From: Sulfurimonas sp. | GTDB lineage: Bacteria; Campylobacterota; Campylobacteria; Campylobacterales; Sulfurimonadaceae | Direction of reading: 5' to 3' | NCBI RefSeq assembly: GCF_028714975.1 | Contig: NZ_JAQTLH010000005.1 | Span: forward strand, 53,957-117,956 | DNA: 64,000 nucleotides | Notes under the pieces: model-generated | The model's database searches: none | Seen by the model: only the letters and a program-made list of their open reading frames with translations | Told to the model about the DNA's origin: nothing | Translations under genes and position numbers: made by a program | Part shown: positions 1-64,000 of the stretch, one piece after another | Position numbering within the stretch: the stretch's first letter is position 1 | Layout: every line of letters starts with the position of its first letter

Positions 1-177
1 TATAAAAATTGCAATCGTTACTTTATCGGTATTAAGTCTAGTAATTTGGTTCGACAAATTACAGCTCAGGATTATAACATTGTTTTAGAAGATAAAAGAA
101 GAGCCGAAGAGAGAACAAATGCGTTTTTGAATTCGGCTCAAAAGGTTAAAGAGCGTTTACAGTTAACGCTCTTTTAA
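1..177 (+). CDS. Partial CDS (C-terminal 58 aa; 5' end outside window), hypothetical
   Basis: Frame +1 is open from position 1 to TAA at 175-177 (YKNCNRYF...KERLQLTLF*). It is absent from the ORF track because it is truncated. No motif recognised. Confidence 0.3.
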   Translation, partial: YKNCNRYFIGIKSSNLVRQITAQDYNIVLEDKRRAEERTNAFLNSAQKVKERLQLTLF

Positions 178-241
178 ATTGTTCCCCCACTGGTTTAACA
201 AGGGGGGTTAAAAAGCCAAAATTTGCCAAAGGGTTTATTAA

Positions 242-1630
242 ATGGTCGAAACGATATCTCAACATGTTGACACTTTAAAGTTTCATTACTACACTTCACA
301 CGATTTAAGTGATGATGGATTTCATAATTACATAAAGTTTGTTGACAAAATGCTCTCTTTAAAAAAAGAGGCTCAAACTGCTAGAAATGATTATGAGGAT
401 ACAAAAGGTATTAATGCCGACATAGGTATTCATAAATTTAATGTTATGAGTTCATCTATAAGCGGATTTAGTGTTGTTATTTTAAATAATGATGTATCTA
501 TCGCATTTAAAAAGCCCAAAAGCATAATTTCGGCTAGTCCTATTATTAAAGTTGAGTTTAGAGCGGAATTTCTAGCACGAAAAGGCTATAAGAAAGCTAT
601 TGAGATAATAAACAGTTTTATAGGTTCTCATATTTTAGAGTCTTATAAAATAAAAATATCTGAAATACATTTAGCAAGTGATATACAAGGCTATAACTTT
701 TCACATTTAGATTTTTTTAGGATAAAAAGTCGTGCAAGAATAGCTCAAACACACGAAGAGGATGTTGACTTTTCTAAGGCTTGTGCATATGGTTCTTTAA
801 CAAGTTTTACGGGTTTTACATTCGGAGGCGGTAACTATCACTTGCGAGTTTACAATAAAACTGTAGAAATTAAAAAGAAAAAAGAAAAGGGTTTTGCAAA
901 AGTCTTGTTATGGGATGGCAAATCAAACTATGACGAAAATAAGACTGTTTGGCGTATTGAAATACAGATAAGAAGAGAGAAACTAAAAAGTATGATAGAT
1001 AGTAATCTTCATAGCTTGGATGATTATCAAACTATTCTAAACAACATACCGTCATTATGGGCAAAAGCTTTAACAGATTTTCGTTTTATGGACTTAGACG
1101 ATATGGCGGTTTTTGATGTCTTAAGAGGCAAACGAACTCTAAAAAATGGCACTGATAAGTTTTTAACTAAAAATGCTGTAAACAAGATATTTCAAAGAGC
1201 AGAGATTTTTAAATTCTGGCTTGATTTAAAAGTATGGAACTCGCATATGTATAAAGATATTTATACAGCTTTTCAAATGCCAAAAGGCGGCTCTATTGAT
1301 TATGTGTCAAATAGCATTAAGAGTTTATTTAGCACTATGGCAAAGCATTACGGCTCTATCTCAAAAGATACATTTATAAAAGCGTTTGAAGATAGTAACC
1401 GTAAAAATGTAGACGATAAAGGTTTTTCCATCATAGAGGGTTCAATCGTTAAATGCTTAGATTGGTTTGAAAAAATAGAGTATTGTGAAAGCCACGGCAT
1501 TTGTAATGTTCCTGATTATAAAGTGCTTGAACACGATATCTATAATACGCTTTTAGATGTTTCCGATAGCTTCTACCGAATAGAACTAAGCAAAGATTTA
1601 GAAGATAAATTACTAGAAAGGGTTTCGTAA
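242..1630 (+). CDS. Rolling-circle replication initiator-like protein (Rep_trans / phage gene-II-like)
   Basis: 462-aa ORF. 'LRVYNKTVEIKKKKEKG...WRIEIQIRREKL' resembles the YxK ... RxExxxR core I recall for Rep_trans-type initiators. 'EIHLASDIQG' is HUH-like. GC-clamped hairpins lie just upstream (148-174, 184-207). The assignment is by motif memory only. Confidence 0.55.
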   Translation: MVETISQHVDTLKFHYYTSHDLSDDGFHNYIKFVDKMLSLKKEAQTARNDYEDTKGINADIGIHKFNVMSSSISGFSVVILNNDVSIAFKKPKSIISASPIIKVEFRAEFLARKGYKKAIEIINSFIGSHILESYKIKISEIHLASDIQGYNFSHLDFFRIKSRARIAQTHEEDVDFSKACAYGSLTSFTGFTFGGGNYHLRVYNKTVEIKKKKEKGFAKVLLWDGKSNYDENKTVWRIEIQIRREKLKSMIDSNLHSLDDYQTILNNIPSLWAKALTDFRFMDLDDMAVFDVLRGKRTLKNGTDKFLTKNAVNKIFQRAEIFKFWLDLKVWNSHMYKDIYTAFQMPKGGSIDYVSNSIKSLFSTMAKHYGSISKDTFIKAFEDSNRKNVDDKGFSIIEGSIVKCLDWFEKIEYCESHGICNVPDYKVLEHDIYNTLLDVSDSFYRIELSKDLEDKLLERVS

Positions 1631-1809
1631 TGTGTATTTACACTGTTGATTTAGATAAATGTTTGATTTTAGAACATAGTTTTGATGTTGTAGAAAATGA
1701 GGGCTTATTTTTAGCTCAGTTAGATGATATGTTTAAAGATGGTTATTTTTTAACTCCTCAAGAGGCTTTAGCTTCTCTTTTGGAATACATATCCACTCTT
1801 TTTGATTGA
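1630..1809 (+). CDS. Small hypothetical protein (59 aa), translationally coupled to Rep
   Basis: Its ATG overlaps the Rep stop (TAATG at 1628-1632). Translation MCIYTVDLDKCLILEHSFDVVENEG...EYISTLFD*. It falls below the ORF-track length cut-off. Confidence 0.35.
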   Translation: MCIYTVDLDKCLILEHSFDVVENEGLFLAQLDDMFKDGYFLTPQEALASLLEYISTLFD

Positions 1810-1822
1810 GAGTATCTTAAAA

Positions 1823-2200
1823 ATGAAAGGTGTTATTAATTGGGATGAGGTTAAAAACTTTACTCTTGATGAGTTTGAATGTCGTTGCGGTTGTGGTTTT
1901 AACAATATTGACCGTGATTTAGTTTATAAGCTTGACGAAGCTCGTAATATTGCGGGTATTCCTTTTTTTATAAATTCTGCTTGTAGATGTTTGAAGCGTA
2001 ATATTTCTGAGGGTGGCGAGGAGTTATCAAGTCATTTGCAGGGTTTAGCCGTAGATATAAAAGTTCTCGGTTCTGCTCATAGATTTTTGATTTTAAAATC
2101 ATTGTTTGCTTTAGGGTTTGTTCGTATAGGTGTGTATAAAAATTTTATACATTGTGATTTAGATAAAACTAAACCTCAAAATGTGGTTTGGTACAAATAA
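1823..2200 (+). CDS. Peptidase M15 family (D-Ala-D-Ala carboxypeptidase-like cell-wall hydrolase, probable endolysin)
   Basis: The ORF track gives 1802-2200 from TTG. I prefer the ATG at 1823 (MKGVINWDEV...). Zn-ligand pattern 'SSHLQGLAVD' (H-x6-D) plus 'FIHCDLD', and 'FECRCGCG', are typical of phage Peptidase_M15-type proteins. Confidence 0.7.
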   Translation: MKGVINWDEVKNFTLDEFECRCGCGFNNIDRDLVYKLDEARNIAGIPFFINSACRCLKRNISEGGEELSSHLQGLAVDIKVLGSAHRFLILKSLFALGFVRIGVYKNFIHCDLDKTKPQNVVWYK

Positions 2201-2215
2201 AAGAAAGGTTTAAAA

Positions 2216-2527
2216 ATGAATGATTTACTAAAAATGTTAAAAGATGGCACGCTTTCAAATGTGCTCAGTAGTGTTGGTAAGGTTGCAAGTGTATTTAATC
2301 CTGCAATCGGTGGCGGTTTGATGTTGGCAAGTAATATTACCGACAATATTGCAGATATAGACGATGATTTTTTAGAAAATAAAGTTATTGGTTTGCAGGG
2401 TACCGCACTTCGTATAGACAAAATGGTAGAGAGTAAACAAGTTGATTACGACACATTAAAAATGTTGTCTGATAATTTAAAATCTATGTCTGTTTTTGCA
2501 CAAAAAACAGCTAAATTAATAGCATAA
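2216..2527 (+). CDS. Hypothetical protein, one weak hydrophobic segment (possible holin-like partner of the M15 peptidase)
   Basis: 103-aa ORF with an AAAGG RBS, immediately downstream of the peptidase. Segment 'VASVFNPAIGGGLMLASNI'. Function is inferred from position only. Confidence 0.45.
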   Translation: MNDLLKMLKDGTLSNVLSSVGKVASVFNPAIGGGLMLASNITDNIADIDDDFLENKVIGLQGTALRIDKMVESKQVDYDTLKMLSDNLKSMSVFAQKTAKLIA

Positions 2528-2537
2528 GGATAAAGAA

Positions 2538-3002
2538 ATGCCAATCGTTACACGCACAGAAAAAGGTACACCGTTAACACATGTTGAATTAGATAATAAT
2601 TTTAATGAGTTAGATAATAATCTAGCTTCTCTTTCTAGTCTTACTAAAAAGCTCGTTGGTTCTTTTACAGTTCCCGCTTCTGGTACTACTCCTATTTTTA
2701 AAATACCTTTTACTAAAGTACCTGATGGTAAGGGTATTGATTTTAAGTTTCATTTTTCTTACTTTTTTGATGGTGTTTATTATGAGTATGATAATGTTAT
2801 TTTGCTTAATGATTTTTATCGTATTTCTTACGGTGGTAGTGGAACTCCAACTATGACAACTACTGCTTCTAGTAGTGTTTTATCCGTTTCTAAAGTTGCT
2901 GATGGTTTTGAGATTAGAACAAATAGGACAAATGATATCCCTGTTACTGCACATTTTCAAGTTGAATATATTGCACCTTATGCTATTTTTGAACTTGCGT
3001 AA
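2538..3002 (+). CDS. Phage structural protein with tail-fibre-type N-terminus
   Basis: The N-terminus 'TRTEKGTPLTHVELDNNFNELDNNL' matches the (K/R)G.PLT..E.D.NF..L motif I recall at the start of many phage fibre/spike proteins. AAGGA RBS present. Confidence 0.5.
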   Translation: MPIVTRTEKGTPLTHVELDNNFNELDNNLASLSSLTKKLVGSFTVPASGTTPIFKIPFTKVPDGKGIDFKFHFSYFFDGVYYEYDNVILLNDFYRISYGGSGTPTMTTTASSSVLSVSKVADGFEIRTNRTNDIPVTAHFQVEYIAPYAIFELA

Positions 3003-3050
3003 TTTGATATAATTGTGTATTATTCTAAAATATTAAATAAGGTTGTATAA

Positions 3051-3620
3051 ATGGCTGAATATGTAGAAAATGGTTATTCCGAAAGTGGTTATGTTGAGGG
3101 CGATGAAGTTTCGTCCTCTACTCCTGTAGATTGTAATGTTGATTTAACTGCGGTTATGTCTAATATAGCTTTGCTTAAATCTCAAAATGCAGATATATTA
3201 TCAAAACTTGAGACTCTTTTAAACGGTGTTGCAACTAATAAAAGTTTATCTTTAGAGATAAATAATAAAGTTGTTTCATTGGCTTCTAATGTTGCAAATA
3301 TTAATATTCCTGATGTCGATTTGTCAAATATTGTCACAAAAGATTTCTTTATGGCTAAAATACCTTTTGCGAATGATAAGCATTTGGATGTTTATCCAAA
3401 TGGTACTGTAGTAAAGGTTAGATATTTGCCTGCAATATATACTGTTTATAGTTCTCATTTCGTGCCTGTTCCTAACGAGTATCATAAATTTAGCTTGATA
3501 TATACTGTTCATAAAAACATTAACGGTCAAGACTATTATTCTGATTATCATAGTAGTGATGTTATTAATATAAATCAAGAAGAGTGGGTTTATAGTCCTA
3601 CCCCTGAAATTGTTGGTTAA
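3051..3620 (+). CDS. Hypothetical phage structural-like protein
   Basis: 189-aa ORF. 'YVENGYSESGYVEGDE' is an acidic Tyr/Gly repeat N-terminus of the kind seen in phage fibre-associated proteins. Co-oriented and closely spaced with its neighbours. Confidence 0.45.
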   Translation: MAEYVENGYSESGYVEGDEVSSSTPVDCNVDLTAVMSNIALLKSQNADILSKLETLLNGVATNKSLSLEINNKVVSLASNVANINIPDVDLSNIVTKDFFMAKIPFANDKHLDVYPNGTVVKVRYLPAIYTVYSSHFVPVPNEYHKFSLIYTVHKNINGQDYYSDYHSSDVININQEEWVYSPTPEIVG

Positions 3621-3622
3621 TA

Positions 3623-4870
3623 ATGGGTGCTTTAAAAGCTGTTAATTCAAGTAACGGTTTACAATCTAAGTTTGATAAATATTTAGATGGTGTTAAGATT
3701 GAAAATAAAGAGTCTGCTATAAGCGTTAATACTGCTTTAAAAGATAGTAAAACATATCAATCTTCAGTCAATAGCGGTGCTTCATTCGGTTTTAATGATA
3801 TTGTAAATGCAGGTGTCGGTGCTACTGTTGCCGGTGCTGTTGCTCAACCTGTTTTAGATTGGATTAAAAAGAAGTATGACGAAAAAGCAAAAGAATTAGG
3901 TGTCGGTAAATATGCGGATACTTCTAAATCTTCTGGTGCTAGTTCAAATAATTCAAATAATTCAAATGGTTCAAGTTCTGAAACTTCGTCTGCTCCATCT
4001 GCTCCTGCTTCTCCTAGCGGTGCAAGTGGTTTATCTCCTGCTAGCTCTGCTTCAAATACTTCTCTTATTGATGTATTAAAAACATCTTCAAATAATGTCG
4101 GTTCTGTTGCTGAAGTTGTTTTATATTCTAATTCTCAAATCGTTGCTTCTCTTGAAAAATTAAATATTTCTTTTGAAAAAATGAGAGAGGTTATTGTCTT
4201 GAACGGCGAGGTTCAGCAGGCTTATAATGATGTTAATTTGCAAATGTCCCAAACTGTTCACGATGTTGAAGTCGCTTATAAAGAGCAGGGTTTGACAAAT
4301 CACACTGAGCTTATGAATAAATTAGAAGAGGTTGTAAGTAAGGGTGTTCAGCTTGATACCGTCAAGGCTGACTTAAATGCTCGTATGACTGCAATAGATA
4401 ATGTTAATAATCTTTTAAAATCTGATTTAGAACATTTACAAAAGGAAGTGGCTTCTAATCCTGAAACAACCAAATTTAAAGAAGATTTACTTTTAAAACT
4501 TGGCGATTTAGGTGTTACTATAAAAAGAAGTGAAAATGAAGTAGCCTTAACTGATAAAAAACTTGAAAAAGTGAATTATGAATTAACCCCTACTTCTTTT
4601 TCAGATATTCACGGAAACGATACTATAACCGCTTCTCCTCTTGAGCTTGCAACTATGAAAAATATAGGTGTTGCGACTTCTACTGCTTTGGAAAATTCAA
4701 CCACTGCGGATGAATTAGGTTTGGACGATTTTAACGATAGTCTTGATTTTTCCGCTACTGATTTGTTTAAAATATTTAAGTTTAACGGCATTGCTGACAA
4801 TTTAGCCGCTATTGCAAATATCAATGAAGATAGCTTTGCTTCTCATATTCCAAATGTCGATTTAAAGTGA
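3623..4870 (+). CDS. Ser/Asn-rich linker plus coiled-coil protein (spike / adsorption or tape-measure-like)
   Basis: 415 aa. Hydrophobic Gly/Ala segment 'NAGVGATVAGAVAQPVL', low-complexity 'SSGASSNNSNNSNGSSSETSSAPSAPASPSGASGLSPASSASN', then a long heptad-like region. The start lies 2 nt after the previous stop. Confidence 0.5.
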   Translation: MGALKAVNSSNGLQSKFDKYLDGVKIENKESAISVNTALKDSKTYQSSVNSGASFGFNDIVNAGVGATVAGAVAQPVLDWIKKKYDEKAKELGVGKYADTSKSSGASSNNSNNSNGSSSETSSAPSAPASPSGASGLSPASSASNTSLIDVLKTSSNNVGSVAEVVLYSNSQIVASLEKLNISFEKMREVIVLNGEVQQAYNDVNLQMSQTVHDVEVAYKEQGLTNHTELMNKLEEVVSKGVQLDTVKADLNARMTAIDNVNNLLKSDLEHLQKEVASNPETTKFKEDLLLKLGDLGVTIKRSENEVALTDKKLEKVNYELTPTSFSDIHGNDTITASPLELATMKNIGVATSTALENSTTADELGLDDFNDSLDFSATDLFKIFKFNGIADNLAAIANINEDSFASHIPNVDLK

Positions 4871-4891
4871 TTTGTTCAATTTATATTATAT

Positions 4892-5006
4892 AAAATTCAA
4901 CACTTTTTAAAAAAGTGTGAGTTTTATCTTCTGCAACTCCCATAAATACGATTTTAAAAAAAGAAAATTTCACACTCTGTAAAATAAACAAAAATCCCGC
5001 ACTATT
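4892..5006 (+). repeat. Copy A of a ~115-bp duplicated promoter-like module
   Basis: Shares these blocks with 7279-7394: 'AAAATTCAACACTTTTTAAAAAA', 'AACTCCC.TAA.TACGA', 'ATTTCACACTCTGTAAAATA', 'AAAAATCCCGCACTATT'. Contains a CTGTAAAAT -10-like box and the palindrome ACACTTTTTAAAAAAGTGT. Ends 32 nt upstream of the ATG at 5038. Confidence 0.7.
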
Positions 5007-5037
5007 TCAATATTAAATAAATAGTTTGGTGGTATAT

Positions 5038-5787
5038 ATGGCACTCGGTCAAATAGGTAAAAATTCCGCTTCTGAATTTTTTGAAACTATAATATATATG
5101 ACTGCTTATTCTGAGGCTCAAAAACAAATACATCATTATACAGAGAGTATTGAAAACCCTATTTTACGCGAAGCTACTGAGAGTGCTATGAATGTTGCGG
5201 TTTTCGGTGGTATTTTTATGATTATTAGATATGAAGAAGCAATTTTAGAAAAAGCTTTTGTTGTTGCTTCTGGTCTTGTTACTGTTTTGATGGGTGTAGG
5301 TAAGAAAGCAGTTGATAAATTAAAAAATGCAACTTTTAGAGGTAAAAAACTCGGGATTTTATCAAAAATTCTTGGTAATATTTCCGATGATGGTGTCGCA
5401 AAAGCTCAGGTTGTTACTACTCAATTGGGTAATTTTATGACTTCACGAAATAATCAGTATCAATCTGGTAATTTAATAGATAGCACTTTAAAAGTTCGTG
5501 AGAATGTTGTTGAAAAAGAAAGAAGTTCTTTAATGCTTGGTTCTTCGATGGCTGATAATTATGTAAATAGTCTTATGTTTAAGCTTATGACTTCTTCCTT
5601 TACTCCGAACGATGAAACAATGATTAAAAAAATATTAGGTCGTGACGCTACTACAACTTTAAATGTTGATGATATGAATAAAATAGGCTCTTTTATGTTC
5701 ACTAAAGATAGCACGGGGCATATTACGGGATTAACTGAACAGTTTTTTAGTTTGGTTAACGGTTTAGGTTATTTACATAATAAATAA
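5038..5787 (+). CDS. Hypothetical membrane protein
   Basis: The ORF track gives 5026-5787 from TTG; the ATG at 5038 is preferred. Hydrophobic helices 'VAVFGGIFMIIRY' and 'AFVVASGLVTVLMGVG'. Confidence 0.5.
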   Translation: MALGQIGKNSASEFFETIIYMTAYSEAQKQIHHYTESIENPILREATESAMNVAVFGGIFMIIRYEEAILEKAFVVASGLVTVLMGVGKKAVDKLKNATFRGKKLGILSKILGNISDDGVAKAQVVTTQLGNFMTSRNNQYQSGNLIDSTLKVRENVVEKERSSLMLGSSMADNYVNSLMFKLMTSSFTPNDETMIKKILGRDATTTLNVDDMNKIGSFMFTKDSTGHITGLTEQFFSLVNGLGYLHNK

Positions 5788-5800
5788 AAAGGGGTAAAAA

Positions 5801-5932
5801 ATGGCTATAAACTGTGAAACTGTAGCGGCTGAAGAGTTAAAAAGATTAAGAGATATTCAGCGACTTCTTCAAGCTCTCTATAAAATCATAAACGGTTCTT
5901 TGGATGGTGTTAATTTGGAAGAGACTTTATGA
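5801..5932 (+). CDS. Small hypothetical protein (43 aa)
   Basis: Strong RBS AAAGGGGTAAAAAATG. Translation MAINCETVAAEELKRLRDIQRLLQALYKIINGSLDGVNLEETL*. Its stop is 1 nt before the next ATG (TGAAATG). Confidence 0.35.
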   Translation: MAINCETVAAEELKRLRDIQRLLQALYKIINGSLDGVNLEETL

Positions 5933-5933
5933 A

Positions 5934-6374
5934 ATGATTTCTGTTTTTAAAGGTTGTTGTTGTTCTGATTGTCCTGAACCTTTTGCTTTCCCTTTTAGTC
6001 AGTATTATCGTCAAAATTTAATTCATGTTCTCTACGGTTCTCGTTTTCATTCTGACTCTGATTATGGTGTTGCCGTTTATGGTTTTAATAATAAAGTTTT
6101 GTTTAGTAAAATTTATCCTTTTGGTTGTGATATTGAAAATATAATGCTTTCTTTGGCTTCTGAATATTTGCCTTCTCAGATTGATTTATATAATTCATTT
6201 TTTCCGCCTATTACTAAAACTTTTTTTTATGAAGATGATAATTGTGTAGTTTATAATTTTAGGGAAGTTGAAACAACTCCTGTCGAACTTGATGATGTTT
6301 TAAATTTTTCTTATGATGTGATATATTTTTTACATAATCGTGTTCGTGATGGTCGTATAGTTGATGTTAAATAA
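5934..6374 (+). CDS. Hypothetical protein with Cys-rich N-terminus
   Basis: The ORF track gives 5904-6374. The ATG at 5934 (MISVFKGCCCSDCPEPF...) avoids overlap with the 43-aa ORF. Confidence 0.45.
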   Translation: MISVFKGCCCSDCPEPFAFPFSQYYRQNLIHVLYGSRFHSDSDYGVAVYGFNNKVLFSKIYPFGCDIENIMLSLASEYLPSQIDLYNSFFPPITKTFFYEDDNCVVYNFREVETTPVELDDVLNFSYDVIYFLHNRVRDGRIVDVK

Positions 6375-6388
6375 TAAAGGATAAAAAA

Positions 6389-6751
6389 ATGCCACGATAC
6401 AAAGTCCAATTAAAACAAGGCTCCCGAACTATAGTAGAACATATTGAATGTTCCAATGTTGAAAATGTATTAGCTTTTTATCAATCTGTTTCAACTATGA
6501 AAATAACAGAGATTTTAAAAGTAGAATACGAACTGCCTGCTTCTGCTGTGATACCTCCTGATGATTTTCAATACCGTTCTATCTATAAAGGATTGATAAA
6601 AGATACAGCGACAAATAAATCTAGACAAATCATATTGCATAATATTAAATTATCTGTTAGTGAAAATGATATAGTTCCTCTTATAAGAACACATATGAAA
6701 ATTGATGGTGCTTCTGTAGATAGCATTTATTGTTCACTTTTCAAAAGGTAG
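6389..6751 (+). CDS. Hypothetical protein, paralog family member 1
   Basis: 120 aa with an AAAGGA RBS. The C-terminal 'TNKSRQIILHNIKLSVSENDIVPLIRTHMKIDGASVDSIY' aligns by eye with ORFs 7446-7799 and 7805-8143. Confidence 0.5.
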   Translation: MPRYKVQLKQGSRTIVEHIECSNVENVLAFYQSVSTMKITEILKVEYELPASAVIPPDDFQYRSIYKGLIKDTATNKSRQIILHNIKLSVSENDIVPLIRTHMKIDGASVDSIYCSLFKR

Positions 6752-6754
6752 AAA

Positions 6755-6997
6755 ATGGCTATAACTAGAACTGAAGTTCAAAATTATTTTACATATTTTG
6801 ATATCCTTATAGATACTGACGGTAAAAGATTAAACTGTTTTAAATGTGGTAAAGATTTGAAATATATTTCAACTACAGTCGGTTACAGATGTATAAATAG
6901 TCACTCATATACTTTTGTAAATATGCTCAACACTCACGCTGAATTTATTTCTTCTTTGATAAGCAATCTTGCAGATAAAAAAGTTTGTGAAGCTTGA
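6755..6997 (+). CDS. Small Zn-ribbon-like hypothetical protein
   Basis: 80 aa. 'CFKCGKDL...YRCINSH' suggests a CxxC...CxxxH-type ribbon. The start lies 3 nt after the previous stop. Confidence 0.4.
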   Translation: MAITRTEVQNYFTYFDILIDTDGKRLNCFKCGKDLKYISTTVGYRCINSHSYTFVNMLNTHAEFISSLISNLADKKVCEA

Positions 6998-7117
6998 TAG
7001 GGTGGCGAACCCTTAATAAACCTCTCTCTTTATTTTAAAGAAAAAAAATAAAGCCGCGTAGACAAAATCAAAATATTCATTTCTTTAGCATAGAAAAGTG
7101 CTACAACTCAAAAAAAA

Positions 7118-7156
7118 AGGGCTTTCGGGGATTTTATCCCTGAAATAGCCCTTTTT
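7118..7156 (+). terminator. Rho-independent terminator (A-tract / stem-loop / T-tract, potentially bidirectional)
   Basis: AAAAAAAAGGGCT-TTCGGGGATTTTATCCCTGAAAT-AGCCCTTTTT. The outer stem is GGGCT/AGCCC, the inner stem is GGGGA/TCCCT, and TTTT follows. Confidence 0.6.
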
Positions 7157-7278
7157 CAAAAGCACAAATTATAAGCGAATTTTTAAGTGTTATCTAAAGC
7201 CCCGTTATAGCGTAGCGATAGGGGTAACAAGCGATTAGCGCGTTAGGGATTATAGAAAAATAACAGATTTCAAGAGGT

Positions 7279-7394
7279 AAAATTCAACACTTTTTAAAAA
7301 ACCGTGAAACGAACCCCTTTAAAACTCCCTAATATACGAACTTAAAAAATATTTATTTCACACTCTGTAAAATATTTAAAAATCCCGCACTATT
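7279..7394 (+). repeat. Copy B of the ~115-bp duplicated promoter-like module
   Basis: Has the same conserved blocks as 4892-5006, about 80% identical by eye. Ends 52 nt upstream of the ATG at 7446. Confidence 0.7.
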
Positions 7395-7445
7395 GCACTA
7401 TCTAAGAAGTAAAAAACCTTAGAAATAAAACAAAAGGTCGGATTT

Positions 7446-7799
7446 ATGATTAAGCAAATTATAAATGGCAAAAACATAAAAACTGTTACTGCTAATATGT
7501 CAACGGCTGACGCTACTACTTTGAGTGCAATACTCGTTGGTAAGCTTCAAACTTGGAAATTAGAGTCAGAGGGCGGGACTGCTATAACTGTAGCAACTCC
7601 AAATTACATCCGTTTCGCTGTAGGAAAAAAAGGTATCTCGAACCGTCAATCTACGAGCGTATTTGTACCGCATATGAAAAATACAAAAACTCTTAAGGAT
7701 ATAGAGAGTGTTGTTATTGGTAATTGGGACGCGGATTTTCAAACTACTTCAAAATGTGAATATTGTATCGCCGTTGGCGCTTCAAGTAAAGGAATTTAA
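7446..7799 (+). CDS. Hypothetical protein, paralog family member 2
   Basis: 117 aa. 'SNRQSTSVFVPHMKNTKTLKDIESVV' aligns with 'TNKSRQIILHNIKLSVSENDIVPLI' of ORF 6389-6751. Confidence 0.5.
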   Translation: MIKQIINGKNIKTVTANMSTADATTLSAILVGKLQTWKLESEGGTAITVATPNYIRFAVGKKGISNRQSTSVFVPHMKNTKTLKDIESVVIGNWDADFQTTSKCEYCIAVGASSKGI

Positions 7800-7804
7800 A
7801 AAAA

Positions 7805-8143
7805 ATGAAAACTATGGTAATCAACCGTGTAAGCGGTAAAAACAATACTATTTATGTTCCTACGGACGCGACAAATGCTCAATCTTTCGCAACTACTTTT
7901 CTTGAGGGCGAGTATCAAGTTTTAAGCTTTGTTGGCGAAGCTGGTAATGATGTTGTAACTACTTGTTATGATTGTAATGTAATGGTAAAAAACACTACAA
8001 CGGGCTTAAAAGCTTATTTAAGTTTCTTAGCTGCTTCTAATAAAACGGAAGAGGATATCTTTACAGCTTTAAAAGGTCTTACAATCAACGGTGTTCATGT
8101 TGATGAAATCTATATGATTTCTATGAAAAAAGTTACTTTCTAA
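7805..8143 (+). CDS. Hypothetical protein, paralog family member 3
   Basis: 112 aa. 'KNTTTGLKAYLSFLAASNKTEEDIFTALKGLTINGVHVDEIY' aligns with the C-terminus of ORF 6389-6751. Confidence 0.5.
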   Translation: MKTMVINRVSGKNNTIYVPTDATNAQSFATTFLEGEYQVLSFVGEAGNDVVTTCYDCNVMVKNTTTGLKAYLSFLAASNKTEEDIFTALKGLTINGVHVDEIYMISMKKVTF

Positions 8144-8153
8144 GTCTGTTAAT

Positions 8154-8375
8154 ATGACAATAGAAATTTACGCTATTCTTGCGGGGTTGACATTGACATT
8201 TTTGACTTCATTGCTTTCTATTAGCTCTCGTTTCGTGAGATTGGAAAGTGATGTTAAAGTTTTAAAAGATGAAATTGAAGATTTCGGAACTTTAAAAGAT
8301 ATGATTTATCGTATCCACGCTCAAAATGATGTTCTTTTACAAATGAGAACAACTCATAATCAGTCGCAAAACTAA
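8154..8375 (+). CDS. Small single-pass membrane protein with coiled-coil tail
   Basis: 73 aa. TM segment 'IYAILAGLTLTFLTSLLSI' followed by a charged helix. It is the last ORF of the phage-like block. Confidence 0.45.
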   Translation: MTIEIYAILAGLTLTFLTSLLSISSRFVRLESDVKVLKDEIEDFGTLKDMIYRIHAQNDVLLQMRTTHNQSQN

Positions 8376-8390
8376 TTTCTCCTTTTTAAA

Positions 8391-8422
8391 TCTCATAAAT
8401 GCCCTTAAAAGCACTTATGAGA
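8391..8422 (+). terminator. Stem-loop at the right end of the phage-like block (terminator or boundary hairpin)
   Basis: TCTCATAAATGC-CCTTAAAA-GCACTTATGAGA, with 11 of 12 positions paired. There is no strong T-tract, so terminator function is uncertain. Confidence 0.35.
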
Positions 8423-8533
8423 TAAAATAAACTTTCAATCAAAAAAACAAATTTAATCAAATTACGCTAAAACCCTTGACTTTTATTACGGAATTTCTGT
8501 GAAATAAATGGATGAAAATTGTATAATAAGCTT

Positions 8534-8977
8534 ATGAAATATTATAGCTATGAAAATTTTAAAATTGATACAAACACTCTAATCAAAGAAGTTAAGAGCG
8601 TGGGTTTTGATGCAATAGTCGCGATTGCAAGAGGCGGTCTGACTCTTTCACATGCAATGGCAGAGGGTTTAAATATTCGTCAGGTTCAAAGTATTAAAAC
8701 TGAGCTTTATGACGGAAGTATAAAGAGAGAACGCATTACAGTGTCGGGTAGATGTGAGTTTAAAGATGTTAATAGAGTTTTGGTTGTTGATGATATTTCT
8801 GACAGCGGCGATACGCTAAAAGCCGTTATGCAATATCTAAAAAGTGAATTTCAAGATATAGAGTTCAAATCTGCAACTCTTTTTTATAAAAAAACATCTA
8901 TCTATGAACCGGACTTTTGGGTAAATGAAGCAGATGATTGGATTGATTTTTTCTGGGAGAGGGATTTTTTAGAGTAA
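8534..8977 (+). CDS. gpt: Purine phosphoribosyltransferase (xanthine-guanine PRT-like)
   Basis: The ORF track gives 8519-8977 from TTG; the ATG at 8534 is preferred. PRPP-binding loop 'VLVVDDISDSGDTL'. 'IVAIARGGL' parallels E. coli Gpt 'IIAVSRGGL'. About 150 aa, like Gpt. Confidence 0.65.
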   Translation: MKYYSYENFKIDTNTLIKEVKSVGFDAIVAIARGGLTLSHAMAEGLNIRQVQSIKTELYDGSIKRERITVSGRCEFKDVNRVLVVDDISDSGDTLKAVMQYLKSEFQDIEFKSATLFYKKTSIYEPDFWVNEADDWIDFFWERDFLE

Positions 8978-8978
8978 T

Positions 8979-9341
8979 TTAATTATTTCTCCAATAACCG
9001 TTTCTTTTTTTAAAATCGGTTTCGTAAATGTAGCCTGAAATGTCGATTAGTGTTTGCATATCAAATCCAAGATCAGGCATAAGACCGTGTTTTTTAATTG
9101 CGTCATGCATCAAAGAAGTTTTTTCTTGAGGATTTTTTACCCATTTTGACATATAAGAAACAAACTCTTCTTTAGTTTTAAACGCCTTTATATATCTATC
9201 CTTAAATTCTAAAACCGACGGTGCAGATAATGTTTTTGTTTCGTTGTGGCAAGTTAAACAGTTACCGTTAAAGAGCAATGAGCCTACATCGTCTGCGAAA
9301 GATAAAGCAGAGATGAAAATTGCAAGGAGAGCATATCTCAT
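8979..9341 (-). CDS. Periplasmic class I c-type cytochrome
   Basis: Signal peptide MRYALLAIFISALSFA, haem motif CLTCH, and a distal Met in 'HGLMPD'. Confidence 0.8.
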   Translation of the reverse strand: MRYALLAIFISALSFADDVGSLLFNGNCLTCHNETKTLSAPSVLEFKDRYIKAFKTKEEFVSYMSKWVKNPQEKTSLMHDAIKKHGLMPDLGFDMQTLIDISGYIYETDFKKRNGYWRNN

Positions 9342-9345
9342 AATA

Positions 9346-10098
9346 CTACTTTCTATGAGATTTTATCATCTCGTAAGCTTGATTTATATCTTGGGTTTTT
9401 GCGGTTGCCTCTTGCATGTAAGCATCGTCTTTACCTTGAGATTTTATAATGTCCGGATGATATTCCCTAATTAATTTTCTATATGCTTTTTTAATTGTAT
9501 CCATATCGTCGTTTTCACTAACGCCTAGAAGTTTGTATGCATCATCTATATTTACTTTTGGTTTGATGTTATGCATCATCTCTTCAAACTGATCAAATAT
9601 TGCATGATAAACATTCGGGTCAAATTCAAATGCCTCTGCAATAGAAGCCAACACGCTCTCTTCACCCTTGCTAACTTCTCCGTCAACAAAAGAGAGTTGG
9701 ATTAAGAATCCCATAAATTGGTGCTGTTTTGCTTTATCTCTTTTGATTGCGATGTTAAGTCTCTCTGCAATCTCTTGAGTGTTATCGGAGATATCTTTTT
9801 GTTCGTTAAAAATCTCTTTAAGTATATCTCTTGTCTTTTGCGGTTCCGGAAACAGTGCCGAGATATCATCAAACATAATACCGATAAGTTCAGCTTCAAG
9901 AGCATCGACTCTCCCGTCTGCTTTTGCAACTTTTGCGACAAGTGCGACAAAAAGACCTAAATCACTATTTTGCAGGGACTCTTTAGAGATAGAAAAATTT
10001 TTAAAAGCTTCTTTGGAATAATTAGTATATTTTGAATAGCTTTTAAATATCCAGTAAAAAAATGCGCCTACAATAGCCAGTAATATTATATTTCCCAT
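9346..10098 (-). CDS. djlA: DnaJ-like co-chaperone DjlA (TM + TerB-like + J domain)
   Basis: The ORF track extends to 10200. The ATG at 10098 (MGNIILLAIVGAFFYWIF, with a GGAG RBS) is preferred. The C-terminal J domain has 'YRKLIREYHPD'. Confidence 0.75.
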   Translation of the reverse strand: MGNIILLAIVGAFFYWIFKSYSKYTNYSKEAFKNFSISKESLQNSDLGLFVALVAKVAKADGRVDALEAELIGIMFDDISALFPEPQKTRDILKEIFNEQKDISDNTQEIAERLNIAIKRDKAKQHQFMGFLIQLSFVDGEVSKGEESVLASIAEAFEFDPNVYHAIFDQFEEMMHNIKPKVNIDDAYKLLGVSENDDMDTIKKAYRKLIREYHPDIIKSQGKDDAYMQEATAKTQDINQAYEMIKSHRK

Positions 10099-10120
10099 AA
10101 CTCTCCTTTTATTAACTGAT

Positions 10121-10247
10121 GTTACGCACAAATAGGAGCGAAGCCCCTTTTTGTGGCAGGGACACATTTGTCCCTTGCAACCCCCTAAAGCTACCCGCAA
10201 ATGCGGGAGAGTAAGAGGTTTTTACGCACTTTTAGTGCGTAAGGTCA
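10121..10247 (+). repeat. Intergenic palindromic repeat element, family 1, copy 1 (MITE/REP-like)
   Basis: The core 'GGCAGGGACACATTTGTCCCTTGCAACCCCCTAAAGCTAC' (10155-10194) recurs at 44053-44090. It is bounded by TTACGCAC ... GTGCGTAA inverted ends and contains several internal hairpins. Confidence 0.7.
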
Positions 10248-10300
10248 ATTATTAATTGCATAATTATAAGAAATGGAAGCTAATAAAGAGATATAAATTC

Positions 10301-11080
10301 TCAGTTACTCGTAAGTTTATGGTAAACCCTTTTTGCGGTAATCTTTCCAACCCAAAAAACTTCACCCATAAAAGCTTCTTTCATATATCCGTCATTATCA
10401 AATGCGACAAGAACATCTACTATTCTGTCACCCTTGTCAAACGGTTCTACACGCATGTTATATATATTTTCTGCATTAGTGGAAAACTTTAACATTGCAG
10501 AGTTTCTATCCTTGCCTTCTAAATATGATACTAAAACATTATTTTTATCGTTATGCGCTCCCACGGCGACTAAATTATAACTTTTTTGTTTTGCATTGCA
10601 GTTGATTTTTGTATTAAGATAAGCACTAAGCGAATCATTGTCCATATATTGATCTTCTATTTTCTCCTCTTTAGAGGTCTCTTGCACTTCTTTAAACGTT
10701 AAATTGGGTCTAAGACGAGTTACCAATTTTGTTGTTTCTTCTACAAGTTTAATCTCTTTTTTTTCGTGATTAAAGGAGTAAGTCAGATGTTTTGTTTTTT
10801 TTGTAGTCTCTTTGATTTTTACAAAAGTATCGGGGATATACCTGCCGTTAATTATTTTGCCCTTACTTATAAAAGTTTCGACTCTATTGCTTAAAAGTGT
10901 TGCCGCAACACCTATTGTATAGGCTACAAGTTTTATTTCATAATTTTTACCGTCTTCTTTGAGTGTAACATCGGCATAACCGACATGGTCAAATAAGCTG
11001 ACATGAACATCATATCGTGTTGAAAAATCTTGTGCAAAAATAGAGCTTATAAATAAACATGCCAATAAGATATGTTTCAT
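10301..11080 (-). CDS. Secreted hypothetical protein (possibly DUF3108-like)
   Basis: Signal peptide MKHILLACLFISSIFAQ, followed by beta-rich sequence. No catalytic motif recognised. Confidence 0.55.
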   Translation of the reverse strand: MKHILLACLFISSIFAQDFSTRYDVHVSLFDHVGYADVTLKEDGKNYEIKLVAYTIGVAATLLSNRVETFISKGKIINGRYIPDTFVKIKETTKKTKHLTYSFNHEKKEIKLVEETTKLVTRLRPNLTFKEVQETSKEEKIEDQYMDNDSLSAYLNTKINCNAKQKSYNLVAVGAHNDKNNVLVSYLEGKDRNSAMLKFSTNAENIYNMRVEPFDKGDRIVDVLVAFDNDGYMKEAFMGEVFWVGKITAKRVYHKLTSN

Positions 11081-11122
11081 ACTCTACCTCCTATGTCTCT
11101 TTATTATACCTAAATTTATATT

Positions 11123-12163
11123 TTAATCAATATTTCCAAAATAGAAATCTACATAAAACCCTAGCTTATAATTTGGCTCATAATCATACTGCCTATGAAA
11201 ACTAATAGACGGTTTAATTTCATATGTAATCCACTTGCGAAAAATATCTTGACGCCAAGAAACGGAGCTTGAGTAGTCGCTTATGCCGGAATATCGCTCT
11301 GGTGCAGCATCGCAAACATATTTTGAATTACCCCAAAACTCCTGAGAAATGCTAAATCCTTTTCTATCCGAGAGTGCCAAATAGTAAGCGAAGATTACTG
11401 CATAGTCAAACCCGTCAATAGAGGCTTGCGTCTTACGATGAAGCGTTGTTCTAAAAAGAGAGTGTTCATTTAAAATTTTATCAAAATAGATATTTGTCTC
11501 TTCGCTAAAGTCGTATTTTGATGAGTATTTAAATTGTTGTACCGGTTTAATTAACCAATTTTCATATTTAAAATCTTTACTGTATCTAGCACTTGCATAA
11601 GCAGACAAACCTTTAACGCCTAATGAGTATTTTGATCTAATATTTTTATATAAAGGTGCGAAATAGCTAACCCCTACATCCGCCCCCTTTTCTTTGTTGT
11701 TAGGTAAGGTTTTACTCAAATCATCTTCGTTTATATCGTCAACGAAAAACTGAAGGCTCTCCTGAGATCTTATAAGAGGTATTTGTGCTCTTATTCTAGG
11801 GCTAAATGAAGTTGACTCTTTTGATTGAAAAAGAGTGCCTAATCGAACTTGAATAAAACTTGCTTCACTCTCCTCTATATAAACTTCACCTTTAAAAAAT
11901 TCATCAATAGATCTTTGCTCTTCAAAAAATGAATCAACTCTCTTTTTTTCTCTTTCGTCACAATATAAATCCTCATCCCCACTGCTAATCCATCTGCTGA
12001 TACCTCGGTCAATACCGTCAAATATATTTATGACTTTTTTTGAAATTTTCTCCTGTTTTTCGTCAATGTACTCGACAAATGTTCTATTAGTCGTATTGCT
12101 ATCCGCAACCGCATTTAAAACAAAAAATAGGTACGATACAAAAATCAAGGCACGAAACGACAT
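11123..12163 (-). CDS. Secreted / outer-membrane-like hypothetical protein
   Basis: Signal peptide MSFRALIFVSYLFFVLNAVA, and an aromatic-rich alternating C-terminal half suggestive of a beta-barrel. Confidence 0.5.
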   Translation of the reverse strand: MSFRALIFVSYLFFVLNAVADSNTTNRTFVEYIDEKQEKISKKVINIFDGIDRGISRWISSGDEDLYCDEREKKRVDSFFEEQRSIDEFFKGEVYIEESEASFIQVRLGTLFQSKESTSFSPRIRAQIPLIRSQESLQFFVDDINEDDLSKTLPNNKEKGADVGVSYFAPLYKNIRSKYSLGVKGLSAYASARYSKDFKYENWLIKPVQQFKYSSKYDFSEETNIYFDKILNEHSLFRTTLHRKTQASIDGFDYAVIFAYYLALSDRKGFSISQEFWGNSKYVCDAAPERYSGISDYSSSVSWRQDIFRKWITYEIKPSISFHRQYDYEPNYKLGFYVDFYFGNID

Positions 12164-12205
12164 AATCTTTCCTCCGCTTATGTTAATGATTATAACCTAT
12201 TTTCA

Positions 12206-13120
12206 ATGAAAATAGTAGGTATACTTTCATCTATGAAATATATAAAAGAATTAAATAACGGTGTTAAATATATGCTTGCGGCATCATTTTTGTTTGCAAT
12301 TATGGGTGCATTTGCAAAACTTGCTTCACAACATATGAGCTCTTTGGAAGTTGTCTTTTTTAGGAATCTCTTCGGTGTAGTCCTGATAGGTTATGCCATA
12401 TACAAAACTCCTATGAAACAAAGCGGAGGCAAGCCTTTTTTACTCTTTTTTCGTGGTTTTATGGGTTTTGTCTCTCTTCTTGCCTATTTTTATAATATCG
12501 CACATATTCCGATGGGAGATGCCGTTACATTTTCAAAAACGGCACCGATTTTTACTGCTGTTTTTGCTTGGTTATTTTTAAACGAAAAGCTCACTTTTAG
12601 TGCTTGGCTTGCAGTTTTTGTCGGCTTCATCGGAATTTTGCTTATAACTCAACCCAGCGGAATCGCCTTTAGCAAATATGATTTACTCGGGATTTTTAGC
12701 GGTATAGGTGCGGCACTTGCCTACACATCCGTAAGAGAGCTTAGAAGTTATTACGATACAAGGATGATAGTTCTCTCTTTTACATTGGTCGGAACAATAG
12801 GTCCGATTATTCTTTTTGTCTTATCAAAATATTTTTATATGACAGAGTTGGATTTTATGATGGGCGAGTTTGTTATGCCTAGCGGAGTCGTGTGGCTATA
12901 TGTAGTCGGGCTTGGGATTTTAGGGACGCTTTCACAATACTATATGACTAAAGCGTATGGCGAAACAAAAGCCGGAATCGTGGGAGCCGTGAGTTACTCA
13001 AATATTGTTTTTGCTATTTTAATCGGGGTTTTTCTTGGAGATTCTTTGCCGAATTTTATAACTACATGCGGTATTATTCTTATCGTCGGTGCCGGAATAG
13101 CGGTGGCAAAAACTAAATAA
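12206..13120 (+). CDS. EamA/DMT-family transporter
   Basis: About 10 hydrophobic helices with two-fold internal symmetry. 'AIFYNIAHIPMGDAVTF' and 'TKAYGETKAGIVGAVSY' are typical EamA repeat features. Confidence 0.7.
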   Translation: MKIVGILSSMKYIKELNNGVKYMLAASFLFAIMGAFAKLASQHMSSLEVVFFRNLFGVVLIGYAIYKTPMKQSGGKPFLLFFRGFMGFVSLLAYFYNIAHIPMGDAVTFSKTAPIFTAVFAWLFLNEKLTFSAWLAVFVGFIGILLITQPSGIAFSKYDLLGIFSGIGAALAYTSVRELRSYYDTRMIVLSFTLVGTIGPIILFVLSKYFYMTELDFMMGEFVMPSGVVWLYVVGLGILGTLSQYYMTKAYGETKAGIVGAVSYSNIVFAILIGVFLGDSLPNFITTCGIILIVGAGIAVAKTK

Positions 13121-13189
13121 GGCGGGTTTAAATTCGTAATTTAAACTCATTATGATATAATCATTTTTTATTTTTTATAAGGCAGATAT

Positions 13190-13981
13190 ATGAAACTACT
13201 CGCTGGACCTTGTGTTATAGAGAGTGAAGAGAACATCTTTAAAATCGCCAAGGCTTTAGAGATTTATCAAAATGATTCAACTATAGACTTTTATTTTAAA
13301 TCCAGTTTTGATAAAGCCAACCGTACATCGCTTGATAGTTTTCGCGGTTTAGGTATAGAAGAGGGACTTAGAATTTTAGAAAAAGTCAAAAATGATTTTG
13401 GATACAAAGTAGTTACGGATGTGCATGAATCGCATCAGGTAGCTCAAGTAGCAGAAGTTGTAGATATGCTTCAAATCCCTGCATTTTTATGCCGCCAAAC
13501 CGACCTGCTTGTTGCATGTGCAAAAACTACAAAAGAGGTAAATATCAAAAAAGGGCAGTTTATAAACCCGCCCGATATGAGATACTCCGTAGCAAAAGTG
13601 CTTAAAACCCGCGGTTGCGATGAGGTAAGTTATGAAAATTCCAAAAAACACGGAGTTTATCTATGCGAGAGAGGCTCATCTTTTGGCTATGGAAACATCG
13701 TTGTAGATATGCGTTCGCTTGTAATTATGAGAGAGTTTGCACCGACAATATTTGATGCGACTCACTCAGTTCAAGCACCGGGTGCGCTTGGCGGAAAAAC
13801 AGGCGGAGATAGAACAATGGTGCCTTACTTGGCTAGTGCTGCGGCAGCAGTCGGAGTGGACGGTTTCTTTTTTGAAACTCATTTTGACCCAAGCATAGCA
13901 CTAAGTGATGGTCCAAATATGATAAAACTAGACGAGCTAGAGGCTCTAATAACAAAGATAAAAAAGATAAGAGAGATATAA
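13190..13981 (+). CDS. kdsA: 3-deoxy-8-phosphooctulonate synthase
   Basis: 'AGPCVIES', '[12 protein letters not shown]', 'TDVHE', '[13 protein letters not shown]', '[10 protein letters not shown]', 'FDATHSVQ'. Confidence 0.9.
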
Positions 13982-14118
13982 CTCTCTCTTTTGAAAAAAG
14001 AGTAGCTTTAGTGACCACAGCGGTCTAAGCGAAGTAAAAGGGACTTGTTCCTTTTACGGACAAATAATAGGGAAAAGGTTCCCTTGAATTTTATGAAATA
14101 AAATATAAGGAAAAATAG

Positions 14119-14583
14119 ATGAAGTTAATCGAAGGTAAATTAAAAGTCGTAAACGGCAAGAGAGTTGCAATAGTAAGTACGAGATGGAATCACTTTATTG
14201 TTGATAGACTAGTAGAGGGTGCAAAGGATGCATTTGCACGCCATGGCGGAAATGATGAGGATTTGACTCATGTTTTAGCACCAGGTGCATTTGAGCTGCC
14301 TATGGTGATAGACCAGCTTTTAAATAGCGGTAAATATGATGCAGTATGCGCACTAGGCGCTGTTATAAGAGGTTCGACTCCACATTTTGACTATGTTTCG
14401 GCTGAGGCTACAAAAGGAATCGCAACGGTAAGTTTAAAACATAAAAAACCTGTCTCTTTTGGACTTTTAACGACTGATACGATTGAGCAGGCGATTGAGA
14501 GAGCCGGAACAAAAGCGGGCAACAAAGGTTTTGAAGCGATGACGGTAGTAATCGAACTTTTAGATCTTTACGAGAATTTATAA
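14119..14583 (+). CDS. ribH: 6,7-dimethyl-8-ribityllumazine synthase
   Basis: '[20 protein letters not shown]', 'PGAFELP', '[14 protein letters not shown]'. Confidence 0.9.
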
Positions 14584-14981
14584 TGGCTACTAGACAACAA
14601 GCAAGAATGGCAGTTGTAAGCCTGCTTTATGCATTTGATTTGGGAAACGGAAACATTGCACAACATACGGACGAGATACTAGAAGAGAAAAAAATTCGCA
14701 ATAAGCAAAAAGATTTTGCACTCACTCTTTATGAGGGCGTAATGCAAAATATAAAAGTTGTTGATGATGCTATAATCAAACACTTAAAAGAGTGGGATTT
14801 TGAGAGACTAGGAGCTATCGAGAGAGCAACTCTTAGACTTGCAACTTATGAGATACTTTTTGGCGAACTTGACTCTGCGGTGGTTATAAACGAAGCTGTT
14901 GAAATCACAAAAGCGTTTGGAACTGAACAGTCTCCAAAATTTATAAACGGTGTGTTAGACGCAATTTCTAAAGATAAGTAA
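14583..14981 (+). CDS. nusB: Transcription antitermination factor NusB
   Basis: 'RQQARMAVVSLLYAFDL', 'ERATLRLATYEIL', 'VVINEAVEITKAFG', 'KFINGVLD'. Follows ribH as in many bacteria. Confidence 0.9.
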   Translation: MATRQQARMAVVSLLYAFDLGNGNIAQHTDEILEEKKIRNKQKDFALTLYEGVMQNIKVVDDAIIKHLKEWDFERLGAIERATLRLATYEILFGELDSAVVINEAVEITKAFGTEQSPKFINGVLDAISKDK

Positions 14982-14984
14982 AAA

Positions 14985-16034
14985 ATGAAAAGATTGACAA
15001 AAGAAGAAGCGCTTTACCTCATAAAAAATGCGGATTTAAAAGAGCTGGGACGCATGGCGACTGCGCGTAAAAAAGAGCTTCATCCCGATAACATTACTAC
15101 TTTTGTAGTTGATAGAAATATTAATTATACTAATATCTGTTGGGTGGATTGCAAATTTTGCGCATTTTACAGACATGAAAAAGATGCGGATGCTTATGTG
15201 CTTACATTTGATGAGATTGATGCGAAGATAGACGAGCTGCTTGAAATCGGCGGAACACAGATACTTTTTCAAGGCGGAGTTCATCCAAAACTAAAAATCG
15301 AGTGGTATGAGGATTTGGTTGAGCATATTCATACAAAATATCCGACTATTACAATTCACGGTTTTTCATCCATTGAGATAGATTTTATCGCTAAAGTCTC
15401 TCACGTAAGCGTTGAAGAGGTTTTAGAAAGGCTTCATGCAAAAGGTTTAGCTTCTATCCCCGGAGCAGGTGCCGAGATACTAAGTGATAAAGTAAGAGAT
15501 ATCATCGCTCCAAAAAAGATAGATAGCGATGTGTGGATAGATATACACAGAAAAGCTCATAAGCTCGGAATTATGTCGACGGCTACTATGATGTACGGAA
15601 CAATTGAGAGCGACGAAGATATCGTAGATCATTTCGATATGATAAGAAAGCTTCAAGATGAAACGCACGGTTTTAGAGCTTTTATAATGTGGAGTTTTCA
15701 GAGTCAAAATACGGAGCTTTTACAACTCTTTCCTGATATGGATAAACCCTCTTCAAACCGCTATTTAAGACTTCTTGCAGTTGCCAGACTCTACCTTGAC
15801 AATGTACCCAATATCCAAAGCTCTTGGGTTACACAAGGTCCTTACATAGGTCAAATGGCACTAATGTTCGGAGCAAACGATTTGGGTTCTACTATGATGG
15901 AAGAGAATGTCGTAAGCAGTGCAGGAGCTGCGTACAAGATGGCAAAAGAGGAGATGGTTCATCTAATAAAAGATATAGATGAGATACCGGCCGTACGAAA
16001 TACGGCTTATGAAATTTTAGAGAAATTTGCATAA
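14985..16034 (+). CDS. Radical SAM enzyme of the futalosine menaquinone pathway (MqnC/MqnE family)
   Basis: 'NINYTNICWVDCKFCAF' carries the CxxxCxxC cluster. 'GGTQILFQGGVHP', 'PGAGAEIL', 'TATMMYG' and 'GFRAFIMWSFQ' are also present. I cannot separate MqnC from MqnE by eye. Confidence 0.7.
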   Translation: MKRLTKEEALYLIKNADLKELGRMATARKKELHPDNITTFVVDRNINYTNICWVDCKFCAFYRHEKDADAYVLTFDEIDAKIDELLEIGGTQILFQGGVHPKLKIEWYEDLVEHIHTKYPTITIHGFSSIEIDFIAKVSHVSVEEVLERLHAKGLASIPGAGAEILSDKVRDIIAPKKIDSDVWIDIHRKAHKLGIMSTATMMYGTIESDEDIVDHFDMIRKLQDETHGFRAFIMWSFQSQNTELLQLFPDMDKPSSNRYLRLLAVARLYLDNVPNIQSSWVTQGPYIGQMALMFGANDLGSTMMEENVVSSAGAAYKMAKEEMVHLIKDIDEIPAVRNTAYEILEKFA

Positions 16035-16035
16035 A

Positions 16036-17319
16036 ATGAAAAAAATAGTTTTAACACTACTAATTTTAGGAAATATAATAATGGCAGCGACAATAGATAA
16101 GATAGAAGTAAACGGGGTAGATATTCCCGTTATTTTTGAACAAGACAAAAGATTGCCTCTTGTAACGATGCAGTTTATCTTTAAAAACAGTGGAAATGTA
16201 GCAGATACGACAAAAGCCGGTTTAGCAAAATTTAGTGCAAGAGTGATGAATGAGGGAACCAAAGAGCTTGGTTCAAGTGCATTTGCCGAGGCGCTTGAGA
16301 GCAGAGCCATACATATATCGGCTTCAACCGGAGTTGAGACATTTGTTATGGAAGTTGGATGTTTAAAAGAGGAGTTTGAGGAAGGACTAAAATATTTTGA
16401 CCTGCTATTAAAAGACCCAAATTTAACGCAAGAGACTATAACCAAAGTAAAAACTACTACGCTGGGTTCTCTTGCAAGCAAAGAGAATGATTTTGACTAT
16501 ATAGCTTCAAATGAGTTAAAAGCACTTCTTTTTGAAGGCAGCGTGCTTGCAAATCCATCTTCTGGAACGGTGGAAAGTGTAAAAAGTATTGAGCTTGACG
16601 ATGTTAAAAAATTTATAGCAGAAAATCTGGTTGCTTCTAAACTAATAGTAGTTGTAGGCGGAGATATCGAATCAAAAGATATAAAAGAAAAAGCGTCAAA
16701 AATCATAAAATCCATGCCTATTGGCAAAAATGGTGAAGTAAAAAACTACTCCGTTACAAAAGAGCCTAAAGAGAAGATAGTTACAAAAGAGACTGAGCAG
16801 GCTTATGTATATTTTGGTTCACCATATAATATTAGCGTTGACTCAGAAGATAACTATAAAGCAAAAGTCGCTACATTCGTCTTGGGTGCAGGCGGTTTTG
16901 GATCAAGACTTATGGAAGAGATAAGAGTTAAAAGAGGTCTTGCATACTCGGCTTATGCAAAAGTGGATATTACAAAATCAAGCAGCTATATGAACGGACA
17001 TCTGCAAACAAAATTAGAGTCTCTTGAGGAGGCTAAAAAAACAGTTAAAGATGTTGTGGCACAATTTGTAAAAGGCGGTGTTACTCAAGATGAACTTGAG
17101 CAGACTAAAAAGTTTTTACTCGGAAGCGAACCTCTGAGGGTTGAGACAATGAGCCAGAGATTAAACAGAACTTTTATGGAGTACTATAAAGGTCAAGAAT
17201 TAGGGTTCTCTATAAAAGAGTTAGAGCTAATTAAAAATCTGAAACTAAAGGATTTGAATGAGTTTATAAAAGCTCATAAAGAGATTTTAGAGATGAGTTT
17301 TGCGATAGTAACAAAATAG
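16036..17319 (+). CDS. M16 (pitrilysin) family peptidase-like protein, secreted, apparently lacking the HxxEH zinc motif
   Basis: The ORF track gives 16027 from TTG; the ATG at 16036 is preferred. Signal peptide MKKIVLTLLILGNIIMA. 'AKFSARVMNEGT' occupies the position of HxxEH..GT. The C-terminal M16C-like half has 'RLMEEIRVKRGLAYS'. Confidence 0.65.
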   Translation: MKKIVLTLLILGNIIMAATIDKIEVNGVDIPVIFEQDKRLPLVTMQFIFKNSGNVADTTKAGLAKFSARVMNEGTKELGSSAFAEALESRAIHISASTGVETFVMEVGCLKEEFEEGLKYFDLLLKDPNLTQETITKVKTTTLGSLASKENDFDYIASNELKALLFEGSVLANPSSGTVESVKSIELDDVKKFIAENLVASKLIVVVGGDIESKDIKEKASKIIKSMPIGKNGEVKNYSVTKEPKEKIVTKETEQAYVYFGSPYNISVDSEDNYKAKVATFVLGAGGFGSRLMEEIRVKRGLAYSAYAKVDITKSSSYMNGHLQTKLESLEEAKKTVKDVVAQFVKGGVTQDELEQTKKFLLGSEPLRVETMSQRLNRTFMEYYKGQELGFSIKELELIKNLKLKDLNEFIKAHKEILEMSFAIVTK

Positions 17320-17325
17320 GCTTTA

Positions 17326-17391
17326 TATAGATTGCTTCACTTTGTTCGCAATGACTGTTATTGCGAGGAGTTTACGACGAAGCAATCTATA
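17326..17391 (+). repeat. Intergenic palindromic repeat, family 2, copy A
   Basis: TATAGATTGCTTC...TCGCAATGACTGTTATTGCGA...GAAGCAATCTATA. It has terminal and internal inverted repeats. Confidence 0.75.
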
Positions 17392-17573
17392 CCATAAAAA
17401 GAATTTAATAAATTATATGACAATTTGCAATATTTTTTAAAAAGTTTTTTGATTTTTTCTATAATGATGTTGTCGCCACCCAAAAGGTGGGACAAAAATT
17501 ACCAACAGGAATTGAGTTAGAGGTCCCCACCTCTAGCTCTCCTTTGGTAATTATAACAAAAAAAAGGAAAATT

Positions 17574-17684
17574 ATGGAAAATTTAGCAGATACTTTACTC
17601 ACTCTTATTATTGTTGTTATGGTTTTTATGATTGGAAATCTACACTCAAGAGTAAAAAAACTAGAAGATAGTTCAAGTAAATAA
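17574..17684 (+). CDS. Possible 36-aa single-pass membrane micro-protein upstream of recG
   Basis: AAAAGGAAAATTATG RBS. Translation MENLADTLLTLIIVVMVFMIGNLHSRVKKLEDSSSK. Its stop is 2 nt before the recG ATG. The longer 17487 start in the ORF track covers a structured leader. Confidence 0.35.
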   Translation: MENLADTLLTLIIVVMVFMIGNLHSRVKKLEDSSSK

Positions 17685-17686
17685 TT

Positions 17687-19480
17687 ATGAAACTCCCAAA
17701 AGAGCAAGAGAGTAAGTTTAAAAAGCTGGGTATCGGCAGTTACTGCGAACTTGCTCTTATGATTCCCTCCGCTTATGAAGATTTGCGGCTTCATACCAAA
17801 CTTCAAACACATACTATGCAACTCATAGATGCAACGGTAGAGTCGGTTTACAAAGCCCCAAACTCACTTCAAGTCACATTTTTTGCCCATAATTTCGGTC
17901 ATACTATTACAGGTGTGATATTTCGCCCAAAACCATATATGATGCATCAATTTAGAGTCGGCGAGAGAGATTATTACTATGGAATGGTTGAGTGCAAAAG
18001 CGGTCAATGCACTATAAGTATGCCGAAAAAAGTTACAAATATAGGTGCTATAACACCAAAATATAAATCTCCTCTAAGAAGCGATGTGATGCTTCGTCTC
18101 ATTCAAAGCTCCCTAACAAAAGAAAATTTAATCTCAGAGGGCTTAAGGGAGGAGATAGCAGAAGAGCTTTTAAAACTGCACTTTCCGGCTTCCCAACCTC
18201 TTGAGCTAAAAAATTTAGAACCAAAAACCATAGATGCTCTTAAATATACGGAACTCTTTACCTATATGAAACAGTTATCCAATAAAAGAAGATATTTTAA
18301 GGCTTTGACTTCTACATATAACTGTTATAAAGAGTGGGCAGAAACTCTGCCGTTTAGACTGACGGATGAACAGATAAAAGCTATTGAAGATATAAAATCA
18401 GATTTTGCCAAAGAAGTTTCAGCTAGACGGATGATAGTCGGAGATGTCGGAAGCGGAAAAACGATGGTAATCCTTGCATCCGTTGTTATGATGTCAAAGG
18501 AGCGCTCTATTCTTATGGCACCAACGACGATTTTGGCAAATCAACTCTATGAAGAGGCAAAAAAATATCTCCCGACGATGAAAATTGCACTTGTTACAAA
18601 CAAAAGCAAAAATACGAATCTTGATGAGTATGACTTTATCATAGGTACTCATGCTCTGCTTTACAGAGAGCTTCCAAAAGCCTCTCTTGTTATGGTTGAC
18701 GAACAACATCGCTTTGGTACACAGCAGAGAAATTTACTAGAAAAATTGGTAAGCAGCGGGGATAAAAAGCCGCACTTTTTACAGTTTTCGGCTACTCCTA
18801 TTCCAAGAACGCAAGCTATGATTGAGACGGCGCATATTGATGTATCACTCATTACAACGACACCTTTTAAAAAAGACATAACAAGCAAAGTGATACATAA
18901 AAACGATTTTAAAGATTTGCTAGAACATATAAAGGGCGAGATAAGCAGCGGCAATCAAGTTTTATTGGTTTATCCGCTTGTTGAACAGAGTGAAGTTTTA
19001 GAGTATCAGAGTATCGATGAGGCAAGAGGATTTTGGGAAAAAAGATTTAGCAATGTTTTCGTTACGCATGGAAAAGATAAGGAAAAAGAGGAAGTTTTGC
19101 TGGAATTTGACAAAAAAGGAGATATCCTGATCGCTACAACCGTTGTCGAAGTCGGAATATCTTTGCCAAAACTCAGTACGGTTGTAGTTGTCGGTGCCGA
19201 AAGACTCGGACTATCTACTCTTCATCAGCTTCGCGGTCGTGTCAGCCGCACGGGGCTAAAAGGCTACTGTTTTTTATATACAAACAAAAGTTCATCAGAA
19301 CGACTTGATAGATTTACGCAAACGACAAGCGGATTTGATATTGCAAATCTGGATTTGAAGTTCAGAAAAAGCGGTGATTTGTTAAAAGGACACAACCAAA
19401 GCGGAAGTCAATTTAAGTGGATTGATTTGGCAGAAGATGAAGAGATAGTAAAACGAGTGAAAAGGGATTTGATGTTTTAG
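17687..19480 (+). CDS. recG: ATP-dependent DNA helicase RecG
   Basis: Wedge-type N-terminus, 'GDVGSGKT', 'VDEQHRFG', 'SATPIPRT', 'QLRGRVSR'. Confidence 0.9.
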   Translation: MKLPKEQESKFKKLGIGSYCELALMIPSAYEDLRLHTKLQTHTMQLIDATVESVYKAPNSLQVTFFAHNFGHTITGVIFRPKPYMMHQFRVGERDYYYGMVECKSGQCTISMPKKVTNIGAITPKYKSPLRSDVMLRLIQSSLTKENLISEGLREEIAEELLKLHFPASQPLELKNLEPKTIDALKYTELFTYMKQLSNKRRYFKALTSTYNCYKEWAETLPFRLTDEQIKAIEDIKSDFAKEVSARRMIVGDVGSGKTMVILASVVMMSKERSILMAPTTILANQLYEEAKKYLPTMKIALVTNKSKNTNLDEYDFIIGTHALLYRELPKASLVMVDEQHRFGTQQRNLLEKLVSSGDKKPHFLQFSATPIPRTQAMIETAHIDVSLITTTPFKKDITSKVIHKNDFKDLLEHIKGEISSGNQVLLVYPLVEQSEVLEYQSIDEARGFWEKRFSNVFVTHGKDKEKEEVLLEFDKKGDILIATTVVEVGISLPKLSTVVVVGAERLGLSTLHQLRGRVSRTGLKGYCFLYTNKSSSERLDRFTQTTSGFDIANLDLKFRKSGDLLKGHNQSGSQFKWIDLAEDEEIVKRVKRDLMF

Positions 19481-19486
19481 ATAAAT

Positions 19487-19601
19487 ATAGATTGCTTCGT
19501 CGCAGGCTCCTCGCAATGACTGTCATTGAGATTGCCGCACCTCTTACAGAGGCTCGCAATGACAGAAAAAACAGTCATTGCGAACGAACTGAAGCAATCT
19601 A
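19487..19601 (+). repeat. Intergenic palindromic repeat, family 2, copy B (expanded)
   Basis: ATAGATTGCTTCG...CTCGCAATGACTGTCATTGAGATTGCCGC...CTCGCAATGACAG...CAGTCATTGCGA...GAAGCAATCTA. The terminal inverted repeat is the same as in copy A. Confidence 0.75.
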
Positions 19602-19627
19602 AAAACTTAATTATTCAGAGAATTCTA

Positions 19628-20170
19628 CTAGTAAAGCCCAAATCTTCCGTCATTTCTTTTGTAAAGAACACGAGTTTTGCCGTCGTTGTCTATAAAAATT
19701 TCAAATAGTTTTTTGTTCTCTTTTATATCATTTAAAACATCTTCAACTTCACGAGGTTTGTAAAGTGCAAGCTCTACCGGTACTATCTCGTCTTCCATCG
19801 CTTCACCGGCTTCATGTAGGTCTATTCCTGCGCTTGCTTCGCTTTTAGCTTCATTTATTCCGTCTTTATGATGTCCGTTATCTTTGTCATGCATACGGCG
19901 CATTGCTTTTTGAGCTCTTGCGGTTGCCAAATCTATAGCAGCGTAAAGATCTTCATCATTTTGTTTTATAACTACAGAGTTTTTATGTGCCAAGTTTATA
20001 ACAAATTCTATAATAAATAGAGGTTTGCCTTTTTTTGTTTGGCTTGTTGCGATTAGATTTACGGATATTATGTCCATATTGTATTTGCTAAGTGTTTCGA
20101 TGGATGAGTTCATGTGAGCTTTGATAGCATCTGTTAGTTCTACATGTCTTCCGGTTAATGATATATTCAT
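19628..20170 (-). CDS. hpf: Ribosome hibernation promoting factor (long HPF)
   Basis: 'MNISLTGRHVELTDAIKAHM' S30AE N-domain plus a C-terminal dimerisation domain 'VPVELALYKPREVEDVL...DGKTRVLYKRNDGRFGLY'. Confidence 0.85.
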   Translation of the reverse strand: MNISLTGRHVELTDAIKAHMNSSIETLSKYNMDIISVNLIATSQTKKGKPLFIIEFVINLAHKNSVVIKQNDEDLYAAIDLATARAQKAMRRMHDKDNGHHKDGINEAKSEASAGIDLHEAGEAMEDEIVPVELALYKPREVEDVLNDIKENKKLFEIFIDNDGKTRVLYKRNDGRFGLY

Positions 20171-20287
20171 GGTAAATCCTTTAGTTGTAAATGAGGAGTA
20201 TTAGGTTTCTTTCACGGCTTAAAAACTAAATTTTAAATTATGAAAGAAATTTATTATATCATTAAATACTTTACAATATTTTACAAT

Positions 20288-20743
20288 TTATAGTTTTTGG
20301 ATAGTTCTTCTAAAGTAGTGAATAGGTTCAGCCGTGATATTTGCATCGGTTCTTACACTCACCGTTATATCCATTAATACGGAGCCGTTTTGTTCGGGAG
20401 TTATTACATTTACATAGTCTGTGCATGTTCCGACTGTTGAGTTATAAACATATCTCATAGTAACATTAGCATCGTAGATACCATCAAAGGTAGTGCTAAA
20501 ACTATTTTGACATCCATTTTGTGCAATATTTAAGAGCGCCATCTCCGCACTGCTTTTTGAGTATAAAACAGCTTGTTCGTAAAGATATAAATCTGTTGTT
20601 CTTTTGCTAGTTTGGGTTGTCAGTGAAAGTGAGAGAGCCATAATAGTTGTTATTATTACTATAACGGCTATTGCCATAATCATAGCAAAGCCGCTTCTGC
20701 TTTTATGAGGATTGATTTTTAAAATATTGTTTTTTCTTTGCAT
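20288..20743 (-). CDS. PilX/GspK-like minor pseudopilin
   Basis: N-terminus 'RSGFAMIMAIAVIVIITTIMALSL' (a prepilin-like hydrophobic helix). Its start overlaps the upstream gene by 25 nt. Confidence 0.55.
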   Translation of the reverse strand: MQRKNNILKINPHKSRSGFAMIMAIAVIVIITTIMALSLSLTTQTSKRTTDLYLYEQAVLYSKSSAEMALLNIAQNGCQNSFSTTFDGIYDANVTMRYVYNSTVGTCTDYVNVITPEQNGSVLMDITVSVRTDANITAEPIHYFRRTIQKL

Positions 20744-21615
20744 AAAGAATAATCCTCCACTAAATCAGAATTTACACACACCTGTATTTTAACTATTGCA
20801 CCAACCGCTTTAAATCTAAATGTACTTACATGATCCATGATTTTTACGCTTTTTGTAGTATTGGCATCATATCTCTCGCCCTTCCAAGGCTGATAATCAT
20901 AATAGAGCATAAGCGTACCTGTTTTTGTAGCTGCATTGTAGTCGCTTATTCCAACGGCATAGGCACTCCACGCAAGTTGATAATATTCATAAATATTTGC
21001 ACCTGTAAAATTTACTCCGCCAATTCCAGATACAAATCTTGATAAATTCGCATCTGCATTTATTGGGTGCATCACGCTGGTGTTATGATCAGTTAAAGCA
21101 GTACCGTTCCAACCATAGTTATTAATATCGCTATCGGAACCTATAAAATAGAGAGCTGCATCATTTATACCGCTGCCACCGCTAGAGAGTGCGCCTATTA
21201 GCGTATTTAAAGCTCCCGTATCGGTTCCGGGAGATACTAAAGTAGTGGCACTTGAAGGATCCAAATCAATAATCCCGCTCCAGTGAGGCAGAGTTGATGA
21301 ATTTCCGCGAAGACCGTCAATGTCACCGCCAACCCATTCCAATATCGGGGCAGTACCTGCCGTATAACCTGCAAGAGCGCTAAATGTAAAATCTGTTTCC
21401 CTTGCTATTACAGAATCTTTTATGCGATACTGAAGTCTTGAAGCTATCGTCTCGACAGCTGCGGCACTATTTGATTGCAAAGCATTGTTTACACTTGAGA
21501 AGATAAAGCTTCTGTAAGCTTGAGATAAAAGTTCAACGCCAAATTTAGCAAGAATTCCCATGATTACTATAACAAAGATAAGCTCTAAAAGCGTAAAGGC
21601 ATACCTACGCATCAA
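20719..21615 (-). CDS. Prepilin-type N-terminal cleavage/methylation domain protein (minor pilin)
   Basis: 'RRYAFTLLELIFVIVIMGILA', the canonical class III signal with E at +5. Confidence 0.75.
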   Translation of the reverse strand: MMRRYAFTLLELIFVIVIMGILAKFGVELLSQAYRSFIFSSVNNALQSNSAAAVETIASRLQYRIKDSVIARETDFTFSALAGYTAGTAPILEWVGGDIDGLRGNSSTLPHWSGIIDLDPSSATTLVSPGTDTGALNTLIGALSSGGSGINDAALYFIGSDSDINNYGWNGTALTDHNTSVMHPINADANLSRFVSGIGGVNFTGANIYEYYQLAWSAYAVGISDYNAATKTGTLMLYYDYQPWKGERYDANTTKSVKIMDHVSTFRFKAVGAIVKIQVCVNSDLVEDYSLCKEKTIF

Positions 21616-22232
21616 AATCTCCTCTTAAAGTAATCTACTTCACCGATATTGGCGCTATATGTATTTAGCAATGTGATAATGTCTCCACTTGAATTCTTTA
21701 CAGTTACGGTAATTTTCTTGGTATAACCTGTTCTTGTAATACTCACATTTCTAGTATAGGTATTTTTGTAACCAGCTGCTTCCGAATTAGTGTTGTCAAA
21801 TATATCTAAATAACCTGTCGTAGCAGCATTGTCTAGGTTTGGAAAAATAGTATCATTTGTATCGGCTGGGTCAATTGCCAGATTTTCCAAGCATCTTCTA
21901 TGGTAGGGTTGAGCAATATGTCCAAGCCTCAGTCTGTATCTTTGGTTTGAAGCATTATTTTCACAATCGTCATTAATGTCAATAACTCTCGAATATCTGC
22001 TTAGATTGCTGTCATACATAGAATTTTTATCCCAATAGTATGATGTTGCACCTGTCAACTCTGCAGAAGCTGCAAAAATAGCCTCTTGAACTATGTTATT
22101 TTCTATACCCTTTGAGGTAACCTGAATCATCACCGGAAGAGATAGCACGGCAATAGAGATAATAACAATAGCAAATATAAGCTCTATCATAGTAAAAGCA
22201 AATCTACCAAAAGTGTTTTTTCTACTTACCAC
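21612..22232 (-). CDS. Prepilin-type N-terminal cleavage/methylation domain protein (minor pilin)
   Basis: 'GRFAFTMIELIFAIVIISIAVL'. 4-nt ATGA-type overlap with the downstream gene and 7-nt overlap with the upstream gene. Confidence 0.75.
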   Translation of the reverse strand: MVSRKNTFGRFAFTMIELIFAIVIISIAVLSLPVMIQVTSKGIENNIVQEAIFAASAELTGATSYYWDKNSMYDSNLSRYSRVIDINDDCENNASNQRYRLRLGHIAQPYHRRCLENLAIDPADTNDTIFPNLDNAATTGYLDIFDNTNSEAAGYKNTYTRNVSITRTGYTKKITVTVKNSSGDIITLLNTYSANIGEVDYFKRRF

Positions 22233-25111
22233 ATAGTTCTCCTATTAGTTTTTACACCGCCTACGCTCTTTGTAGTTGTATTGGTTTCATGTTCACCCGT
22301 CCAGTTTCCGGCACGGTCAAACTCGACTTGAAATTCGTTTGTCGTAGCACTTGGGTTGTACTCATTTTGTATTAACCAGTTAGATGCGTTGTTATCCATA
22401 CTTGTTTTGTATGGATAACCCTTGCTTCCGCTATATGTTAAATTGGTTTTAGACGGATTGGCAACAGTCGGTGCCGTCGCGCTTACCGTACCTCCGGCTC
22501 CCACTTTTTGGGTAACGGTACCTGCCGTCCCGTCAGTTGGAGTGATATGCATACCGTTTACAAACCATCTTACATCATCGGTTCTTGTAGAGTTTACTCC
22601 GTTTGGGAGCAGTGTTTTATTGCAGCCGCTCTCAAAACAGTAAGATTCAAAGTAGATGTTTGCCGTATACGGCGCATCGGTAGGCACATCAAATCTTTGT
22701 CTTGAGGCATGTGTGCGACCGAAGAGAAATGTAGCGTTGCTGTCTGCCGAATTTGTACCGTTTACAGCATCAACATCGGTTACATTCGTATCCGTAACAA
22801 CTACCATGAAAGGATTTGCAACTTTTGTTACATTTCTGTCAAAATTTATTTTATAGTTAAATTGCGCCGTTCCGTTTGTATCATTGCTGTCAAACTGCGT
22901 GCTTAAAAATGGTATCGGGTACTGTGTGGTTGTTCCATTTAACAAAACTGAGCCGTTGTTGTCAGGGTTAGAGTGATACCAAATCATTTTGGTCAGCGCA
23001 CCTGTAGGTGTAACTACTATCGGGTTAGTTAAGCCAAGAGTTACATTACCGTTTTTTGCATAGCACTGAGATGTGTAATTGGAGGTAATATTATTATCCG
23101 CACGCCTTGCCGAGACATTCAAATCCAGTGATGCCGAAATAGTGCGGTTTTGAGTCGTGTTGTGATCTTCAAAGTTAGAGAGATAGGTAAACCCGCTTGA
23201 ACCGTTAGTTAAATTTCCGTCAATTACAAAATGATCAGGGATTACTTTGATTTGTTGTGTATACGGAGATATTAAACGGAGTGAGACACTTGTATCATCA
23301 GCGTCTACAAGTGCAAACTCCGAGCCGACTATTTCATGCATAGTTACATTAAAATCACCTACATTGCTTAATGTATAGCTATTAGTAACCGTTCCGTTAG
23401 TAAAATTAATATTCGGACTAAAGCTTATGTTCATATCTTGGCAGACTTTTGCAGGGTTGCTTATATTTACATCGACTACAAATGAAGTGTGTTCCGTTTC
23501 GTTGTAGTCTTGCGTTCCTGTTCCGCCGAATCTATTTGCACGGAAAGTTAAAGATGCCGGTGTTCCTGCCGTAAATATTTGATTTGCAACAATAGTACTG
23601 TTAAAATCGTTTGGACGGATGGCAAAGTTGTCCACCGAGCGAACTAAAGGCGTCGCTCCAAGTGTACATTCATAACATCCGTATTTATGGTCATATATCG
23701 GATCGTATCCGGGAAAGTTCGGATCTCCTCCCCCGCTATAGCCGTGATGACTCGGCTCACATGGTTGCCCGTGTTGCACTTTACATCTATCAAATGCTTC
23801 CTGATGAAACGCATCTAAATATTGAACATCCGATGAGACGCACGACGGCATTCCCGGAACTGCATTGCCTCCAGTTGAACTGTTTTGTAAACAATTCGGT
23901 CCACCCGCAATAATAAGAGCCTGATAATCAAGATATTTCATTAAAATATAAGCCTCTTTTTTGGCAACTGATGGTACGGTAAATAACGGGCTGGTACCGC
24001 TCATACTTCCTTTTGCTATTACTGCAGCCAACGGCTCTGTAGGAACTGTTTGATTATACAGTCTAGTAATCGTATTGGTAGCAGGATAATAAACATATAG
24101 AAAAACAGGCATATCGGCTGCATTATAAACAGCATTTGCCGTTAAATCGGAACCGAGATATACCGCATCAAGCGTCATATTGGTTTTGCTTGCAATCTTT
24201 GTTTTTATAACTGCTTGATAAAAAGGAGTTCCGACGGTAGATTGATAAGTATCGACAACATCTACAACACCGGGGGAATAAACAATTGGCGTTCCTCCAC
24301 CGCCGCTAGCATCATCATTCTCAATTGTTCCGGTTGCAGTAGCATGGGCGGAGTCTATTGAACCAGAAGTGGTAGTCAAAAGAGTTATTGTAAAAGTCTC
24401 ATTATTTTCAAAATTCGTGTCTCCTATAATCCCTACCATTGGAACAGCTATCATTCCTGCCGGTGTTCCAGATGGAAGAGTAAACGAATAAGTTGCTCCG
24501 TTAGTTCTATTGGTGTCATTGATATCTGTAGTAACATCGTTAAATCGGTACCCTATGGTTGTTGAGCTTGTTAATGAAGTGTTTAATGTAATTGGAAAAC
24601 TTATAACAGTAGTTCCACTATTGCCTTCCTCAATCGATGCATTACCAATAGAAATAGCTAGAGGAGGGGTGATATTTAAAATATTAACAGTCGCAGTCGT
24701 ATTTGGTAATGTGACACTTTGAGCGGAATTCGTATTATCGGTAAGATTGATACTAAACAATACATCAGAACTGATTGCCGCATCTGATTTAACAACAACG
24801 CTAAATGTTTTATTGACGGGAGCAGCATTTTTAGTAAATGTAATAGTGCCAGATGTTGCTGTAAAATTTGTTGGTGAAACAGCCGTTGCGTTTGTAGTTG
24901 TATAATTTATTACAATATCTTTCTGATTAGGAGCTACATTTATTGAAAGTGTATATGTTATCGTCACATCCCCAGAACCCTCAGTTACAGATGTGCTTAA
25001 CGGTGAAAATGTTACAGTTGGGTTGTTTGATGCTCCCCACCCCGACACGGCAAACATCATAATAAGCCCAAAAACTGCAAACAATCGCACCAAAAATTTT
25101 AAAGTTTTCAT
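22226..25111 (-). CDS. Large secreted Calx-beta-domain adhesin-like protein (possible pilus tip / PilY1-analogous component)
   Basis: The ORF track extends to 25144. The ATG at 25111 (MKTLKFLVRLFAVFGLIMMFAVSGWGA, GGAGAA RBS) is preferred. N-terminal repeats 'TVTFSPLSTSVTEGSGDVTITYTLS' and 'ISIGNASIEEGNSGTTVISFPITL' are Calx-beta-like. The C-terminal half is Asn/Thr-rich. Confidence 0.7.
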   Translation of the reverse strand: MKTLKFLVRLFAVFGLIMMFAVSGWGASNNPTVTFSPLSTSVTEGSGDVTITYTLSINVAPNQKDIVINYTTTNATAVSPTNFTATSGTITFTKNAAPVNKTFSVVVKSDAAISSDVLFSINLTDNTNSAQSVTLPNTTATVNILNITPPLAISIGNASIEEGNSGTTVISFPITLNTSLTSSTTIGYRFNDVTTDINDTNRTNGATYSFTLPSGTPAGMIAVPMVGIIGDTNFENNETFTITLLTTTSGSIDSAHATATGTIENDDASGGGGTPIVYSPGVVDVVDTYQSTVGTPFYQAVIKTKIASKTNMTLDAVYLGSDLTANAVYNAADMPVFLYVYYPATNTITRLYNQTVPTEPLAAVIAKGSMSGTSPLFTVPSVAKKEAYILMKYLDYQALIIAGGPNCLQNSSTGGNAVPGMPSCVSSDVQYLDAFHQEAFDRCKVQHGQPCEPSHHGYSGGGDPNFPGYDPIYDHKYGCYECTLGATPLVRSVDNFAIRPNDFNSTIVANQIFTAGTPASLTFRANRFGGTGTQDYNETEHTSFVVDVNISNPAKVCQDMNISFSPNINFTNGTVTNSYTLSNVGDFNVTMHEIVGSEFALVDADDTSVSLRLISPYTQQIKVIPDHFVIDGNLTNGSSGFTYLSNFEDHNTTQNRTISASLDLNVSARRADNNITSNYTSQCYAKNGNVTLGLTNPIVVTPTGALTKMIWYHSNPDNNGSVLLNGTTTQYPIPFLSTQFDSNDTNGTAQFNYKINFDRNVTKVANPFMVVVTDTNVTDVDAVNGTNSADSNATFLFGRTHASRQRFDVPTDAPYTANIYFESYCFESGCNKTLLPNGVNSTRTDDVRWFVNGMHITPTDGTAGTVTQKVGAGGTVSATAPTVANPSKTNLTYSGSKGYPYKTSMDNNASNWLIQNEYNPSATTNEFQVEFDRAGNWTGEHETNTTTKSVGGVKTNRRTMW

Positions 25112-25298
25112 CTTATTCTCCGATAAAAATATTGCCACACTCAAACTTCATTTACAGAAAATTAAATCACAACAAAAATATATATTTAACATACTACTAT
25201 TATACAAACAAAAACGCTTAGTAGCCGCTTAAATGAAGTTTAGAATAGGTTTTTTGTGGTATTGATTTGGTTTGAACAAAACAGATTTTTAAAAAAAA

Positions 25299-25706
25299 TC
25301 AGTTAATTGTGCTTGCTTTTATCTCTTTTATAAAGTTCTTAAAATCATCTATCGACTCTAAAAAGGCGTATAGTTTTTCAGAATCAATTGTAGCATATTC
25401 GTGAATTAGAAGATTTCTAAGCCCTATCATACTTATATATTTTTTTACATGCGTTGTGTTTAAAAAGTTGAATTTTCCAAGAAGTTCTATACATTCTCTA
25501 TAGTTTTGAGGATTTCCAAGATTGTAATAACTTGTTATTTTACAACTAATGTCTATCATTATTTGAATGGATTCAAATAGACCATATCGGAGTTCCCATT
25601 CATAGCGTTTATTTGCAGTAATATCTTCTAGTTTAACATCCTCTTTTATATTTTCTAATATGGAAATATTTTCTTCAAGCAGTTTTAATTTTTGCAATAG
25701 TTCCAT
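25299..25706 (-). CDS. hepT: HEPN/DUF86 toxin (HepT), pair 2
   Basis: R-x4-H motif 'GLRNLLIHEY'. About 135 aa. Overlaps the upstream nucleotidyltransferase gene. Confidence 0.8.
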   Translation of the reverse strand: MELLQKLKLLEENISILENIKEDVKLEDITANKRYEWELRYGLFESIQIMIDISCKITSYYNLGNPQNYRECIELLGKFNFLNTTHVKKYISMIGLRNLLIHEYATIDSEKLYAFLESIDDFKNFIKEIKASTIN

Positions 25707-26136
25707 TTTTTACCCTTTCAAGGAATGCTATGTTTTGATCTTCTATGACATGTTGAAAATCCAAATAGTAATGCAGCGCATTTAGTTTAAAGTCACTGTA
25801 TGCCCCAGTGTCATTTATATATACAGGTTTATGAGATTGATATATATTATATGCAAGAAGAGGAGATTTTTTATATAGATTGTTTAGTATTACTAAATCA
25901 GTTTTTAGGGCTAGTGTTGATTCTAAGTTTGAGATAATTTCACCGAGTTCAAATATATCTATATCTTTTTTGGTTTGTATAGCGATATCAATATCGCTCA
26001 TATCGTTTTGTTTATTTAGAGCGTATGAACCGAAAATCAAAACATTTGTTATAAAATCGTACCGACTCAACAACTTTTGAAGTTTTAACTCTATATTCAC
26101 AGATACGACCTTGCTTTTAAAACGCATAATTTTCAA
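25675..26136 (-). CDS. mntA: Minimal nucleotidyltransferase antitoxin (MntA), pair 2
   Basis: 'IFGSYALNKQNDMSDIDIAI', the GS-x(n)-DxD pol-beta NTase motif. Confidence 0.8.
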   Translation of the reverse strand: MKIMRFKSKVVSVNIELKLQKLLSRYDFITNVLIFGSYALNKQNDMSDIDIAIQTKKDIDIFELGEIISNLESTLALKTDLVILNNLYKKSPLLAYNIYQSHKPVYINDTGAYSDFKLNALHYYLDFQHVIEDQNIAFLERVKNGTIAKIKTA

Positions 26137-26572
26137 TCCGTTTACGGATTACACTGTTTTCTTGAAATGGACGAACTAAAAAACTCTCCAATAAAAGATA
26201 GTCTTGATTTCCAACAATATTTAACACAACTTTCCGATCCAAATCCATATAATCATGCACTATTGCATTTCTAAAGCCGAAAAAACGGCGGATTTGCACA
26301 AATTCCTCATCTTCATAAAAACCTACATTTTTAAGTATCTCGGCGCTATCATATCCGCTTGGCGGGATAATCGGAGAGTTATAATGTTGCAGCACTTTTT
26401 TGCACCTGCCAATCAGATTTTCTATCATAATCTGTAAACTCCTCACAGCTGCTCTAGTCTGCATCTCGTCTAAAGTTTCATTTTGCTTGAAGTACCGATA
26501 CAGAGTATCTAAAATGGTTCTCTCTTCAATCGCTACTGCTTTGGTTCTATCCAAGAAGTTGTGAAATGTCAC
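26117..26572 (-). CDS. hepT: HEPN/DUF86 toxin (HepT), pair 1
   Basis: R-x4-H motif 'GFRNAIVHDY'. 151 aa. Confidence 0.8.
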   Translation of the reverse strand: MTFHNFLDRTKAVAIEERTILDTLYRYFKQNETLDEMQTRAAVRSLQIMIENLIGRCKKVLQHYNSPIIPPSGYDSAEILKNVGFYEDEEFVQIRRFFGFRNAIVHDYMDLDRKVVLNIVGNQDYLLLESFLVRPFQENSVIRKRIENYAF

Positions 26573-26900
26573 TTTTATCTCCTTTTAACAAGATATAGTT
26601 TTGTGCAATGGCACGCTTGAGATACGAATCAGCACTTGAGAGATCTATGATATCGACATCATACTCTTTGACTCCAAGCACATCACACACATCCATCCAT
26701 GCTTTAGCCTGCATTCCCCAATGCTCTTCAGGTAATTTTTCCATTTCAAAGGCAAAATCATAATCACTTTTTGCGTGTGTTTCTCCGGAGGCACGAGAGC
26801 CGAACAAAAATGCAGTTTTTATATAAGACAGAGAATCGATTTTGTTTTTTAGCTCTGCTAAAGAGAGATTTTTTGTTGAGCCATATTTGCGATTTTTCAT
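26547..26900 (-). CDS. mntA: Minimal nucleotidyltransferase antitoxin (MntA), pair 1
   Basis: 'LFGSRASGETHAKSDYDFAF' NTase motif. 117 aa. Confidence 0.8.
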   Translation of the reverse strand: MKNRKYGSTKNLSLAELKNKIDSLSYIKTAFLFGSRASGETHAKSDYDFAFEMEKLPEEHWGMQAKAWMDVCDVLGVKEYDVDIIDLSSADSYLKRAIAQNYILLKGDKSDISQLLG

Positions 26901-26950
26901 TTTAATCTCTCTTTATTGCTAGAGTTCTTACAATTTTGCAAGTAAGGATA

Positions 26951-27331
26951 CTACTTTTTCAAAAAACTAGAAATTTTCTCGGCAACACAATATTCTATCG
27001 AATTATTTAAAACGACTTGAGCGGCTTTGTGGTTGTCTGTGTTAAAAACCATAGGACCGACAAAATTTACAACAGAATTTTCTATCGGTATTTGAATGAG
27101 AACAATATTTAAAATTATTAGATTGGAATTTTTATCGATATTTAGCAAATTTTGTATATTATCAGGAATTTCAAAATCGTACTCTCTTAAAATAAAAGGG
27201 TCTATTAGAGTAAACGAGATATGCTTATCGTTTACGGATTGCATTTTCATAAAAATATCGTCAATCTTTTCTAAAGTTACTTCTTTTACATCTTCAAAGC
27301 CTAAAATAGGTACGCAAACATCAAATTTCAT
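26951..27331 (-). CDS. fliW: Flagellar assembly factor FliW
   Basis: 'VPILGFEDVKEVTLEKID...FTLIDPF...YDFEIP...NFVGPMVFN...AAQVVL' is the FliW signature. 126 aa. Confidence 0.85.
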   Translation of the reverse strand: MKFDVCVPILGFEDVKEVTLEKIDDIFMKMQSVNDKHISFTLIDPFILREYDFEIPDNIQNLLNIDKNSNLIILNIVLIQIPIENSVVNFVGPMVFNTDNHKAAQVVLNNSIEYCVAEKISSFLKK

Positions 27332-27454
27332 TAAAAACCCCTGTTATTTATTTCCTTAATTGTACCACTATAAGCATAAAATATACTTAGTTTAATGAGC
27401 GTTATATAACTTTTGGATAAAATAACACCTTATTTAAAATCAGGAATTTATTTG

Positions 27455-28210
27455 ATGAAATTAAAGAGTTATTTGGCAACAAGTTTGCTGCTGCTTCCAA
27501 TGTTATTTATAGGTTGTTCAAAAGATGTTGAAGAGTATAACAAGCCGGCTGTCTATTGGTATTCTAAAATAGTTGAAAATGTATCTAAGGGAAATTTGGA
27601 AAAAGCAGATAACTACTACAGTTCACTTCAAGGTGAACATATAGGTTCACCTATGCTTCCTGAAGCTACTATGATTTTGGCAATTGCACACATGCAGCAT
27701 GAAGAGTATCTCTTAAGCGAGCATTTTTTGGATGAGTATATAAAGAGATATGCAACACCTAACGAAAAAGAGGAAGCGGAGTTTTTAAAAATAAAAGCAA
27801 AATATATGGCTCTTCCAAATCCTAGACGCGATCAGGCACTTATAGATGATGCGATAGTCGAGGGTGAGGCGTTTAAAGTAAATTATCCAAGTTCTATGTA
27901 TTTAGAAGTTGTAAACACAATGCTTATTCGCCTCTATCTTGCACAATTTGCGCTTAATGAAAGTATTGCCGATTTGTATGACAGGCTAGATAAACCAAGG
28001 AGTGCTAATTACTATAAAACCGTAAATCCGCAGCCTTGGATTGTCTCAAAAGAGATAGATAGAGCGGTCGCTCCGTGGTATCGCGCATGGTTTGAGGGAG
28101 ACGGAACTTCAAGCTGGTATGAGTTTATGATACCTAGTACGAAAAGCGTTGTTTCAAGAAACTCTGTAAAAGAGGATGAGGTTGCAGGAGATAAAAATGA
28201 AACTAAGTGA
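27455..28210 (+). CDS. bamD: Outer membrane protein assembly factor BamD-like lipoprotein
   Basis: The ORF track gives 27413 from TTG; the ATG at 27455 is preferred. Lipobox 'LFIGCSK'. TPR-like 'AVYWYSKIVENVSKGNLEKADNYYSSL' and 'YLEVVNTMLIRLY'. Confidence 0.6.
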   Translation: MKLKSYLATSLLLLPMLFIGCSKDVEEYNKPAVYWYSKIVENVSKGNLEKADNYYSSLQGEHIGSPMLPEATMILAIAHMQHEEYLLSEHFLDEYIKRYATPNEKEEAEFLKIKAKYMALPNPRRDQALIDDAIVEGEAFKVNYPSSMYLEVVNTMLIRLYLAQFALNESIADLYDRLDKPRSANYYKTVNPQPWIVSKEIDRAVAPWYRAWFEGDGTSSWYEFMIPSTKSVVSRNSVKEDEVAGDKNETK

Positions 28211-30608
28211 TTATAGTGAATTTCCGGCAGATATTCCCGTTATTGTGGAGGATGAGCTTTTTTTATATCCGTTTATGATTGCACCGCTTTTTTTAAGCGA
28301 TGAGAGCAATATAAAAGCTGCCTCAAAAGCTATAGAAGAGAGTTCTTTGGTAATAATCTGTCCGACAAAGCCTTCGCATGAAGGTGAAAGAGGGTTTGAA
28401 TCGCTTTATAACGCAGGCGTAGTAGGCTCTATAATGAGAAAAGTTTCGCTTCCTGATGGCAGAGTTAAAGTTCTTTTTCAGGGTCTTGCCCGTGCTAAAG
28501 TAATCTCTAAAGTCTCAGATAGTCCTCTTGTCGCACATGTAGATGTTATAAATGCAACAAATGTAAGCTCTTTAAAGATAGACGCGATATTAGAAATCCT
28601 TCGTGAAAAGGTTAGAACGCTTGCTGGTGTGAGCAACTATTTTCCTCCGGATTTACTTAGAACAATAGAAGAAAATCATGATTACAATCGTATAATTGAT
28701 TTGATCTGCTCTACGGTAAAGCTAAAAAAAGAGCAGGCATATAAATTGTTTGTTGAATCAAATACCGAGAAGAGATTTTTAGATTTGATTGAGTATCTTA
28801 TTGATGAGATAGAAGCAAATAAACTCCAAAAAGAGATTCGTTCAAAAGTGCATACTCATATAGAAAAAATCAATAAAGAGTATTTTTTAAAAGAGCAGTT
28901 AAAGCAGATTCAAAAAGAACTCGGAAGCGACACTTCAAGAGAAGAAGAGATTGAAGAGTATCGTAAAAAGCTCGAAGCAAAAAAAGAAAAAATGAGCGTA
29001 GAGGCTTACAAAGAGATACATAAGCAGATAGAGAGGCTATCTCGTATGCATCCTGACTCTTCTGATGCATCAATGACTCAAACCTATTTGGATTGGGCTT
29101 TGGAGATTCCTTTTGGACAGGAGAGTAAAAAAGAGCTTAAAATTAGTGAAGTAGAAAATCAACTAGATAAAGATCACTTCTCGCTTGAAAAACCAAAAGA
29201 GAGAATTGCCGAATTTTTTGCAGTCAAAGAGTTGATGGAGCTAAGAGGTGTAAAAGATAGTTCAGGTGCGATTATCTGTTTTTTCGGACCTCCCGGTGTC
29301 GGTAAAACATCGCTTGCAAACTCAATAGCCGAAGCTCTTAAACGACCGCTTATTAGGATAGCATTAGGCGGGCTTGAAGATGTAAACGAGTTAAGGGGGC
29401 ATAGAAGAACTTATGTCGGTGCTATGCCAGGGCGAATAGTGCAAGGTCTAATCGATGCTAAAAAAATGAATCCAGTAGTAGTTTTAGACGAGATTGACAA
29501 AGTAGCTAAAACAGGAAGAGGCGACCCGACTGCGGCACTGCTTGAGGTGCTTGACCCTGAGCAAAATAAGGAGTTTCGAGACTATTACCTTAACTTCAAT
29601 ATTGACTTATCTAAAGTAATATTTATTGCAACGGCAAATGATGTCGGTAAAATCTCGGCTCCGCTTCGCGATAGAATGGAGTTTATAGCTATTAGTTCAT
29701 ATACGCCTCAGGAGAAGTTTGAGATTGCTTCAAGATATCTTATCCCTCAAGAGCTAAAAAAACACGGGCTTAAAAAGTCAGAATTAAGTATTTCAAAACC
29801 GGCTTTAAAAGAGCTAATACATAGCTACACCCGTGAAGCCGGCGTCCGTAATCTCCGCCGTCGTATTGCAGATATGTCAAGAAAAGTCGCCCGTGAAATT
29901 TTAGAGCATCCTGAGATTACAAAAGTTTCTTTGACTCTGAAAAATCTTAAAGACTATTTTGATAAAACCGTATTTGAGATAGAAAAAACAACAAAGGTTC
30001 CTATTTTGGGAGTTGTCAACGGTCTTGCATGGACTGCAGTAGGCGGGGATGTTTTAAAGATAGAAAGCATCCGCATTAAAGGTAAAGGGACAATGCAGTT
30101 AACAGGCAGTCTCGGCGATGTTATGAAAGAGTCTGCACATATAGCTTATAGCGTTGTTAAAACTCTAATAGACACTAAAAAACTTCAAATTGACGATAGC
30201 AATATTCCGCTCTCCGTAAAAGAGATGGAGGATGGTATAAAAATTGACCCGAGTGAAGTTTATAAGCGATATGATCTGCATCTGCATATCCCCGACGGTG
30301 CAACACCAAAAGATGGACCGAGTGCCGGTATAGCAATGGTTAGTGTTATATCTTCGATATTAAGTTCTAGAAAAATCCGCTCGGAAATTGCAATGACGGG
30401 AGAGGTTTCCTTAAGTGGCGATGTATTACCGATAGGCGGACTTAGAGAAAAGCTTATTGCAGCACACAAGGCTGATATGAGTAAAGTGCTTATTCCGCTG
30501 AAAAATTACGAAAGAGATTTAGAAGAGATTCCTAAAGAGGTAAAAGAGTCTTTAGAGATTATTCCGGTAACTAGAATAGAAGAGGTATTGGAGTATATTT
30601 TAGTTTAA
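28197..30608 (+). CDS. lon: ATP-dependent Lon protease
   Basis: The ORF track gives 28176; the ATG at 28197 (MKLSDYSEF...) is preferred. 'LPVIVEDELFLYPFMIAPLF' LON N-domain, 'GPPGVGKTS', 'VLDEIDK', and 'PKDGPSAGIAM' with the catalytic Ser. Confidence 0.95.
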   Translation: MKLSDYSEFPADIPVIVEDELFLYPFMIAPLFLSDESNIKAASKAIEESSLVIICPTKPSHEGERGFESLYNAGVVGSIMRKVSLPDGRVKVLFQGLARAKVISKVSDSPLVAHVDVINATNVSSLKIDAILEILREKVRTLAGVSNYFPPDLLRTIEENHDYNRIIDLICSTVKLKKEQAYKLFVESNTEKRFLDLIEYLIDEIEANKLQKEIRSKVHTHIEKINKEYFLKEQLKQIQKELGSDTSREEEIEEYRKKLEAKKEKMSVEAYKEIHKQIERLSRMHPDSSDASMTQTYLDWALEIPFGQESKKELKISEVENQLDKDHFSLEKPKERIAEFFAVKELMELRGVKDSSGAIICFFGPPGVGKTSLANSIAEALKRPLIRIALGGLEDVNELRGHRRTYVGAMPGRIVQGLIDAKKMNPVVVLDEIDKVAKTGRGDPTAALLEVLDPEQNKEFRDYYLNFNIDLSKVIFIATANDVGKISAPLRDRMEFIAISSYTPQEKFEIASRYLIPQELKKHGLKKSELSISKPALKELIHSYTREAGVRNLRRRIADMSRKVAREILEHPEITKVSLTLKNLKDYFDKTVFEIEKTTKVPILGVVNGLAWTAVGGDVLKIESIRIKGKGTMQLTGSLGDVMKESAHIAYSVVKTLIDTKKLQIDDSNIPLSVKEMEDGIKIDPSEVYKRYDLHLHIPDGATPKDGPSAGIAMVSVISSILSSRKIRSEIAMTGEVSLSGDVLPIGGLREKLIAAHKADMSKVLIPLKNYERDLEEIPKEVKESLEIIPVTRIEEVLEYILV

Positions 30609-30640
30609 CATAATTGAACTCTCTGAATAATTATGTTTTG

Positions 30641-30703
30641 AGATTGCCGCGCTTGTCATTGAGGTTTCCACGCTTCGCTCGCAATGGCAAGCGAAGCAAT
30701 CTA
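30641..30703 (+). repeat. Intergenic palindromic repeat, family 2, copy C (partial)
   Basis: AGATTGCCGCGCTTGTCATTGAG...GCTTCGCTCGCAATGGCAAGCGAAGCAATCTA. It lies between the convergent lon and response-regulator genes. Confidence 0.65.
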
Positions 30704-30710
30704 GGTTATT

Positions 30711-31088
30711 CTACTGAAATATAAGTGAATCTATTTTTTGTGTTAAATCACTGTTTCTTATAGGTTTCATTAAAAAGCCATTAGCGCCAAGCTCTAGTGC
30801 TTGACTTTTTTTAGTCTCATCAGTCGTTAAAACTATAACGGGAATCTGATCCATATTATTATCTGCACGAACGATTTCAAGCATTTCAAGACCATTCATT
30901 ACCGGCATAATGATATCTAAAAGAATAAGATTTACATCAGGTCTCGATTTTATTTGAGCGATGGCATCGGCACCGTTTTTTGCTTCTAAAACTTCTTGAA
31001 CATTTTCGTTTTTCATCAGCATAGATTTTAAGAGTTTAAGATTTATCATATCATCGTCTACTGCTAGAATTATTAATTTTTTTGACAT
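30711..31088 (-). CDS. Single-domain response regulator (CheY-like receiver)
   Basis: 'ILAVDDD', 'LILLDIIMPVMNG', 'PVIVLTT', 'GANGFLMKP'. Confidence 0.85.
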   Translation of the reverse strand: MSKKLIILAVDDDMINLKLLKSMLMKNENVQEVLEAKNGADAIAQIKSRPDVNLILLDIIMPVMNGLEMLEIVRADNNMDQIPVIVLTTDETKKSQALELGANGFLMKPIRNSDLTQKIDSLIFQ

Positions 31089-31101
31089 TTTATTTTACCT
31101 T

Positions 31102-34100
31102 TTAAGCGTATTTAGTAAATAGAGATTTTAATAAATCTTTATTTACTTTATTATCGATGATTTCATCTACATACTCTGCATGTTTAAAGCTATCTTTTTG
31201 CATAGAGTCATCCACTAGCACGATATGAGAATTAAGTTTGTTTGAAGAACTCAGTTTTCTTATACAAGAAGATACTTGGGCTACATCTAAATTACTATAC
31301 TCTTTATCAAAGAGCACGACTTTGTAAGAGTAGTTATCTATCAGTTCTTGAAAATCTATCAGCGAAGATGCAACTTCATATGTTAAGCCATCAATTCCCT
31401 CTATAATTTTTGTATAGAGTTTTGTTTCAAAAGCGCTTTTTTTGGCTATAAGTATATCCGCTCTATATTCAGGCATTATCTCCTGTTTTATGGACTCATC
31501 AAGTTTTTCTACAAGAGCCTCTTGGAAAACTTCCGGAGCATCATCCATTTCAACTATATGATCGGCTAAGAACTGATTTAAAACAGAGATAATTTCCGAA
31601 CGAACCAGAGGTTTAGTTGTATACTCGTCAAGACCCGCAGCCAAGAATCTTTCTCTGTCTCCTTTAAGCGCGTTAGCCGTAAGTGCGACAATCGGTATAT
31701 GAGGTTGATTGTAATCCTCTTCCCACTCTAAAATCTCTGCCGTTGCTTCAACACCGTCTAAAAACGGCATTTGAATATCCATAAAAATCATATCAAAGGT
31801 CTGATCTTTTCTTTTTTGAAATGCATCAAGACCGTTGTTTGCCAGTGTTATAGTTAGTCCCAAATCTTCAAGTGTTCGTTTAATAAGCTTTTGATTTATG
31901 ATATTATCTTCGGCAACTAAGACATTTGCAACGAATTTAGATCTATTTAGATCAAATTTTTTGCGAGACTGTTTTTTAACAATCTGTGCAGCAGCATGCA
32001 ATATGCTATAGTTTTCTAATGTCTGCTTTATTTTTGAGCAGTGCAGCGGCTCATAAAGAGTTTTAAATATATCTAAACCTAGAGACTCCACTTTTTTGAT
32101 TAGATTAGATTTTGTTAAAACTATGACTTCTTGCGAAAGTTTAGTTATCTCGGATAGCTCCTCATCGCTTACATAGTCGTAATCGACAAATATAATATCG
32201 TACTGCGTATCTTTTTGAAGCAGCTCAATTTTGCTTATACTTTTAAATGCGCTATAACCCACTCCAAAGTAGTCAAGATACTCTCTTAGGTATTTATCTT
32301 GCTTTTTAATCTTTACCATATCACTTAAGATAAGCGCGTTTAAGTTGCTAAAACTATTTTGAGAACCTTCACTGAGTGTTTCAAGATTTTCAAAATCAAG
32401 AGTGAAGAAGAAAGTAGTACCCTCTCCGACTTGACTCTCTAAATCAAGTTTACCGCCCATTAACTCGACAAAGTTGCTTGAAATTGTAAGCCCTAGTCCC
32501 GTACCGCCGTATTTACGTGTAATTGATGTATCGGCTTGGCTAAATGCTTCAAAAATTTTAGATTTTTGTTCGCTTGTAACACCTATACCGCTATCTTGTA
32601 TCTCAAATTTAACTCTTGTTTTACCGACATCGTCATTTTTGACTTTTCTAATATTTACATTGATTGAACCGGCATTGTTAGTAAATTTAACGGCATTTGA
32701 AAGAAGATTTATAATAACCTCTTTAAGTTTTGTAGGGTCACCCTTGAGCGGGAACTCAAGTTGCGGATCAATAAAACAACCAAGGTTGATATGTTTCTCG
32801 CTTGCTCTAACTGCATAAACTTCAACCGCGCTTTCAAACTCTAATATAGGGTTAAATGCAATATGCTCAATCTCAAGTTTATTACTTTCAATTTTGGAAA
32901 GGTCAAGAATATTATTGATAATTTCAAGAAGGTTTTCAGAACTTTTTTCGATAATATCAACAAATTCGCTTTGTTCCTCTTTTAAACCTGAATCTTTTAG
33001 AAGCTCGGTAAACCCGACAATACCGTTTAAAGGAGTACGAATCTCGTGTGACATATTTGCCAAGAACATAGATTTTGCTTCACTTGCTTCTTGAGCGGTA
33101 ATTTTATCTTTTTTCGTCTGTTCGATAATCTGTTCAAGAAGCTCATACGCCAAGTCGGTACCTTGGGATGTTTGTAAGTCGATTTTTCTACCTTGCGAAT
33201 CATAATCCTGCGCAACTTTTTTTAGGACATTCTCAAGGTGTTTAATGTTGGTAGCGGTTTCAGTCGATAACACATAACCGAGGAATGCAAGAATAATAGA
33301 GATAAGCCATACCGCAAATGTGATTATCAGTACTTGAAGAGAATTTGTTTGTACGTTCTGAGCTTTGCCGTTCATGGTTTTTAAAAGTAGATTCTCTGCT
33401 TCTGAGATAATGTTAATCTTCTCGGTTATCATAGCAAACCAGATACCTGAGGATGTAGTATATGCGCCGCTTGCGGAATTAGACATAATAGCAGTTCTTT
33501 CGCTATTTATATCTTGTAGTAGGCCTAGATACTCTTCCGTTTTAAGGATAGCGTCTAATTTTTTTAACAGCTCTTTATTTTGGATGCTATCGTAACGGAC
33601 CGAATCGGCTTTACCGATAATAGTAATCCATTTGCTTAAATCTTCTTCGGTTAGTTTTGTCGAGTGAGAGATATTGTAAGACATATATGCTCTCTCGATA
33701 CCTGAGTACTCTTTAGCGTTAACTATCGAGATATATAACGAATATAGCTCGCTTATCTCTTTGTCTACTTGACTATCCGTAACCTGAGTAAGCTGCTTAA
33801 TAAGCTTTGCTTGTATCGGGTTATACACGGTTGAAAATATTTCATCGAATGTAATCTTTTTTTCATCGATAAGCGCTCTTGTTGATTTGATTTTTGCTAT
33901 AGATGAAGTGACATCGTTTACATTTGATTCTAGCGTACTTTTATTTTCAGGGTTGATATCTAATGTTTTTTTCCTTTGAGCATGCTCTATATATTTTAAA
34001 ATTTTCTCATCAACGACTTTTCTTTGCTCATGCAACGATTTTAGAGTATTGGCAGCTGCCTCGCTTCCAAGATACATAGCACTCATACCGCGTTCTCTTG

Positions 34101-34275
34101 CGATATTTGTTACTATATCGTTTAAGTATGTGTTTAGCTCCAATTTGTCTTGTAGCCCTTGTGCCGCTTTATATGCCATAAATGAACTATAAACATAATA
34201 GCTTGTCATAGTAAAGAGTATGATAATCGGTAAGAGACCGATCAGTCTTAATCTGTTTTTTAAACTGAGTTGCAT
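31102..34275 (-). CDS. Hybrid sensor histidine kinase with periplasmic NIT-like sensor domain
   Basis: Two TM helices flank a domain with 'NIARERGMSAMYLGS' (NIT-type ERG.S..Y motif). 'FLANMSHEIRTPLNG' is the H-box and 'GGTGLGLTIS' the G2 box. A degenerate receiver-like spacer follows, then a receiver with 'VLVAEDNIINQ...IFMDIQMPFLDG...ALTANA'. Confidence 0.85.
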   Translation of the reverse strand: MQLSLKNRLRLIGLLPIIILFTMTSYYVYSSFMAYKAAQGLQDKLELNTYLNDIVTNIARERGMSAMYLGSEAAANTLKSLHEQRKVVDEKILKYIEHAQRKKTLDINPENKSTLESNVNDVTSSIAKIKSTRALIDEKKITFDEIFSTVYNPIQAKLIKQLTQVTDSQVDKEISELYSLYISIVNAKEYSGIERAYMSYNISHSTKLTEEDLSKWITIIGKADSVRYDSIQNKELLKKLDAILKTEEYLGLLQDINSERTAIMSNSASGAYTTSSGIWFAMITEKINIISEAENLLLKTMNGKAQNVQTNSLQVLIITFAVWLISIILAFLGYVLSTETATNIKHLENVLKKVAQDYDSQGRKIDLQTSQGTDLAYELLEQIIEQTKKDKITAQEASEAKSMFLANMSHEIRTPLNGIVGFTELLKDSGLKEEQSEFVDIIEKSSENLLEIINNILDLSKIESNKLEIEHIAFNPILEFESAVEVYAVRASEKHINLGCFIDPQLEFPLKGDPTKLKEVIINLLSNAVKFTNNAGSINVNIRKVKNDDVGKTRVKFEIQDSGIGVTSEQKSKIFEAFSQADTSITRKYGGTGLGLTISSNFVELMGGKLDLESQVGEGTTFFFTLDFENLETLSEGSQNSFSNLNALILSDMVKIKKQDKYLREYLDYFGVGYSAFKSISKIELLQKDTQYDIIFVDYDYVSDEELSEITKLSQEVIVLTKSNLIKKVESLGLDIFKTLYEPLHCSKIKQTLENYSILHAAAQIVKKQSRKKFDLNRSKFVANVLVAEDNIINQKLIKRTLEDLGLTITLANNGLDAFQKRKDQTFDMIFMDIQMPFLDGVEATAEILEWEEDYNQPHIPIVALTANALKGDRERFLAAGLDEYTTKPLVRSEIISVLNQFLADHIVEMDDAPEVFQEALVEKLDESIKQEIMPEYRADILIAKKSAFETKLYTKIIEGIDGLTYEVASSLIDFQELIDNYSYKVVLFDKEYSNLDVAQVSSCIRKLSSSNKLNSHIVLVDDSMQKDSFKHAEYVDEIIDNKVNKDLLKSLFTKYA

Positions 34276-35819
34276 TATTTATCCTCTGCTTTGGAGATTA
34301 GATTTAGTTTTAAAGTTATATTTTTAACAAAACTCTCAGCACTAGCTGCATCCGTAGAGTTAATAATAGCTTCTAGAGCATTATCAAAATCATGAATTCT
34401 CATATTTTCACTCATTCCTTTTAGTTTTATGGCAATATCTTTGCACTCTTTTAAATCATTTTTTTCAACAGCGATACTCATTGATTTAGAGAGATCTTTT
34501 GCCTCAATTAAGTAGTCTTCAAAGAGTTCATTGAAGCTATCTATATCCAACCCTATATCATGGGCTATCTGTTTTTTATTGTAATTCATAACAAGATCAG
34601 GAATTTTTTCTTGAACAATCTCTTGGGCGCTTTCTTCAATATCGTCAGCCGAATTATCCAACACTGATAAATCTTCATCGTTAACATCAATTTCATTTAT
34701 AGTGATTTTAGGTTTTAAAAATTCATCATCTGCGAGTTCAGGAATCTCTATGGAATCAGGAACCTCTGAATCGTCAATTTTCATAATTGGTACATCTTGA
34801 GCTAGTTTGTCATTTTTAAAAGATAAAACAAACTCGTCTTCACTCTTTTGTGTCTCTTTTTTAGCAATAATGGGTTCTGCCGCTACAACATCTTTTCTGG
34901 ACAGCTTATCGATTATTCTATATAGCCTATCTAGGTTTGTTTTGATTTCGTTGTTATCGTTTGATGTGTTTATTATTGTTAGCGCATCCAAAGCATCTTC
35001 TACCCTTAAGTTTGCGGCAACTCCTTTTAATTTATGTGACTGTGATTTTAAACTACTTAAATTTCCGTTTATAGCATATTCGTACAGCTTCTCTTTGAAA
35101 CTATTTGCTTGAGCAATAAAATCTTGAATAAACTCCTCAACCAAATCAATCGGTAAGCCGAGATCATGCGATGCTACCCGCGGATCATATATATAGCTTG
35201 AAAAAGGAGCTTCTTCCGTCTTCTCTTTCTCTTTGCTTATCTTTTCTATTTCGACGATAGGCGCCGCTTTTGGTTCTTCAACTTTTTCAATTACGGGTTT
35301 AGCTATCGGTGCTTGTGGGATACTCTTTTTTTCTATATCAAAAGTCGTATCCTCATAAACATCTTTTATTATATTCGGACTTAACCTGTCATAAGCAGGA
35401 GCAGACTCTGCTAGTTTAGTTGACGGCGATACGGTTTTTGGCACAGGTTTGTTTAGGATGTCTGCAGAAATTTTTTCACTCTGTTCGTTTGATAGAAGTT
35501 TAATACCTAAGAGGTTGACGATATATGCTTTTTGCGACGGGTTGTCAACTAGATAAATTGTTTTGATCTCTATGCCGCTACTATAATTTTTTCCTTTAAC
35601 GCGAATTATAGCTTTTGCTTCCGCGGCATTATCGCTGCATGTAATGTAATCAATCCAATGTACATGTTTAAAATTATGGATAAAGCCGGGTGTTTTTACA
35701 AATAAGTCTGCAAACTCTGCCGCTTCCGTGTAGAGATCCACAAGGTTTGAGAGACCGAGAGTTTTTAAATCTTCTTCGTCAATTCCTAAAAACTCTTTTT
35801 TGTGATTATAGATTAACAT
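34275..35819 (-). CDS. Hpt-domain phosphotransfer protein with two Hpt-like modules, the second lacking His
   Basis: 'SQSHKLKGVAANLRVEDA' is a canonical H.LKG. The C-terminal 'AIKLKGMSENMRIHDF' has Ile in place of the His. An acidic/Pro-rich linker sits between the modules. Confidence 0.7.
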   Translation of the reverse strand: MLIYNHKKEFLGIDEEDLKTLGLSNLVDLYTEAAEFADLFVKTPGFIHNFKHVHWIDYITCSDNAAEAKAIIRVKGKNYSSGIEIKTIYLVDNPSQKAYIVNLLGIKLLSNEQSEKISADILNKPVPKTVSPSTKLAESAPAYDRLSPNIIKDVYEDTTFDIEKKSIPQAPIAKPVIEKVEEPKAAPIVEIEKISKEKEKTEEAPFSSYIYDPRVASHDLGLPIDLVEEFIQDFIAQANSFKEKLYEYAINGNLSSLKSQSHKLKGVAANLRVEDALDALTIINTSNDNNEIKTNLDRLYRIIDKLSRKDVVAAEPIIAKKETQKSEDEFVLSFKNDKLAQDVPIMKIDDSEVPDSIEIPELADDEFLKPKITINEIDVNDEDLSVLDNSADDIEESAQEIVQEKIPDLVMNYNKKQIAHDIGLDIDSFNELFEDYLIEAKDLSKSMSIAVEKNDLKECKDIAIKLKGMSENMRIHDFDNALEAIINSTDAASAESFVKNITLKLNLISKAEDK

Positions 35820-35828
35820 TCGAGTCCT

Positions 35829-36239
35829 TTAATTTGCCCCGACGGCTTGATGAAGTTGTTTTTCGCTATCTTCAATATTCTTTCTCGCAGAAGGCTTGCT
35901 CACCGAGATAAATCCAGTTATTCGTTCTTGTTTGTCAAAGATTGGAGCGATTTCAATGTCTACCCAATAGTAACGACCGTCCTTGCGAAGATTTTTAAGC
36001 ATCCCGTTCCATACTTGACCGCTATTTAAAGCTTTCCACATCTTTTCAAATGTTGTTTCCGGAACGTCAGGATGTTTTATTATGTCATGATTACTGTTTA
36101 TGAGCTCATCAACAGTATAACCGGATATCTCACAAAATTTTCTATTAACAAAAGTTATATTACCCTTTAAATCCGTCTGGCTAATAGCTACTTTGCCTTC
36201 AAAAAGATACTCTTCATTTTTTGGTACGATTTTGTTCAT
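35829..36239 (-). CDS. Stand-alone PAS domain protein
   Basis: 'GNITFVNRKFCEISGYTVDELI', 'IKHPDVPETTFEKMWKALNSGQVWNGMLKNLRKDGRYYWV', a typical PAS fold signature. Confidence 0.8.
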   Translation of the reverse strand: MNKIVPKNEEYLFEGKVAISQTDLKGNITFVNRKFCEISGYTVDELINSNHDIIKHPDVPETTFEKMWKALNSGQVWNGMLKNLRKDGRYYWVDIEIAPIFDKQERITGFISVSKPSARKNIEDSEKQLHQAVGAN

Positions 36240-36311
36240 AAAAAACCTTTGTATAATATATTCAATGTCATAAAATCTACTAAATATAGCATTAATAGTT
36301 TGAAAAAAAAC

Positions 36312-38114
36312 TTATTTATAAATGTTCTTTATTATTTTTGCATCTTTTGTGCTCAAAATAGCACTTATTTCTTCAATAGTTACTTTTTTTAGCGCATCAA
36401 ATGTACCGAAATGGTTGATTAGTTTAATGATTTTTGCTTGAGATATTCCACGTAGTGTTAAAAGTTTACTCTCTTGATCTATCTTTAGCTTTGTTTTTTT
36501 ATGAAAATTTATAGCGCATCTGTGTGCTTCGTCTCTTAATCTTTGCACCCATTGGAGTCTTTTATCGCTATTTTGAAGTTTAAAAACATCATCTTTTGTA
36601 TGTACGATGTCATTTGCTTTGCCTTTTGCACGATGAGCTTTTGCATCAATCTTCTCTTTTGATATTGCTATAACATCTAAAAAAACTCCGTTAGAATCCA
36701 AAATTTCAAGCGCAAGATTTAAAAGTGCACTTCCACCGTCAAGTATCCATAAATCGGGAGGAGAATTTTTAGAAAAACTCTCAACCCTTCTTGTTAGTGT
36801 TTCTCTCATTTGCGAATATTCATCTTTTGCCTCAAGATGGTAAGTTCTATAGCTTTTTTTATCAAATGCTCCGTTTTCATAAACCGCCATGGCTCCCACG
36901 GTTGCCATTCCTGCCATATGAGAGTTGTCAAAGACTTCTACCCGCTTTGGAATTCGCTCTAAAGAGAACAACTCTTTTATTTCGCCGATTATCTCACCGC
37001 TGTTTTGCTTAATCTCTTTTTTTAGAAGTTCTGCCGCGTTTAGCAAGGCTAAGTCGATAAGTTGCTTTTTATTGCCTATTTTAGGTACTTTTATCTCTGC
37101 TTTTTTTCCAAAAATGGTCGTTAAATACTCTTCTATCGTATCTTTGCCGTCAAACTCTGAAGCTACCAATATCGGTGCCGTGATAGGCGGTTTGCCGTTT
37201 GAGTAAAAATCCATCAAAACTCTTTGATACAGTTCATCCTCGTCATACCCCTCATTTAGCTGTATATAGTCGTGAGAAGAGGAGATAATTCTGCCTTCAC
37301 GCATAAATATCCTAACGACTACCGCTCTGCTTTGTGTGTTTTGCAGGACAAATATATCGTAATTCTCACTGCTCGCAAAATCTATCTCGCTTTTAATCTC
37401 TGAACGGTTTATGCGTTCGCATCTGTCTCTAATCTCGAGCGCTTCTTCAAACCTGAGATTTTCGGCATAAAAGTGCATCTTCTCTTCCAGTTTGCTAAGC
37501 AGTGTTTTTTTATTTTGAATCAGCTCTTTTGCTGTGTCAAGCTCTTTTTTGTATATTTCATCTGAAATTTCCAGTTCACATGGTCCAAGACATTTGTCTA
37601 TTTGATAATAAAGACAGAGTTTTTTTGATTTTAACGATCCCTTTTTTTGCACAAGGCGGCATATTTCATAAACTGAGTCTAAAATATCTCTAGCACCAAC
37701 GGAGTAGGGACCGTAGTATTTAATATTTGGAGATTTTATGATTTTTCTCGTTATTTCAAATCTCGGGTACTTTTGGGAGTTGTCTATATAAATGTACGGA
37801 TATGTTTTGTCGTCGCGAAGCAAAATATTGTACTTGGGCATAAGCTGTTTTATAAGTGAATTTTCCAGTATCAATGCGTCATGCTCAGAGTTCACGACTA
37901 TATAATTCATTGATATAGTCTGAGAAATCATCTTTGTAATTCTGCTTGATAGATTTGAGTTTGGTTTTAACTCCGGTGTAAAATTAAAATAGCTTTTTAC
38001 TCTTTTTGCCAAACTCTTTGCTTTTCCGATATAGAGCAGATGACCGTCTTTGTCGAAATATTGATATATTCCGGCGCAATCGGGTAGTTGTTTTACGGTT
38101 TGTTCAAGCGTCAT
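36312..38114 (-). CDS. uvrC: Excinuclease ABC subunit C
   Basis: GIY-YIG '[23 protein letters not shown]', '[13 protein letters not shown]', an RNase-H-like 'FDNSH' endonuclease domain, and a C-terminal HhH. Confidence 0.95.
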
Positions 38115-38556
38115 GACGATTCTTAATGATATTTTGAATAGTGTGAATGAGCGAATTTAATTTTTCATCGTGTATATTTATATCAAAATTACCCGTTGAA
38201 CGCTCTTTATAAACTTGTTTTATCTCTGTTGACTCTTCTTTGTTTTTTTTTGGAGAGTGCGTTACAAAAGCTTTTATATCGTCAAATAAATTCTCATCAC
38301 ACTCTTTGCACTCTTGGGGCATATAAAACTTTAAAGCACTTTTAATGCTTTGTATATTATTATCAAACTCTTGTTTCCCAACGGGATGATTAAATACAAA
38401 AAATAGAGTTCTGTTTTTGATGTAGATGAAGTTAATCATTTTTTGTACGGGCGGCGTAAACATAGATTGCACTATTTTTATACATTTATAATAAGATAGT
38501 TTAGAGAATTGAGGTCTGCTTTGAATGGAATTTATAATTTGACTAGCGTTTTTCAT
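38104..38556 (-). CDS. DUF721/DciA-like hypothetical protein
   Basis: 150 aa. Its stop overlaps the uvrC start by 11 nt. The pattern '[19 protein letters not shown]' resembles DUF721 ('..gvL.v.v.s..w..EL'). The assignment is weak. Confidence 0.4.
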
Positions 38557-38571
38557 CTAGTAATTATAGCA

Positions 38572-38715
38572 ATGTTTTTATTAAGTTTTAGTGGATGTGG
38601 ACGCAAGGGTAATCCATATTATTTAGAAGATGCGCCCGAAGGTGATAAAAATGTAAAATTTTTTATCAAAAAGCCAAGCGGTGACAACAATGAAAGCAGC
38701 AGTGGAAATAGATGA
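38572..38715 (+). CDS. Small lipoprotein, LptM/YifL-like
   Basis: 'MFLLSFSGCGRKGNPYYLEDAP' resembles the E. coli YifL/LptM 'L.GCG.KGPLY.P' N-terminus. Its stop overlaps the nadB ATG (ATGA). The ORF track begins further upstream at 38509. Confidence 0.45.
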   Translation: MFLLSFSGCGRKGNPYYLEDAPEGDKNVKFFIKKPSGDNNESSSGNR

Positions 38716-40154
38716 AATATGATGTAATAATTGTAGGTGCAGGTGTAGCAGGACTTTATGCCGCAATGCATCTGCCTCGTGATAAAAAAGTTCTTATTAT
38801 AAACAAAAGAGAGACTTTTAAATGCAACAGTTTTTATGCTCAAGGCGGTATTGCTTTAGCTATCGATAAAGATGATATCCCTCTGCATGTAAAAGATACG
38901 CTTGAAGCAGGTGCAGGGCTTTGCGATGAAGAGGCGGTAAAAGTTTTAAGCGAGAGTTCAAGAGGCATCATTGATGATTTGATAGCCCGCGGATTTGAGT
39001 TTGATAGAGATAAAGACGGAAAACTATTATACACGAAAGAAGCTGCCCACTCAAAAGAACGCATACTTCATGCAGGAGGGGACGCAACCGGTAGATATAT
39101 GCACTACTTTTTGCTGGAACAAAATCCTCATCCTATGCTTACCGATGCCAGAGTGGTAGATTTGCTTATAAAAGACGGCGAGTGTTACGGGGTAACGGTA
39201 CTTGATCACAGAGAGAGCAGAAATATATATGCCGATAATGTAATCATTGCCAGCGGCGGAGTAGGCTCACTGTATGCATATCATACAAATGCGCCATGTA
39301 TAAGTGCCGATATGCAGGGTCTTTGCGTTATGAAAGGCATAGAGCTTGCCGACATGGAGATGATGCAGTTTCATCCGACAGTATATGTAGATAACGACTC
39401 TGCTCAAAAATTGCTTCTAACGGAGGCTCTAAGGGGTGAGGGTGCTACCGTTGAAGATGAAAATGGAAGAAGATTTTTGTTTGATTATGATGAGAGAGGG
39501 GAGCTTGCTTCAAGAGATATAGTCAGCAAAGCGATATATGATCATAATAAAAAAACAGGATTGCAGACATATTTATCGTTTAAAAACTTTGACCATGTCT
39601 ACTTTACAAAAAGATTTCCAAACCTTTATAAAAATTTACAGCTTCTGGGGTTTGATGTACCAAAACAGAGAGTTCCAATCTCTCCGGCTTTTCACTATGC
39701 AATCGGGGGAATTAAAACAGATGTAAACGGTGCCGTGCCGGGTGTCAAATCTCTTTATGCGATAGGAGAAGTTGCATCTACGAAAGTTCACGGTGCAAAT
39801 AGACTTGCTTCTAACTCTCTTTTAGAGGGTCTTGTATTTGGCAAAAGGGCTGTTGAAGATATTTTAAAGAAGCCGCATGTAAAAAAAGAGATTAAGTTTG
39901 AAGTAAGCGATGAGGTGATGAGCCTCAAAGAGGATAAAGAGAAAAAAAATCTTCTTAGAAAAATCATGTGGGAAAATGTCTCGATTGTTAGAACAAAAAA
40001 AGGTTTAAATAGTGCATTGGATCAAATCAATGCTCTTTTAAGTGAAAAAGTAGGCAAACTTCTTAAATTTCGCCTACTCACGGCAAGAGAGATTGTTCTT
40101 GCGGCACTTTCTAGAGAGAAGTCCATAGGAGTACATTACAGAAGTGAAGATTGA
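38712..40154 (+). CDS. nadB: L-aspartate oxidase
   Basis: 'YDVIIVGAGVAGLYAA' FAD fold, 'YAQGGIA', 'HPT', 'GGI.TD', 'LYAIGEVASTKVHGANRLASNSLLEGLVFG'. Confidence 0.9.
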   Translation: MKYDVIIVGAGVAGLYAAMHLPRDKKVLIINKRETFKCNSFYAQGGIALAIDKDDIPLHVKDTLEAGAGLCDEEAVKVLSESSRGIIDDLIARGFEFDRDKDGKLLYTKEAAHSKERILHAGGDATGRYMHYFLLEQNPHPMLTDARVVDLLIKDGECYGVTVLDHRESRNIYADNVIIASGGVGSLYAYHTNAPCISADMQGLCVMKGIELADMEMMQFHPTVYVDNDSAQKLLLTEALRGEGATVEDENGRRFLFDYDERGELASRDIVSKAIYDHNKKTGLQTYLSFKNFDHVYFTKRFPNLYKNLQLLGFDVPKQRVPISPAFHYAIGGIKTDVNGAVPGVKSLYAIGEVASTKVHGANRLASNSLLEGLVFGKRAVEDILKKPHVKKEIKFEVSDEVMSLKEDKEKKNLLRKIMWENVSIVRTKKGLNSALDQINALLSEKVGKLLKFRLLTAREIVLAALSREKSIGVHYRSED

Positions 40155-41461
40155 TCCTTTTTCTCATGATATTCGCCGGCGATTTTGAGCAAGAAAGGAA
40201 CACTCAAGTTGAGTATAAAAGCAGTTAGTGAGATTAGGAGTAAATCGTCACTTGTGATGAGTTTCATCGAGAGTGCCGCCATAGCAACCAAAAATGTTAC
40301 TTCCGCTCTTCCTTGCATCGCAATCCCGATGAGAGATGCAGAATGCCATGGAAGTTTATTGATATAGTATGCCGTGAGTGCAGCAGCGATAAATTGTGCT
40401 ACAAATAAAACAAATGCTAAGATACAAGCGTTGAAAAGCACACTCAGCAGGAGTGAAAAACTTCCTATCTCCATCTGTAATCCAATGCTAATAAAAAAGA
40501 TTGGAGCGAAAAAATAGAGAGTTAAAAAACGTAACTTTTCAATAGCTTCATGAAAGACCTTATCCCCGTCATTTTGATTTTCAAAATGATCTTTGTTGAT
40601 AATTAAACCCATAAAATAAGCTCCCAATGCCACACTCGTAGCAAAATACTCTGCTATAAATGAACCTAAAAAAGCCAAAAATATCATGATTATAATAGCG
40701 GCATTGGTTTCTTGTTTACCCAAAAATTGGGTAGCTCCTAGATGTGAATAGATACTGTTTTTTGTTCTAGTAATGAGATTTAGGAGTGCCCCACTTTTTT
40801 TAAGAGATGTCGTTGGATGAAAGAGAAAAAATAGATAGGCGATAAGTGCCATTACACCACTAAAAAAGAGAAAATTTGAAAGAGGCGAAAGAGCTAACAC
40901 TGCGATAGCTTCAAGTGAGATGCCAAGTGATGATGAGGCTTGCAAAGAGACAAGAACGCCTCCCAGAACTCCCCATAAAATGAGTGAGAGTACATCATCA
41001 GTCAATGCGGCAGCTACGATGATGGGTTGAAGTTTTGCTTTGGCACTAAAGGAGAGTGTATTGAGAGTCAAAAATGCAATTCCTATGGAAGTAGGAGCAA
41101 ATGCCATCGCAAAAACAATAGCCTTGATAGTATCGCCGCTGAGAAAATATTCTGTCAAATAGATCATTGCGAAGGGTAAAATAACACCGGCTAGAGCGAT
41201 TTTCCACCCTTTCTTAACTCCTTGTGCAAATCCTTCGAGGTTTTCTTCCAGACCAAGATAAAAAAATAAAAAGATAGTTCCTATGAAAGCAAAAGTCTCA
41301 ATCGTTGCCGAATGAGGCGAGAGGAGATGAAAATTGACTGCTATAAGCCCTCCGATAAGATAAAAAAGAACATCGGCAATTCCCGTTTTTTTGGATATCC
41401 AAAGGGAGCCGATAATAATAATAAGCAGATAGAGCAAGATATGGGTTGTAATCATTTCCAT
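40136..41461 (-). CDS. Cation:proton antiporter (CPA2/Kef-type membrane domain, no KTN domain)
   Basis: 441 aa with about 12 TM helices. 'ADVLFYLIGGLIAV', 'FLFFYLGLEENL' and 'TDDVLSLILWGV' are typical Na_H_Exchanger features. Its 3' end overlaps nadB convergently by 19 nt. Confidence 0.75.
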   Translation of the reverse strand: MEMITTHILLYLLIIIIGSLWISKKTGIADVLFYLIGGLIAVNFHLLSPHSATIETFAFIGTIFLFFYLGLEENLEGFAQGVKKGWKIALAGVILPFAMIYLTEYFLSGDTIKAIVFAMAFAPTSIGIAFLTLNTLSFSAKAKLQPIIVAAALTDDVLSLILWGVLGGVLVSLQASSSLGISLEAIAVLALSPLSNFLFFSGVMALIAYLFFLFHPTTSLKKSGALLNLITRTKNSIYSHLGATQFLGKQETNAAIIIMIFLAFLGSFIAEYFATSVALGAYFMGLIINKDHFENQNDGDKVFHEAIEKLRFLTLYFFAPIFFISIGLQMEIGSFSLLLSVLFNACILAFVLFVAQFIAAALTAYYINKLPWHSASLIGIAMQGRAEVTFLVAMAALSMKLITSDDLLLISLTAFILNLSVPFLLKIAGEYHEKKDQSSLL

Positions 41462-41653
41462 AAGTAAAAAGCCTTGATTTATGTAGTTAGATTATGACTT
41501 AAATAAGTTTATAGTATCCTTTTAGCCTCTGCTTATATTAAACAAAATAGATTCTTAATTTAATTTATTGTATTCTTTTATCATTGAAAGGATGAAATCC
41601 TTCTTAAAGCCATTTTTTTGGCACTTCAAAACACACTTATTAAAGGTATTAAA

Positions 41654-43204
41654 ATGACAAATGTTAGCATTATAGTTTTAGATTTTGGCTCTCAATATAC
41701 CCAGCTTATAGCTCGTCGCTTACGAGAAGATAAAATTTATTGCGAAATTCTTCCTTACCATACAAAAGTTGAAGATATAAAAGCAAAAAACCCAAAGGGC
41801 GTTATTCTTAGCGGCGGACCCTCTTCGGTTTACAACAAAGATGCATATGTGGTGGATCAAGGTGTTTATCAAATGGGAATTCCCGTGCTTGGTATCTGTT
41901 ACGGTATGCAGAGAATTGCAGTGGATTTCGGCGGTAGCGTAATTCGTTCAAATCACCATGAGTACGGCAAAGCGGAATTAACTATAAACAACTATGAGAA
42001 CAGCTGTTCACCTCTTTTAAAAGATTGTGACGACGGGCGAATCGTTTGGATGAGCCATAGCGATAAAGTAGATATCCTTCCTGAAGGTTTTTCTCCGATT
42101 GCCACATCTGCAAACTCTCCTTATGCGGCTATTGCCGATGAGAAAAGACGCATATACGCAATGCAGTATCATCCTGAAGTTCAACACTCCGAAGAGGGTT
42201 ATTTGATGCTTCGCAACTTCGCAAGAAATATTTGCGGTGTTACGGAAAAGTGGAAAATGGAACACTTTTTAAAAGAGCAGATTAAAATTATTCGCGAAAA
42301 GGTAGGAACGGGAAAAGTTCTTTGCGGACTAAGCGGCGGAGTTGACAGCTCGGTAGTTGCCGCTATGCTTTATGAAGCAATCGGTAATCAGCTCGTACCA
42401 GTATTTGTAGATAACGGGCTGCTTAGAAAAGGCGAGAGAGAGCAGGTTGAAGAGGTTTTTAAAATCAATCTAAAAGTTCCGTTGGTCGTCGTTGATGCCA
42501 GAGAGAGCTTTTTAAGCAAGCTTGCGGGTGTAAAAGACCCTGAAACAAAACGAAAAATCATCGGGCATACATTCATAGAAGAGTTTGAGAAAGAGGCTAA
42601 AAAGCATGACGGTATTAAGTTTTTGGCTCAAGGCACGCTTTATCCCGATGTTATAGAATCTGTTTCGGTTAATGGTCCCTCAGAGGTTATAAAATCTCAT
42701 CATAATGTCGGCGGCCTGCCTGATTGGATGGATTTTGAACTGATTGAGCCGCTTCGCGAACTCTTTAAAGATGAGGTGCGCAAAATCGGTTTAGAACTTG
42801 GTCTTCCCGAGTCAATGATAAACCGCCATCCGTTCCCCGGACCGGGTTTGGCGATTAGAATTATGGGTGATGTAAACGAAGCTGATTTAACGCTGCTTAG
42901 AGAAGCTGATGTTATCTTGCTTGATGAGTTAAAAGCAAGCGGATATTACGCAAAAACTTGGCAGGCGTTTGCAGTTCTGCTTAATGTAAAATCAGTCGGA
43001 GTTATGGGCGATAACCGTACATACGACAATACCGTTTGTGTTAGAGTTGTTGAAGCGGTTGATGGAATGACAGCAACATTTGCACATCTTCCGCATGACC
43101 TCTTAGAAAGAATCAGCAGAAGAATCATCAATGAAGTTGACGGAATTAACCGTGTTGTTTATGATATAAGCTCAAAACCGCCCGCAACAATCGAGTGGGA
43201 ATAA
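41654..43204 (+). CDS. guaA: GMP synthase (glutamine-hydrolysing)
   Basis: The ORF track gives 41618; the ATG at 41654 ([25 protein letters not shown]) is preferred. 'GICYGMQ', 'QYHPEV', 'LSGGVDSSV' and the C-terminal 'KPPATIEWE' are present. Confidence 0.95.
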
Positions 43205-43339
43205 AATTAAGAAAAATTTCGGTTCATCTTGCAATGATTTAGGCAAAGAGGTAGTTCACTATCTCATAGCCTAAAAACATTACAACCTAAACCAAACTTT
43301 TTATAATTTTGCACAAATAAAATTGGAAATAAGTATCAT

Positions 43340-43978
43340 ATGTCAAAAAAAGTCTATCTTTTCGCTACTTCTAAAAGCGAACATGCAATAAATATAAAAT
43401 CTTTAGATGTCAGGTTTTTAAAGCCAGACATTGATTTTTCAAAATATAACTATCTGATTATAACATCAAAACAGACCGTAAAGGCGCTAGAACAGTATGA
43501 TAAAAAAGATTTCATAAATATTCCCGCACTTTGCGTATCCGTTAAGACGGCAAATGCATATAAAGGGTTTGGCGGTAAAATTTTGGCTATCGGTGACGGT
43601 TACGGCGATAATCTGGTAGAAGATATAAAAAAATTTTCAAAAGATACAAAATGGCTCTATCTTAGAGCAGAGCTTATAGCCTCTGATTTTGTTCAAAGAA
43701 GCAAAGATGAGGGCTATCTTATAGATGAAGAGATTCTTTATGTGAGTGAGTGTTCACAAGAGATTTTAGATGTAAGAGTGAATGATGACTCTACCCTTAT
43801 TTTTACATCTCCTTCATCAATAGAGTGTTTTTTAAAAAATAATTCCATACATCCCGATGCTAAAATCATTGTAATCGGTAAAACAACGGCTAATCTTTTA
43901 CCCAATGGAGTAAAATATGTGATTAGCGAAAAGACTTCTATTGAGAGCTGTATCGAATTGGCTTTAGAAATAGAGTAG
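43340..43978 (+). CDS. hemD: Uroporphyrinogen-III synthase-like protein
   Basis: 212 aa with two pseudo-repeats, 'YLIITSKQTVKAL' and 'TLIFTSPSSIECFL' (the TS..aV motif of the HEM4 family). Divergent, so confidence is moderate. Confidence 0.55.
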   Translation: MSKKVYLFATSKSEHAINIKSLDVRFLKPDIDFSKYNYLIITSKQTVKALEQYDKKDFINIPALCVSVKTANAYKGFGGKILAIGDGYGDNLVEDIKKFSKDTKWLYLRAELIASDFVQRSKDEGYLIDEEILYVSECSQEILDVRVNDDSTLIFTSPSSIECFLKNNSIHPDAKIIVIGKTTANLLPNGVKYVISEKTSIESCIELALEIE

Positions 43979-43999
43979 AATTTTTGCAATAATCTGATG

Positions 44000-44155
44000 T
44001 TATACGCTAAATGAGCAATACCCAAAAGTGAGGGCACACGAGCCCATTTAGCGGCAGGGACAAATGTCCCTTGCAACCCCCTAAAGCTACGAAAAACATG
44101 TTTTTCGAGAATTTCAAGGTATTTTACGCTCTTTTTAAAAAAGCGCGTAAGGTCA
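44000..44155 (+). repeat. Intergenic palindromic repeat element, family 1, copy 2
   Basis: Core 'GGCAGGGACAAATGTCCCTTGCAACCCCCTAAAGCTAC' at 44053-44090, followed by hairpins GAAAAACATGTTTTTC and TACGCTCTTTTTAAAAAAGCGCGTAAGGTCA, parallel to copy 1. Confidence 0.7.
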
Positions 44156-44202
44156 GTAACGATTTACAAATAAAATCAAGAAATATTTTGTATAATAGTA
44201 AT

Positions 44203-44405
44203 AACAGTCTGGGTGGTTCGATATATCGCACAATGAGGGTTCTACATTTTCACATAGCGAACTAGTAGGATTTTCGTGTGCCGGTGCTATCGTTTGAGAT
44301 ATGTTAACTCTGTCGAGATAATGCCGCCGTTAGAGAATTCTCTCTTCGCCCAAATACGGCTTTTTAGAACCAAGCCAAATGCGAGACGGCTACTCGGGCT
44401 GCTTT
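44203..44405 (+). ncRNA. ssrS: Candidate 6S RNA (ssrS), or alternatively a long structured purD leader
   Basis: TG-TATAAT box at 44089-44096 of the +strand text (positions 44189-44196). The ends of a ~200-nt stretch pair: 44205-44218 CAGTCTGGGTGGTT with 44388-44401 GGCTACTCGGGCTG (14 bp including G-U). Further in-register helices are 44226-44230/44380-44384 and 44238-44243/44366-44371. The ORFs here are short and implausible. From memory, 6S RNA sits upstream of purD in epsilonproteobacteria. Confidence 0.4.
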
Positions 44406-44474
44406 ATAAAGATATCTGCTTAGTCTATTTTGATGGGTTGAGTAGATATTTTTTAATTAATTTACGGAGCATTG

Positions 44475-45740
44475 ATGAAAATTTTAATTTTAGGCAACGG
44501 CGGTAGAGAGTATTCAATAGGTCGTGCAATTTTAAACGAAAAAGAGGCGCATGAACTTTTTTTTATGCCCGGAAACGGCGCAACAAGCAATTTGGGAACA
44601 AATCTAAATATCAAAGATTATAACGAATTGGCAGAATTTGCTAAAAGCAATGATATAGAATTGACTATTGTAGGACCTGAGGCTCCGCTAGTGGAGGGTG
44701 TCGTCGATATTTTTAAAGCGCACGGGCTTACAATATTCGGACCTAGTAAAAAAGCGGCACAGCTAGAAGGTTCAAAAGTTTATATGAAAAACTTTTTAGC
44801 AAAATATAATATCCCGACAGCGCGCTATATAGAGACATCATCCATAGAAGATGCGTTTAAATTTACGGATAAACTCACTGCTCCTATTGTTGTAAAAGCG
44901 GACGGTCTTTGCGGCGGCAAGGGTGTTATCATTGCGCAGAGCCACGATGAAGCAAAAATTGCAATTTCTGAGATGTTAAGTGGAAAAAGCTTTGGTGATG
45001 CCGGACTAAAAGTTATCGTAGAAGAGTTTTTAGACGGTTATGAACTTTCCATGTTTGCAGTTTGCGACGGTGAGGACTATATACTTTTACCGGCTGCACA
45101 AGATCACAAAAGAGTTATGGACAATGACCAAGGACCAAATACCGGAGGAATGGGTGCATACGCGCCGACTCCATTGGTTGATGAAGTGCTTTATCAAAAA
45201 GTCAGAGAGAGAATTATCCGTCCAACTTTAGACGGTATGAAAAAAGAGGGTGCTCCTTTTGAGGGTGTGCTTTTTATCGGTATTATGGTCGTAAAGGGCG
45301 AGCCTATTACTTTAGAGTTTAATGTTCGCTTCGGAGATCCTGAGTGTGAAATACTTATGCCGCTTATGACTTCAAGCGTTAGCGATATGTTTTACAAGGC
45401 TGCTACAAATAGACTCGGCGAGATAAAAGTAGAATTTTCTAAAGAGTTTGCAGTAGGTGTTGTTATGGCGAGTGCAAATTATCCATACTCAAGTTCAACA
45501 CCTGCCGAGATAATCTTAGATAAAGTTTATCATGAAGAGGTAGAAAAATATACGCATATCTCTTATGCGGGCGTGAGTATGATTGACGGTAAGCTTTATG
45601 CAGACGGCGGCAGAGTTTTAGTCTGTGTCGGGGTTGGCAACAGCATAAAAGAGGCAAGAGACAGAGCCTATATGAGATGCGGGCAGGTTCATTTTGCCGG
45701 TAAAAAACTCCGAACAGATATAGCTTATCAAGCATTATAA
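44475..45740 (+). CDS. purD: Phosphoribosylamine-glycine ligase
   Basis: '[19 protein letters not shown]', '[14 protein letters not shown]', '[13 protein letters not shown]', 'NTGGMGAY', '[11 protein letters not shown]'. ATG at 44475; the ORF track begins 3 nt earlier at a TTG. Confidence 0.95.
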
Positions 45741-45751
45741 AAAGAAGTAAA

Positions 45752-46201
45752 GTGAACGAAGAGATTCAAAATATCCTTCATCGCGAGGGAATGACATTAG
45801 CAACGATTAAAAAGAGAAGCATGGCTTTTTTTATAGACGAGATGCTACTTTCATTTTTGCTTATTATAGCATTGGGGGACTCTTTTTTTGAAGCTAAAAC
45901 GGTTGAAGAGATGATTTTGCTTACAAATACATTTGTTTTAGAATATATGGCTATGAAAATTGTTTATCAAGCTTTTTTTGTTATGCAGTACGGTGCAACT
46001 TTAGGCAAAATTGCTATGAAAATAAGGGTAATAGAGATTAAAACGCTTCAAACACCGAATGTTGTCGTTGCACTAAATCGTTCATTTGTAAGGATAGTAA
46101 GCGAGATGTTATTTTATCTTGGATTTTTATGGGGCATTATGGACCCGGATAGGCAGACTTGGCACGATAAAAGTGCCAAAACTTTGGTTATAGATGCTTA
46201 A
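45752..46201 (+). CDS. RDD family membrane protein
   Basis: 'KRSMAFFIDEMLLSFLL' followed by TM helices. The C-terminal 'DRQTWHDKSAKTLVI' is the typical RDD-domain ending. Confidence 0.7.
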   Translation: MNEEIQNILHREGMTLATIKKRSMAFFIDEMLLSFLLIIALGDSFFEAKTVEEMILLTNTFVLEYMAMKIVYQAFFVMQYGATLGKIAMKIRVIEIKTLQTPNVVVALNRSFVRIVSEMLFYLGFLWGIMDPDRQTWHDKSAKTLVIDA

Positions 46202-48362
46202 GTTATTTATATTTTTAATTATATTTGCCGTATATGCAGCCGGTGATAATAGAGTTGAAATATATGCAACAAAAATGGATACGAAAGATAATATTATTAC
46301 CGCTGAGGGAGAGGTGGTTATAGTATATCAAGACTATTATTTAAGTGCAAAACGAGCGATATACGATAGAAACAGCGGTGAATTAGAGCTTTTTGAAAAT
46401 ATTCGTGCTTCTCAGGGAGTGAATATTAAACTGCTCGGAGAGTATGCTAAATTAAATATAGCCGAGAAAGAGAGAACATTTAAACCGTTTTATATGTTAG
46501 AGAAAAAATCAGATGTTTGGTTAAGCGGTGTTAAAGGTTATGCAAAAGATACAGATATAAATGTAAAATCAGGTCTTATGAGCGGGTGCGATCCAAATAA
46601 TCCGCTTTGGAAAATGGAATTTACATCATCAGATTACGATACGGATACAATGTGGTTAAGTCTCTATAATGCGAGAATTTACATATATGATATCCTTGTT
46701 TTTTATACTCCATATTTCGGATACTCTTTAGATACGACTAGACGAACAGGTCTTTTGCCTCCGATGGTCGGACTCTCTAGTAAAGAGGGTTTTTTCTATG
46801 AGCAATCACTCTACATAGCTGAACAAAATTGGTGGGATTTAGAGCTAAGACCTCAGATAAGAAGTAATCGCGGTTCCGGTTTATACTCTACATTTAGATT
46901 TGTTGATAGTGAAATTTCAAAGGGCTTCTTAACCGCCGGTTATTTTAAAGAAAAAGAGGAGTACTTTCTTGAAAATAAGTTGGGAAATCAAGAACATTAC
47001 GGTTTTAAGTTCCTCTATGAAAACAGCGATGTCATAAATCAGTGGTTTAATACAAATTTTAAGGGTCAATCAGGTTTATATATGGACATTGTCAATATGA
47101 ACGATGTTGATTATATTAACCTTTCTTCGCATGATACGACAAAAAATGCTACGGCAAAGCAGTTACTCTCAAGAATAAATCTTTTTTATAATACCGATAA
47201 TGACTATTTCGGGGCATATTTTAAGCATTATAAAGATTTAACGCTAGATAGCAACGAAAAAACTCTTCAAAATCTTCCGGCGCTCCATTATCATAGATAT
47301 CTTGATACACTGCTTGATAATCATTTGTTGTATAGCACGGATATAAAGAGTAACAATTACTATAGAAATGTCGGCAAAAGTGCTGTTCAAACCGATTTAA
47401 ATATCCCTTTGACTCTTCAAACATCACTTTTTGACGAGTCTTTAAATATTGCGTATAAAACAAATTTATATGTACAGCACACAAGTTTTAAAGGTGAAGA
47501 GGAGAGCCTTCGGGTACCGGCTGGAGAGTATGACAGCGGTGTTTTTGCAAGAAACTATCATGCCGTATCCGCATCATCACAACTAACCCGTGCTTTTGAT
47601 GAAGTTACACATGTTATTGATTTCGGTACACAGTATCAAGTAGCAGGAACCGAGTTCGAGGACGGTTATTATAAAAAACAAAAAAATTACTGTTCCAAAT
47701 CTAGTAATAGATTTGACCCGATATGTGAATTTTATAATATTAAAGATATTGAAGAGAATTTACAACTATACTTTTCACACTATCTGCATGATATTTCAGG
47801 AAAACAGCTGTTTTACCATAGACTCTCACAAAATATTATATACAAGGAGACCGGTGGGCAAACGAGTGAACTAGAGAATGAGTTAGACTATCAGATAAGC
47901 AATCATTTAAATTTTTATAACAATATGTTTTATAACTATGATGAGAACGGTTTTTCTAAAAATTTCAATAAAATAGCATATACGGATGATAGTTTTAATA
48001 TTGGCTTAGCTCATATGTATAAAAACAGTTTTGTCGATATAGAGCCCCAAACTAGTTATATGACATCAAGTATAAGATATAGTTATAACAAACACTACTC
48101 TTACAGCTTCAGATATGATTATGATTTAGAAAGAAAAGATAAAAAAGGTTTTGAGATTGGATTTTTATACCAAAAGAAGTGTTGGGATTTTGGGCTTACA
48201 TATCTTGAAAATAATAGACCGATTCTTAATCAATACGGTCAGTCTGATTCAATATATGACAGGTATGTTTACATAACGATAAGACTCAAACCGATAATGG
48301 CACCTGATAGCAGATTGTCAGGTTTTGTATATAGACTTCCTGATAAATCAGAAGCAAAATAA
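46194..48362 (+). CDS. lptD: LPS-assembly protein LptD
   Basis: OstA-like N-domain 'IYATKMDTKDNIITAEGEVVIVYQDYYLSAKRAIYDRNSGELELFENI', then a ~550-aa Tyr/Asn-rich beta-barrel region. Confidence 0.8.
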   Translation: MLKLFIFLIIFAVYAAGDNRVEIYATKMDTKDNIITAEGEVVIVYQDYYLSAKRAIYDRNSGELELFENIRASQGVNIKLLGEYAKLNIAEKERTFKPFYMLEKKSDVWLSGVKGYAKDTDINVKSGLMSGCDPNNPLWKMEFTSSDYDTDTMWLSLYNARIYIYDILVFYTPYFGYSLDTTRRTGLLPPMVGLSSKEGFFYEQSLYIAEQNWWDLELRPQIRSNRGSGLYSTFRFVDSEISKGFLTAGYFKEKEEYFLENKLGNQEHYGFKFLYENSDVINQWFNTNFKGQSGLYMDIVNMNDVDYINLSSHDTTKNATAKQLLSRINLFYNTDNDYFGAYFKHYKDLTLDSNEKTLQNLPALHYHRYLDTLLDNHLLYSTDIKSNNYYRNVGKSAVQTDLNIPLTLQTSLFDESLNIAYKTNLYVQHTSFKGEEESLRVPAGEYDSGVFARNYHAVSASSQLTRAFDEVTHVIDFGTQYQVAGTEFEDGYYKKQKNYCSKSSNRFDPICEFYNIKDIEENLQLYFSHYLHDISGKQLFYHRLSQNIIYKETGGQTSELENELDYQISNHLNFYNNMFYNYDENGFSKNFNKIAYTDDSFNIGLAHMYKNSFVDIEPQTSYMTSSIRYSYNKHYSYSFRYDYDLERKDKKGFEIGFLYQKKCWDFGLTYLENNRPILNQYGQSDSIYDRYVYITIRLKPIMAPDSRLSGFVYRLPDKSEAK

Positions 48363-48397
48363 AAGCATAAAAATAGAGAAAATATTAGGAGAAGAAG

Positions 48398-50563
48398 ATG
48401 AAGTATGATGTTAAAGTAGATTTGAAAAATAGAAGTGAAGAGTATTCATTTGGTGAAGTTGCAAAGCAGGCAAACGGCTCGGCTTGGGTAAAAAGCGGCA
48501 ATACCGTTATATTGGCGACGGTTGTAATAGACGAGACGGAAATAGTAAAAGACGATTTTCTTCCTTTAACGGTTCAGTATATTGAAAAAACATACGCCGC
48601 AGGCAAAATCCCGGGCGGATTTTTTAAACGCGAAACAAAACCGAGTGATTTTGAAACTTTGACTTCTCGCATAGTCGACCGTTCTCTTCGCCCGCTTTTT
48701 CCAAAAGGATTTGGATATCCGACGCAGATTACAATTATGACGTTTAGTGTCGATAAAGAGTCTGATTTGCAAGTTTTGGCACTAAGTGCCGCTTCTGCCG
48801 CTTTGTTCGTGAGCAATATTGATATAAATACATCTGTATCCGCAGTAAGAGCCGCAAAAGTTGACGGAGAGCTTATACTAAATCCGACACTATCTCAGCT
48901 CAACAACTCTACGCTAGATCTCTATCTATCGGGAACAAAAGATGATCTTTTGATGATTGAGATGAGAAGCATGGGAGGAGAAAAAGTAGATAGCAGCTTG
49001 GTTATCGACCCTTTAATGGATCCGACGGTTAGCGCTCCGATTATAACAATGCATGTCTCAAATGCAGTGAATGAAGATGAATTGATAACTATCTTTGAAA
49101 AAACCCAGCAGCTGCTTTTTGAAAATAATGCCAAATATGAAGAAGCGTTTGGGGCATTTAAAAAAGAGACGATGGAGATGGAGTGCAAAGCGCATGTCAT
49201 AAATGAAGAGATGGTTAATTATGTACGAGAGCACCACTTTTTAGATATAAAATCTGCAATGAACCAAATGGCAAAATCAGAACGCTCGACGGCTCTAAGA
49301 CAACTCAGAAAGAAGATAATGCTAAATAAAGAGCATTGGGATGAAGTTGAGTTAAAAGATGCGATTGAAAAAGTAAAAAGAGAGCAGGTAAGGGCTCAGA
49401 TTTTAAATGAGAGAGTTAGAGCCGACGGCAGAGCGTTAAATGAGATTAGACCGATATCAATCAGTACAAATGTACTTCCGAGTGCGCACTCATCTTGTCT
49501 TTTTACCCGCGGGCAGACTCAAGCGTTGGTTGTTCTTACAATGGGCGGACCAAAAGATGCGCAAATGTTTGAAAATCTAACGGATGAGGGAACTCAAAAT
49601 GAGAACTTTATGGTTCATTATAACTTCCCGGGATTTAGCGTTGGTGAAGCATCTCCGATTATGGGAACAAAAAGAAGAGAGCTAGGGCACGGAAATCTTG
49701 CAAAAAGAGCGCTAGAGCCGATAGTAAATCTTAACGGACAAACAGTTCGTTTAGTTTCTGAAATATTAGAGTCAAACGGCTCATCTTCAATGGCTACTGT
49801 TTGCGGCGGATATATGGCGCTTCGTGCGGCCGATATCGATACAAGTGATGTTGTTGCCGGAATTGCTATGGGTATGGTAAGTGATGGCGATAAGTATGCA
49901 ATACTTTCAGACATTATGGGACTTGAAGATCATGACGGAGATTTAGATTTTAAAGTGACAGGCTCAAAAGATGGCATTACTGCTATGCAGATGGATATCA
50001 AGCTTGGCGGAATTAGTTTAAATGTTTTAAAAGAGGCACTTTATCAGGCTAAAGAGGGCAGAGCTCATATTATAGATATTATGGTTGAAGCAGAAAAAAA
50101 GATAAAGTTTAACGACGGTGTTTTACCGAGTACAGACTTTTTTCATATAAATCCAAGTTTTATCGGTGATATTATCGGTCAAGCAGGAAAAACTATTCGT
50201 GAAATAATCGAAAAGTTTGAAGTTGCAATCGACATAGATAAAAAAGACGGAAAAGTAAAAGTTACCGGCAAGAGCAAAAGCGGCGTAAAAGCTGCAAGAG
50301 AGCATATAGAAAAAATCGTAAGTGTTCCAAAAGTTGCTAAGATAGAGTATAAAGTCGGCGACAAATATAAAGGCATAGTTAAGAAAATAGTTGATTTCGG
50401 AGCTTTCATAGAACTTCCCGACGGAACTGACGGACTTATTCATATCTCTAAAATATCTGATCAAAGAGTAGATAAAGTAAGCGATGTAGTAAAAGAGGGT
50501 GATGAGATAGATGTTGAAATTTTAGAGTTTAAAGGTAACAAGATTTCATTAGGTCGCGCATAA
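48398..50563 (+). CDS. pnp: Polyribonucleotide nucleotidyltransferase (PNPase)
   Basis: Two RNase PH domains ('GGFFKRE', 'RADGR..NEIRPI', 'GSSSMATVCGG'), 'MGLEDHDGDLDFKV', a KH motif ('GQAGKTIREI') and a C-terminal S1 domain ('GAFIELPDGTDGLIHIS'). Confidence 0.95.
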   Translation: MKYDVKVDLKNRSEEYSFGEVAKQANGSAWVKSGNTVILATVVIDETEIVKDDFLPLTVQYIEKTYAAGKIPGGFFKRETKPSDFETLTSRIVDRSLRPLFPKGFGYPTQITIMTFSVDKESDLQVLALSAASAALFVSNIDINTSVSAVRAAKVDGELILNPTLSQLNNSTLDLYLSGTKDDLLMIEMRSMGGEKVDSSLVIDPLMDPTVSAPIITMHVSNAVNEDELITIFEKTQQLLFENNAKYEEAFGAFKKETMEMECKAHVINEEMVNYVREHHFLDIKSAMNQMAKSERSTALRQLRKKIMLNKEHWDEVELKDAIEKVKREQVRAQILNERVRADGRALNEIRPISISTNVLPSAHSSCLFTRGQTQALVVLTMGGPKDAQMFENLTDEGTQNENFMVHYNFPGFSVGEASPIMGTKRRELGHGNLAKRALEPIVNLNGQTVRLVSEILESNGSSSMATVCGGYMALRAADIDTSDVVAGIAMGMVSDGDKYAILSDIMGLEDHDGDLDFKVTGSKDGITAMQMDIKLGGISLNVLKEALYQAKEGRAHIIDIMVEAEKKIKFNDGVLPSTDFFHINPSFIGDIIGQAGKTIREIIEKFEVAIDIDKKDGKVKVTGKSKSGVKAAREHIEKIVSVPKVAKIEYKVGDKYKGIVKKIVDFGAFIELPDGTDGLIHISKISDQRVDKVSDVVKEGDEIDVEILEFKGNKISLGRA

Positions 50564-50728
50564 ATAGCGCTATCTATAGATTTCAACTAGTTTTTATCAT
50601 TTTTTCTGTAAAATCCCAAATCAGATTTTAGTAGGGAAACTTTTGCATTTATGTAGAAGTTGCTATATCCATAATGGATATGGTTACGCTAGCCGAAAAA
50701 GTTTGTAATAATTTTATTGGAGAAACTT

Positions 50729-51043
50729 ATGAAAAAAATTCTTTTCTTAATGGTAGCTTTAGCTACTGCTGCTTTAGCTGCTGACGGTGAGGTTGCAAAC
50801 CAAACTCTTAAAGCTTACTCAATGATCGCTGCAGGTCTTGGTCTTGGTCTTGCTGCTCTTGGTGGAGCTATCGGTATGGGTAATACTGCTGCTGCAACAA
50901 TCGCAGGAACTGCAAGAAATCCAGGTTTAGGTGCTAAACTTATGACAACTATGTTCATTGCTCTTGCGATGATCGAAGCTCAAGTTATTTACGCACTTGT
51001 AATTGCTCTTATAGCACTTTACGCAAACCCATATTTAGGTTAA
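50729..51043 (+). CDS. atpE: F0F1 ATP synthase subunit c
   Basis: The ORF track gives 50717 from TTG; the ATG at 50729 is preferred. Two TM helices, 'GLGLGLAALGGAIGMGN', the loop 'ARNPG', and the proton-binding Glu in 'LAMIEAQVIYALV'. Confidence 0.85.
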   Translation: MKKILFLMVALATAALAADGEVANQTLKAYSMIAAGLGLGLAALGGAIGMGNTAAATIAGTARNPGLGAKLMTTMFIALAMIEAQVIYALVIALIALYANPYLG

Positions 51044-51105
51044 TTATATCTAAATAGTTAAAGCACCTTTTAGGTGTTTTAACACAACCTCTTTAAATGT
51101 CTTAT

Positions 51106-51146
51106 GCGACCGTGGTGGAACGGTAGACACACTACCTTGAGGTAGT
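51106..51146 (+). pseudogene. tRNA-Leu 5'-half fragment (acceptor 5' strand, D arm, anticodon stem 5' side); no T arm or 3' acceptor
   Basis: GCGACCGTGGTGGAACGGTAGACACACTACCTTGAGGT matches the first ~38 nt of the intact tRNA at 51187 with 3 mismatches, then diverges. No CGGTCGC 3' strand occurs downstream. Confidence 0.7.
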
Positions 51147-51186
51147 GCTCCAAAGCATTGTGAAAGTAGAAGAAAAAGTAAAAAAA

Positions 51187-51271
51187 GCGGACGTGGTGGA
51201 ATGGTAGACACACTACCTTGAGGTGGTAGCGCATTACGTGTGTGGGGGTTCAAATCCCCCCGTCCGCACCA
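51187..51271 (+). tRNA. tRNA-Leu (anticodon GAG), class II with long variable arm, CCA encoded
   Basis: Hand-folded. Acceptor GCGGACG/CGTCCGC. D arm GTG-GAATGGTAGA-CAC. Anticodon stem CTACC/GGTAG with loop TTGAGGT. Variable arm CGCATTACGTGTGT. T arm GGGGG-TTCAAAT-CCCCC. Ends in ACCA. Confidence 0.9.
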
Positions 51272-51413
51272 TTTAATTCCCTATAATACGGGCTTTCAAC
51301 AATAAATAAAAAAACAAAAAAGTAATTGTATTCTCACGGACAAATTTGTTTTTCTTATATTCAATCAATTTTTTTTCAAATCAATTCGTTTTTCTAACTT
51401 GTCAGAATGTAAG

Positions 51414-51490
51414 CTTATTGACAGTCTTATTGCACACTTTTATTGCACAATTATGAAAATATTTTTGATTTTCAGTGATTTAATTGCACA
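51414..51490 (+). repeat. Four direct copies of TTATTG(C)ACA between tRNA-Leu and the island
   Basis: CTTATTGACA at 51414-51423, CTTATTGCACA at 51426-51436, TTATTGCACA at 51440-51449, TAATTGCACA at 51481-51490. The arrangement looks like operator or recombinase arm sites. Confidence 0.5.
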
Positions 51491-51530
51491 ATAAATTAAG
51501 TTTCATTTAATAACAATAATGAGTTTGTAC

Positions 51531-51944
51531 TTAGTTTAAAGAAGTATGAATATCAATAATACTATTTGTATGAGATTCATATTTTGCCAATTCTCCGAGT
51601 ATAAATTCTTCAAATCTATCTTTTGTAGAGTTCTCCACTAAATTATCTTGATAAAAAGAACAGTCTTCAATCCTCTCATTCATTTCACCTATTAGATATG
51701 AATAATCACGACTATTATTTTTACCTATAACAATGCATTCGTCTCCTTCTTCAGAGCGATTATTGAACTCTAAAAAATTAACTATTTCTTTATAACTATT
51801 TTTCATTCTTTCGAATAGTAAAAATAAATTGGTTTCTTCCCATTTTTTAAGTATTAAAGAATTTTTATTATCATCAAAGTAGAGAGTAGTTATTTCTATT
51901 CCTCTCCCAGTTTCAATATCTATGTTGTAAGTGTTAATTCCCAT
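51531..51944 (-). CDS. Small acidic hypothetical protein (137 aa), last gene of the RES cassette
   Basis: ORF lying 29 nt downstream of the previous gene on the same strand. D/E-rich. No recognisable motif. Confidence 0.55.
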   Translation of the reverse strand: MGINTYNIDIETGRGIEITTLYFDDNKNSLILKKWEETNLFLLFERMKNSYKEIVNFLEFNNRSEEGDECIVIGKNNSRDYSYLIGEMNERIEDCSFYQDNLVENSTKDRFEEFILGELAKYESHTNSIIDIHTSLN

Positions 51945-51973
51945 TTATTATTCCTTATAATATTTTTATAGCT

Positions 51974-52303
51974 CTAAACATATTCTTTAAATATGTTTTT
52001 AATGCCGTTATGTATGATATATTCTTCTTCATAAAAGAATTCAAGTAAATTATTATGAACGTGATTAACAAACAACATATATTTTTCATTCATATTTTCT
52101 TTAAGATACTCAAGTTGTTCTTCATCTTCATCCACAAAATAATGAGCTATATTTTCAAATTCTATGATATTACTATCAACTTCATCATTAATTATTTTTG
52201 AGTGAATTTCAATATCAATATTTTCACCATTGTGCTCAAATTGAAAATTTGTTTTTACATAAGGAGTTTCTTCATCTCCTACAAATACATTGAACGATAG
52301 CAT
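51974..52303 (-). CDS. Small highly acidic hypothetical protein (109 aa)
   Basis: Starts 20 nt after the RES gene stop. About a quarter of residues are D/E by eye ('VDEDEEQLEYLKENMNE', 'FFYEEEY'). No TM helix or signal peptide. Confidence 0.55.
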   Translation of the reverse strand: MLSFNVFVGDEETPYVKTNFQFEHNGENIDIEIHSKIINDEVDSNIIEFENIAHYFVDEDEEQLEYLKENMNEKYMLFVNHVHNNLLEFFYEEEYIIHNGIKNIFKEYV

Positions 52304-52323
52304 ATAATTCCTTTTAGTTAATT

Positions 52324-53325
52324 TTACAATTCTATTCTGCTTGAGGTAATTTGAATATTTTCTACAATATAAACTTCTGTTTCAATAGCATTTAATTTGT
52401 CATCAAAAAATATGGCATAGTTATCACCATCACCAACAGAACTTTTATAGATAACTCCATCAAAGCCACAATGTTTAATAAGTTCGCAAAGGTATTGACT
52501 TGATAAATATTTTAAATGTGCTTCTCTTGGTAAAATTGGCTTTGAAAGTTCGTCACCTAAATGCGTTAAAAATTCCAAATCTGCTATTCCACCTTCGGGA
52601 AGTTTGAACGGGGAGATAATCTTTCTCGGATTCCTTAAATCAGCAAAAATAAGTTTTTCAGATGATTGAAAGCTTGCGACTGTAATTGAATCTTTTTTAT
52701 GAGGTCTTATTTCTGCAATGGCAGTTTCTTTATTTGAAGCTGTATATAAATAAGAAATTCCTAAAGGGTTTGCACGTCCCGCACTTGCAATTTTAACAGG
52801 AGGCTTGCCCATATCTTTTTTATTAATACTATCAATATCAATATTGATTCTTGCACGATAAAAAAGTTCTGGAACTTCGTTTTGCGGTAAAATTATATAG
52901 TTTAGAAGTGTTTGTAAATGCTCATAATCTGGTGATTTTTGTGGAAAAAAACGATTCACATGTTTAAGCTCTTCCTTAAATTCTTTCCAATTCAGTATTT
53001 TAGTTTCATTTTCTTGTTTAGTTGGAATATATAATCCACTCATATTTTCTTGAAGGATGTCTTCTAATAATTTTAAAGTTGTTTCATCATTTAACTGTTG
53101 AAATAAGTTCCAATCATTTTTTAATAATGATGAAATTAATGAACCTTCTTCGTTTGATAGTTCATATCTTTCCAATAGTGGTTCAATATAGGCACTTAAT
53201 ATTTCTGTATTTATTAAAGAAGTATCTGATGTATGACAAAAATCACATTCACCTTTAGAATGTGATTTTCCCTCAATAATAGCACTAAGAAAATTATCAT
53301 TAAAACAATTTGAACAACAAAGCAT
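52324..53325 (-). CDS. Zn-ribbon N-terminal domain (HEPN/RES-NTD1-like) fused to a RES-domain NAD+-targeting toxin
   Basis: N-terminus 'MLCCSNCFNDNFL...SKGECDFCH' (CxxC...CxxC). RES triad context: 'SAGRANPLGISYLYTASNKETAIAEIRP' supplies R and E, and 'DGVIYKSSVGDGDNYAIF' supplies S. Confidence 0.75.
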   Translation of the reverse strand: MLCCSNCFNDNFLSAIIEGKSHSKGECDFCHTSDTSLINTEILSAYIEPLLERYELSNEEGSLISSLLKNDWNLFQQLNDETTLKLLEDILQENMSGLYIPTKQENETKILNWKEFKEELKHVNRFFPQKSPDYEHLQTLLNYIILPQNEVPELFYRARINIDIDSINKKDMGKPPVKIASAGRANPLGISYLYTASNKETAIAEIRPHKKDSITVASFQSSEKLIFADLRNPRKIISPFKLPEGGIADLEFLTHLGDELSKPILPREAHLKYLSSQYLCELIKHCGFDGVIYKSSVGDGDNYAIFFDDKLNAIETEVYIVENIQITSSRIEL

Positions 53326-54270
53326 TTATTGCTCTAGTAAGTATTTTGATATTAACTCTAAGTGATGTTGCATAGATAGTTTTTTTGCATAACCAAGACC
53401 TGGAAAATGGGCTTCTTCAAAAAAGTTTTTAAATTGTTGATAAGCTTCTGTTTTTAATATCAATGAATTCTCTTCTTCGACAGCTTTAACTAACTTTTCT
53501 AAAGCTTCTAGAAATTTTCCTGCTGGGTCTGTTGGTGTATCCACTCTATCTGAAACAAAATGACGAATATACATATCTTCATCTTCTTCTAAATATGTTA
53601 AATGAAGTGCAATAGCATATGCAGGACCGCCACTTTCTGAATAATCATCTCCTACTATTAGAAAATCTCCAAAGCCCTCCATCCCTTCATCATCATATGT
53701 AATATGCAAATCTGAAAAATGTTCTTTATGAGGGTAGTCTCTATTTTTATTCTTTTTGAATCCATCACGTATTAAAATTCTCGGGATACCATTTTTTTTA
53801 AATTGCTTTTGATACAGCTTCCCTGATTGAGCATCCATAAAAATATGTTTATTGATATTCGAAAAACTTTCTGTAAGCTCAGCTAGTTCTTTAGCTTTTG
53901 GATATCCATTATGAATAATCACAATAGATTTATCTAAATTATCATCTATGAAATCTTTAACTTCCAATAAATTACTTTCAGCATCTACAATATATGCAAT
54001 ACTGTATTTATCATATTCACGTAAAATTGTGTTAATCGTATTATCAAATATTGGGAGGGAATTACTTTTAAAGTCACCATACTTAGGGTTAATCACTAAA
54101 ATAAATTCTGTATTTTCTTTTTTTAGGGATTCTATAGCTTTATTTAAAGGTGCAAAGTTTTTTTTAACAGGCTCTATAATAGGTACCATTGCCGATTTAG
54201 TTATAAGTTTGGCATTTTCTCTGAGTAATATTAATTCGTTCTGCTTACCTCTAAGATATGGATGATACAT
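53326..54270 (-). CDS. Beta-protein / sce7725-like family protein
   Basis: The ORF track extends to 54297. The ATG at 54270 gives 'MYHPYLRGKQNELILLRE', the N-terminal hallmark I recall for the phage P4 Beta-protein / sce7725 family. Its stop abuts the RES gene start (53326/53325). Confidence 0.6.
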   Translation of the reverse strand: MYHPYLRGKQNELILLRENAKLITKSAMVPIIEPVKKNFAPLNKAIESLKKENTEFILVINPKYGDFKSNSLPIFDNTINTILREYDKYSIAYIVDAESNLLEVKDFIDDNLDKSIVIIHNGYPKAKELAELTESFSNINKHIFMDAQSGKLYQKQFKKNGIPRILIRDGFKKNKNRDYPHKEHFSDLHITYDDEGMEGFGDFLIVGDDYSESGGPAYAIALHLTYLEEDEDMYIRHFVSDRVDTPTDPAGKFLEALEKLVKAVEEENSLILKTEAYQQFKNFFEEAHFPGLGYAKKLSMQHHLELISKYLLEQ

Positions 54271-55150
54271 TGTAATCCTTTTTGTTAAAAATAACATTCA
54301 TCTTTTGATTTAATAGATATGAAAAATCTTTTTGTTCTTCCATGGATAAGTCTGATTCTAATACTGCGATTTTTAGAGAATTAGGAAATAAGCTTATTGT
54401 GCTAATGAAATTCTTGTGATTTTTACGTTCTTTAAAAGTTCTTAACATTTCTTTATGAATAATTTCAATAGGTAGCTTTATAAATAATTCTTTGCAAGCT
54501 GAATAAATTTTTGTATTTGGTAAGTCAGGAACAGAATTATAGAATTTCTGAATGATTTGTAGATATTCATTTTTACGTAAAAGATTAAACATAGATTCTT
54601 TATTAAGTCTATTCAAACCAGATTTAGCTTTGCGTATTGTCCTTAGCGTGTATTTATCTGTTAATATAATTATCCCTACTGATTCATCAATCAAAGATTT
54701 GATTTCATCTATTTTTGATTCTACAGAAACCACATTCACATATTCAAAAACTTTTTTATAGTTTTCAATTTGGCTTTCAAGTCGCTCAAAATTATCTAGT
54801 TCCGTTTTAATTTCATATACATGTGAAGTTCCATTAAATATGACAACATCAGCTTTAGATGTTTCAACACGCAATTCCGTAAATAAAGAAGAAGAGTTTA
54901 TAGAATGTCGTCCTATTAAGATTTTTTGGGCGATAGCATTCTTGAAAATATATTCATTTCGATATGTTTTTAAAAGTTGTTTATAAGAGCTTTCAAAAAA
55001 ATCTTTTAGTGTAATATTCTGATAAATTTTATCAAGCATATTAAACTCATCAAAAAATTTCACCAATCGCCCAGAATGATGATTGTAAAAAAAATCTCTT
55101 AAAACATTGGATGTAAAAAGGTAAGATAATGCTATATTGTTTTTTTGCAC
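54251..55150 (-). CDS. PD-(D/E)xK nuclease-fold protein, sce7726-like
   Basis: 'YRNEYIFKNAIAQKILIGRHS...FTELRVETSKADVVIFNGTSHVYEIKTELD' carries E...D-x(n)-E-x-K. GTG start with an AAGGGG RBS. A TAAAAT -10-like box lies at 55176-55181 on the minus strand. The 3' end overlaps the next gene by 20 nt. Confidence 0.6.
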   Translation of the reverse strand: MQKNNIALSYLFTSNVLRDFFYNHHSGRLVKFFDEFNMLDKIYQNITLKDFFESSYKQLLKTYRNEYIFKNAIAQKILIGRHSINSSSLFTELRVETSKADVVIFNGTSHVYEIKTELDNFERLESQIENYKKVFEYVNVVSVESKIDEIKSLIDESVGIIILTDKYTLRTIRKAKSGLNRLNKESMFNLLRKNEYLQIIQKFYNSVPDLPNTKIYSACKELFIKLPIEIIHKEMLRTFKERKNHKNFISTISLFPNSLKIAVLESDLSMEEQKDFSYLLNQKMNVIFNKKDYNVSSIS

Positions 55151-55400
55151 AACCCAACCCCTTGTTCTTTTTTATATTTTACCATTATTTTTCAAAAGCC
55201 TCTTTTAAAACTGCTTGTATTTGAGCTATTGATTTGAGTATCCAGTTCATCACAAATTTTAAAAAGATTTTCTATTTTTAAATTCACTTTCTACGATGTC
55301 ATTTTGATATTCTAATATATTCTGAATAGAGTTTAATATAATATTCTCTCTAATATATTAATATTCGAGATGTCACTAACAAGTTTTTTTATATTTGTGC

Positions 55401-57068
55401 TCATGGTAATTCCTCTCCATGTATGTCTCTATGTAGTTTTTTAAGAATTTGTATAGTATTAATAAGTTCTTGTTTATATATAGGAACTTTCATAGTATCA
55501 TGAGATAAAGGATTTAGTAATAGCCTTGTGAATTCATCTAATGATTCTAATGTTTGTTTTAAATCTTGAATCTTTTTCTTTTTAAAATTTTGAAATATTT
55601 TTAATTCATTTCTCATAAAAACTAAAATTTCATCTTTTTTAGGGTTGTCGTTTAATTCATCATCAATAAAGTCTTTAAATTCTCTTTTCTCAATTAATAT
55701 TTCTATAGCATCTAGTATCTCTTTATACTTTCCAATATTATTATCAGCTTTAGCTTGAGTAAGCATATCTTTAAACTTAGTAAATTCTTCATCTTGATTA
55801 AATACTATATCTGTTAAGTGATTTTGATTGATATACTTTAATAGTCTTTCAGCTTCTTTTCTTAAATAGTTAGCACATGCTGGATAATCGTGTTTGACTA
55901 AATAATATTCAGCTTTAATAAAATAATCTTCATGAGGGATAATTAATGGCTTTTCAATGCTTGCAGAATCATTAACATACATTTCAAAATACTTCCATTT
56001 ATTTCGTTGAATAGTATCAAATTTATTTTTAGCCATTTGAAAAAAAGCTTTATCATGCGTGAGTATAATGAATTGAAAATTTTTAAAATTATCATCATTT
56101 AGTAAAATATTCAATACTGTATCACGATTGGACATATCAAGCGATACCAGTAAGTCGTCAAGAACCAATATTTTTAACTCACTATCTTTTAGCTTTATTT
56201 GACTAATTGCTAATCTTACTGAAAGTGCAATTGCTGTTAATTTAGCCTCATTAAAATAACTTTGTGGTCTATGAACTGGTAGCATCTCGCCACTACTTTT
56301 CTTGACTGTAATAACTAATTTAATTTTAGGTTTTAACAATACTTGTTTGTCATATTTTCCATTAATAATTTCTACTTTTATCTTGATATCTTTAAAATTA
56401 AATTTTATTAAATAAGTATTTGTAGGTAAATTTATATCTTCTACTTTTGATCTCAGCAAGCTATTAAATTGAGCTAATTTCGATATTAAGTTGATGTAAT
56501 CAGTTTTTTCTACAATCTTTCTAGGTTTATGTTTATTTAGCTCAAGTATTTCATTCCATAAATTTCCAAGATTAACACCATCTTTATCCAATATATGAAA
56601 TATTTCATATTCAAATAAAGAGAATAAATCAATATGTTCTTTATGTAAAAAATTAAAAAATCTAAATAAATATTTATAGTTAATAAAATCACTAGCTAAA
56701 TTGGCATTTGCAATAATTTTATCTTCTTTATTTGTATCTATTGTGTTTTTTGAAATAGTAAAATATTTGTTGTCTGCGTGTGGTTTTTGTAAAGAAATTT
56801 TTACAAATGACTTTTCATCATCATCTTCATGAATATTTACTAGAGATTTTTCATTTTCATTCTCTTGTGTTGATTGAGTAAAGTATTCCTTGATTTTTAT
56901 ATCATTCTTGAAACTACTTTGTAATAATGTGTATAATGACCAATATACTGTGCTTTTACCACTCCCATTCTCACCATAAATTAAAATATTTTTATTTTCA
57001 AATTCTAAGGAGTCTGTGTCTAAAAAAAATTTAAAAAACTTAATATCAAGTGTATTTATTTTATACAT
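55401..57068 (-). CDS. ABC/SMC-type ATPase resembling the PrrC/RloA (AAA_13-like) family, with an uncharacterised helical C-terminal domain
   Basis: Walker A 'IYGENGSGKST'. Signature-like 'YFNEAKLTAIALSVRLAI'. Walker B 'LKILVLDDLLVSLD'. D-loop/H-loop 'IILTHD'. The C-terminal ~190 aa is helical with 'YLRKEAERLL' and 'LLNPLSHD'. The start lies 1 nt after the methyltransferase stop. Confidence 0.65.
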   Translation of the reverse strand: MYKINTLDIKFFKFFLDTDSLEFENKNILIYGENGSGKSTVYWSLYTLLQSSFKNDIKIKEYFTQSTQENENEKSLVNIHEDDDEKSFVKISLQKPHADNKYFTISKNTIDTNKEDKIIANANLASDFINYKYLFRFFNFLHKEHIDLFSLFEYEIFHILDKDGVNLGNLWNEILELNKHKPRKIVEKTDYINLISKLAQFNSLLRSKVEDINLPTNTYLIKFNFKDIKIKVEIINGKYDKQVLLKPKIKLVITVKKSSGEMLPVHRPQSYFNEAKLTAIALSVRLAISQIKLKDSELKILVLDDLLVSLDMSNRDTVLNILLNDDNFKNFQFIILTHDKAFFQMAKNKFDTIQRNKWKYFEMYVNDSASIEKPLIIPHEDYFIKAEYYLVKHDYPACANYLRKEAERLLKYINQNHLTDIVFNQDEEFTKFKDMLTQAKADNNIGKYKEILDAIEILIEKREFKDFIDDELNDNPKKDEILVFMRNELKIFQNFKKKKIQDLKQTLESLDEFTRLLLNPLSHDTMKVPIYKQELINTIQILKKLHRDIHGEELP

Positions 57069-57069
57069 A

Positions 57070-60000
57070 CTAAACCTTCTTGATATAGCTAATTATCTCT
57101 TTTAATTCTGTGTCAATTAGCATTAAGTTATTACGAATTTTATTATAAGGTTCTTTGAGTGTGCTAAATGTTTGATTGATGATCTCTATCTTTTCGGAAA
57201 GCTTTTTATCTTCAATACTTTTATATTCTTTTGATACATAAGAGACAAATTCAAGATTTTTATTTGAAAAATCATTACTAAAATATAGCTCATATACCAT
57301 CGCATCTAATATTTCTTCAAAACTTTCTGTGATATGTTGATTTGACACATATTCATTAATTGGCTCATTCAATGAATTTAAACACACTATATAATCCACT
57401 AATATTTCGAAAGGCTTTGTATTGTCAATTTTTTTTATTGGTATATCTAAGATAGGCTCTTTATCAACTTGATAGTTATCTCCTTGCATTTTACCCTTAT
57501 ATTTGAGCCAAAAGGCTATTAATTTAGAATTTAAAATTGCCGTTAAGTATTTCAAACTAATTCTTTTAGATTTTATTACATAAAATGCTTGATTTACATA
57601 GCTATCAAAATCAACATAGGTAAAAACTGGTCTATTAACACATTTTCTTAGTGATAATATTTTTTCGTCTTTAAAAAAATATTCATTTCTAGCTCTATGA
57701 ATACCATACGGTTTATTGTCTGAAGTTATAATTTTTTTAAATTTATCTAAATGTATTTTTAAATTTGAATATGAGTTCATACTATCTGCTCTTTTAAAAC
57801 TACTATCAGTGTATATTATCCAATATTCATTCTCTATGTTAGATTTATATCGTCCTATTTCTTTTGAAGTATATAGAGGTTTAATTAAAGATAATTCCTT
57901 AGCAGAGAGGTTTAAATTATTTTTCTCTTCTGTCGTTAGGTTAAATATACCTTGATTGAGTTCAAAAGTATTTCCTAAAGTTTCAAGAGATTGTTTTGTT
58001 ACATTGTCATTTGGTGTTACTATTCCTTGCGCCACCTCTTCTTTTTTATCTAAAATAAAATTTCTATTACTTTCAATTTTGTCTAAAATAGAAGATATGT
58101 CTGATTCTAGAAATGTGATATTTTTATCAATTAAATCTTTTTTAATAATGACAGAATTATATATGGAGAATTTAAGATTATATTTTTTTCTTAAAAACTT
58201 TGATAATTCATTTTTTGACAAATTTTTGTTTATGACTTTAGAATAATTACAGGTATATTTTTCATTACTAATGTTTTTTTGTAAAAACATTATCATTGTT
58301 TGTATTCCAGCAGTATCAAAAACTTTATAATCCCCAAAATCGATAAACTCTTTAATGACAGATGAATTTAAAAGTTTATTCCGAAATTTTGAGGCTCCAA
58401 AATTACTAATCCAGTTATTTGTTGCTATGAAAGACAAAATACCATTTGGTTTTAATAAGTCAATTCCTTTACAAGCGAATAGATACCAAAGATCCATTTT
58501 TCCTTGATAGCATTCTAAAACCTTAGTTCTATTAAAAGCTGACTTATTAGTATATTCCTTAATATATGGTGGATTGCCAATTATTACATCAAAACCTTTA
58601 TTATTTAATACTTCAGCAAAGTACAGTTTATAAAAAAATAGTTCTGTTGTTGGTCGTTTTTTTACTAATTCCGTTAAAGATATATCTTCATTTAATTTTT
58701 GAATTATGTCCGTTTGTTTTTTGTCAAAACCGAATAAATTTATATTATTTAACTGACTTTTTAATTCTTCATTGTGTTTATCAAGTTTTTTATTTAGTAT
58801 ATCATCGATTTTATGCTCTATACTTTCTTGTATTTTTGTTTTTTCTGAGTTAGTATGAGCATTATAAAATTTGTGTAATAGTATTTGAATTTCATCAATT
58901 ATAGTCTCATCGGTAGAAAATAATGAGTTTGAATCTTTTTCCAGTGGGTCAAATCCATGAATTGTTTCTAGCAAGCTATTTCCAACCATTATTTTATAAA
59001 ATAAATTTGGTAAAGGTGTTGGTTCCTCTTCATCAACTACGATACTTAACCAAAATCTTAATTTCGCGATTTCTACCGCACTTTGTTCTATATCTATTCC
59101 ATAAATACTATTTTCAATCACTTTTCTTTTTAGTTGTCCAATATTAGCTGTTTTATCAATATTTGAAAGAACAGAAACTATTTCATGTAACATACCCATA
59201 GGAAAAGCACCTGAACCAATAGCTGGGTCTAAAACCTTTATATTGAATAATTGGTTTTCTATTGCTTTTGCATTTTTTCTAATAAAAGTATTATCTGTAC
59301 TTTGATTAAAGACCAACTCTTCAATAGCTGTTATATCGTCAAAATAATTTAATAGATAGTTTATAATTGACTTTTGACACATATAATGAACTATTTCTCT
59401 AGGAGTATAATAAGCACCCTTATCTTTTCTATCTTCAAGTAAATCTTCAAATACACGACCAAGCATTTCAGGGTCAATTGCTATTTCACTATCGTCAGGA
59501 GAATCCTCTATAATTGTAAAATTATAACTATCAAAAATTTCAAATATATCTCTAAAAAGAGAGTTGTCTAATATGATATTTAAAGTATCAAATTCATCTT
59601 TACTAAATAATCCACCATTTAAAAATGGCATTTTACATTTTAATTTTTCAAAGTAATCGTTTTCTCTTTTTTCATTCAGTGCTTCAAAAAATATAGGTTG
59701 TAAAATATCCATATAATAGTTATCGTATTGTATGTATTTATCATATTCATTGTTAAAACATTTTGTTAAGAACTTTTTATCTCCATTTTTCCAGTTGTCA
59801 TCACTTCCTAACCAACCTTTTTTTTCTAAAAAGTATAAAAATACAATTCTCCCCAAAAGTTTTTTCGTAAATAATTTTAATTTAATTTCACTCCCAAAAT
59901 AAGCCATTTGAGGATTTAGATAATCAGATATTTCAAAGTATAATTCTTTATATTGTTTGAAAAATTCTTTTGATACTTTTTCAACCCCAAAAGCATCTTG

Positions 60001-60489
60001 CAAGACTTCTATACTTGGATGTTTTAAATCATTTAATTGAGAATATGCTGTTTTTGTAGCAATATCTTTCCCAAGCACATAGGTATATCGCTTTAGATTT
60101 GACACTTGTTGCTTATTATCTTCATCATAGCTAAATCGTATAAAAGAAAGTCTAAATATTTCATTTTTTAAAGGATTATAAAAGATTGCTATTGCACCAT
60201 CAAGAAGTTCGTCTTCAACTCTTTTTTTTAGTATTGTATTTAAAGACACCCTATTATTTTCGATATCTACTTTTTCAGTTGATAGGAATTCAAAAAAACC
60301 TATTTCTTTTCCATCATCAAGTGCAACTTGCCCTAAAAATTTATATTTTTGAATATTTTTTTGTTCTACTTCAGTATCTGGAATTTGGTAGTCAATATCA
60401 TTCTCTTCAAATCCGTAAAACTTATCATAGATAAACTCTATAAAATTTTCTTTGCTATAACTTGATTGTAAAAATTTTTTAATATCCAA
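57070..60489 (-). CDS. Large gamma-class N6-adenine DNA methyltransferase (Eco57I/TaqI-like catalytic core plus C-terminal target-recognition region); no nuclease motif seen
   Basis: Motif I 'VLDPAIGSGAFPMG' precedes motif IV 'VIIGNPPYIKEY'. A TaqI_C-like 'YQVDKEPILDIPI' is present. The N-terminal ~350 aa has unknown function, and I could not find a D...ExK motif in it. Confidence 0.8.
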   Translation of the reverse strand: MDIKKFLQSSYSKENFIEFIYDKFYGFEENDIDYQIPDTEVEQKNIQKYKFLGQVALDDGKEIGFFEFLSTEKVDIENNRVSLNTILKKRVEDELLDGAIAIFYNPLKNEIFRLSFIRFSYDEDNKQQVSNLKRYTYVLGKDIATKTAYSQLNDLKHPSIEVLQDAFGVEKVSKEFFKQYKELYFEISDYLNPQMAYFGSEIKLKLFTKKLLGRIVFLYFLEKKGWLGSDDNWKNGDKKFLTKCFNNEYDKYIQYDNYYMDILQPIFFEALNEKRENDYFEKLKCKMPFLNGGLFSKDEFDTLNIILDNSLFRDIFEIFDSYNFTIIEDSPDDSEIAIDPEMLGRVFEDLLEDRKDKGAYYTPREIVHYMCQKSIINYLLNYFDDITAIEELVFNQSTDNTFIRKNAKAIENQLFNIKVLDPAIGSGAFPMGMLHEIVSVLSNIDKTANIGQLKRKVIENSIYGIDIEQSAVEIAKLRFWLSIVVDEEEPTPLPNLFYKIMVGNSLLETIHGFDPLEKDSNSLFSTDETIIDEIQILLHKFYNAHTNSEKTKIQESIEHKIDDILNKKLDKHNEELKSQLNNINLFGFDKKQTDIIQKLNEDISLTELVKKRPTTELFFYKLYFAEVLNNKGFDVIIGNPPYIKEYTNKSAFNRTKVLECYQGKMDLWYLFACKGIDLLKPNGILSFIATNNWISNFGASKFRNKLLNSSVIKEFIDFGDYKVFDTAGIQTMIMFLQKNISNEKYTCNYSKVINKNLSKNELSKFLRKKYNLKFSIYNSVIIKKDLIDKNITFLESDISSILDKIESNRNFILDKKEEVAQGIVTPNDNVTKQSLETLGNTFELNQGIFNLTTEEKNNLNLSAKELSLIKPLYTSKEIGRYKSNIENEYWIIYTDSSFKRADSMNSYSNLKIHLDKFKKIITSDNKPYGIHRARNEYFFKDEKILSLRKCVNRPVFTYVDFDSYVNQAFYVIKSKRISLKYLTAILNSKLIAFWLKYKGKMQGDNYQVDKEPILDIPIKKIDNTKPFEILVDYIVCLNSLNEPINEYVSNQHITESFEEILDAMVYELYFSNDFSNKNLEFVSYVSKEYKSIEDKKLSEKIEIINQTFSTLKEPYNKIRNNLMLIDTELKEIISYIKKV

Positions 60490-60506
60490 GGCTTGTCCTT
60501 TTAATG

Positions 60507-63500
60507 CTAAACAAATGTTTCACTTAAAATAATATCCATATTAATTTTAAATTTTTGTTGCTCTTTTTTTGTTTCAAATAAACTATATTTGTCTTGTAGT
60601 TTATTGATTTCTTTAGCTATTTCATAATCTTGATATTTTTTAGAAATAGAAATTACTTCCTTACTAAGATTTTGTAATTTACCATCTCTAATTGTTTTTG
60701 TAAAAATATTAAATGTTTCTTTCTCAATAAACTCTTTATCTATCCAAGATTTAAACAACTTAATAGCTTGTTTATCAAACTTGTGTTCAACTCGTATATT
60801 TGTAGTTTGATGGGCGATACCATTTAATTCTTTTTCATAAAATTTCATAGCAGTTTGAACATGCTCATAGTGATAATTTTGTATAGGTAATATAGCCACT
60901 TCTTTTCTATCAGTTTTTAATTCTGTCGCCATTTGAATAAAATTTACTGCTTCACATTTTTCATTATTAACTTTGTAGTAGTTCTTTGATTCATAGTTCT
61001 TTATAAAAACAAATGAAGCCTCTTTTACATTTTCTATGTCTCTTTGAACTCTGACTTTTTTAGGTAATTTATATAGTGCATTGAATTTTTTAGGATTTGC
61101 TTCTTTAAAAGTTCTAATTTCTTCTAAATATTTCAATTCTTCGTCAGGCTTTTCAATATCTGTTTCGTATAGTGCAACAGTTCCAACTTTTTCATCTTTT
61201 GAATAGATTTGACTATCCTCTCCGACTGCATGGTGAAAAGTTTGTAATTTTATAAATGCTTTTTTAGATAGTTCTATTAGGCTTTCACTTTGAGCTGTTG
61301 GCTTAAAGTTATATATGAAGATTTCACTATGCTTCGTTCCAATACGATTTATCCTACCAATTCTTTGCATTAGTCGTGTAGAGTTCCAAGGAATATCATA
61401 GTTATAAACTATATTAGCCCGATGCATATTAACACCCTCACTTAAAGTGTCAGTTGAAATAATTACATTATATTCATCTTTTTGTGTAGAATAATTAGCA
61501 TCAAAATTTTCTCTAATGGTGTCTCTTAATTTATCTCTATTTCCACCATGAACAGTTAAAACTTTATTATAGTCTTGAAGCTCTTGTTCAAGATAAAGAG
61601 CAGTTTGTTTTGATTCTGTAAAAACTACAATTTTACCTTCAGTGTGAGTATCTAAAATAGATTTAAATTTCTCTAACTTAGGGTCATAATCAACTTTATT
61701 CCATAAGTTTATTAAATCTTCTAAAATAAGTAAATCACTTTCTAATTGTTCTAAAAACTCATTTGTAAAATCACTTGAATCAAATGCTTTCATTTTTTCA
61801 TTTTCTAAAAAATAATCAATTCTACTTTCAAAGTCTTCCTCATCCTTGTCAATCATATCGTAAAGATTGAAATGTTTAGAAGGGATATAAACAACACCTG
61901 ATTTGAACATTTGAATTAAATAGTCAAGGTTTTTAGTTTGTTTATTTATTGTAGATTTAAAAGCAGTGAATGAACTTTCAAGTCGTTTGACTAACATCGT
62001 TTTCATAATATCGGCAAGACTTAAGGCACTTTTTTCAAAAAAACCTTCTTGTACTTGTCCATATTTTTTTCTGCCAGATTGATTTAGATTAGCTAGAATC
62101 TGATATCTGTAATACTGTAAATCTTTTGTCAGAATTGTAATCGTTTTATCAAAGATTTCAAGTAGATTATCATCTAGCTTATATTCAAGTTCAATAACAG
62201 GATTAATAATTGGAATATTTAAACCTTGCTCTATTAAATCTTTTTTATAAGTTTCATTTATTTGTATATCAGTTCTTGTTCTCCTAACCATTACTTCTCG
62301 TAAAATATTATCTCTAACTCTTTTTGATAATCTTTCAAGTTCAATCAGCTCACTAGAAGATAATTCAAGAGAGTTTTCTTTTTTACCAATTATCTCTTTG
62401 TATTGTTTGTCAATACTTGCAAAAAAACTTTCTAAATTTGGATGTGAATCAATTGTTGAATTTCTTTTATCTTGAAATAAATATAATTGATTAGCAATAT
62501 CTTGTGGTTTGTTATTTAATGGTGTAGCGGATACAAGAAGTATCTTTTTTTTGTATTTAACTTCTTCTTTACAAATTCTCTCCAACTCTTTATATCGCGA
62601 AGTAGAAAAGTTCTTGAATTTATGAGATTCATCAATTATAATCATTTCATAATCTTCTGTATCTTTTATTTTTTCCAATGCTCCATACGATTTAAATACA
62701 AAGTGTCTAATACTTCCTATCTGAAATCTTTTAAATGTTTCAACCCACTCTTTTTCAATAGACGGAGGGGCGATAATTAGTATTTGACCTTTTGTCTCAA
62801 AACATAATTTTTTAATAATCATTGCACTTGTTATAGTCTTTCCAAGTCCAACAACATCCGATAGAAAAAAGCCATTATGCCTTCTGATTTTAGATAATCC
62901 CTCATTAACTGCATCAATTTGATATGCTAACTTCATATATCCTTTTGGTAAGTCATCTGCAACAGAAGAGTCATAATCAACTCTATCTTCAAAATGTTCT
63001 ATTAAAAATTTCAAATATAGTTCATAAGGAGTTATCTCTTTGAGATAGCTATTCTGCTTAATAGTGTCTATATCAGTTTCAGTAATTTCAATAGATTTAG
63101 CCCATAAGTCTTCAAATTCAGTTAATGCAAACTCTATATCTTCACTATATTTTAGTTCAACATTAAATTCATAATTTTTAGATAAACCATTTTCAGTAAG
63201 ATTTGAGCTACCTGTAATAACTGAACCTCTGTATTCAGTAGTTCCATCATGCCGCTCAATGTTATTTTCTCGTAAAATATATATTTTAGAATGTATGTTT
63301 TTATCTTGTGAAATTTTTATTTCAAGGCGGTTTTCAACAATCATTTTTATAAATAAATTTACACTTTCATCGATCGACTGAGAATACTCTTCTTTTTCTA
63401 AAATATCTTTTTGATTATCAACAAACTCTTGATTAAACTTTTCATAATCTAATAAATTGAATTTTTTACCCCTATTCTTAGCATCAATAGTAAGTTTATC

Positions 63501-63689
63501 AACATTAATACCTACAAGAATTCTAACTTTTTCAATGTTATTAAGTAGTGAGGCTATTTTTTTAAAACCACTAATTCTAAAATAACCTATTAAAAATTCT
63601 AAGTTTTTAATATCATAATGTGTGAGAATATCTTTCAGCCTATTCTCTAATGTATTAGTATCTTGATTTGTGAAAAATTTGGAGTTCAT
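60507..63689 (-). CDS. PLD-family nuclease domain fused to an SNF2-family helicase/translocase
   Basis: N-terminus 'EFLIGYFRISGF' plus 'NIHSKIYILRE...GSSNLTENGL' (single HKD-type motif). Helicase motif I 'VVGLGKTITS', II 'IIIDESHKFKN', III 'VSATPLNN', VI 'LMQRIGRINRIG'. The C-terminal ~250 aa is unassigned. Confidence 0.8.
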   Translation of the reverse strand: MNSKFFTNQDTNTLENRLKDILTHYDIKNLEFLIGYFRISGFKKIASLLNNIEKVRILVGINVDKLTIDAKNRGKKFNLLDYEKFNQEFVDNQKDILEKEEYSQSIDESVNLFIKMIVENRLEIKISQDKNIHSKIYILRENNIERHDGTTEYRGSVITGSSNLTENGLSKNYEFNVELKYSEDIEFALTEFEDLWAKSIEITETDIDTIKQNSYLKEITPYELYLKFLIEHFEDRVDYDSSVADDLPKGYMKLAYQIDAVNEGLSKIRRHNGFFLSDVVGLGKTITSAMIIKKLCFETKGQILIIAPPSIEKEWVETFKRFQIGSIRHFVFKSYGALEKIKDTEDYEMIIIDESHKFKNFSTSRYKELERICKEEVKYKKKILLVSATPLNNKPQDIANQLYLFQDKRNSTIDSHPNLESFFASIDKQYKEIIGKKENSLELSSSELIELERLSKRVRDNILREVMVRRTRTDIQINETYKKDLIEQGLNIPIINPVIELEYKLDDNLLEIFDKTITILTKDLQYYRYQILANLNQSGRKKYGQVQEGFFEKSALSLADIMKTMLVKRLESSFTAFKSTINKQTKNLDYLIQMFKSGVVYIPSKHFNLYDMIDKDEEDFESRIDYFLENEKMKAFDSSDFTNEFLEQLESDLLILEDLINLWNKVDYDPKLEKFKSILDTHTEGKIVVFTESKQTALYLEQELQDYNKVLTVHGGNRDKLRDTIRENFDANYSTQKDEYNVIISTDTLSEGVNMHRANIVYNYDIPWNSTRLMQRIGRINRIGTKHSEIFIYNFKPTAQSESLIELSKKAFIKLQTFHHAVGEDSQIYSKDEKVGTVALYETDIEKPDEELKYLEEIRTFKEANPKKFNALYKLPKKVRVQRDIENVKEASFVFIKNYESKNYYKVNNEKCEAVNFIQMATELKTDRKEVAILPIQNYHYEHVQTAMKFYEKELNGIAHQTTNIRVEHKFDKQAIKLFKSWIDKEFIEKETFNIFTKTIRDGKLQNLSKEVISISKKYQDYEIAKEINKLQDKYSLFETKKEQQKFKINMDIILSETFV

Positions 63690-63764
63690 ATTTTATATTT
63701 CTTATAATTGATTTGCATCTTATTTTATCTAAATAAAACAAACATCCACCTTTTTTAAACTCTT

Positions 63765-63810
63765 CTTAACTTTCTAATTTTTGTTGATTAACAGAAATTA
63801 GAAAGTTAAG
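63765..63810. promoter_or_regulatory. Perfect 16-bp inverted repeat upstream of the PLD-SNF2 gene (operator or terminator of the upstream gene)
   Basis: CTTAACTTTCTAATTT-(14 nt)-AAATTAGAAAGTTAAG. It lies between the stop of the partial minus-strand ORF (63865) and the PLD-SNF2 start (63689). Confidence 0.5.
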
Positions 63811-63864
63811 AAAAGAAAGAATCACCCCTCAAAATCTTCAAATAGATTTTAAAAATTATAATTT

Positions 63865-64000
63865 TTAATCTTCTTTCTTCCCAAACATATGTTCATTCAA
63901 TGTAAGTTTTGGTTTTAAATTGTCTCTATTATTTTCTATTTCATAATAGAGACATCCTATCGCTTCTGAAAACTTGGTATCTATCGTAAGTAATATCTGG
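63865..64000 (-). CDS. Partial CDS (C-terminal 44 aa; start outside window), hypothetical
   Basis: Minus-strand frame open from the window edge to TAA at 63865-63867 (...QILLTIDTKFSEAIGCLYYEIENNRDNLKPKLTLNEHMFGKKED*). No motif recognised. It indicates the island continues beyond 64 kb. Confidence 0.3.
   Translation of the reverse strand, partial: QILLTIDTKFSEAIGCLYYEIENNRDNLKPKLTLNEHMFGKKED

What the first reader, a model, noticed from the sequence alone, without database searches (positions are those of the whole stretch)
51272..64000. AT-rich accessory island of at least 12.7 kb, all on one strand, inserted next to tRNA-Leu; right end not reached
Seen in sequence:
- Every ORF from 51531 to the window end is on the minus strand, and none is housekeeping.
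- By eye the DNA is markedly more AT-rich than the neighbouring pnp/atpE region.
- The island begins about 260 bp after an intact tRNA-Leu(GAG).
- No integrase is present in the window, but a partial ORF at 63865-64000 shows the island continues.

Established knowledge: tRNA genes are common integration sites for genomic islands, and defence systems cluster in such islands.

Inference: this is a horizontally acquired defence island. It stacks an RM-like module, an ATPase and a RES-based cassette, which suggests layered immunity.
Basis: partly seen in the sequence, partly recalled or inferred. Interest (0 to 1): 0.65.

Follow-up and report, generated by a model that had tools for sequence, protein, structure and literature searches.

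The report
Defence island beside replaced tRNA-Leu gene
An AT-rich, strain-specific block of at least 15 kb beside a tRNA-Leu gene in an uncultured Sulfurimonas-like bacterium carries two predicted anti-phage systems and a plasmid-type mobilisation unit; it is a real but fairly ordinary defence island, whose unusual detail is that the bacterium's own tRNA gene was cut in half and replaced by a foreign copy.

Summary
GC falls from 0.357 (backbone) to 0.262 from 51272 to the window end, with no overlap of 2-kb windows. All genes there are on the minus strand, none is housekeeping, and none is an integrase. Relatives with the same pnp-atpE-tRNA-Leu locus lack the block.

It is a composite of independent cassettes:
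- A PLD-SNF2 nuclease-helicase, a type IIG-like N6A methyltransferase and an SMC/ABC-type ATPase. This trio recurs across Campylobacterota and resembles MANTIS / Type-2 BREX-related systems, but lacks their DUF499 and DUF3780 parts.
- An sce7726(cII-like)-sce7725-RES trio, conserved on plasmids of other phyla, plus two small acidic ORFs.
- Beyond the window, a 2.8-kb MobV-relaxase unit between direct repeats of the helicase upstream region.

New points:
- The native tRNA-Leu is truncated exactly after the anticodon loop (51106-51143).
- The intact tRNA (51187-51271) is a foreign allele.
- The same tRNA hosts a related module, in inverted orientation, in another family. That island is fully bounded and has no integrase.

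Verdict: new member of a known kind; modest interest.

The parts
51106..51143 (+). Remnant of the native tRNA-Leu(GAG): nucleotides 1-38, ending exactly at the last base of the anticodon loop
   Evidence: 38/38 identical to the single tRNA-Leu of the empty-site relative L002, and at the same position after atpE. Direct repeat D1 with the intact tRNA. Not called as a tRNA by ARAGORN or Rfam.
51144..51186 (.). 43-nt A-rich spacer joining the remnant to the intact tRNA; probable left edge of the foreign DNA
   Evidence: Absent from relatives, whose contigs skip 81-87 nt here (X23, X24). The remnant-spacer-tRNA junction is present in an independent groundwater run (X44, 111-nt contig covering 51114-51224, 1 mismatch). 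It is not covered by the X1 Logan contigs.
51187..51271 (+). Intact tRNA-Leu(GAG), a xenologous allele
   Evidence: ARAGORN; Rfam tRNA 57.6 bits. It differs from the L002 tRNA at 10/85 positions, with compensatory changes in the acceptor and T stems, and its 3' acceptor strand does not pair with the remnant's 5' strand. Its 3' two-thirds is at 133x in run X1, against 15x for this genome, so other community members share it.
51272..51530 (.). Non-coding left end of the cargo, with a cluster of TTATTGCACA motifs (51427, 51440, 51481)
   Evidence: Homology with all relatives ends at 51272. The window's only two exact motif copies lie 13 nt apart here, and a one-mismatch copy follows. Function unknown.
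51531..51944 (-). 137-aa acidic ORF, no family
   Evidence: ORF. No significant match in Pfam, NCBIfam or PADLOC. Not homologous to P4 Gop. Absent from the plasmid copies of the RES trio.
51974..52303 (-). 109-aa acidic ORF, no family
   Evidence: ORF; no family match. A copy about 92% identical sits in 542-nt and 1110-nt contigs of runs X2 and X3, whose remaining sequence does not lie on the window at 90% or more.
52324..53325 (-). Cys-rich N-terminal domain (HEPN_RES_NTD1) plus RES domain: predicted NAD+-degrading effector
   Evidence: Pfam RES 1.2e-13 and HEPN_RES_NTD1 3.4e-08. 38% identical over full length (3e-75) to the 'RES family NAD+ phosphorylase' of the Rhizobium plasmid trio, with GRANP, AE.RPH and Y.SS motifs conserved.
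53326..54297 (-). sce7725-family protein, middle gene of the trio
   Evidence: NCBIfam NF033831 7.8e-98. Its stop abuts the RES start. Homologues at 33-45% identity on plasmids of Rhizobium, Shinella, Ralstonia, Moraxella and Enterococcus. Relation to P4 Beta is inconclusive.
54251..55150 (-). sce7726-family protein (homologue of phage P4 cII), with a PD-(D/E)xK-like D...EIK motif
   Evidence: NCBIfam NF033832 8.3e-58; PADLOC 'cll' 4.1e-19. P4 cII itself matches NF033832 at 2.5e-44, and BLASTP between the two gives 2e-11. 31% identical (1e-57) to the Rhizobium plasmid copy.
55401..57068 (-). SMC_N/AAA_23 (ABC-type) ATPase, third gene of the RM-like module
   Evidence: Pfam SMC_N 6e-16. Weak Rad50/SMC matches in the PDB. 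It starts 1 nt after the MTase stop. Homologues follow the MTase in about 12 related loci. No DUF499 match.
57070..60489 (-). 1139-aa type IIG-like N6-adenine methyltransferase with a TaqI_C specificity domain
   Evidence: Pfam Eco57I 4e-36, TaqI_C 5e-11, MmeI_Mtase 3e-10. PADLOC REase_MTase_IIG 5.5e-86. NPPY and DPAIGSGAF motifs are visible. PDB adenine MTases at 2.8e-10.
60507..63689 (-). 1060-aa PLD(HKD) nuclease fused to a SNF2 helicase
   Evidence: Pfam PLDc_2, SNF2-rel_dom, Helicase_C. PADLOC DrmD 1e-42, 'HKD+Snf2' 3e-40, HmaA 3e-33. 48 related loci, all but two labelled Campylobacterota or unclassified, nearly always followed by the MTase.
63757..63854 (.). Hairpin (arms 63760-63785 / 63790-63815) plus a 30-nt segment (63825-63854) that recurs about 2.8 kb further right
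   Evidence: Inverted repeat I3; DNA fold -17.9 kcal/mol, z -5.5. The 32-mer at 63823-63854 is at 27.8x against 15.5x for its neighbours. A 2847-nt contig starts and ends on it, and a 7802-nt contig also leaves from it. 58 nt and 29 nt are shared at 96.6% with the region upstream of mob, split there by 221 nt.
63865..64000 (-). 3' end of a 174-aa gene; first gene of a 2.8-kb MobV mobilisation unit that runs to about 66.67 kb
   Evidence: P0005 is encoded by the window's genome. Logan contig L052 holds the 174-aa gene, a 54-aa ORF and a 423-aa Mob_Pre relaxase (38.2 bits, cut-off 25.5), and its reverse complement matches window 63825-64000 exactly. Relatives of the 174-aa protein sit next to Rep_3 and IS3 genes.

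Best explanation
The stretch from about 51144 to at least about 66.67 kb (window coordinates, extended with public contigs) is a horizontally acquired, strain-specific variable region at a recurrent insertion hotspot next to tRNA-Leu(GAG). The host is an uncultured Sulfurimonas-like bacterium. The region is not one machine but a stack of independently mobile cassettes.

Cassette 1: an RM-like system.
- It comprises a PLD-SNF2 motor nuclease, a type IIG-like N6A methyltransferase and an SMC/ABC-type ATPase.
- Inferred mechanism, by analogy with MANTIS: the methyltransferase marks the cell's own DNA, the dimeric PLD-helicase cuts unmarked incoming DNA, and the ATPase loads or licenses one of them.

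Cassette 2: a three-gene abortive-infection-type cassette.
- It comprises sce7726 (P4 cII homologue, nuclease fold), sce7725 and a zinc-ribbon RES enzyme.
- Inferred mechanism: the first two proteins hold the RES enzyme in check or sense infection, and the RES enzyme then destroys NAD+ and stops growth, as shown for aRES.
- Two small acidic ORFs that are co-oriented with it, separated by only 20- and 29-nt gaps, have no known role.

Cassette 3: a 2.8-kb plasmid-derived unit.
- It comprises a MobV relaxase, a 54-aa ORF and a 174-aa protein.
- It is flanked by direct repeats of the helicase upstream region.

History of the site: the site was first disrupted when foreign DNA carrying its own complete tRNA-Leu(GAG) replaced everything to the right of nucleotide 38 of the native tRNA. 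The cargo to the right of that tRNA has since been exchanged.

Shown: composition, absence from relatives, gene families, recurrence of the cassettes elsewhere, the tRNA truncation point, the repeat structure.
Inferred: defence function, the mechanism of each module, and the mode of insertion. No integrase is encoded in the 15.4 kb seen; recombination after DNA uptake is my preferred but unproven route.
For: Foreign and accessory:
- GC 0.262 against 0.357, with non-overlapping 2-kb windows; GC3 0.15-0.19 against 0.286; tetranucleotide distance 0.35-0.40 against 0.10-0.20.
- Empty site: contig L002, with a 100% identical AtpE, has atpE, one tRNA-Leu, then an Mqo-like gene 135 nt later.
- Contigs of runs X23 and X24 have one tRNA and other DNA after it. 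X44 has remnant-spacer-tRNA but no island.
- In run X1 the backbone is shredded by a second strain (9.7x + 14.4x, shared pieces about 24x), while the island is one unbroken 12,610-nt contig at 15.5x. That equals the window-identical backbone pieces at 13-16x.
- Island pieces 100% identical occur at low depth in groundwater runs of another study.

Hotspot:
- In L028 (Helicobacteraceae UBA6016), pnp-atpE-radical SAM-tRNA-Leu(GAG) is followed at 176 nt by a related helicase-MTase-ATPase module in the opposite orientation, then a PIN pair, then msrA and a TonB-dependent receptor.
- GC dips only over the insert. There is no integrase and no tRNA-fragment repeat.

Cassette independence:
- The helicase-MTase pair occurs in nearly all of the 48 related loci, the ATPase in about 12, and the RES trio in none.
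- In four lineages the module sits right after dnaE.
- The sce7726-sce7725-RES trio is colinear on plasmids of Rhizobium, Shinella and Moraxella, without the small ORFs.

Defence function by homology:
- MANTIS MtsC/MtsD-type parts (bioRxiv 10.64898/2026.09.23.753747; PMC12839542).
- P4 cII = sce7726 family, and gop-beta-cII protects against lambda and P1 (PMC9122126).
- RES-domain aRES proteins deplete NAD+ and defend (bioRxiv 10.64898/2026.01.28.702374).

tRNA replacement.
Mob unit and repeats.
Against: - The DNA right of about 66.67 kb was not read, so an integrase and a displaced tRNA 3' half may lie there. The true right boundary is inferred only from the assembly graph and from a plus-strand gene start in a 30-nt loose end.
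- The window is a metagenome assembly. The island contig joins the backbone through an 85-nt tRNA whose 3' part is shared by far more abundant organisms (133x). The 46-nt bridge 51141-51186 is missing from the X1 Logan contigs that were read (93% of the run).
- X44 shows that the remnant-spacer-tRNA arrangement exists without this cargo. The tRNA replacement and the present cargo are therefore not demonstrably one event.
- No module has been tested experimentally. Module 1 lacks MtsA/MtsB equivalents, and the sce7725-Beta link is unproven.
- The 2.8-kb unit could be a free circle that merely shares a site with the island; the graph alone cannot tell.
Confidence: 0.72

Rival explanations
1. It is a classical integrase-driven integrative (mobilisable) element. 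The whole block, including the MobV relaxase, is one IME or integrated plasmid that entered the tRNA-Leu gene by site-specific recombination in the anticodon loop. Its tyrosine integrase and the displaced native tRNA 3' half lie in the unread DNA to the right.
For: - The native tRNA is cut exactly at the 3' edge of the anticodon loop (nt 38). From established knowledge, that is a preferred crossover sublocation of tRNA-targeting tyrosine integrases.
- A relaxase and plasmid-associated genes are part of the block.
- The Mob unit has the same low GC (0.274) as the island.
- A motif cluster at the left end could be arm-type sites.
- The right end is unread.
Against: - No integrase in 15.4 kb.
- The junction does not rebuild a hybrid tRNA as integrase-mediated insertion does. 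Instead a complete foreign tRNA lies 43 nt inside.
- X44 has the same left junction without this cargo.
- The bounded island at the orthologous tRNA in L028 has no integrase and no repeat.
- The loose end after the second repeat copy begins a plus-strand gene, which suggests the one-strand block ends there.
Confidence: 0.2
2. It is an assembly chimera. The 12.6-kb block plus the Mob unit belongs to a plasmid or to another organism of the landfill community that carries the same tRNA-Leu allele, and the assembler joined it to this chromosome through the shared tRNA sequence.
For: - The public contigs of the source run break inside the tRNA at 51243 and at 63852.
- The tRNA 3' part is at 133x.
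- No X1 contig read covers 51141-51186.
- Plasmid-type neighbours: Mob_Pre, and Rep_3-associated relatives of the 174-aa protein.
- Composition is unlike the backbone.
Against: - Depth of the island (15.5x), the Mob unit (15.9x) and the next contig (15.4x) equals that of the window-identical backbone pieces (13-16x), in a sample whose other tRNA-sharing organisms are at 80-180x.
- An independent MAG of another family has a related module directly after the orthologous tRNA.
- The window's contig is 144.9 kb, so the assembler found a path on both sides.
- The remnant-spacer-tRNA junction is real in an independent run.
Confidence: 0.08

Closest known systems
tRNA-associated genomic (defence) islands
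   Same: An AT-rich, strain-specific block directly after a tRNA gene, filled with defence genes. The same tRNA is used in another family.
   Different: No integrase and no direct repeat of the tRNA 3' end in the 15.4 kb seen. The native tRNA is truncated after the anticodon loop and replaced by a complete foreign allele instead of being rebuilt as a hybrid.
MANTIS = Gao_RL = Type-2 DUF499-centred BREX-related system (MtsA-D; bioRxiv 10.64898/2026.09.23.753747; PMC12839542)
   Same: An N-terminal PLD/HKD nuclease fused to a Swi2/Snf2-type helicase (MtsD-like), next to a large N6-adenine methyltransferase (MtsC-like), together with an ATPase. An RM-like logic is expected.
   Different: The ATPase is SMC_N/AAA_23 (ABC-type), not a DUF499 AAA+ protein. 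There is no DUF3780/MtsB gene here or in any of the related loci examined. The MTase matches type IIG RM enzymes best.
Hma = Type-1 BR system (PMC8565338, PMC11232893)
   Same: A three-gene helicase / methylase / ATPase layout. The helicase matches the PADLOC HmaA model at 2.6e-33.
   Different: HmaA carries a C-terminal PD-(D/E)xK nuclease, HmaB was described as an m5C methylase, and HmaC is DUF499. Here the nuclease is an N-terminal PLD and the methylase is N6A (NPPY). No HmaC model is among the ATPase's 14 listed PADLOC matches, and no HmaB model is among the 25 best of the MTase's 43.
DISARM class 1
   Same: SNF2 helicase (best PADLOC/NCBIfam match DrmD, 1e-42 / 3e-47), PLD nuclease (DrmC-like, here fused) and an Eco57I-type N6A MTase (DrmMI 1e-27).
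   Different: No DrmA or DrmB (DUF1998) genes. All scores are far below the NCBIfam equivalog cut-offs (161 against 610 bits).
Phage P4 gop-beta-cII anti-phage system (PMC9122126; PADLOC/DefenseFinder gop_beta_cll)
   Same: The sce7726 protein is a homologue of cII. It is paired with a ~320-aa partner that shares an N-terminal motif with Beta, plus a toxic effector gene.
   Different: Gop is absent, and a 333-aa RES enzyme stands in the effector position. Gene order is colinear rather than convergent. Beta homology is not demonstrated (BLASTP 0.22; hhalign 17%).
aRES anti-phage RES-domain proteins (bioRxiv 10.64898/2026.01.28.702374) and RES toxins of Xre-RES/MbcTA pairs
   Same: A two-domain protein with a C-terminal RES domain. 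Motifs consistent with the family's R, E and S residues are conserved between the window's protein and its Rhizobium plasmid orthologue. NAD+ depletion is expected.
   Different: aRES proteins were described as stand-alone. Here RES is the third gene of a conserved operon with sce7726 and sce7725, and there is no Xre-type antitoxin.
MobV (Mob_Pre, pMV158-type) mobilisable plasmids and integrative mobilisable elements
   Same: A 423-aa Mob_Pre relaxase with a hairpin just upstream of its gene, in a 2.8-kb unit. Relatives of its 174-aa neighbour sit beside Rep_3.
   Different: No replication gene in the unit. It lies, or appears to lie, in the chromosome at chromosomal depth between direct repeats of the helicase upstream region.

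Membership tests
tRNA-targeting integrative genomic island | Lies directly beside a tRNA gene and is absent from related genomes | tested here: met
   Cargo starts at 51272, right after the CCA end. It is absent from L002, X23, X24 and X44.
tRNA-targeting integrative genomic island | Encodes a tyrosine or serine integrase near one end | tested here: not met
   None among the 8 island ORFs or the 3 genes of the next 2.8 kb. DNA beyond about 66.7 kb is unread, so this applies only to the 15.4 kb seen.
tRNA-targeting integrative genomic island | Flanked by a direct repeat of the tRNA 3' part | tested here: not met
   No copy of either tRNA 3' half in 51272-64000 or in L052. The only repeat is a 5' part lying upstream.
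MANTIS / Type-2 BR system | N-terminal HKD/PLD nuclease fused to a Swi2/Snf2 helicase | tested here: met
   PLDc_2 at residues 69-196, SNF2/ResIII at 255-395, Helicase_C at 671-784.
MANTIS / Type-2 BR system | Adjacent N6-adenine methyltransferase | tested here: met
   Eco57I/MmeI_Mtase domains and an NPPY motif; a 17-nt gap to the helicase gene.
MANTIS / Type-2 BR system | DUF499 AAA+ ATPase (MtsA) | tested here: not met
   The ATPase matches SMC_N, AAA_23, AAA_29 and ABC_tran only. The same holds for the third genes in L009, L036 and L028.
MANTIS / Type-2 BR system | Stand-alone DUF3780 protein (MtsB), present in 98% of loci | tested here: not met
   No ORF of the island matches it, and neither do the neighbours scanned in related loci.
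Hma / Type-1 BR system | Snf2 helicase with a C-terminal PD-(D/E)xK nuclease; DUF499 ATPase | tested here: not met
   The nuclease is an N-terminal PLD. No HmaC model is among the ATPase's 14 PADLOC matches.
DISARM class 1 | DrmA and DrmB (DUF1998) core genes | tested here: not met
   Absent from the island. DrmD/DrmMI matches are partial and below the equivalog cut-offs.
gop-beta-cII (P4) | cII (sce7726-family) protein | tested here: met
   NF033832 at 8.3e-58 for the window's protein and 2.5e-44 for P4 cII; BLASTP 2e-11; PADLOC 'cll' 4e-19.
gop-beta-cII (P4) | Beta protein | tested here: inconclusive
   BLASTP E = 0.22. hhalign of two 5-sequence alignments gives probability 17%, E = 1.5e-3, over a 48-column N-terminal motif only. 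Both families pair with sce7726-family genes.
gop-beta-cII (P4) | Gop toxin | tested here: not met
   PADLOC returned no family at E <= 0.01 for the RES protein or either small ORF, so no gop model matched. The 137-aa ORF against Gop gives no BLASTP similarity. The 109-aa ORF was not compared with Gop directly.
RES-domain NAD+-degrading toxins (aRES, Xre-RES, MbcT) | RES domain with its conserved catalytic residues | tested here: met
   Pfam RES 51.8 bits (cut-off 23.2). GRANP, AE.RPH and Y.SS motifs are conserved against the Rhizobium orthologue. Enzymatic activity was not tested.
RES-domain NAD+-degrading toxins (aRES, Xre-RES, MbcT) | Stand-alone gene (aRES) or an Xre-type antitoxin partner | tested here: not met
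   It is the third gene of a conserved sce7726-sce7725-RES operon, with no HTH gene adjacent.
MobV mobilisable element | Mob_Pre relaxase with an adjacent oriT | tested here: inconclusive
   The relaxase is met (38.2 bits). A hairpin 80-120 nt upstream of mob (z -3.8) resembles, from memory, pMV158-type oriT sites. The nick site was not tested.

The most novel reading that the evidence does not exclude
Defence cargo at this tRNA-Leu site, and at the dnaE site used by the same module in other Campylobacterota, may be exchanged without any integrase. One route would be recombination after natural DNA uptake, with the foreign tRNA and the truncated native tRNA as the footprint of a one-sided illegitimate join. 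Another would be relaxase-catalysed site-specific recombination at the hairpin-bearing repeat that now flanks the MobV unit. In the second case a small mobilisable plasmid would act as the shuttle that docks onto defence cassettes and moves them.
Probability: 0.15. Interest if true: 0.6.

Novelty: new member of a known kind. Interest (0 to 1): 0.35.

Why it matters
Defence islands at tRNA genes are textbook, so the island as such adds one more example, from a poorly studied group (environmental Sulfurimonas-like Campylobacterota). Three things make it useful.

1. It places two widespread but untested variants side by side in one strain: a PLD-SNF2/MTase/ABC-ATPase relative of MANTIS, and a cII/sce7725/RES relative of P4 gop-beta-cII and aRES. 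That gives natural material for testing both.
2. The same tRNA-Leu(GAG) flank, and a dnaE flank, recur as landing sites for the same module in different families. One fully bounded case has no integrase. This bears on how defence cassettes move in naturally competent bacteria.
3. The native tRNA cut exactly at the anticodon-loop edge and backed up by a foreign full-length copy is a clean, datable scar of an old insertion event.

Tried and rejected
**Reaching the DNA to the right**
- The genome-contig scan with the helicase did not return the window's genome (best hit 83%).
- Exact look-ups returned only short Logan contigs of the source run. The exact PNPase was not on record.
- The Mqo route to the native right flank failed. 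The window's own Mqo was not listed, and Mqo is not next to this tRNA in more distant Sulfurimonas.
- The 30-nt loose end of the 7.8-kb contig is absent from the JGI metagenome contigs.

**Ideas tested and dropped**
- That the remnant-plus-tRNA arrangement is an assembly artefact: rejected, because X44 has it.
- That the tRNA replacement and the present cargo were one event: weakened, because X44 lacks the cargo.
- That the ~1,200-aa ORFs upstream of the helicase in relatives are DUF499: rejected, they are DnaE.
- That a small ORF is Gop: the 137-aa ORF shows no similarity to Gop, and no PADLOC model matched either small ORF.
- That the island moved independently of its backbone between landfill and groundwater: not decidable, because X2 and X3 have a similar density of >=99% pieces on both.

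**Uninformative**
- Promoter and terminator scans say nothing in this AT-rich DNA (89 promoter-like sites found, 90 expected).

Full report
**Observation.** All ORFs of 100 aa or more between 51531 and 63689, and the cut ORF at 63865-64000, lie on the minus strand. ARAGORN and Rfam place one tRNA-Leu(GAG) at 51187-51271.

The compositional shift is large:
- GC is 0.357 for 1-51105 and 0.262 for 51272-63852.
- 2-kb windows range 0.300-0.415 on the backbone and 0.236-0.295 on the island, with no overlap.
- GC3 of island ORFs is 0.15-0.19 against a backbone mean of 0.286.
- Tetranucleotide distance to the backbone is 0.35-0.40 against 0.10-0.20.

None of the eight proteins matches an integrase, and none is housekeeping.

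**Source and reliability.** The window is part of a metagenome-assembled genome.
- In X1 the island is one unbroken 12,610-nt contig (window 51243-63852) at depth 15.5.
- The chromosomal backbone is cut into short pieces by a second, related strain: 9.7x and 14.4x variants at pnp, shared pieces near 24x. The pieces identical to the window run at 13-16x.
- Depth therefore fits one genome. The sister strain carries neither an identical nor a diverged copy at the stretches of the island laid in X1 (51305-52300 and 63000-63750).
- The 46-nt bridge 51141-51186 is not in the X1 contigs that were read, which were 93% of the run. An independent groundwater run, X44, has a 111-nt contig covering 51114-51224 with one mismatch.
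- Groundwater runs X2 and X3 hold low-depth pieces 100% identical to the RES, sce7726, ATPase and helicase genes. One X3 contig spans 63610-63953.
- I put an assembly chimera at about 8%.

**The left boundary and the tRNA.**
- A contig with a 100% identical AtpE (L002) shows the empty site: pnp end, atpE, a single tRNA-Leu(GAG), then an Mqo-like oxidoreductase gene 135 nt later.
- Its tRNA is identical over nucleotides 1-38 to window 51106-51143, which sits at the same position after atpE. It differs at 10 of 85 positions from the window's intact tRNA.
- The differences include compensatory pairs in the acceptor and T stems. The intact tRNA's 3' acceptor strand cannot pair with the remnant's 5' strand.
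- So the remnant is the native gene, truncated exactly after the last base of the anticodon loop. The intact tRNA is a foreign allele whose 3' part is shared by much more abundant community members (133x).
- Contigs of relatives in X23 and X24 skip 81-87 nt here, meaning they have one tRNA, and they continue with other DNA after the CCA end.
- X44 has remnant-spacer-tRNA but none of the island. The tRNA replacement is therefore real, but it is not demonstrably the same event as the arrival of the present cargo.
- No copy of a tRNA 3' half exists in 51272-64000 or in the next 2.8 kb.

**The right side.**
- The cut ORF is the end of a 174-aa protein, found through a 44-residue search and then as P0005, which the window's own 144.9-kb contig encodes.
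- Its Logan contig L052 (2,847 nt, 15.9x, GC 0.274) carries the 174-aa gene, a 54-aa ORF and a 423-aa Mob_Pre relaxase.
- L052 starts and ends with the same 28 nt. The 32-mer at 63823-63854 is at 27.8x. A 7,802-nt contig at 15.4x also leaves from it and begins with what looks like a plus-strand ribosome-binding site and ATG.
- The region upstream of mob shares 58 nt and 29 nt (96.6% each) with the region upstream of the helicase. In the mob copy a 221-nt insert separates them, lying between the arms of the strong hairpin at 63760-63815 (-17.9 kcal/mol, z -5.5).
- The simplest linear reading is: island, repeat, Mob unit, repeat, then other DNA from about 66.67 kb. A free circle sharing the site cannot be excluded.
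- Relatives of the 174-aa protein lie beside Rep_3 and IS3 genes, so the unit is plasmid-derived.
- I could not read further.

**Module 1 (55401-63689).**
- It consists of a PLD(HKD)-SNF2 protein, a 1,139-aa Eco57I/MmeI-type N6A methyltransferase with a TaqI_C specificity domain, and an SMC_N/AAA_23 ATPase. The gaps are 17 nt and 1 nt.
- In 48 related loci, all but two labelled Campylobacterota or unclassified, the helicase is nearly always followed by the MTase. About 12 also have the same kind of ATPase. None has the RES trio.
- The closest described kinds are MANTIS / Type-2 BR (PLD-helicase MtsD, MTase MtsC, DUF499 ATPase MtsA, DUF3780 MtsB), Hma / Type-1 BR, and DISARM class 1.
- The defining DUF499, DUF3780, DrmA and DrmB parts were tested and are absent. 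It works like these systems but is not a member of any of them.
- Earlier notes of this scan on other genomes reach the same view. I treated them as leads and checked the papers myself.

**Module 2 (52324-55150).**
- It consists of an sce7726-family protein, an sce7725-family protein and a HEPN_RES_NTD1-RES protein, overlapping or abutting.
- The same colinear trio is on plasmids of Rhizobium phaseoli, Shinella and Moraxella osloensis. RES is 38% identical (3e-75) and sce7726 is 31% identical (1e-57). Enterococcus has a GNAT gene in the third place.
- P4 cII is itself an sce7726-family protein, and gop-beta-cII is a validated anti-phage system.
- Beta-family genes on plasmids pair with convergent sce7726 genes. 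Homology of Beta to sce7725 remains unproven.
- RES-domain aRES proteins defend by NAD+ depletion.
- The cassette is best read as a cII/partner pair controlling a RES NADase. This is inference.
- The 109-aa and 137-aa acidic ORFs follow with 20- and 29-nt gaps, but they are absent from the plasmid copies and have no family.

**Hotspot.**
- In L028 (Helicobacteraceae UBA6016) the order is pnp, atpE, a radical SAM gene, tRNA-Leu(GAG), then helicase-MTase-ATPase in the opposite orientation, a PIN pair, and the core genes msrA and a TonB-dependent receptor.
- GC dips from 0.43-0.44 to 0.37-0.40 only over the insert. There is no integrase and no tRNA-fragment repeat.
- In L005, L022, L031 and L037 the module lies right after dnaE.
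- The module thus lands repeatedly at a few sites without visible mobility genes of its own.

**Verdict.** This is a real, horizontally acquired, composite defence island at a recurrent tRNA-Leu hotspot.
- There are two systems, not three layers.
- No integrase or 3' repeat has been found so far.
- The neighbouring tRNA is itself foreign.

As an island it is a new member of a known kind, of modest interest. Its two modules are untested variants of known systems.

Noticed in passing
window 2538-6374: Five consecutive plus-strand ORFs (154, 189, 415, 253 and 156 aa) have the lowest GC3 of the backbone (0.13-0.20) and no Pfam match. This may be a second foreign patch.
   Followed up: partly
L005 4395-13192; L022 5858-13195; L031 6459-13198; L037 5604-13114: In four other lineages the same PLD-SNF2/MTase module lies directly downstream of dnaE, a second recurrent landing site. 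In L005 and L037 a JetD_C/DUF7281-like gene sits in between, and L005 also has a RhuM-family gene there.
   Followed up: partly
window 50300-50900 (run X1): The landfill sample holds two related strains at this locus (about 9.7x and 14.4x, roughly 94% identical at pnp). The window's consensus follows the rarer variant at 50300-50530 and the commoner one elsewhere, so it is a fine-scale strain mosaic.
   Followed up: partly
L052 386-422 (about 80-120 nt upstream of mob): A hairpin (TCTTATACTATC-GTA-GATAGTGTATAG, z -3.8) is followed by GTGGGTTATACCC. From memory this resembles pMV158-type oriT nick regions, so it is a candidate oriT.
   Followed up: no
window 51427-51490: The window's only two exact TTATTGCACA copies lie 13 nt apart, and a one-mismatch copy lies 41 nt further on. 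They are downstream of the last island gene; their function is unknown.
   Followed up: partly
window 52048-52321: Groundwater runs X2 and X3 hold a copy of the 109-aa ORF about 92% identical, inside 542-nt and 1110-nt contigs. The rest of those contigs does not match the window at 90% or more. The small ORF may move separately, or sit in a diverged copy of the cassette.
   Followed up: no
window 46194-48362: A 722-aa ORF between an RDD-family gene and pnp has no Pfam match. L028 has a 703-aa ORF at a similar position upstream of pnp.
   Followed up: no
L012, L025: Two contigs of a MAG labelled 'Helicobacter pylori PMSS1 isolate MiH-14oct19-106' carry two different copies of the module (61% and 79% identical helicases). 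The organism label looks wrong for an environmental MAG.
   Followed up: no

Follow-up and report, generated by a model that had tools for sequence, protein, structure and literature searches.

Five co-oriented reading frames occupy positions 51,531 to 55,150 of a 64,000-nt stretch of Sulfurimonas DNA (hereafter, the window), and only the first three make up a conserved unit. These genes, here called A, B and C, probably form a toxin-antitoxin-like abortive-infection module that depletes NAD+ and is related to gop-beta-cII and aRES, with the two small frames behind them (D and E) left out. The three proteins belong to recognised families and carry conserved catalytic-type residues, their strict A-B-C order and coupling extend across phyla, other toxin types replace the third gene in some relatives, and the setting is that of mobile DNA and a defence island.

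All five frames lie on the minus strand, within the limits given by a sequence-only reading of the window. Gene A (54251-55150) has a GTG start and encodes 299 aa. The longest frame of gene B spans 53326-54297 (323 aa), with its conserved start at Met10 (54270), giving a gene at 53326-54270 and a 314-aa protein. Gene C (52324-53325; 333 aa) is followed by ORF D (51974-52303; 109 aa) and ORF E (51531-51944; 137 aa). The spacing also agrees with that reading: counted from Met10 of B, A and B overlap by 20 nt; B and C abut at 53326/53325, the C start standing against the B stop codon; and gaps of 20 nt to D and then 29 nt to E follow. Of the signals proposed in front of gene A, the AAGGGG ribosome-binding site lies 8 nt before the GTG, whereas the TAAAAT '-10' box, although present, carries no weight because a promoter scan returns 28 sites where shuffled sequence is expected to give 27.5. 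The same scan predicts no terminator. The quoted motifs are all found (ADVVIFNGTSHVYEIK, MYHPYLRGKQNELILLRE, CxxC...CxxC, GRANPLG, AIAEIRP and IYKSSVG), and they are far from chance, since their key residues (C3, C4, C7, C27, C30, R184, E205 and S295 in C; D101, E113 and K115 in A) are invariant or nearly so across 68-78 homologues. The single five-gene cassette is a reading of this layout and is not supported by conservation.

Gene A is the first gene of the conserved triad, and its product and phage P4 cII are members of the same family, NCBIfam sce7726. The assignment to sce7726_fam, made earlier from the sequence, reaches 8.3e-58 and 195.3 bits (NF033832 cut-off 70 bits), and P4 cII matches the same family at 2.5e-44. 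A also matches the PADLOC model 'cll' (4.1e-19), P4 cII by BLASTP (2e-11) and PHROG 984 (8e-27), and Pfam PF26915 (Phage_P4_cII) is precomputed on the 96%-identical copy of A in locus L097. The link to the P4 gop-beta-cII locus drawn in the sequence-only reading is thereby borne out. In 31 sequences including P4 cII, residues E66, E92, D101, E113, K115, D119, R123 and Q127 are invariant, and E66, E92, D101 and E113-x-K115 correspond to a PD-(D/E)xK-type signature, the fold being predicted from the motif only. This motif is the part of the earlier PD-(D/E)xK assignment that stands; a profile search against PDB sequences gives only spurious repeat hits and confirms no nuclease fold. A match to Pfam DUF6602 is sub-threshold (0.036).

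Gene B, the second gene of the triad, was likewise correctly read as sce7725: it matches NCBIfam sce7725_fam at 7.8e-98 and 328 bits (NF033831 cut-off 60 bits) and PHROG 34524 at 9.5e-85. A and B are a sce7726/sce7725 pair, both above curated cut-offs, adjacent and sharing the 20-nt overlap. In its AlphaFold2 model (pLDDT 88, pTM 0.89) B is predicted to be TIM-barrel-like, and Foldseek against the PDB gives solely TIM-barrel hits, with TM-scores of 0.46 or lower. Any relationship of B to P4 Beta is remote at best. It has no match to Pfam Beta_protein (PF14350) at E<=10 or to PADLOC 'beta' at E<=0.1, models on which the P4 Beta control scores 4e-56 and 8e-188, and its hhalign probability against Beta is 3-4%; the homology behind the idea that B keeps C in check, like Beta with Gop, is therefore weak. 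What remains of the 'Beta-like' label given earlier is a weak but reciprocal HMM signal (run on a decoy set, the sce7725 HMM has Beta proteins as its first 25 non-self matches, at 7e-5 to 0.04), the N-terminal motif Y-x-P-x-L-R-x-[KR]-x-x-E-L common to B and P4 Beta, and a common viral structural neighbour. The AlphaFold2 models of B and a P4-type Beta are both beta/alpha barrels, compared via their common top BFVD match, A0A5J6TRS2 (E 8e-8 and 4.5e-12).

Gene C encodes the predicted NAD+-degrading effector of the triad. A conserved zinc ribbon precedes HEPN_RES_NTD1 (PF18870; 3.4e-8, 34.3 bits, gathering score 27.4) and RES (PF08808; 1.2e-13, 51.8 bits, gathering score 23.2), in agreement with the ribbon and RES domain recognised from the sequence. 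No variation is seen among 68 homologues at C3, C4, C7, C27, C30, the GRANPLG motif (R184), E205, R207 or S295. RefSeq names the homologues 'RES family NAD+ phosphorylase', and there is no detectable sequence match between C and solved RES structures.

All 74 genome loci that could be assessed keep the order A-B-C, as do 61 of 63 assessable metagenome loci, and the triad is present in 19 of 32 viral contigs. The genome loci belong to Campylobacterota, Alpha- and Gammaproteobacteria, Bacteroidota, Nitrospinota and others. The three genes usually overlap or stand a few bases apart, the B-C gap being -32 to +13 nt in nearly all genome loci. The neighbourhood survey suggested with the sequence-only reading finds RES after sce7726-sce7725, but no relatives of D or E behind it outside Sulfurimonas.

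The surroundings point to mobility. A tRNA-Leu(GAG) gene (51187-51271, plus strand; ARAGORN, Rfam tRNA 57.6 bits) lies 259 nt past the end of E at the boundary of a low-GC island, where GC drops from 0.39 to 0.25. Self-BLAST of the window reveals a partial tRNA-Leu copy at 51111-51143 (plus strand; 33 nt of the 5' half, 97% identical), which indicates that recombination has occurred here repeatedly, and the cassette in L097 is bracketed by similar tRNA fragments. The five genes and the tRNA travel between Sulfurimonas genomes with different flanks as a single 4.1-kb block, 55221-51104 of the window being 96% identical to L002, L097 and L098. The triad adjoins a DISARM/type-IIG-like operon, and type I restriction-modification (RM) specificity subunits account for 6 of the 107 nearest large neighbours of other triads. 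Plasmids also carry triads, as does an integrative mobilizable element (IME) (PMC9394441).

The triad looks like a hybrid of two known anti-phage systems. In gop-beta-cII of satellite phage P4 (gop_beta_cll in PADLOC and DefenseFinder), reportedly described by Ghisotti in 1990, Beta neutralises the toxic Gop. This system guards against lambda and P1 (Rousset 2022, PMC9122126), and phage orf184 sets off its toxicity (bioRxiv 10.1101/2023.04.06.535777). The triad and gop-beta-cII both have a cII/sce7726-family protein, with E...D...ExK residues invariant in A and P4 cII, a beta/alpha-barrel-like second protein of ~310-355 aa with the N-terminal motif in common, a toxic third gene product (for C, by prediction), and carriage on mobile elements and hotspots. 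However, B of the triad is unrecognised by Beta_protein and PADLOC 'beta', and the effector is a 333-aa zinc-ribbon RES protein, without a match to PADLOC gop, as opposed to a Gop of 109-143 aa. The triad runs A>B>C on one strand, whereas P4 and its Pseudomonas and Acinetobacter relatives have gop>beta with a convergent cII. The PADLOC gop_beta_cll model would miss the present cassette: the PADLOC search proposed earlier recovers A as 'cll', but PADLOC v2 has no model for B or C.

The other system is aRES, whose proteins (RES plus PF18870, 300-600 aa) defend via NAD+ depletion and are described by Osterman et al. as stand-alone, not operonic (bioRxiv 10.64898/2026.01.28.702374). C has RES and HEPN_RES_NTD1 (PF18870) and, at 333 aa, falls within this length range; the comparison covers domains and length, with Pfam gathering scores where the aRES paper applied an hhsearch probability >80%. 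C also keeps the RES active-site residues R184, E205 and S295 (invariant in 68 homologues) and a defence-island location, and by analogy its chemistry would be the conversion of NAD+ to nicotinamide and ADPR-1''-phosphate. Unlike aRES, C stands third in a sce7726-sce7725 operon (74/74 and 61/63 loci) and has an added N-terminal zinc ribbon.

In Xre-RES, MbcTA, ParST and NatRT an RES-domain NAD+-degrading toxin lies beside a restraining protein, an arrangement that the triad resembles. However, the triad has no Xre, COG5642 or DUF2384-type antitoxin, and searches of A, B, D and E with Pfam and NCBIfam detect neither an HTH nor a DUF2384 domain. C is twice as long as these toxins, with zinc ribbon and NTD1 domains, and reaches 13.5 bits on NCBIfam Res_ParT_toxin against a cut-off of 110; its partners have 314 aa (B, a predicted barrel) and 299 aa (A, a predicted nuclease fold). 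PD-Lambda-2, said to be a three-gene anti-phage system reported by Vassallo in 2022, is similar in that one of its components is a relative of P4 Beta, which matches PADLOC PD-Lambda-2_C (8e-14). Beta-like proteins thus recur in multi-gene defence systems; B has no match to this model. RefSeq annotates the triad, but the searchable sources give no functional description of it, and no experiment on sce7726-sce7725-RES was found in the searchable literature. The earlier label 'undescribed' thus holds for the triad as such, but both of its halves have validated relatives, gop-beta-cII (PMC9122126) and aRES (bioRxiv 10.64898/2026.01.28.702374).

From these relationships we infer an anti-phage function, NAD+ depletion, and sensor and restrainer roles. 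C would be the effector, an RES enzyme that destroys NAD+ upon release. The most likely reaction is phosphorolysis, known from RES toxins and aRES, which would yield nicotinamide and ADP-ribose-1''-phosphate; the loss of NAD+ would arrest the infected cell. A and B would act as the conserved sensing and restraining pair. B would keep C inactive, by analogy with P4 Beta on Gop, and A would link the system to a phage cue, either a nucleic acid or a phage protein (compare orf184 for gop-beta-cII). Since aRES works alone, the partners may be unneeded for the action of C, which may by this analogy proceed without A and B.

Alternatively, the triad could be an addiction module that stabilises plasmids and islands and has no role in phage defence, with C as toxin, B and/or A as antitoxin, and a wide distribution that reflects selfish spread on mobile elements. 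RES toxins are reportedly classical type II toxin-antitoxin toxins with a part in persistence (PMC11535050), triads occur on plasmids, in the IME (PMC9394441) and at a tRNA hotspot, and the translational coupling of B and C resembles that of toxin-antitoxin pairs. However, the closest characterised relatives, gop-beta-cII and aRES, are both anti-phage (PMC9122126; bioRxiv 10.64898/2026.01.28.702374), and the neighbourhood is rich in defence genes. The lack of an Xre or DUF2384-type antitoxin, the low Res_ParT score, and a three-gene composition with two large, enzyme-like partners, atypical of simple modules, also make pure addiction unlikely.

It is more doubtful still that two independent systems, a stand-alone aRES-type C and a sce7726-sce7725 pair, are linked by island co-residence alone. 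The same two Pfam domains are indeed reported stand-alone in aRES, more distant homologues of C stand alone on plasmids (e.g., Bacillus tropicus, Serratia), and A-B pairs without RES adjoin integrases or P4 alpha-like primases. Co-residence is nevertheless far exceeded by the same order and orientation in ~135 loci from many phyla, where the stop codon of one gene overlaps or abuts the start codon of the next. Every one of the homologues closest to C (35-39% identity) belongs to a triad, whereas the solitary plasmid ones are only 22-31% identical, and the sole solitary close homologue has IS6100 where A-B should be. Other toxins also fill the third position in relatives.

D and E are local passengers, not parts of the triad. 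Both are strongly acidic, as noted in the sequence-only reading (pI 4.3 with a net charge of -19 for D, pI 4.5 with -13 for E), which suggested that they might serve the RES effector as immunity proteins, antitoxins or DNA mimics. They are co-oriented with the triad at gaps of 20 and 29 nt with no predicted terminator, have Shine-Dalgarno-like AAGGA boxes (7 nt upstream in D), and move with the triad and tRNA in the 96%-identical block; D is probably co-transcribed, although outside the conserved system. However, no triad outside Sulfurimonas has D or E, both are missing from ~135 other triads, and the sequence downstream of RES differs among triad loci. In a search of the 18,577 ORFs from 214 loci, the only relatives of D come from Sulfurimonas (L002, L097 and L098), and its cluster has three members, all Sulfurimonas. 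E is a passenger gene from a small conserved family (eight relatives, 48 invariant positions). Its relatives without the triad are 55-61% identical and come in three settings: L095 has one next to a type III RM system, L096 carries one as a 305-aa fusion behind a type I RM system, and in L093/L094 the contig is Rep3 plasmid-like. D is never alongside them. D differs from its L097 copy by nine synonymous and nine non-synonymous codons, and the non-synonymous/synonymous counts are higher in D (9/9) and E (15/12) than in B (3/14). Neither protein matches a family or defence model in Pfam, NCBIfam, PADLOC or PHROG, and a similarity of E to RegB is weak (hhalign 5.6%, no confirmation). Because E has relatives without the triad, D is confined to Sulfurimonas and ~135 other triads lack both, an immunity or DNA-mimic role has no support, and a five-gene composition is very improbable and, as a general architecture, already largely refuted.

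For the A-B-C module, the third position is the variable one. In rare relatives it is held by HEPN_AbiU2 (L173; 2.4e-7) or GNAT (L083/L085; 3e-7) instead of RES, and in P4 and its relatives Gop has the effector role, as expected of a conserved pair whose toxic effector can be exchanged. As sce7726-sce7725 pairs without a co-directional third gene are found in prophage- and satellite-like contigs, A-B may be a system in its own right.

The cassette consists of five minus-strand ORFs, here called A to E, which lie exactly where the sequence-only reading had placed them: A (54251-55150, 299 aa, GTG start), B (53326-54297, 323 aa, with the conserved start at Met10, position 54270), C (52324-53325, 333 aa), D (51974-52303, 109 aa) and E (51531-51944, 137 aa). 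The 20-nt overlap of A and B, the abutment of B and C, the gaps of 20 nt (C/D) and 29 nt (D/E), the AAGGGG ribosome-binding box before A and all of the quoted peptide motifs were likewise recovered, and AAGGA boxes precede D and E. The -10-like TAAAAT box is present but uninformative in such AT-rich DNA, where promoter-like sites number 28 against 27.5 expected. The promoter part of the promoter/terminator scan is at chance level, and its terminator part predicted none.

The conserved unit comprises three genes, the triad A-B-C (sce7726, sce7725 and RES families). A one-genome-per-species scan yielded 80 loci, with A homologues in 78 and a C homologue directly downstream of B in 74; the remaining six contigs end too soon. 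In nearly all genome loci B and C lie -32 to +13 nt apart, and the hosts include Campylobacterota, Nitrospinota, Desulfobacterota, Planctomycetota, Bacteroidota, Alpha-, Beta- and Gammaproteobacteria, Spirochaetota and others. A metagenome scan with divergent seeds found RES in 61 loci, with two assessable exceptions once 10 contigs ending less than 400 nt after B and 7 with no room for a full gene had been set aside. Among IMG/VR contigs, RES is present in 19 of 32 loci, 10 of those 19 being copies of one contig family. RefSeq plasmids label the triad 'sce7726 family / sce7725 family / RES family NAD+ phosphorylase', and it has been reported in an integrative mobilizable element of Pseudomonas aeruginosa (PMC9394441). 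The sce7725 family as such occurs in many phyla, plasmids and viral contigs (4,175 matches at E<=0.001 in a 90%-identity collection; ~1,490 clusters at 50% identity). Six type I specificity subunits are among the top families listed in a PADLOC scan of 107 genes neighbouring triads.

Protein A belongs to the sce7726 family, as proposed (8.3e-58), and matches the PADLOC 'cll' model of gop-beta-cII (4.1e-19), the anti-phage locus of satellite phage P4 that encodes toxic Gop, its restrainer Beta and the third protein cII. The cII protein of P4 (NC_001609) is itself a sce7726-family member (2.5e-44), bears that name in RefSeq and aligns with A at 2e-11. Across 31 aligned A/cII proteins, E66, E92, D101, E113, K115, D119, R123 and Q127 are invariant, and these residues constitute a predicted PD-(D/E)xK-type signature. 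The nuclease assignment stands at the level of this motif and not of the fold, a profile search of PDB sequences having returned only spurious matches to CagY repeats.

Protein B matches the sce7725 family at 7.8e-98. Its proposed membership of the Beta family did not survive in that form: neither Pfam Beta_protein (even at E<=10) nor the PADLOC 'beta' model matches, and a direct sequence link to P4 Beta was rejected (BLASTP non-significant, Pfam none, hhalign 3-4%). When the sce7725 HMM was searched against 120 Beta proteins and 6,222 decoy ORFs, the top 25 non-self matches were 25 Beta proteins (7e-5 to 0.04), and the reverse search gave a similar, weaker result. B and Beta align in an N-terminal Y-x-P-x-L-R-x-K/R-x-x-E-L motif and in a G-D motif further along. 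AlphaFold2 predicts a beta/alpha barrel both for B (pLDDT 88) and for a P4-type Beta (pLDDT 90); PDB matches of the B model are weak and confined to TIM barrels, and the clear best BFVD neighbour of both models is the Gordonia phage Powerball protein A0A5J6TRS2 (E 8e-8, TM 0.65 for B; E 4.5e-12, TM 0.70 for Beta). The evidence is weak but consistent, and because of the reciprocal weak HMM matches and the common structural neighbour B is retained as a probable remote relative of Beta, outside the Pfam family. In the model, invariant polar residues of B (His, Asp, Glu, Lys, Arg), such as R7, K9, E33, H120, D202, H223 and H237, lie just after predicted barrel strands, a placement typical of TIM-barrel active sites, so B may have enzymatic activity instead of serving as a passive antitoxin. 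P4 Beta (positions 651-1718 of the P4 locus, L001) also matches the PADLOC model PD-Lambda-2_C (8e-14 and 1.7e-8), which makes the third PD-Lambda-2 protein a Beta-family relative; B of the window does not match that model.

The zinc-ribbon-RES assignment of C is borne out by matches to RES (1.2e-13) and HEPN_RES_NTD1 (3.4e-8), both above the Pfam gathering scores and located behind the CxxC...CxxC ribbon; this architecture had already been noted (Anantharaman et al., 2013; PMC3710099). The RES residues R184, E205 and S295 and five cysteines are invariant in 68 sequences. A comparison of C with PDB sequences gave no match. Antiphage RES-domain proteins (aRES) have been described as proteins of 300-600 aa with RES and PF18870 domains, situated in defence islands and not operonic, which deplete NAD+ to give nicotinamide and ADPR-1''-phosphate (Osterman et al., January 2026; bioRxiv 10.64898/2026.01.28.702374). 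C has the domains and the length of an aRES but does not stand alone. Its closest homologues (35-39% identity) are all members of triads; solitary plasmid homologues are 22-31% identical, and the single close solitary copy has IS6100 at the expected position of A-B.

The third gene can differ. At one locus (L173) sce7726-sce7725 is followed by a HEPN_AbiU2 protein (2.4e-7, exceeding the gathering score), and on an Enterococcus faecium plasmid by a GNAT acetyltransferase (3e-7); a GNAT acetyltransferase also takes this place in a 'Listeria phage' record that is unverified and shares its annotated neighbours with the plasmid. P4 and its relatives in Pseudomonas and Acinetobacter have a Gop-like gene of 109-143 aa ahead of Beta and a convergent cII. 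A conserved pair with a swappable third gene is the architecture of many defence systems, in which the interchangeable component is a toxic effector. Ten IMG/VR loci (L198, L200, L203, L204, L207, L208, L210, L211, L212 and L214) carry sce7726-sce7725 pairs without a co-directional third gene. Several such bare pairs directly follow a P4 alpha-like primase or an integrase, so these loci may represent a two-gene form of the system carried by satellite- or prophage-like elements. Further genes follow some triads or pairs: one encodes a DUF2971 protein and stands behind RES in a faecal viral scaffold (L086, 4947-5834), another a 181-aa protein (L195, 6969-7514) in which an HExxH motif, HELCHAIRH, was seen by eye and for which a database search gave no match. 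A 492-aa ATPase after A-B in two loci (L205/L206, 7009-8487) resembles AriA (PDB AriA, 1e-15) and may belong to a separate PARIS-like system, so it was left out of the effector variants.

Most domain calls of the sequence-only reading were thus right, and its term 'undescribed' applies to function, as no functional paper on the triad was found in the literature searched; but the triad is widespread and already annotated, a hybrid of two validated anti-phage systems. PADLOC v2, which lacks models for B and C, does not call the whole cassette, because only its cll model fires. The gop-beta-cII locus protects against lambda and P1, Gop being toxic without Beta (PMC9122126), and its toxicity is triggered by the phage gene orf184 (bioRxiv 10.1101/2023.04.06.535777). 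The best-supported reading, which we consider rather probable, is that the triad is a toxin-antitoxin-like abortive-infection module, in which C would be the NAD+-degrading effector and A and B the pair responsible for sensing and restraint. Family membership, conservation, gene coupling and the exchange of effectors are observed, whereas the role in defence, the NAD+ chemistry and the way A and B share the work are inferred. Two rivals remain beside it: that the triad is a pure addiction module, or that two independent systems lie side by side. A wider and more doubtful interpretation would make sce7726-sce7725 a widespread, ancient sensor/regulator chassis with interchangeable effectors, one large modular defence superfamily whose branches would include both P4 gop-beta-cII and some of the 'stand-alone' aRES family. 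The RES NADase would then be the dominant effector, with the HEPN-AbiU2 RNase, the GNAT acetyltransferase and P4 Gop as alternatives and some prophages and satellites doing without a third gene; B would be a true enzyme, and might synthesise, degrade or detect a small molecule, or else act by modifying the effector.

The five-gene model, with D and E as immunity, antitoxin or DNA-mimic components, is largely excluded, as the conservation data speak against it: D and E are absent from triads outside Sulfurimonas, where the sequence after RES varies. Both are indeed strongly acidic (pI 4.3 and 4.5), have no match in Pfam, NCBIfam, PADLOC or PHROGs, and were not found in viral contigs. Among 18,577 ORFs from all 214 fetched loci, relatives of D occur in only three loci (two Sulfurimonas MAG contigs). 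Relatives of E are present in the same three loci and in four more, which represent three settings lacking a triad: a Rep3 plasmid-like contig (L093/L094, 3663-4082), a site where the gene converges on a type III restriction-modification (RM) system (L095, 280-687), and a 305-aa fusion with a long acidic tail after a type I RM system (L096, 6001-6918). The E family (48 invariant positions, only 8 clusters detected) is thus met repeatedly at the borders of type I/III RM loci and may itself be a defence-island gene. A search with a concatenated D+E protein returned E relatives only and missed D's own three-member cluster in the same collection, so that the absence of D matches there says nothing about D. 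Synonymous/non-synonymous differences (D 9/9 against the copy in the Sulfurimonas locus L097, E 12/15, B 14/3) are compatible with real but less constrained genes. Two ideas were rejected: E as a RegB/RelE-like RNase that D would neutralise (Pfam REGB_T4 sub-threshold in three family members, 0.004-0.054; hhalign against T4 RegB 5.6% over 37 columns; E present without any D-like partner), and kinship of D with the acidic tail of the 305-aa fusion (P0398; no similarity). D and E are passengers outside the conserved system, probably co-transcribed cargo in the Sulfurimonas lineage.

GC content falls from ~0.39 to ~0.25 at 51 kb beside tRNA-Leu(GAG) (51187-51271), and the cassette thus opens a low-GC island with the tRNA at its edge. 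The five genes and the tRNA form one 4.1-kb block, 96% identical between Sulfurimonas genomes with differing flanks. A 33-nt partial tRNA copy lies 44 nt upstream of the tRNA (51111-51271); in L097, direct repeats of a tRNA fragment plus ~100 bp bracket the five-gene block (2264-2500 and 6675-7000), in front of which stands a 107-bp remnant of a RES-gene 3' end fused to a tRNA fragment. These copies, repeats and the remnant point to recurrent insertion and decay at this tRNA hotspot. A 6.6-kb contig binned as 'Nanoarchaeota archaeon' (JAUYGA010000123.1, L003), with DNA 97% identical to the Sulfurimonas cassette, is most likely misbinned and not truly archaeal. Upstream of the cassette, a separate minus-strand defence-type operon (55401-63689) encodes a 1060-aa PLD+SNF2 helicase (PADLOC DrmD 1e-42, 'HKD+Snf2' 3e-40), a 1139-aa type IIG-like methyltransferase (REase_MTase_IIG 5.5e-86, DrmMI 1e-27, Eco57I 4e-36) and a 555-aa SMC/ABC-type ATPase (SMC_N 6e-16, mad3 1e-11); this operon does not accompany the cassette in L097, which has two other methyltransferases upstream.

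Small ORFs at the tail of a defence operon call for a conservation check before they are counted as components. The interest of the triad itself is moderate, and lies mainly in linking effectors of the aRES type to control by cII/Beta-like proteins. Should the triad be a defence system, more bacteria would be known to protect themselves by depleting NAD+, and aRES-type effectors would be seen to operate also under the control of partner proteins. The 35-year-old P4 gop-beta-cII locus would gain a large family context, and a tractable enzymatic effector would offer a way to work out what cII and Beta do.

What the first reader, a model, noticed from the sequence alone, without database searches (positions are those of the whole stretch)
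57070..63689. PLD-SNF2 fusion plus large N6A methyltransferase: a reduced DISARM-class-1-like or atypical restriction-modification module
Seen in sequence:
- A 1060-aa protein fuses one HKD-type PLD nuclease motif ('HSKIYIL...GSSNLT') to a complete SNF2 ATPase (GLGKT, DESH, SATPLNN, QRIGRINRIG).
- 17 nt downstream lies an 1139-aa gamma-class adenine methyltransferase (DPAIGSGAF then NPPY).
- I cannot find a PD-ExK nuclease motif in that methyltransferase.

Established knowledge:
- DISARM class 1 combines an SNF2 helicase (DrmD), an adenine methylase (DrmMI) and a PLD protein (DrmC) with DrmA and DrmB.
- PLD-fold proteins can be restriction nucleases (BfiI, Nuc).

Inference: DrmD-like and DrmC-like functions are fused here, and no DrmA (helicase) or DrmB (DUF1998) gene is present. 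The pair may be a minimal translocase-nuclease/methylase restriction system rather than canonical DISARM.
Basis: partly seen in the sequence, partly recalled or inferred. Interest (0 to 1): 0.7.

Follow-up and report, generated by a model that had tools for sequence, protein, structure and literature searches.

The report
PLD-SNF2 nuclease plus methylase restriction pair
Two adjacent genes, a DNA-translocating nuclease and a sequence-specific adenine methylase, form a widespread but uncharacterised ATP-dependent restriction-modification module sitting in a mobile defence island of a Sulfurimonas-like bacterium.

Summary
Gene A (63689..60507, minus strand, 1060 aa) fuses a single-HKD PLD nuclease to an SNF2 ATPase. 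Gene B (60489..57070, 1139 aa) is an Eco57I/PglX-like N6-adenine methylase with a TaqI_C specificity domain. It starts at a TTG 17 nt after A's stop, behind an AAGGA ribosome-binding site.

The pairing is not chance. In 99 of 101 related loci from many bacterial phyla, archaea and viral contigs, a B homologue lies directly downstream of A. All 6 proteins found through B's N-terminus lie just downstream of an intact A homologue.

B's N-terminal domain folds confidently but matches no solved nuclease and has no conserved catalytic triad. It is the part of B that co-varies most with A (Spearman 0.75). The specificity domain does not co-vary (0.03), which points to specificity swapping.

It is not DISARM (no DrmA/DrmB; DrmD score 161 against a cut-off of 610). 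It is not Hma/BREX-related either (no DUF499 or DUF3780).

Best reading: a Type III-like ATP-dependent restriction-modification system. B marks and reads the sites; A translocates and cuts.

A third, overlapping gene C carries a PrrC/RloC-like R-x3-E...SH motif and may be a guard. The pair has been noticed only in passing in the literature. I score it as a new variant of a known kind, of moderate interest.

The parts
60507..63689 (-). Gene A: 1060-aa PLD(HKD)-SNF2 fusion, the predicted restriction (translocase-nuclease) subunit
   Evidence: ORF. Pfam PLDc_2, SNF2-rel_dom, Helicase_C and ResIII. PADLOC 'HKD+Snf2' C3a139 at 3e-40 over residues 26-898. 1205 clusters (50% identity) at E<=1e-30, and the best 150 hits are largely full length.
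63060..63614 (-). PLD nuclease domain of A (about residues 26-210). The single HKD motif is H133-x-K135 plus G160-S-S-N-L-T (nt 63195-63293)
   Evidence: PLDc_2 2.7e-10 and RE_NgoFVII PLD 1.1e-5. H133, K135, S161, S162 and N163 are at least 90% conserved in 53 homologues. Only one HxK in the protein, so an active site needs two copies, as in Nuc and BfiI (established knowledge).
61200..62927 (-). SNF2-type ATPase/translocase core of A (about residues 255-830): GLGKT 281, DESH 353, SATPLNN 387, QRIGRINRIG 775
   Evidence: G281, G283, D353, H356, R776, G778, R779 and R782 are invariant; K284, T285 and E354 are conserved in at least 90%. Best solved relatives are RapA, DDM1 and Chd1.
60510..61199 (-). 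C-terminal region of A (residues 831-1060), function unknown
   Evidence: No Pfam or PADLOC hit. It is the least conserved part of A (mean pairwise identity 0.27).
60496..60500 (-). AAGGA ribosome-binding site 6 nt before B's TTG start, inside the 17-nt A-B spacer
   Evidence: Sequence read. B homologues align from residue 1.
57070..60489 (-). Gene B: 1139-aa gamma-class N6-adenine DNA methyltransferase with specificity domain, the predicted modification and site-recognition subunit
   Evidence: Pfam Eco57I 4e-36, TaqI_C 5e-11, MmeI_Mtase 3e-10. PADLOC REase_MTase_IIG 5.5e-86. PDB sequence relatives are CamA, PglX, BseCI and M.TaqI.
60025..60489 (-). N-terminal alpha/beta domain of B (residues 1-155): predicted adaptor to A, not a demonstrable nuclease
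   Evidence: AF2 pLDDT 92. Best Foldseek PDB hits have TM<=0.38 and RMSD about 7.6 A, and none is a restriction nuclease. No PDB sequence hit. Only R113 and T147 are invariant; position 69 is K in 14 of 74 sequences. Highest co-variation with A, Spearman 0.75.
59485..60024 (-). Helical spacer of B (residues 156-335), MmeI_hel/DUF7814-like
   Evidence: MmeI_hel 0.033 here and 2.6e-8 to 7e-5 in homologues; DUF7814 in homologues. Helical in the model.
58210..59484 (-). Methyltransferase catalytic region of B (residues 336-760): motif I DPAIGSGAF (nt 59203-59229) and motif IV NPPY (nt 58564-58575)
57400..58209 (-). Target-recognition domain of B (residues 761-1030), TaqI_C-like and hypervariable
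   Evidence: TaqI_C 8.5e-12. Identity is uncoupled from A identity (Spearman 0.03). Example: L078/L060/L061 have A 90-94% identical and B residues 336-520 93-94% identical, but this domain only about 20% identical.
55401..57068 (-). Gene C: 555-aa ABC/SMC-type ATPase with a C-terminal R403-x3-E407...S-H523 domain. It is an accessory third gene (possible PrrC/RloC-like guard) whose start overlaps B's stop
   Evidence: SMC_N 6e-16 and AAA_23. PADLOC mad3 and AbiLi. A C-like gene follows B in 20 of 99 loci. Motif conserved in 11 of 11 family members. Compare the PrrC/RloC triad in PMC2610378.
63760..63815 (.). 26-nt inverted repeat (92% complementary, 4-nt loop) in the region upstream of A: candidate terminator or operator
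   Evidence: (I6). Function not tested.

Best explanation
A and B form a two-subunit, ATP-dependent restriction-modification system built on the Type III (Mod/Res) plan from different parts.

B is the 'Mod' subunit. Its hypervariable TaqI_C-type domain reads a short, probably asymmetric, DNA site. Its gamma-class catalytic domain (DPAIGSGAF / NPPY) methylates an adenine there, which marks host DNA as self.

A is the 'Res' subunit. It is recruited or licensed by B through B's N-terminal half when a site is unmethylated. Its SNF2 motor translocates on double-stranded DNA using ATP. Its single-HKD PLD domains pair up to form one active site and cut the DNA. Pairing may occur within a dimer or when two complexes meet.

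If methylation is on one strand only, as in related enzymes, cutting should require two unmethylated sites in head-to-head orientation.

Gene C, present in a subset of loci including this one, is an add-on. It is most likely a PrrC/RloC-type ribonuclease guard that fires if the restriction complex is inhibited.

Shown:
- the domain content and intact catalytic motifs
- near-obligate synteny with tight or overlapping gene junctions across phyla
- co-variation of B's N-terminal half with A
- shuffling of the specificity domain
- location in a mobile, low-GC defence island

Inferred:
- physical A-B contact
- DNA cleavage by A
- the two-site rule
- the role of C
For: (1) Domains and motifs are intact and conserved.

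(2) Synteny. 99 of 101 loci with at least 1.5 kb after A have a B homologue downstream on the same strand. In the ORF tables of the first 82 loci, the A-B gap is typically a few nt or an overlap where no gene is inserted. The loci span Campylobacterota, Bacteroidota, Cyanobacteria, Firmicutes, Acidobacteriota, CPR phyla and archaea, plus IMG/VR viral contigs.

(3) Reciprocal test. 6 of 6 proteins found with B's N-terminal 350 aa lie just downstream of full-length A homologues with intact HxK and GSSNL(T/S).

(4) Over 1035 pairs of loci, identity of A correlates with identity of B's N-domain (0.75), spacer (0.63) and first methylase half (0.53). It does not correlate with the second methylase half (0.12) or the specificity domain (0.03). 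This is the pattern expected if B's N-terminal half contacts A while specificity is swapped by recombination, as in Type I and Type III systems.

(5) B's N-domain shows no nuclease signal, so the only nuclease in the pair is A's PLD.

(6) The module hosts the genes that typically embed in restriction-modification operons: YhcG/DUF1016, SLFN-AlbA_2/HATPase_c_4, an AAA_13 protein (the family I take RloC to belong to) and an OLD-type ATPase. An XRE-HTH gene, of the kind that controls R-M operons, lies just upstream of A in some loci.

(7) Context. The genes sit in a low-GC island next to tRNA-Leu, together with sce7725/7726 and RES-toxin genes. The closest relative sits beside ArdA, a relaxase and Rep.

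(8) Homologous methylases next to PLD+SNF genes undergo programmed inversions, like other specificity subunits (PMC9881135).
Against: - No experiment exists on any member of this pair that I could find. Restriction, A-B binding and the cleavage chemistry are all inferred.
- B matches a REBASE-derived 'Type IIG' profile along its whole N-terminus. The related stand-alone enzyme Cj0031 restricts phage without a helicase partner (PMC4889913). I could not test whether Cj0031 shares B's N-domain, so an own nuclease in B is not excluded.
- In this B, D59, E67 and R80 are all present, so a divergent active site cannot be ruled out from sequence.
- PglX-like methylases in BREX act without DNA degradation, so a non-cleaving mechanism is possible.
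- Co-variation of adjacent segments can partly reflect a recombination breakpoint in the middle of B, without any physical contact.
- One locus has A without B (L101) and one has the reverse order (L121).
Confidence: 0.62

Rival explanations
1. B is a self-sufficient Type IIG restriction-modification enzyme whose divergent N-terminal domain is its own nuclease. A is an auxiliary or independent helicase-nuclease, for example one that boosts processivity or degrades DNA after the first cut.
For: PADLOC REase_MTase_IIG profile PDLC03596 aligns with B residues 3-349 at 1.5e-41. Acidic D59 (88% acidic in the family), E67 (62%) and basic R80 (99%) are present in this protein. Cj0031-type enzymes restrict phage alone. 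Weak Foldseek hits to Cas4-like PD-ExK proteins (probability 0.3).
Against: There is no conserved D...ExK triad: position 69 is K in only 14 of 74 sequences, and the invariant residues are R113 and T147. No solved nuclease matches at TM>0.4 despite a pLDDT-92 model. No PDB sequence hit. This N-domain was found only next to A (6 of 6) and co-varies with A. The PADLOC label is inherited from REBASE predictions, not from assays.
Confidence: 0.12
2. The pair is a reduced or degenerate DISARM class 1 system (a DrmD-DrmMI remnant with DrmC fused on) that works by the DISARM mechanism.
For: Best NCBIfam hit of A is DISARM_DrmD (3e-47). PADLOC DrmD 1e-42, DrmMI 1e-27 and DrmC 2e-4. The SNF2-then-methylase gene order is, from memory, that of class 1 DISARM (not checked here).
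Against: A scores 161 bits against an equivalog cut-off of 610, and only residues 458-831 align. DrmA and DrmB (DUF1998) are absent from the island and the window and are not a recurrent neighbour in the first 82 related loci. PADLOC requires all five genes for class 1 (PMC9252829). B is much closer to IIG families (288 bits) than to DrmMI (94 bits).
Confidence: 0.06
3. A BREX-like or Pbe-like non-degradative system. B (PglX-like) marks self. On unmethylated DNA the A-B complex blocks replication or only nicks the DNA, or triggers abortive infection through C, without classical double-strand restriction.
For: B hits PglX models (1e-23; 9e-25) and the PglX structure 8c45. SNF2 proteins remodel complexes and do not unwind DNA. 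The related HmaA nuclease acts as a nickase (PMC11232893). C carries a toxin-like motif.
Against: HKD catalytic residues are conserved in at least 90% of the family, which argues for phosphodiester cleavage. No PglZ, BrxC or BrxL is present. C is present in only about 20% of loci, so the core mechanism cannot depend on it.
Confidence: 0.15
4. Member of the Hma / DUF499-centred 'BREX-related Type-2' family, which also uses an HKD-Snf2 helicase plus an N6-methylase.
For: PADLOC C3a139 'HKD+Snf2' 3e-40 and HmaA 2.6e-33. The architecture of A (HKD, Snf2, C-terminal extension) matches the Type-2 BR helicase described in PMC12839542.
Against: No DUF499 ATPase and no DUF3780 gene is present. C is an ABC/SMC_N ATPase. 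The methylase is Eco57I/TaqI_C-type, not the DUF1156-type described for BR systems. Neither gene recurs in the related loci.
Confidence: 0.04

Closest known systems
Type III restriction-modification systems (Mod + Res, e.g. EcoP15I)
   Same: Two subunits. The methylase carries the specificity domain and the partner combines an SF2 ATPase with a nuclease. Both are ATP-dependent. Specificity-domain swapping and phase variation are seen in both. A gives a Pfam ResIII hit at 3e-8.
   Different: The nuclease here is an N-terminal PLD/HKD, not a C-terminal PD-ExK. The motor is SNF2-type. The methylase is gamma-class Eco57I/PglX-like with an N-terminal adaptor and helical spacer, not beta-class Mod. 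The gene order is res-then-mod.
Type IIG/IIL enzymes (Eco57I, MmeI, BpuSI, Cj0031)
   Same: B shares the helical spacer, gamma-class methylase and TaqI_C/TRD layout and is called 'REase_MTase_IIG' by PADLOC. Homologues described as Cj0031-like sit next to PLD+SNF genes.
   Different: The position of the IIG nuclease domain is occupied by a domain with no nuclease signature or fold match. A separate translocase-nuclease is almost always encoded upstream.
DISARM class 1 (DrmD + DrmMI + DrmA/B/C), ARMADA II (ArmA + ArmB) and BREX type 3 (BrxHII + PglXI)
   Same: An adjacent SNF2-family helicase and a large N6-adenine methylase. A PLD nuclease is part of DISARM.
   Different: All of these need further core genes (DrmA/DrmB, YprA-type ArmC, PglZ/BrxC) that are absent here. 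Here the PLD is fused to the SNF2 protein. The family models are matched only partially and far below their cut-offs.
Hma / DUF499-centred BREX-related Type-2 systems
   Same: The effector has the same layout of HKD nuclease, Snf2 core and C-terminal extension, and is paired with an N6-methylase. HmaA alone was shown to defend against T4.
   Different: These systems are centred on a DUF499 ATPase and DUF3780, with a DUF1156-type methylase. None of these is present here.
PLD-based ATP-dependent restriction enzymes: SauUSI, CglI/NgoAVII, BfiI
   Same: A single-HKD PLD nuclease that must dimerise, coupled (SauUSI, CglI/NgoAVII) to an SF2 ATPase. A's N-terminus hits RE_NgoFVII PLD at 1e-5.
   Different: From my own knowledge, not tested here: SauUSI is a single-chain, modification-dependent Type IV enzyme; CglI/NgoAVII use separate R and N/H proteins with a C5-methylase and a B3-like reader; BfiI has no motor. 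In the present pair, site reading is delegated to the methylase.
PrrC/RloC anticodon nucleases linked to Type I R-M loci (for gene C)
   Same: An ABC-ATPase N-domain plus a C-terminal R-x3-E...(S)H motif, encoded inside or next to a restriction operon. An AAA_13 (RloC-type) gene occupies the same slot in L072.
   Different: E-to-H spacing is 59-115 residues against 36-52. There is no zinc hook (a single Cys). No significant sequence or profile match was found.

Membership tests
DISARM class 1 | DrmA (YprA-type helicase) and DrmB (DUF1998) core genes in the locus | tested here: not met
   No such domains occur in the island's eight proteins. The only other ORFs above 900 aa in the window are a Calx-beta protein and a histidine kinase. 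Neither gene is a recurrent neighbour in the first 82 related loci.
DISARM class 1 | SNF2 helicase is a DrmD equivalog | tested here: not met
   NCBIfam NF038317 scores 161 bits against a cut-off of 610, covering residues 458-831 only.
DISARM class 1 | Methylase is DrmMI | tested here: not met
   PADLOC DrmMI scores 94 bits over residues 450-723 only, against 288 bits for a IIG family.
Type IIG restriction-modification enzyme | Methyltransferase and specificity domain in one polypeptide | tested here: met
   Eco57I 4e-36, TaqI_C 5e-11, motifs DPAIGSGAF and NPPY.
Type IIG restriction-modification enzyme | Endonuclease domain in the same polypeptide | tested here: inconclusive
   A REBASE-derived IIG profile covers the N-terminus. 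Against that, there is no conserved catalytic triad, no PDB sequence hit and no nuclease fold match for a pLDDT-92 model. Activity can only be settled by assay.
Type III restriction-modification system | Mod methylase carrying the specificity domain plus a Res subunit with SF2 ATPase and nuclease, encoded together | tested here: met
   This holds at the level of functional architecture only.
Type III restriction-modification system | Homology to Res (C-terminal PD-ExK nuclease) and to beta-class Mod | tested here: not met
   The nuclease is an N-terminal PLD, the motor is SNF2-type and the methylase is gamma-class. No Type III model appears among the PADLOC or NCBIfam hits shown.
Hma / DUF499 BREX-related Type 2 | HKD-Snf2 helicase effector | tested here: met
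   PADLOC C3a139 'HKD+Snf2' 3e-40 and HmaA 2.6e-33.
Hma / DUF499 BREX-related Type 2 | DUF499 ATPase, DUF3780 protein and DUF1156-type methylase | tested here: not met
   None of these Pfam families is found in the island. The features are as defined in PMC12839542.
BREX type 1 | PglZ, BrxC, BrxL, BrxA and BrxB alongside PglX | tested here: not met
   Only PglX-like similarity of B was found: NF033452 scores 87 bits against a cut-off of 500. No other BREX gene is present.
PrrC/RloC anticodon nuclease (gene C) | ABC-type NTPase N-domain plus C-terminal R-x3-E-x36-52-(S)H triad, linked to an R-M locus | tested here: inconclusive
   The ABC domain and an R-x3-E...SH motif are conserved in 11 of 11 members, but with spacing 59-115. 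A faint, non-significant HEPN hit (E 0.42) appears in one homologue (L021), and there is no profile link to an AAA_13 protein.

The most novel reading that the evidence does not exclude
The PLD-SNF2 / IIG-like methylase pair is a distinct, very widespread and so far unnamed class of ATP-dependent restriction-modification system. An ancestral Type IIG enzyme exchanged its own nuclease for an adaptor domain that recruits a translocating PLD nuclease. The result is a 'Type III-like' enzyme assembled from unrelated parts. In a subset of loci it is backed by a new PrrC-like ABC-ATPase ribonuclease guard (gene C).
Probability: 0.45. Interest if true: 0.65.

Novelty: new variant of a known kind. Interest (0 to 1): 0.55.

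Why it matters
If confirmed, a large set of genes would be re-read as one two-subunit restriction system with a PLD cutter and an SNF2 motor. These genes are currently annotated as 'helicase-related protein' plus 'Eco57I methylase domain protein', or are auto-called as stand-alone Type IIG enzymes. The helicase family alone has more than 1200 clusters at 50% identity.

This would correct defence-system censuses. It would explain many orphan-looking m6A motifs in methylomes. It would add a natural example of how restriction enzymes swap nuclease and motor modules.

It would also give a simple two-protein model for how SNF2 translocases are coupled to site-specific methylases. That question is shared with DISARM, ARMADA and BREX type 3, whose mechanisms are still unclear.

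The specificity-domain shuffling also offers a source of new m6A specificities.

Tried and rejected
- Sequence search of B's N-terminal 350 aa against all PDB chains: nothing below E=0.1.
- Foldseek of the 350-aa model and of the 160-aa N-domain model against PDB: only DHH phosphoesterases at TM<=0.38 and RMSD about 7.6 A. I judged this not to be a real fold match, and the domain lacks DHH motifs.
- Pfam and PADLOC on A's C-terminal 230 aa: no hit.
- Pfam on C's C-terminal 201 aa: no hit. An HMM of the C family did not reach an AAA_13 (RloC-type) or AAA_15 protein.
- Promoter and terminator scan of the island: counts equal the shuffled expectation, so it is uninformative in this AT-rich DNA.
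- I looked for the XRE-HTH gene upstream of A in the window. It is not present in the 311 nt before the window ends. The closest relative has a divergent ArdA there instead.
- Hma identity was considered because the locus reads 'helicase, methylase, ATPase'. I rejected it because Hma's ATPase is DUF499 and its methylase is of another type.
- The CxC-ABC/Pbe system was considered for C. I rejected it because C has a single cysteine, so no zinc hook.
- Literature searches for a named system with this gene pair found only a passing table entry.
- I could not obtain the Cj0031 sequence to compare N-termini.

Full report
**What is there.** The last 13 kb of the window (about 51.3-64 kb) is a low-GC island. 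GC is 24-29%, against 32-40% elsewhere. All its genes are on the minus strand, and it begins right after a tRNA-Leu(GAG) gene at 51187-51271.

The finding's coordinates match two ORFs exactly:
- A, 63689..60507, 1060 aa.
- B, 60489..57070, 1139 aa, with a TTG start.

The 17-nt spacer contains AAGGA 6 nt before B's TTG.

Pfam gives these hits:
- A: PLDc_2 (2e-9; RE_NgoFVII PLD 1e-5), SNF2-rel_dom (1.5e-13) and Helicase_C (1.4e-22).
- B: Eco57I methylase (4e-36), MmeI_Mtase (3e-10) and TaqI_C (5e-11).

The host is a Sulfurimonas-like member of the Campylobacterota, judged from names in the 90% cluster of the window's PNPase.

**The pair is a unit, not a coincidence.** A's family is very large. 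It has 6718 representatives at E<=1e-10 and 1205 at E<=1e-30 among 50%-identity clusters. The best 150 are largely full length, at about 27-61% identity. In 53 diverse members the HKD residues (H133, K135, S161, S162, N163) are conserved in at least 90%, and the SNF2 motif residues are invariant or conserved in at least 90%.

A scan of one genome per species returned 80 loci. They come from Bacteroidota, Campylobacterota, Cyanobacteria, Firmicutes, Acidobacteriota, Nitrospirota, CPR phyla and archaea. A scan of IMG/VR returned about 30 more with full-length relatives.

Of 101 loci with at least 1.5 kb of sequence after A, 99 have a B homologue downstream on the same strand. In the ORF tables of the first 82 loci, the A-B gap is usually a few nucleotides or an overlap. 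The exceptions are L101 (A alone) and L121 (B-like gene upstream).

Where the two genes are separated, the insert is a gene of the kind known to embed in restriction operons. Examples are SLFN-AlbA_2/HATPase_c_4 and YhcG/DUF1016.

The reverse test also holds. Six proteins retrieved with B's N-terminal 350 aa, at 31-41% identity, all lie just downstream of a full-length A homologue with intact HxK and GSSNL(T/S).

PADLOC's best match for B is a REBASE-derived 'Type IIG' family that aligns along the whole N-terminus. That label comes from prediction, not from assays.

Residues 156-335 are the helical spacer seen in MmeI-type enzymes (MmeI_hel and DUF7814 in homologues). The question therefore concerns residues 1-155.

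- This domain has no PDB sequence relative.
- It folds confidently: pLDDT 87.7 for residues 1-350 and 92.1 for residues 1-160.
- Foldseek finds no restriction nuclease. The best hits are DHH phosphoesterases at TM<=0.38 and RMSD about 7.6 A, which I do not accept as a fold match. Cas4-like proteins appear only at probability 0.3.
- Across 74 homologues the invariant residues are R113 and T147. D59 is acidic in 88% and E67 is conserved in 62%. The position where the lysine of an ExK would fall is K in only 14 of 74, and is L in this protein.

I conclude that a nuclease in B is unsupported but not formally excluded.

**What the N-terminal half of B probably does.** I aligned 45 complete A/B pairs plus the window and compared all 1035 pairs.

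| Region of B | Spearman correlation with identity of A |
|---|---|
| N-domain (1-155) | 0.75 |
| Helical spacer (156-335) | 0.63 |
| First methylase half (336-520) | 0.53 |
| Insert (521-615) | 0.28 |
| Second methylase half (616-760) | 0.12 |
| Specificity domain (761-1030) | 0.03 |

Two concrete cases illustrate this:
- L078, L060 and L061 have A 90-94% identical and B residues 336-520 93-94% identical (N-domain 88-90%, spacer 79-97%). Their specificity domains are only about 20% identical.
- L002 has A 79% identical and B's N-domain 76-77% identical to the window. The rest of its methylase is 10-49% identical.

So B's N-terminal half travels with A while the specificity end is exchanged. 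This is expected if the N-terminal half is the interface to A and the system is under selection to change target sites. Published work found that such methylases next to PLD+SNF genes are targets of programmed inversions (PMC9881135). Several homologous loci show fragmented B genes.

**Mechanism proposed.** The architecture is that of a Type III system built from other parts.

B is the Mod subunit, providing site reading and m6A self-marking. A is the Res subunit, providing an SNF2 double-strand translocase plus a PLD nuclease. Because A has a single HKD motif, two PLD domains must pair to form one active site, as in Nuc and BfiI (established knowledge). Pairing could occur in a standing dimer or when two translocating complexes meet.

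Related methylases modify one strand of an asymmetric site. If B does the same, cleavage should require two unmethylated sites in inverted orientation, so that newly replicated host DNA is not cut. These steps are inferred; none has been assayed.

**The third gene.** C (57068..55401, 555 aa) overlaps B's stop codon. It is an ABC/SMC_N-type ATPase. A C-like gene follows B in 20 of 99 loci. In the first 82 loci, those with a C-like gene usually also have a small XRE-HTH gene directly upstream of A.

All 11 aligned members share the motifs L-R-(K/S)-x2-E and L-(N/H)-P-x-x-H, usually with Ser before the His. The E-to-H spacing is 59-115 residues. PrrC and RloC anticodon nucleases are ABC-ATPases with a C-terminal R-x3-E-x36-52-(S)H triad. 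PrrC is kept silent by its linked restriction enzyme (PMC2610378).

An AAA_13 protein occupies the same slot in L072; that family includes RloC-type proteins as far as I know. I found no significant sequence or profile link between C and these proteins. 'PrrC-like guard' is therefore a hypothesis.

**Comparison with known systems.**

*DISARM class 1.* This is not a match. DrmA and DrmB are absent from the island, from the rest of the window, and from the recurrent neighbours in related loci. A scores 161 bits against the DrmD cut-off of 610. B matches DrmMI only in the catalytic core.

*Hma / DUF499 'BREX-related Type-2'.* These systems use a very similar HKD-Snf2 effector, and A hits PADLOC 'HKD+Snf2' at 3e-40. 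However, they are defined by a DUF499 ATPase, DUF3780 and a DUF1156-type methylase, and none of these is present here.

*BREX.* The system needs PglZ, BrxC and BrxL, which are absent.

SNF2 plus PglX-like methylase pairs also occur in ARMADA II. The pairing is therefore a recurrent building block. The present system is its minimal form with a built-in nuclease.

HKD-SF2 fusions have been described as resembling the restriction subunit of Type I/III-like systems (PMC10853773). This exact gene pair appears once as a table entry. I found no name, no dedicated analysis and no experiment for it.

**Context.** The same island carries further defence-like genes:
- sce7726 and sce7725 family genes; the former hits PADLOC 'cll'.
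- A HEPN_RES_NTD1 + RES protein.
- Two small unknown genes.

The closest relative of A (91% identity) lies next to ArdA, a relaxase, Rep_1 and a C5-methylase. Other relatives sit at unrelated chromosomal sites. This is consistent with a mobile defence island.

**Verdict.** The DISARM-derived label is not supported.

This instance is one member of a very common, conserved but uncharacterised two-gene system. I rate it a new variant of a known kind (ATP-dependent restriction-modification), with interest 0.55.

Noticed in passing
window 55401-57068 (minus strand): Gene C overlaps B's stop codon. It is an ABC/SMC_N ATPase with an invariant C-terminal R403-x3-E407 ... S-H523 motif that resembles the PrrC/RloC anticodon-nuclease triad. 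A C-like gene follows B in 20 of 99 related loci.
   Followed up: partly
window 53326-55150 (minus strand): An overlapping gene pair of the sce7726 (299 aa; PADLOC 'cll' 4e-19) and sce7725 (323 aa) families lies 250 nt downstream of C. It is probably a separate defence module.
   Followed up: no
window 51531-53325 (minus strand): A 333-aa HEPN_RES_NTD1 + RES-domain protein (toxin-like) is followed by two small ORFs of 109 and 137 aa with no family match. These could be a cognate antitoxin or other partners.
   Followed up: no
window 51106-51271: An intact tRNA-Leu(GAG) at 51187-51271 marks the island boundary. A stretch at 51106-51146 is a 90%-identical copy of the 5' part of that tRNA and lies 81 nt upstream. 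Neither ARAGORN nor Rfam calls it a tRNA. A 5' partial copy is not what 3'-end integration would leave.
   Followed up: partly
window 63760-63815: A 26-nt inverted repeat (92% complementary, 4-nt loop) lies in the region upstream of A. In the closest relative (L087) this region separates A from a divergent ArdA anti-restriction gene.
   Followed up: no
L087 1-8167; L088: The 91%-identical relative of A lies beside ArdA, a relaxase, Rep_1 and a C5 DNA methylase, which indicates a mobilisable element. Relative L088 has A-B followed by an unknown 485-aa gene and then a 665-aa C-family ATPase with a long insert.
   Followed up: partly
L009, L011, L037, L041, L053, L069, L072, L084, L086 (between A and B): Genes inserted between A and B are SLFN-AlbA_2/HATPase_c_4 regulators or YhcG/DUF1016 PD-ExK proteins. 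Uma2 genes are inserted in L083. These are the same 'embedded' genes seen in Type I restriction operons.
   Followed up: partly
L083, L084, L085, L024: B homologues are split into several ORFs, with extra partial methylase or TRD copies downstream. This is consistent with phase variation, programmed inversion or decay of the specificity subunit.
   Followed up: no
L125-L134 (IMG/VR contigs): A more distant clade of A-like proteins (23-26% identity over most of the length) is also followed by a B-like methylase. Those methylases align only from about residue 160 onward, so they lack this N-terminal domain.
   Followed up: no
window 31102-35819 (minus strand): A 1057-aa hybrid histidine kinase with a NIT nitrate/nitrite-sensing domain is followed by a 514-aa Hpt-domain protein. 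These are ordinary chromosomal genes that I checked only to exclude a second helicase.
   Followed up: partly
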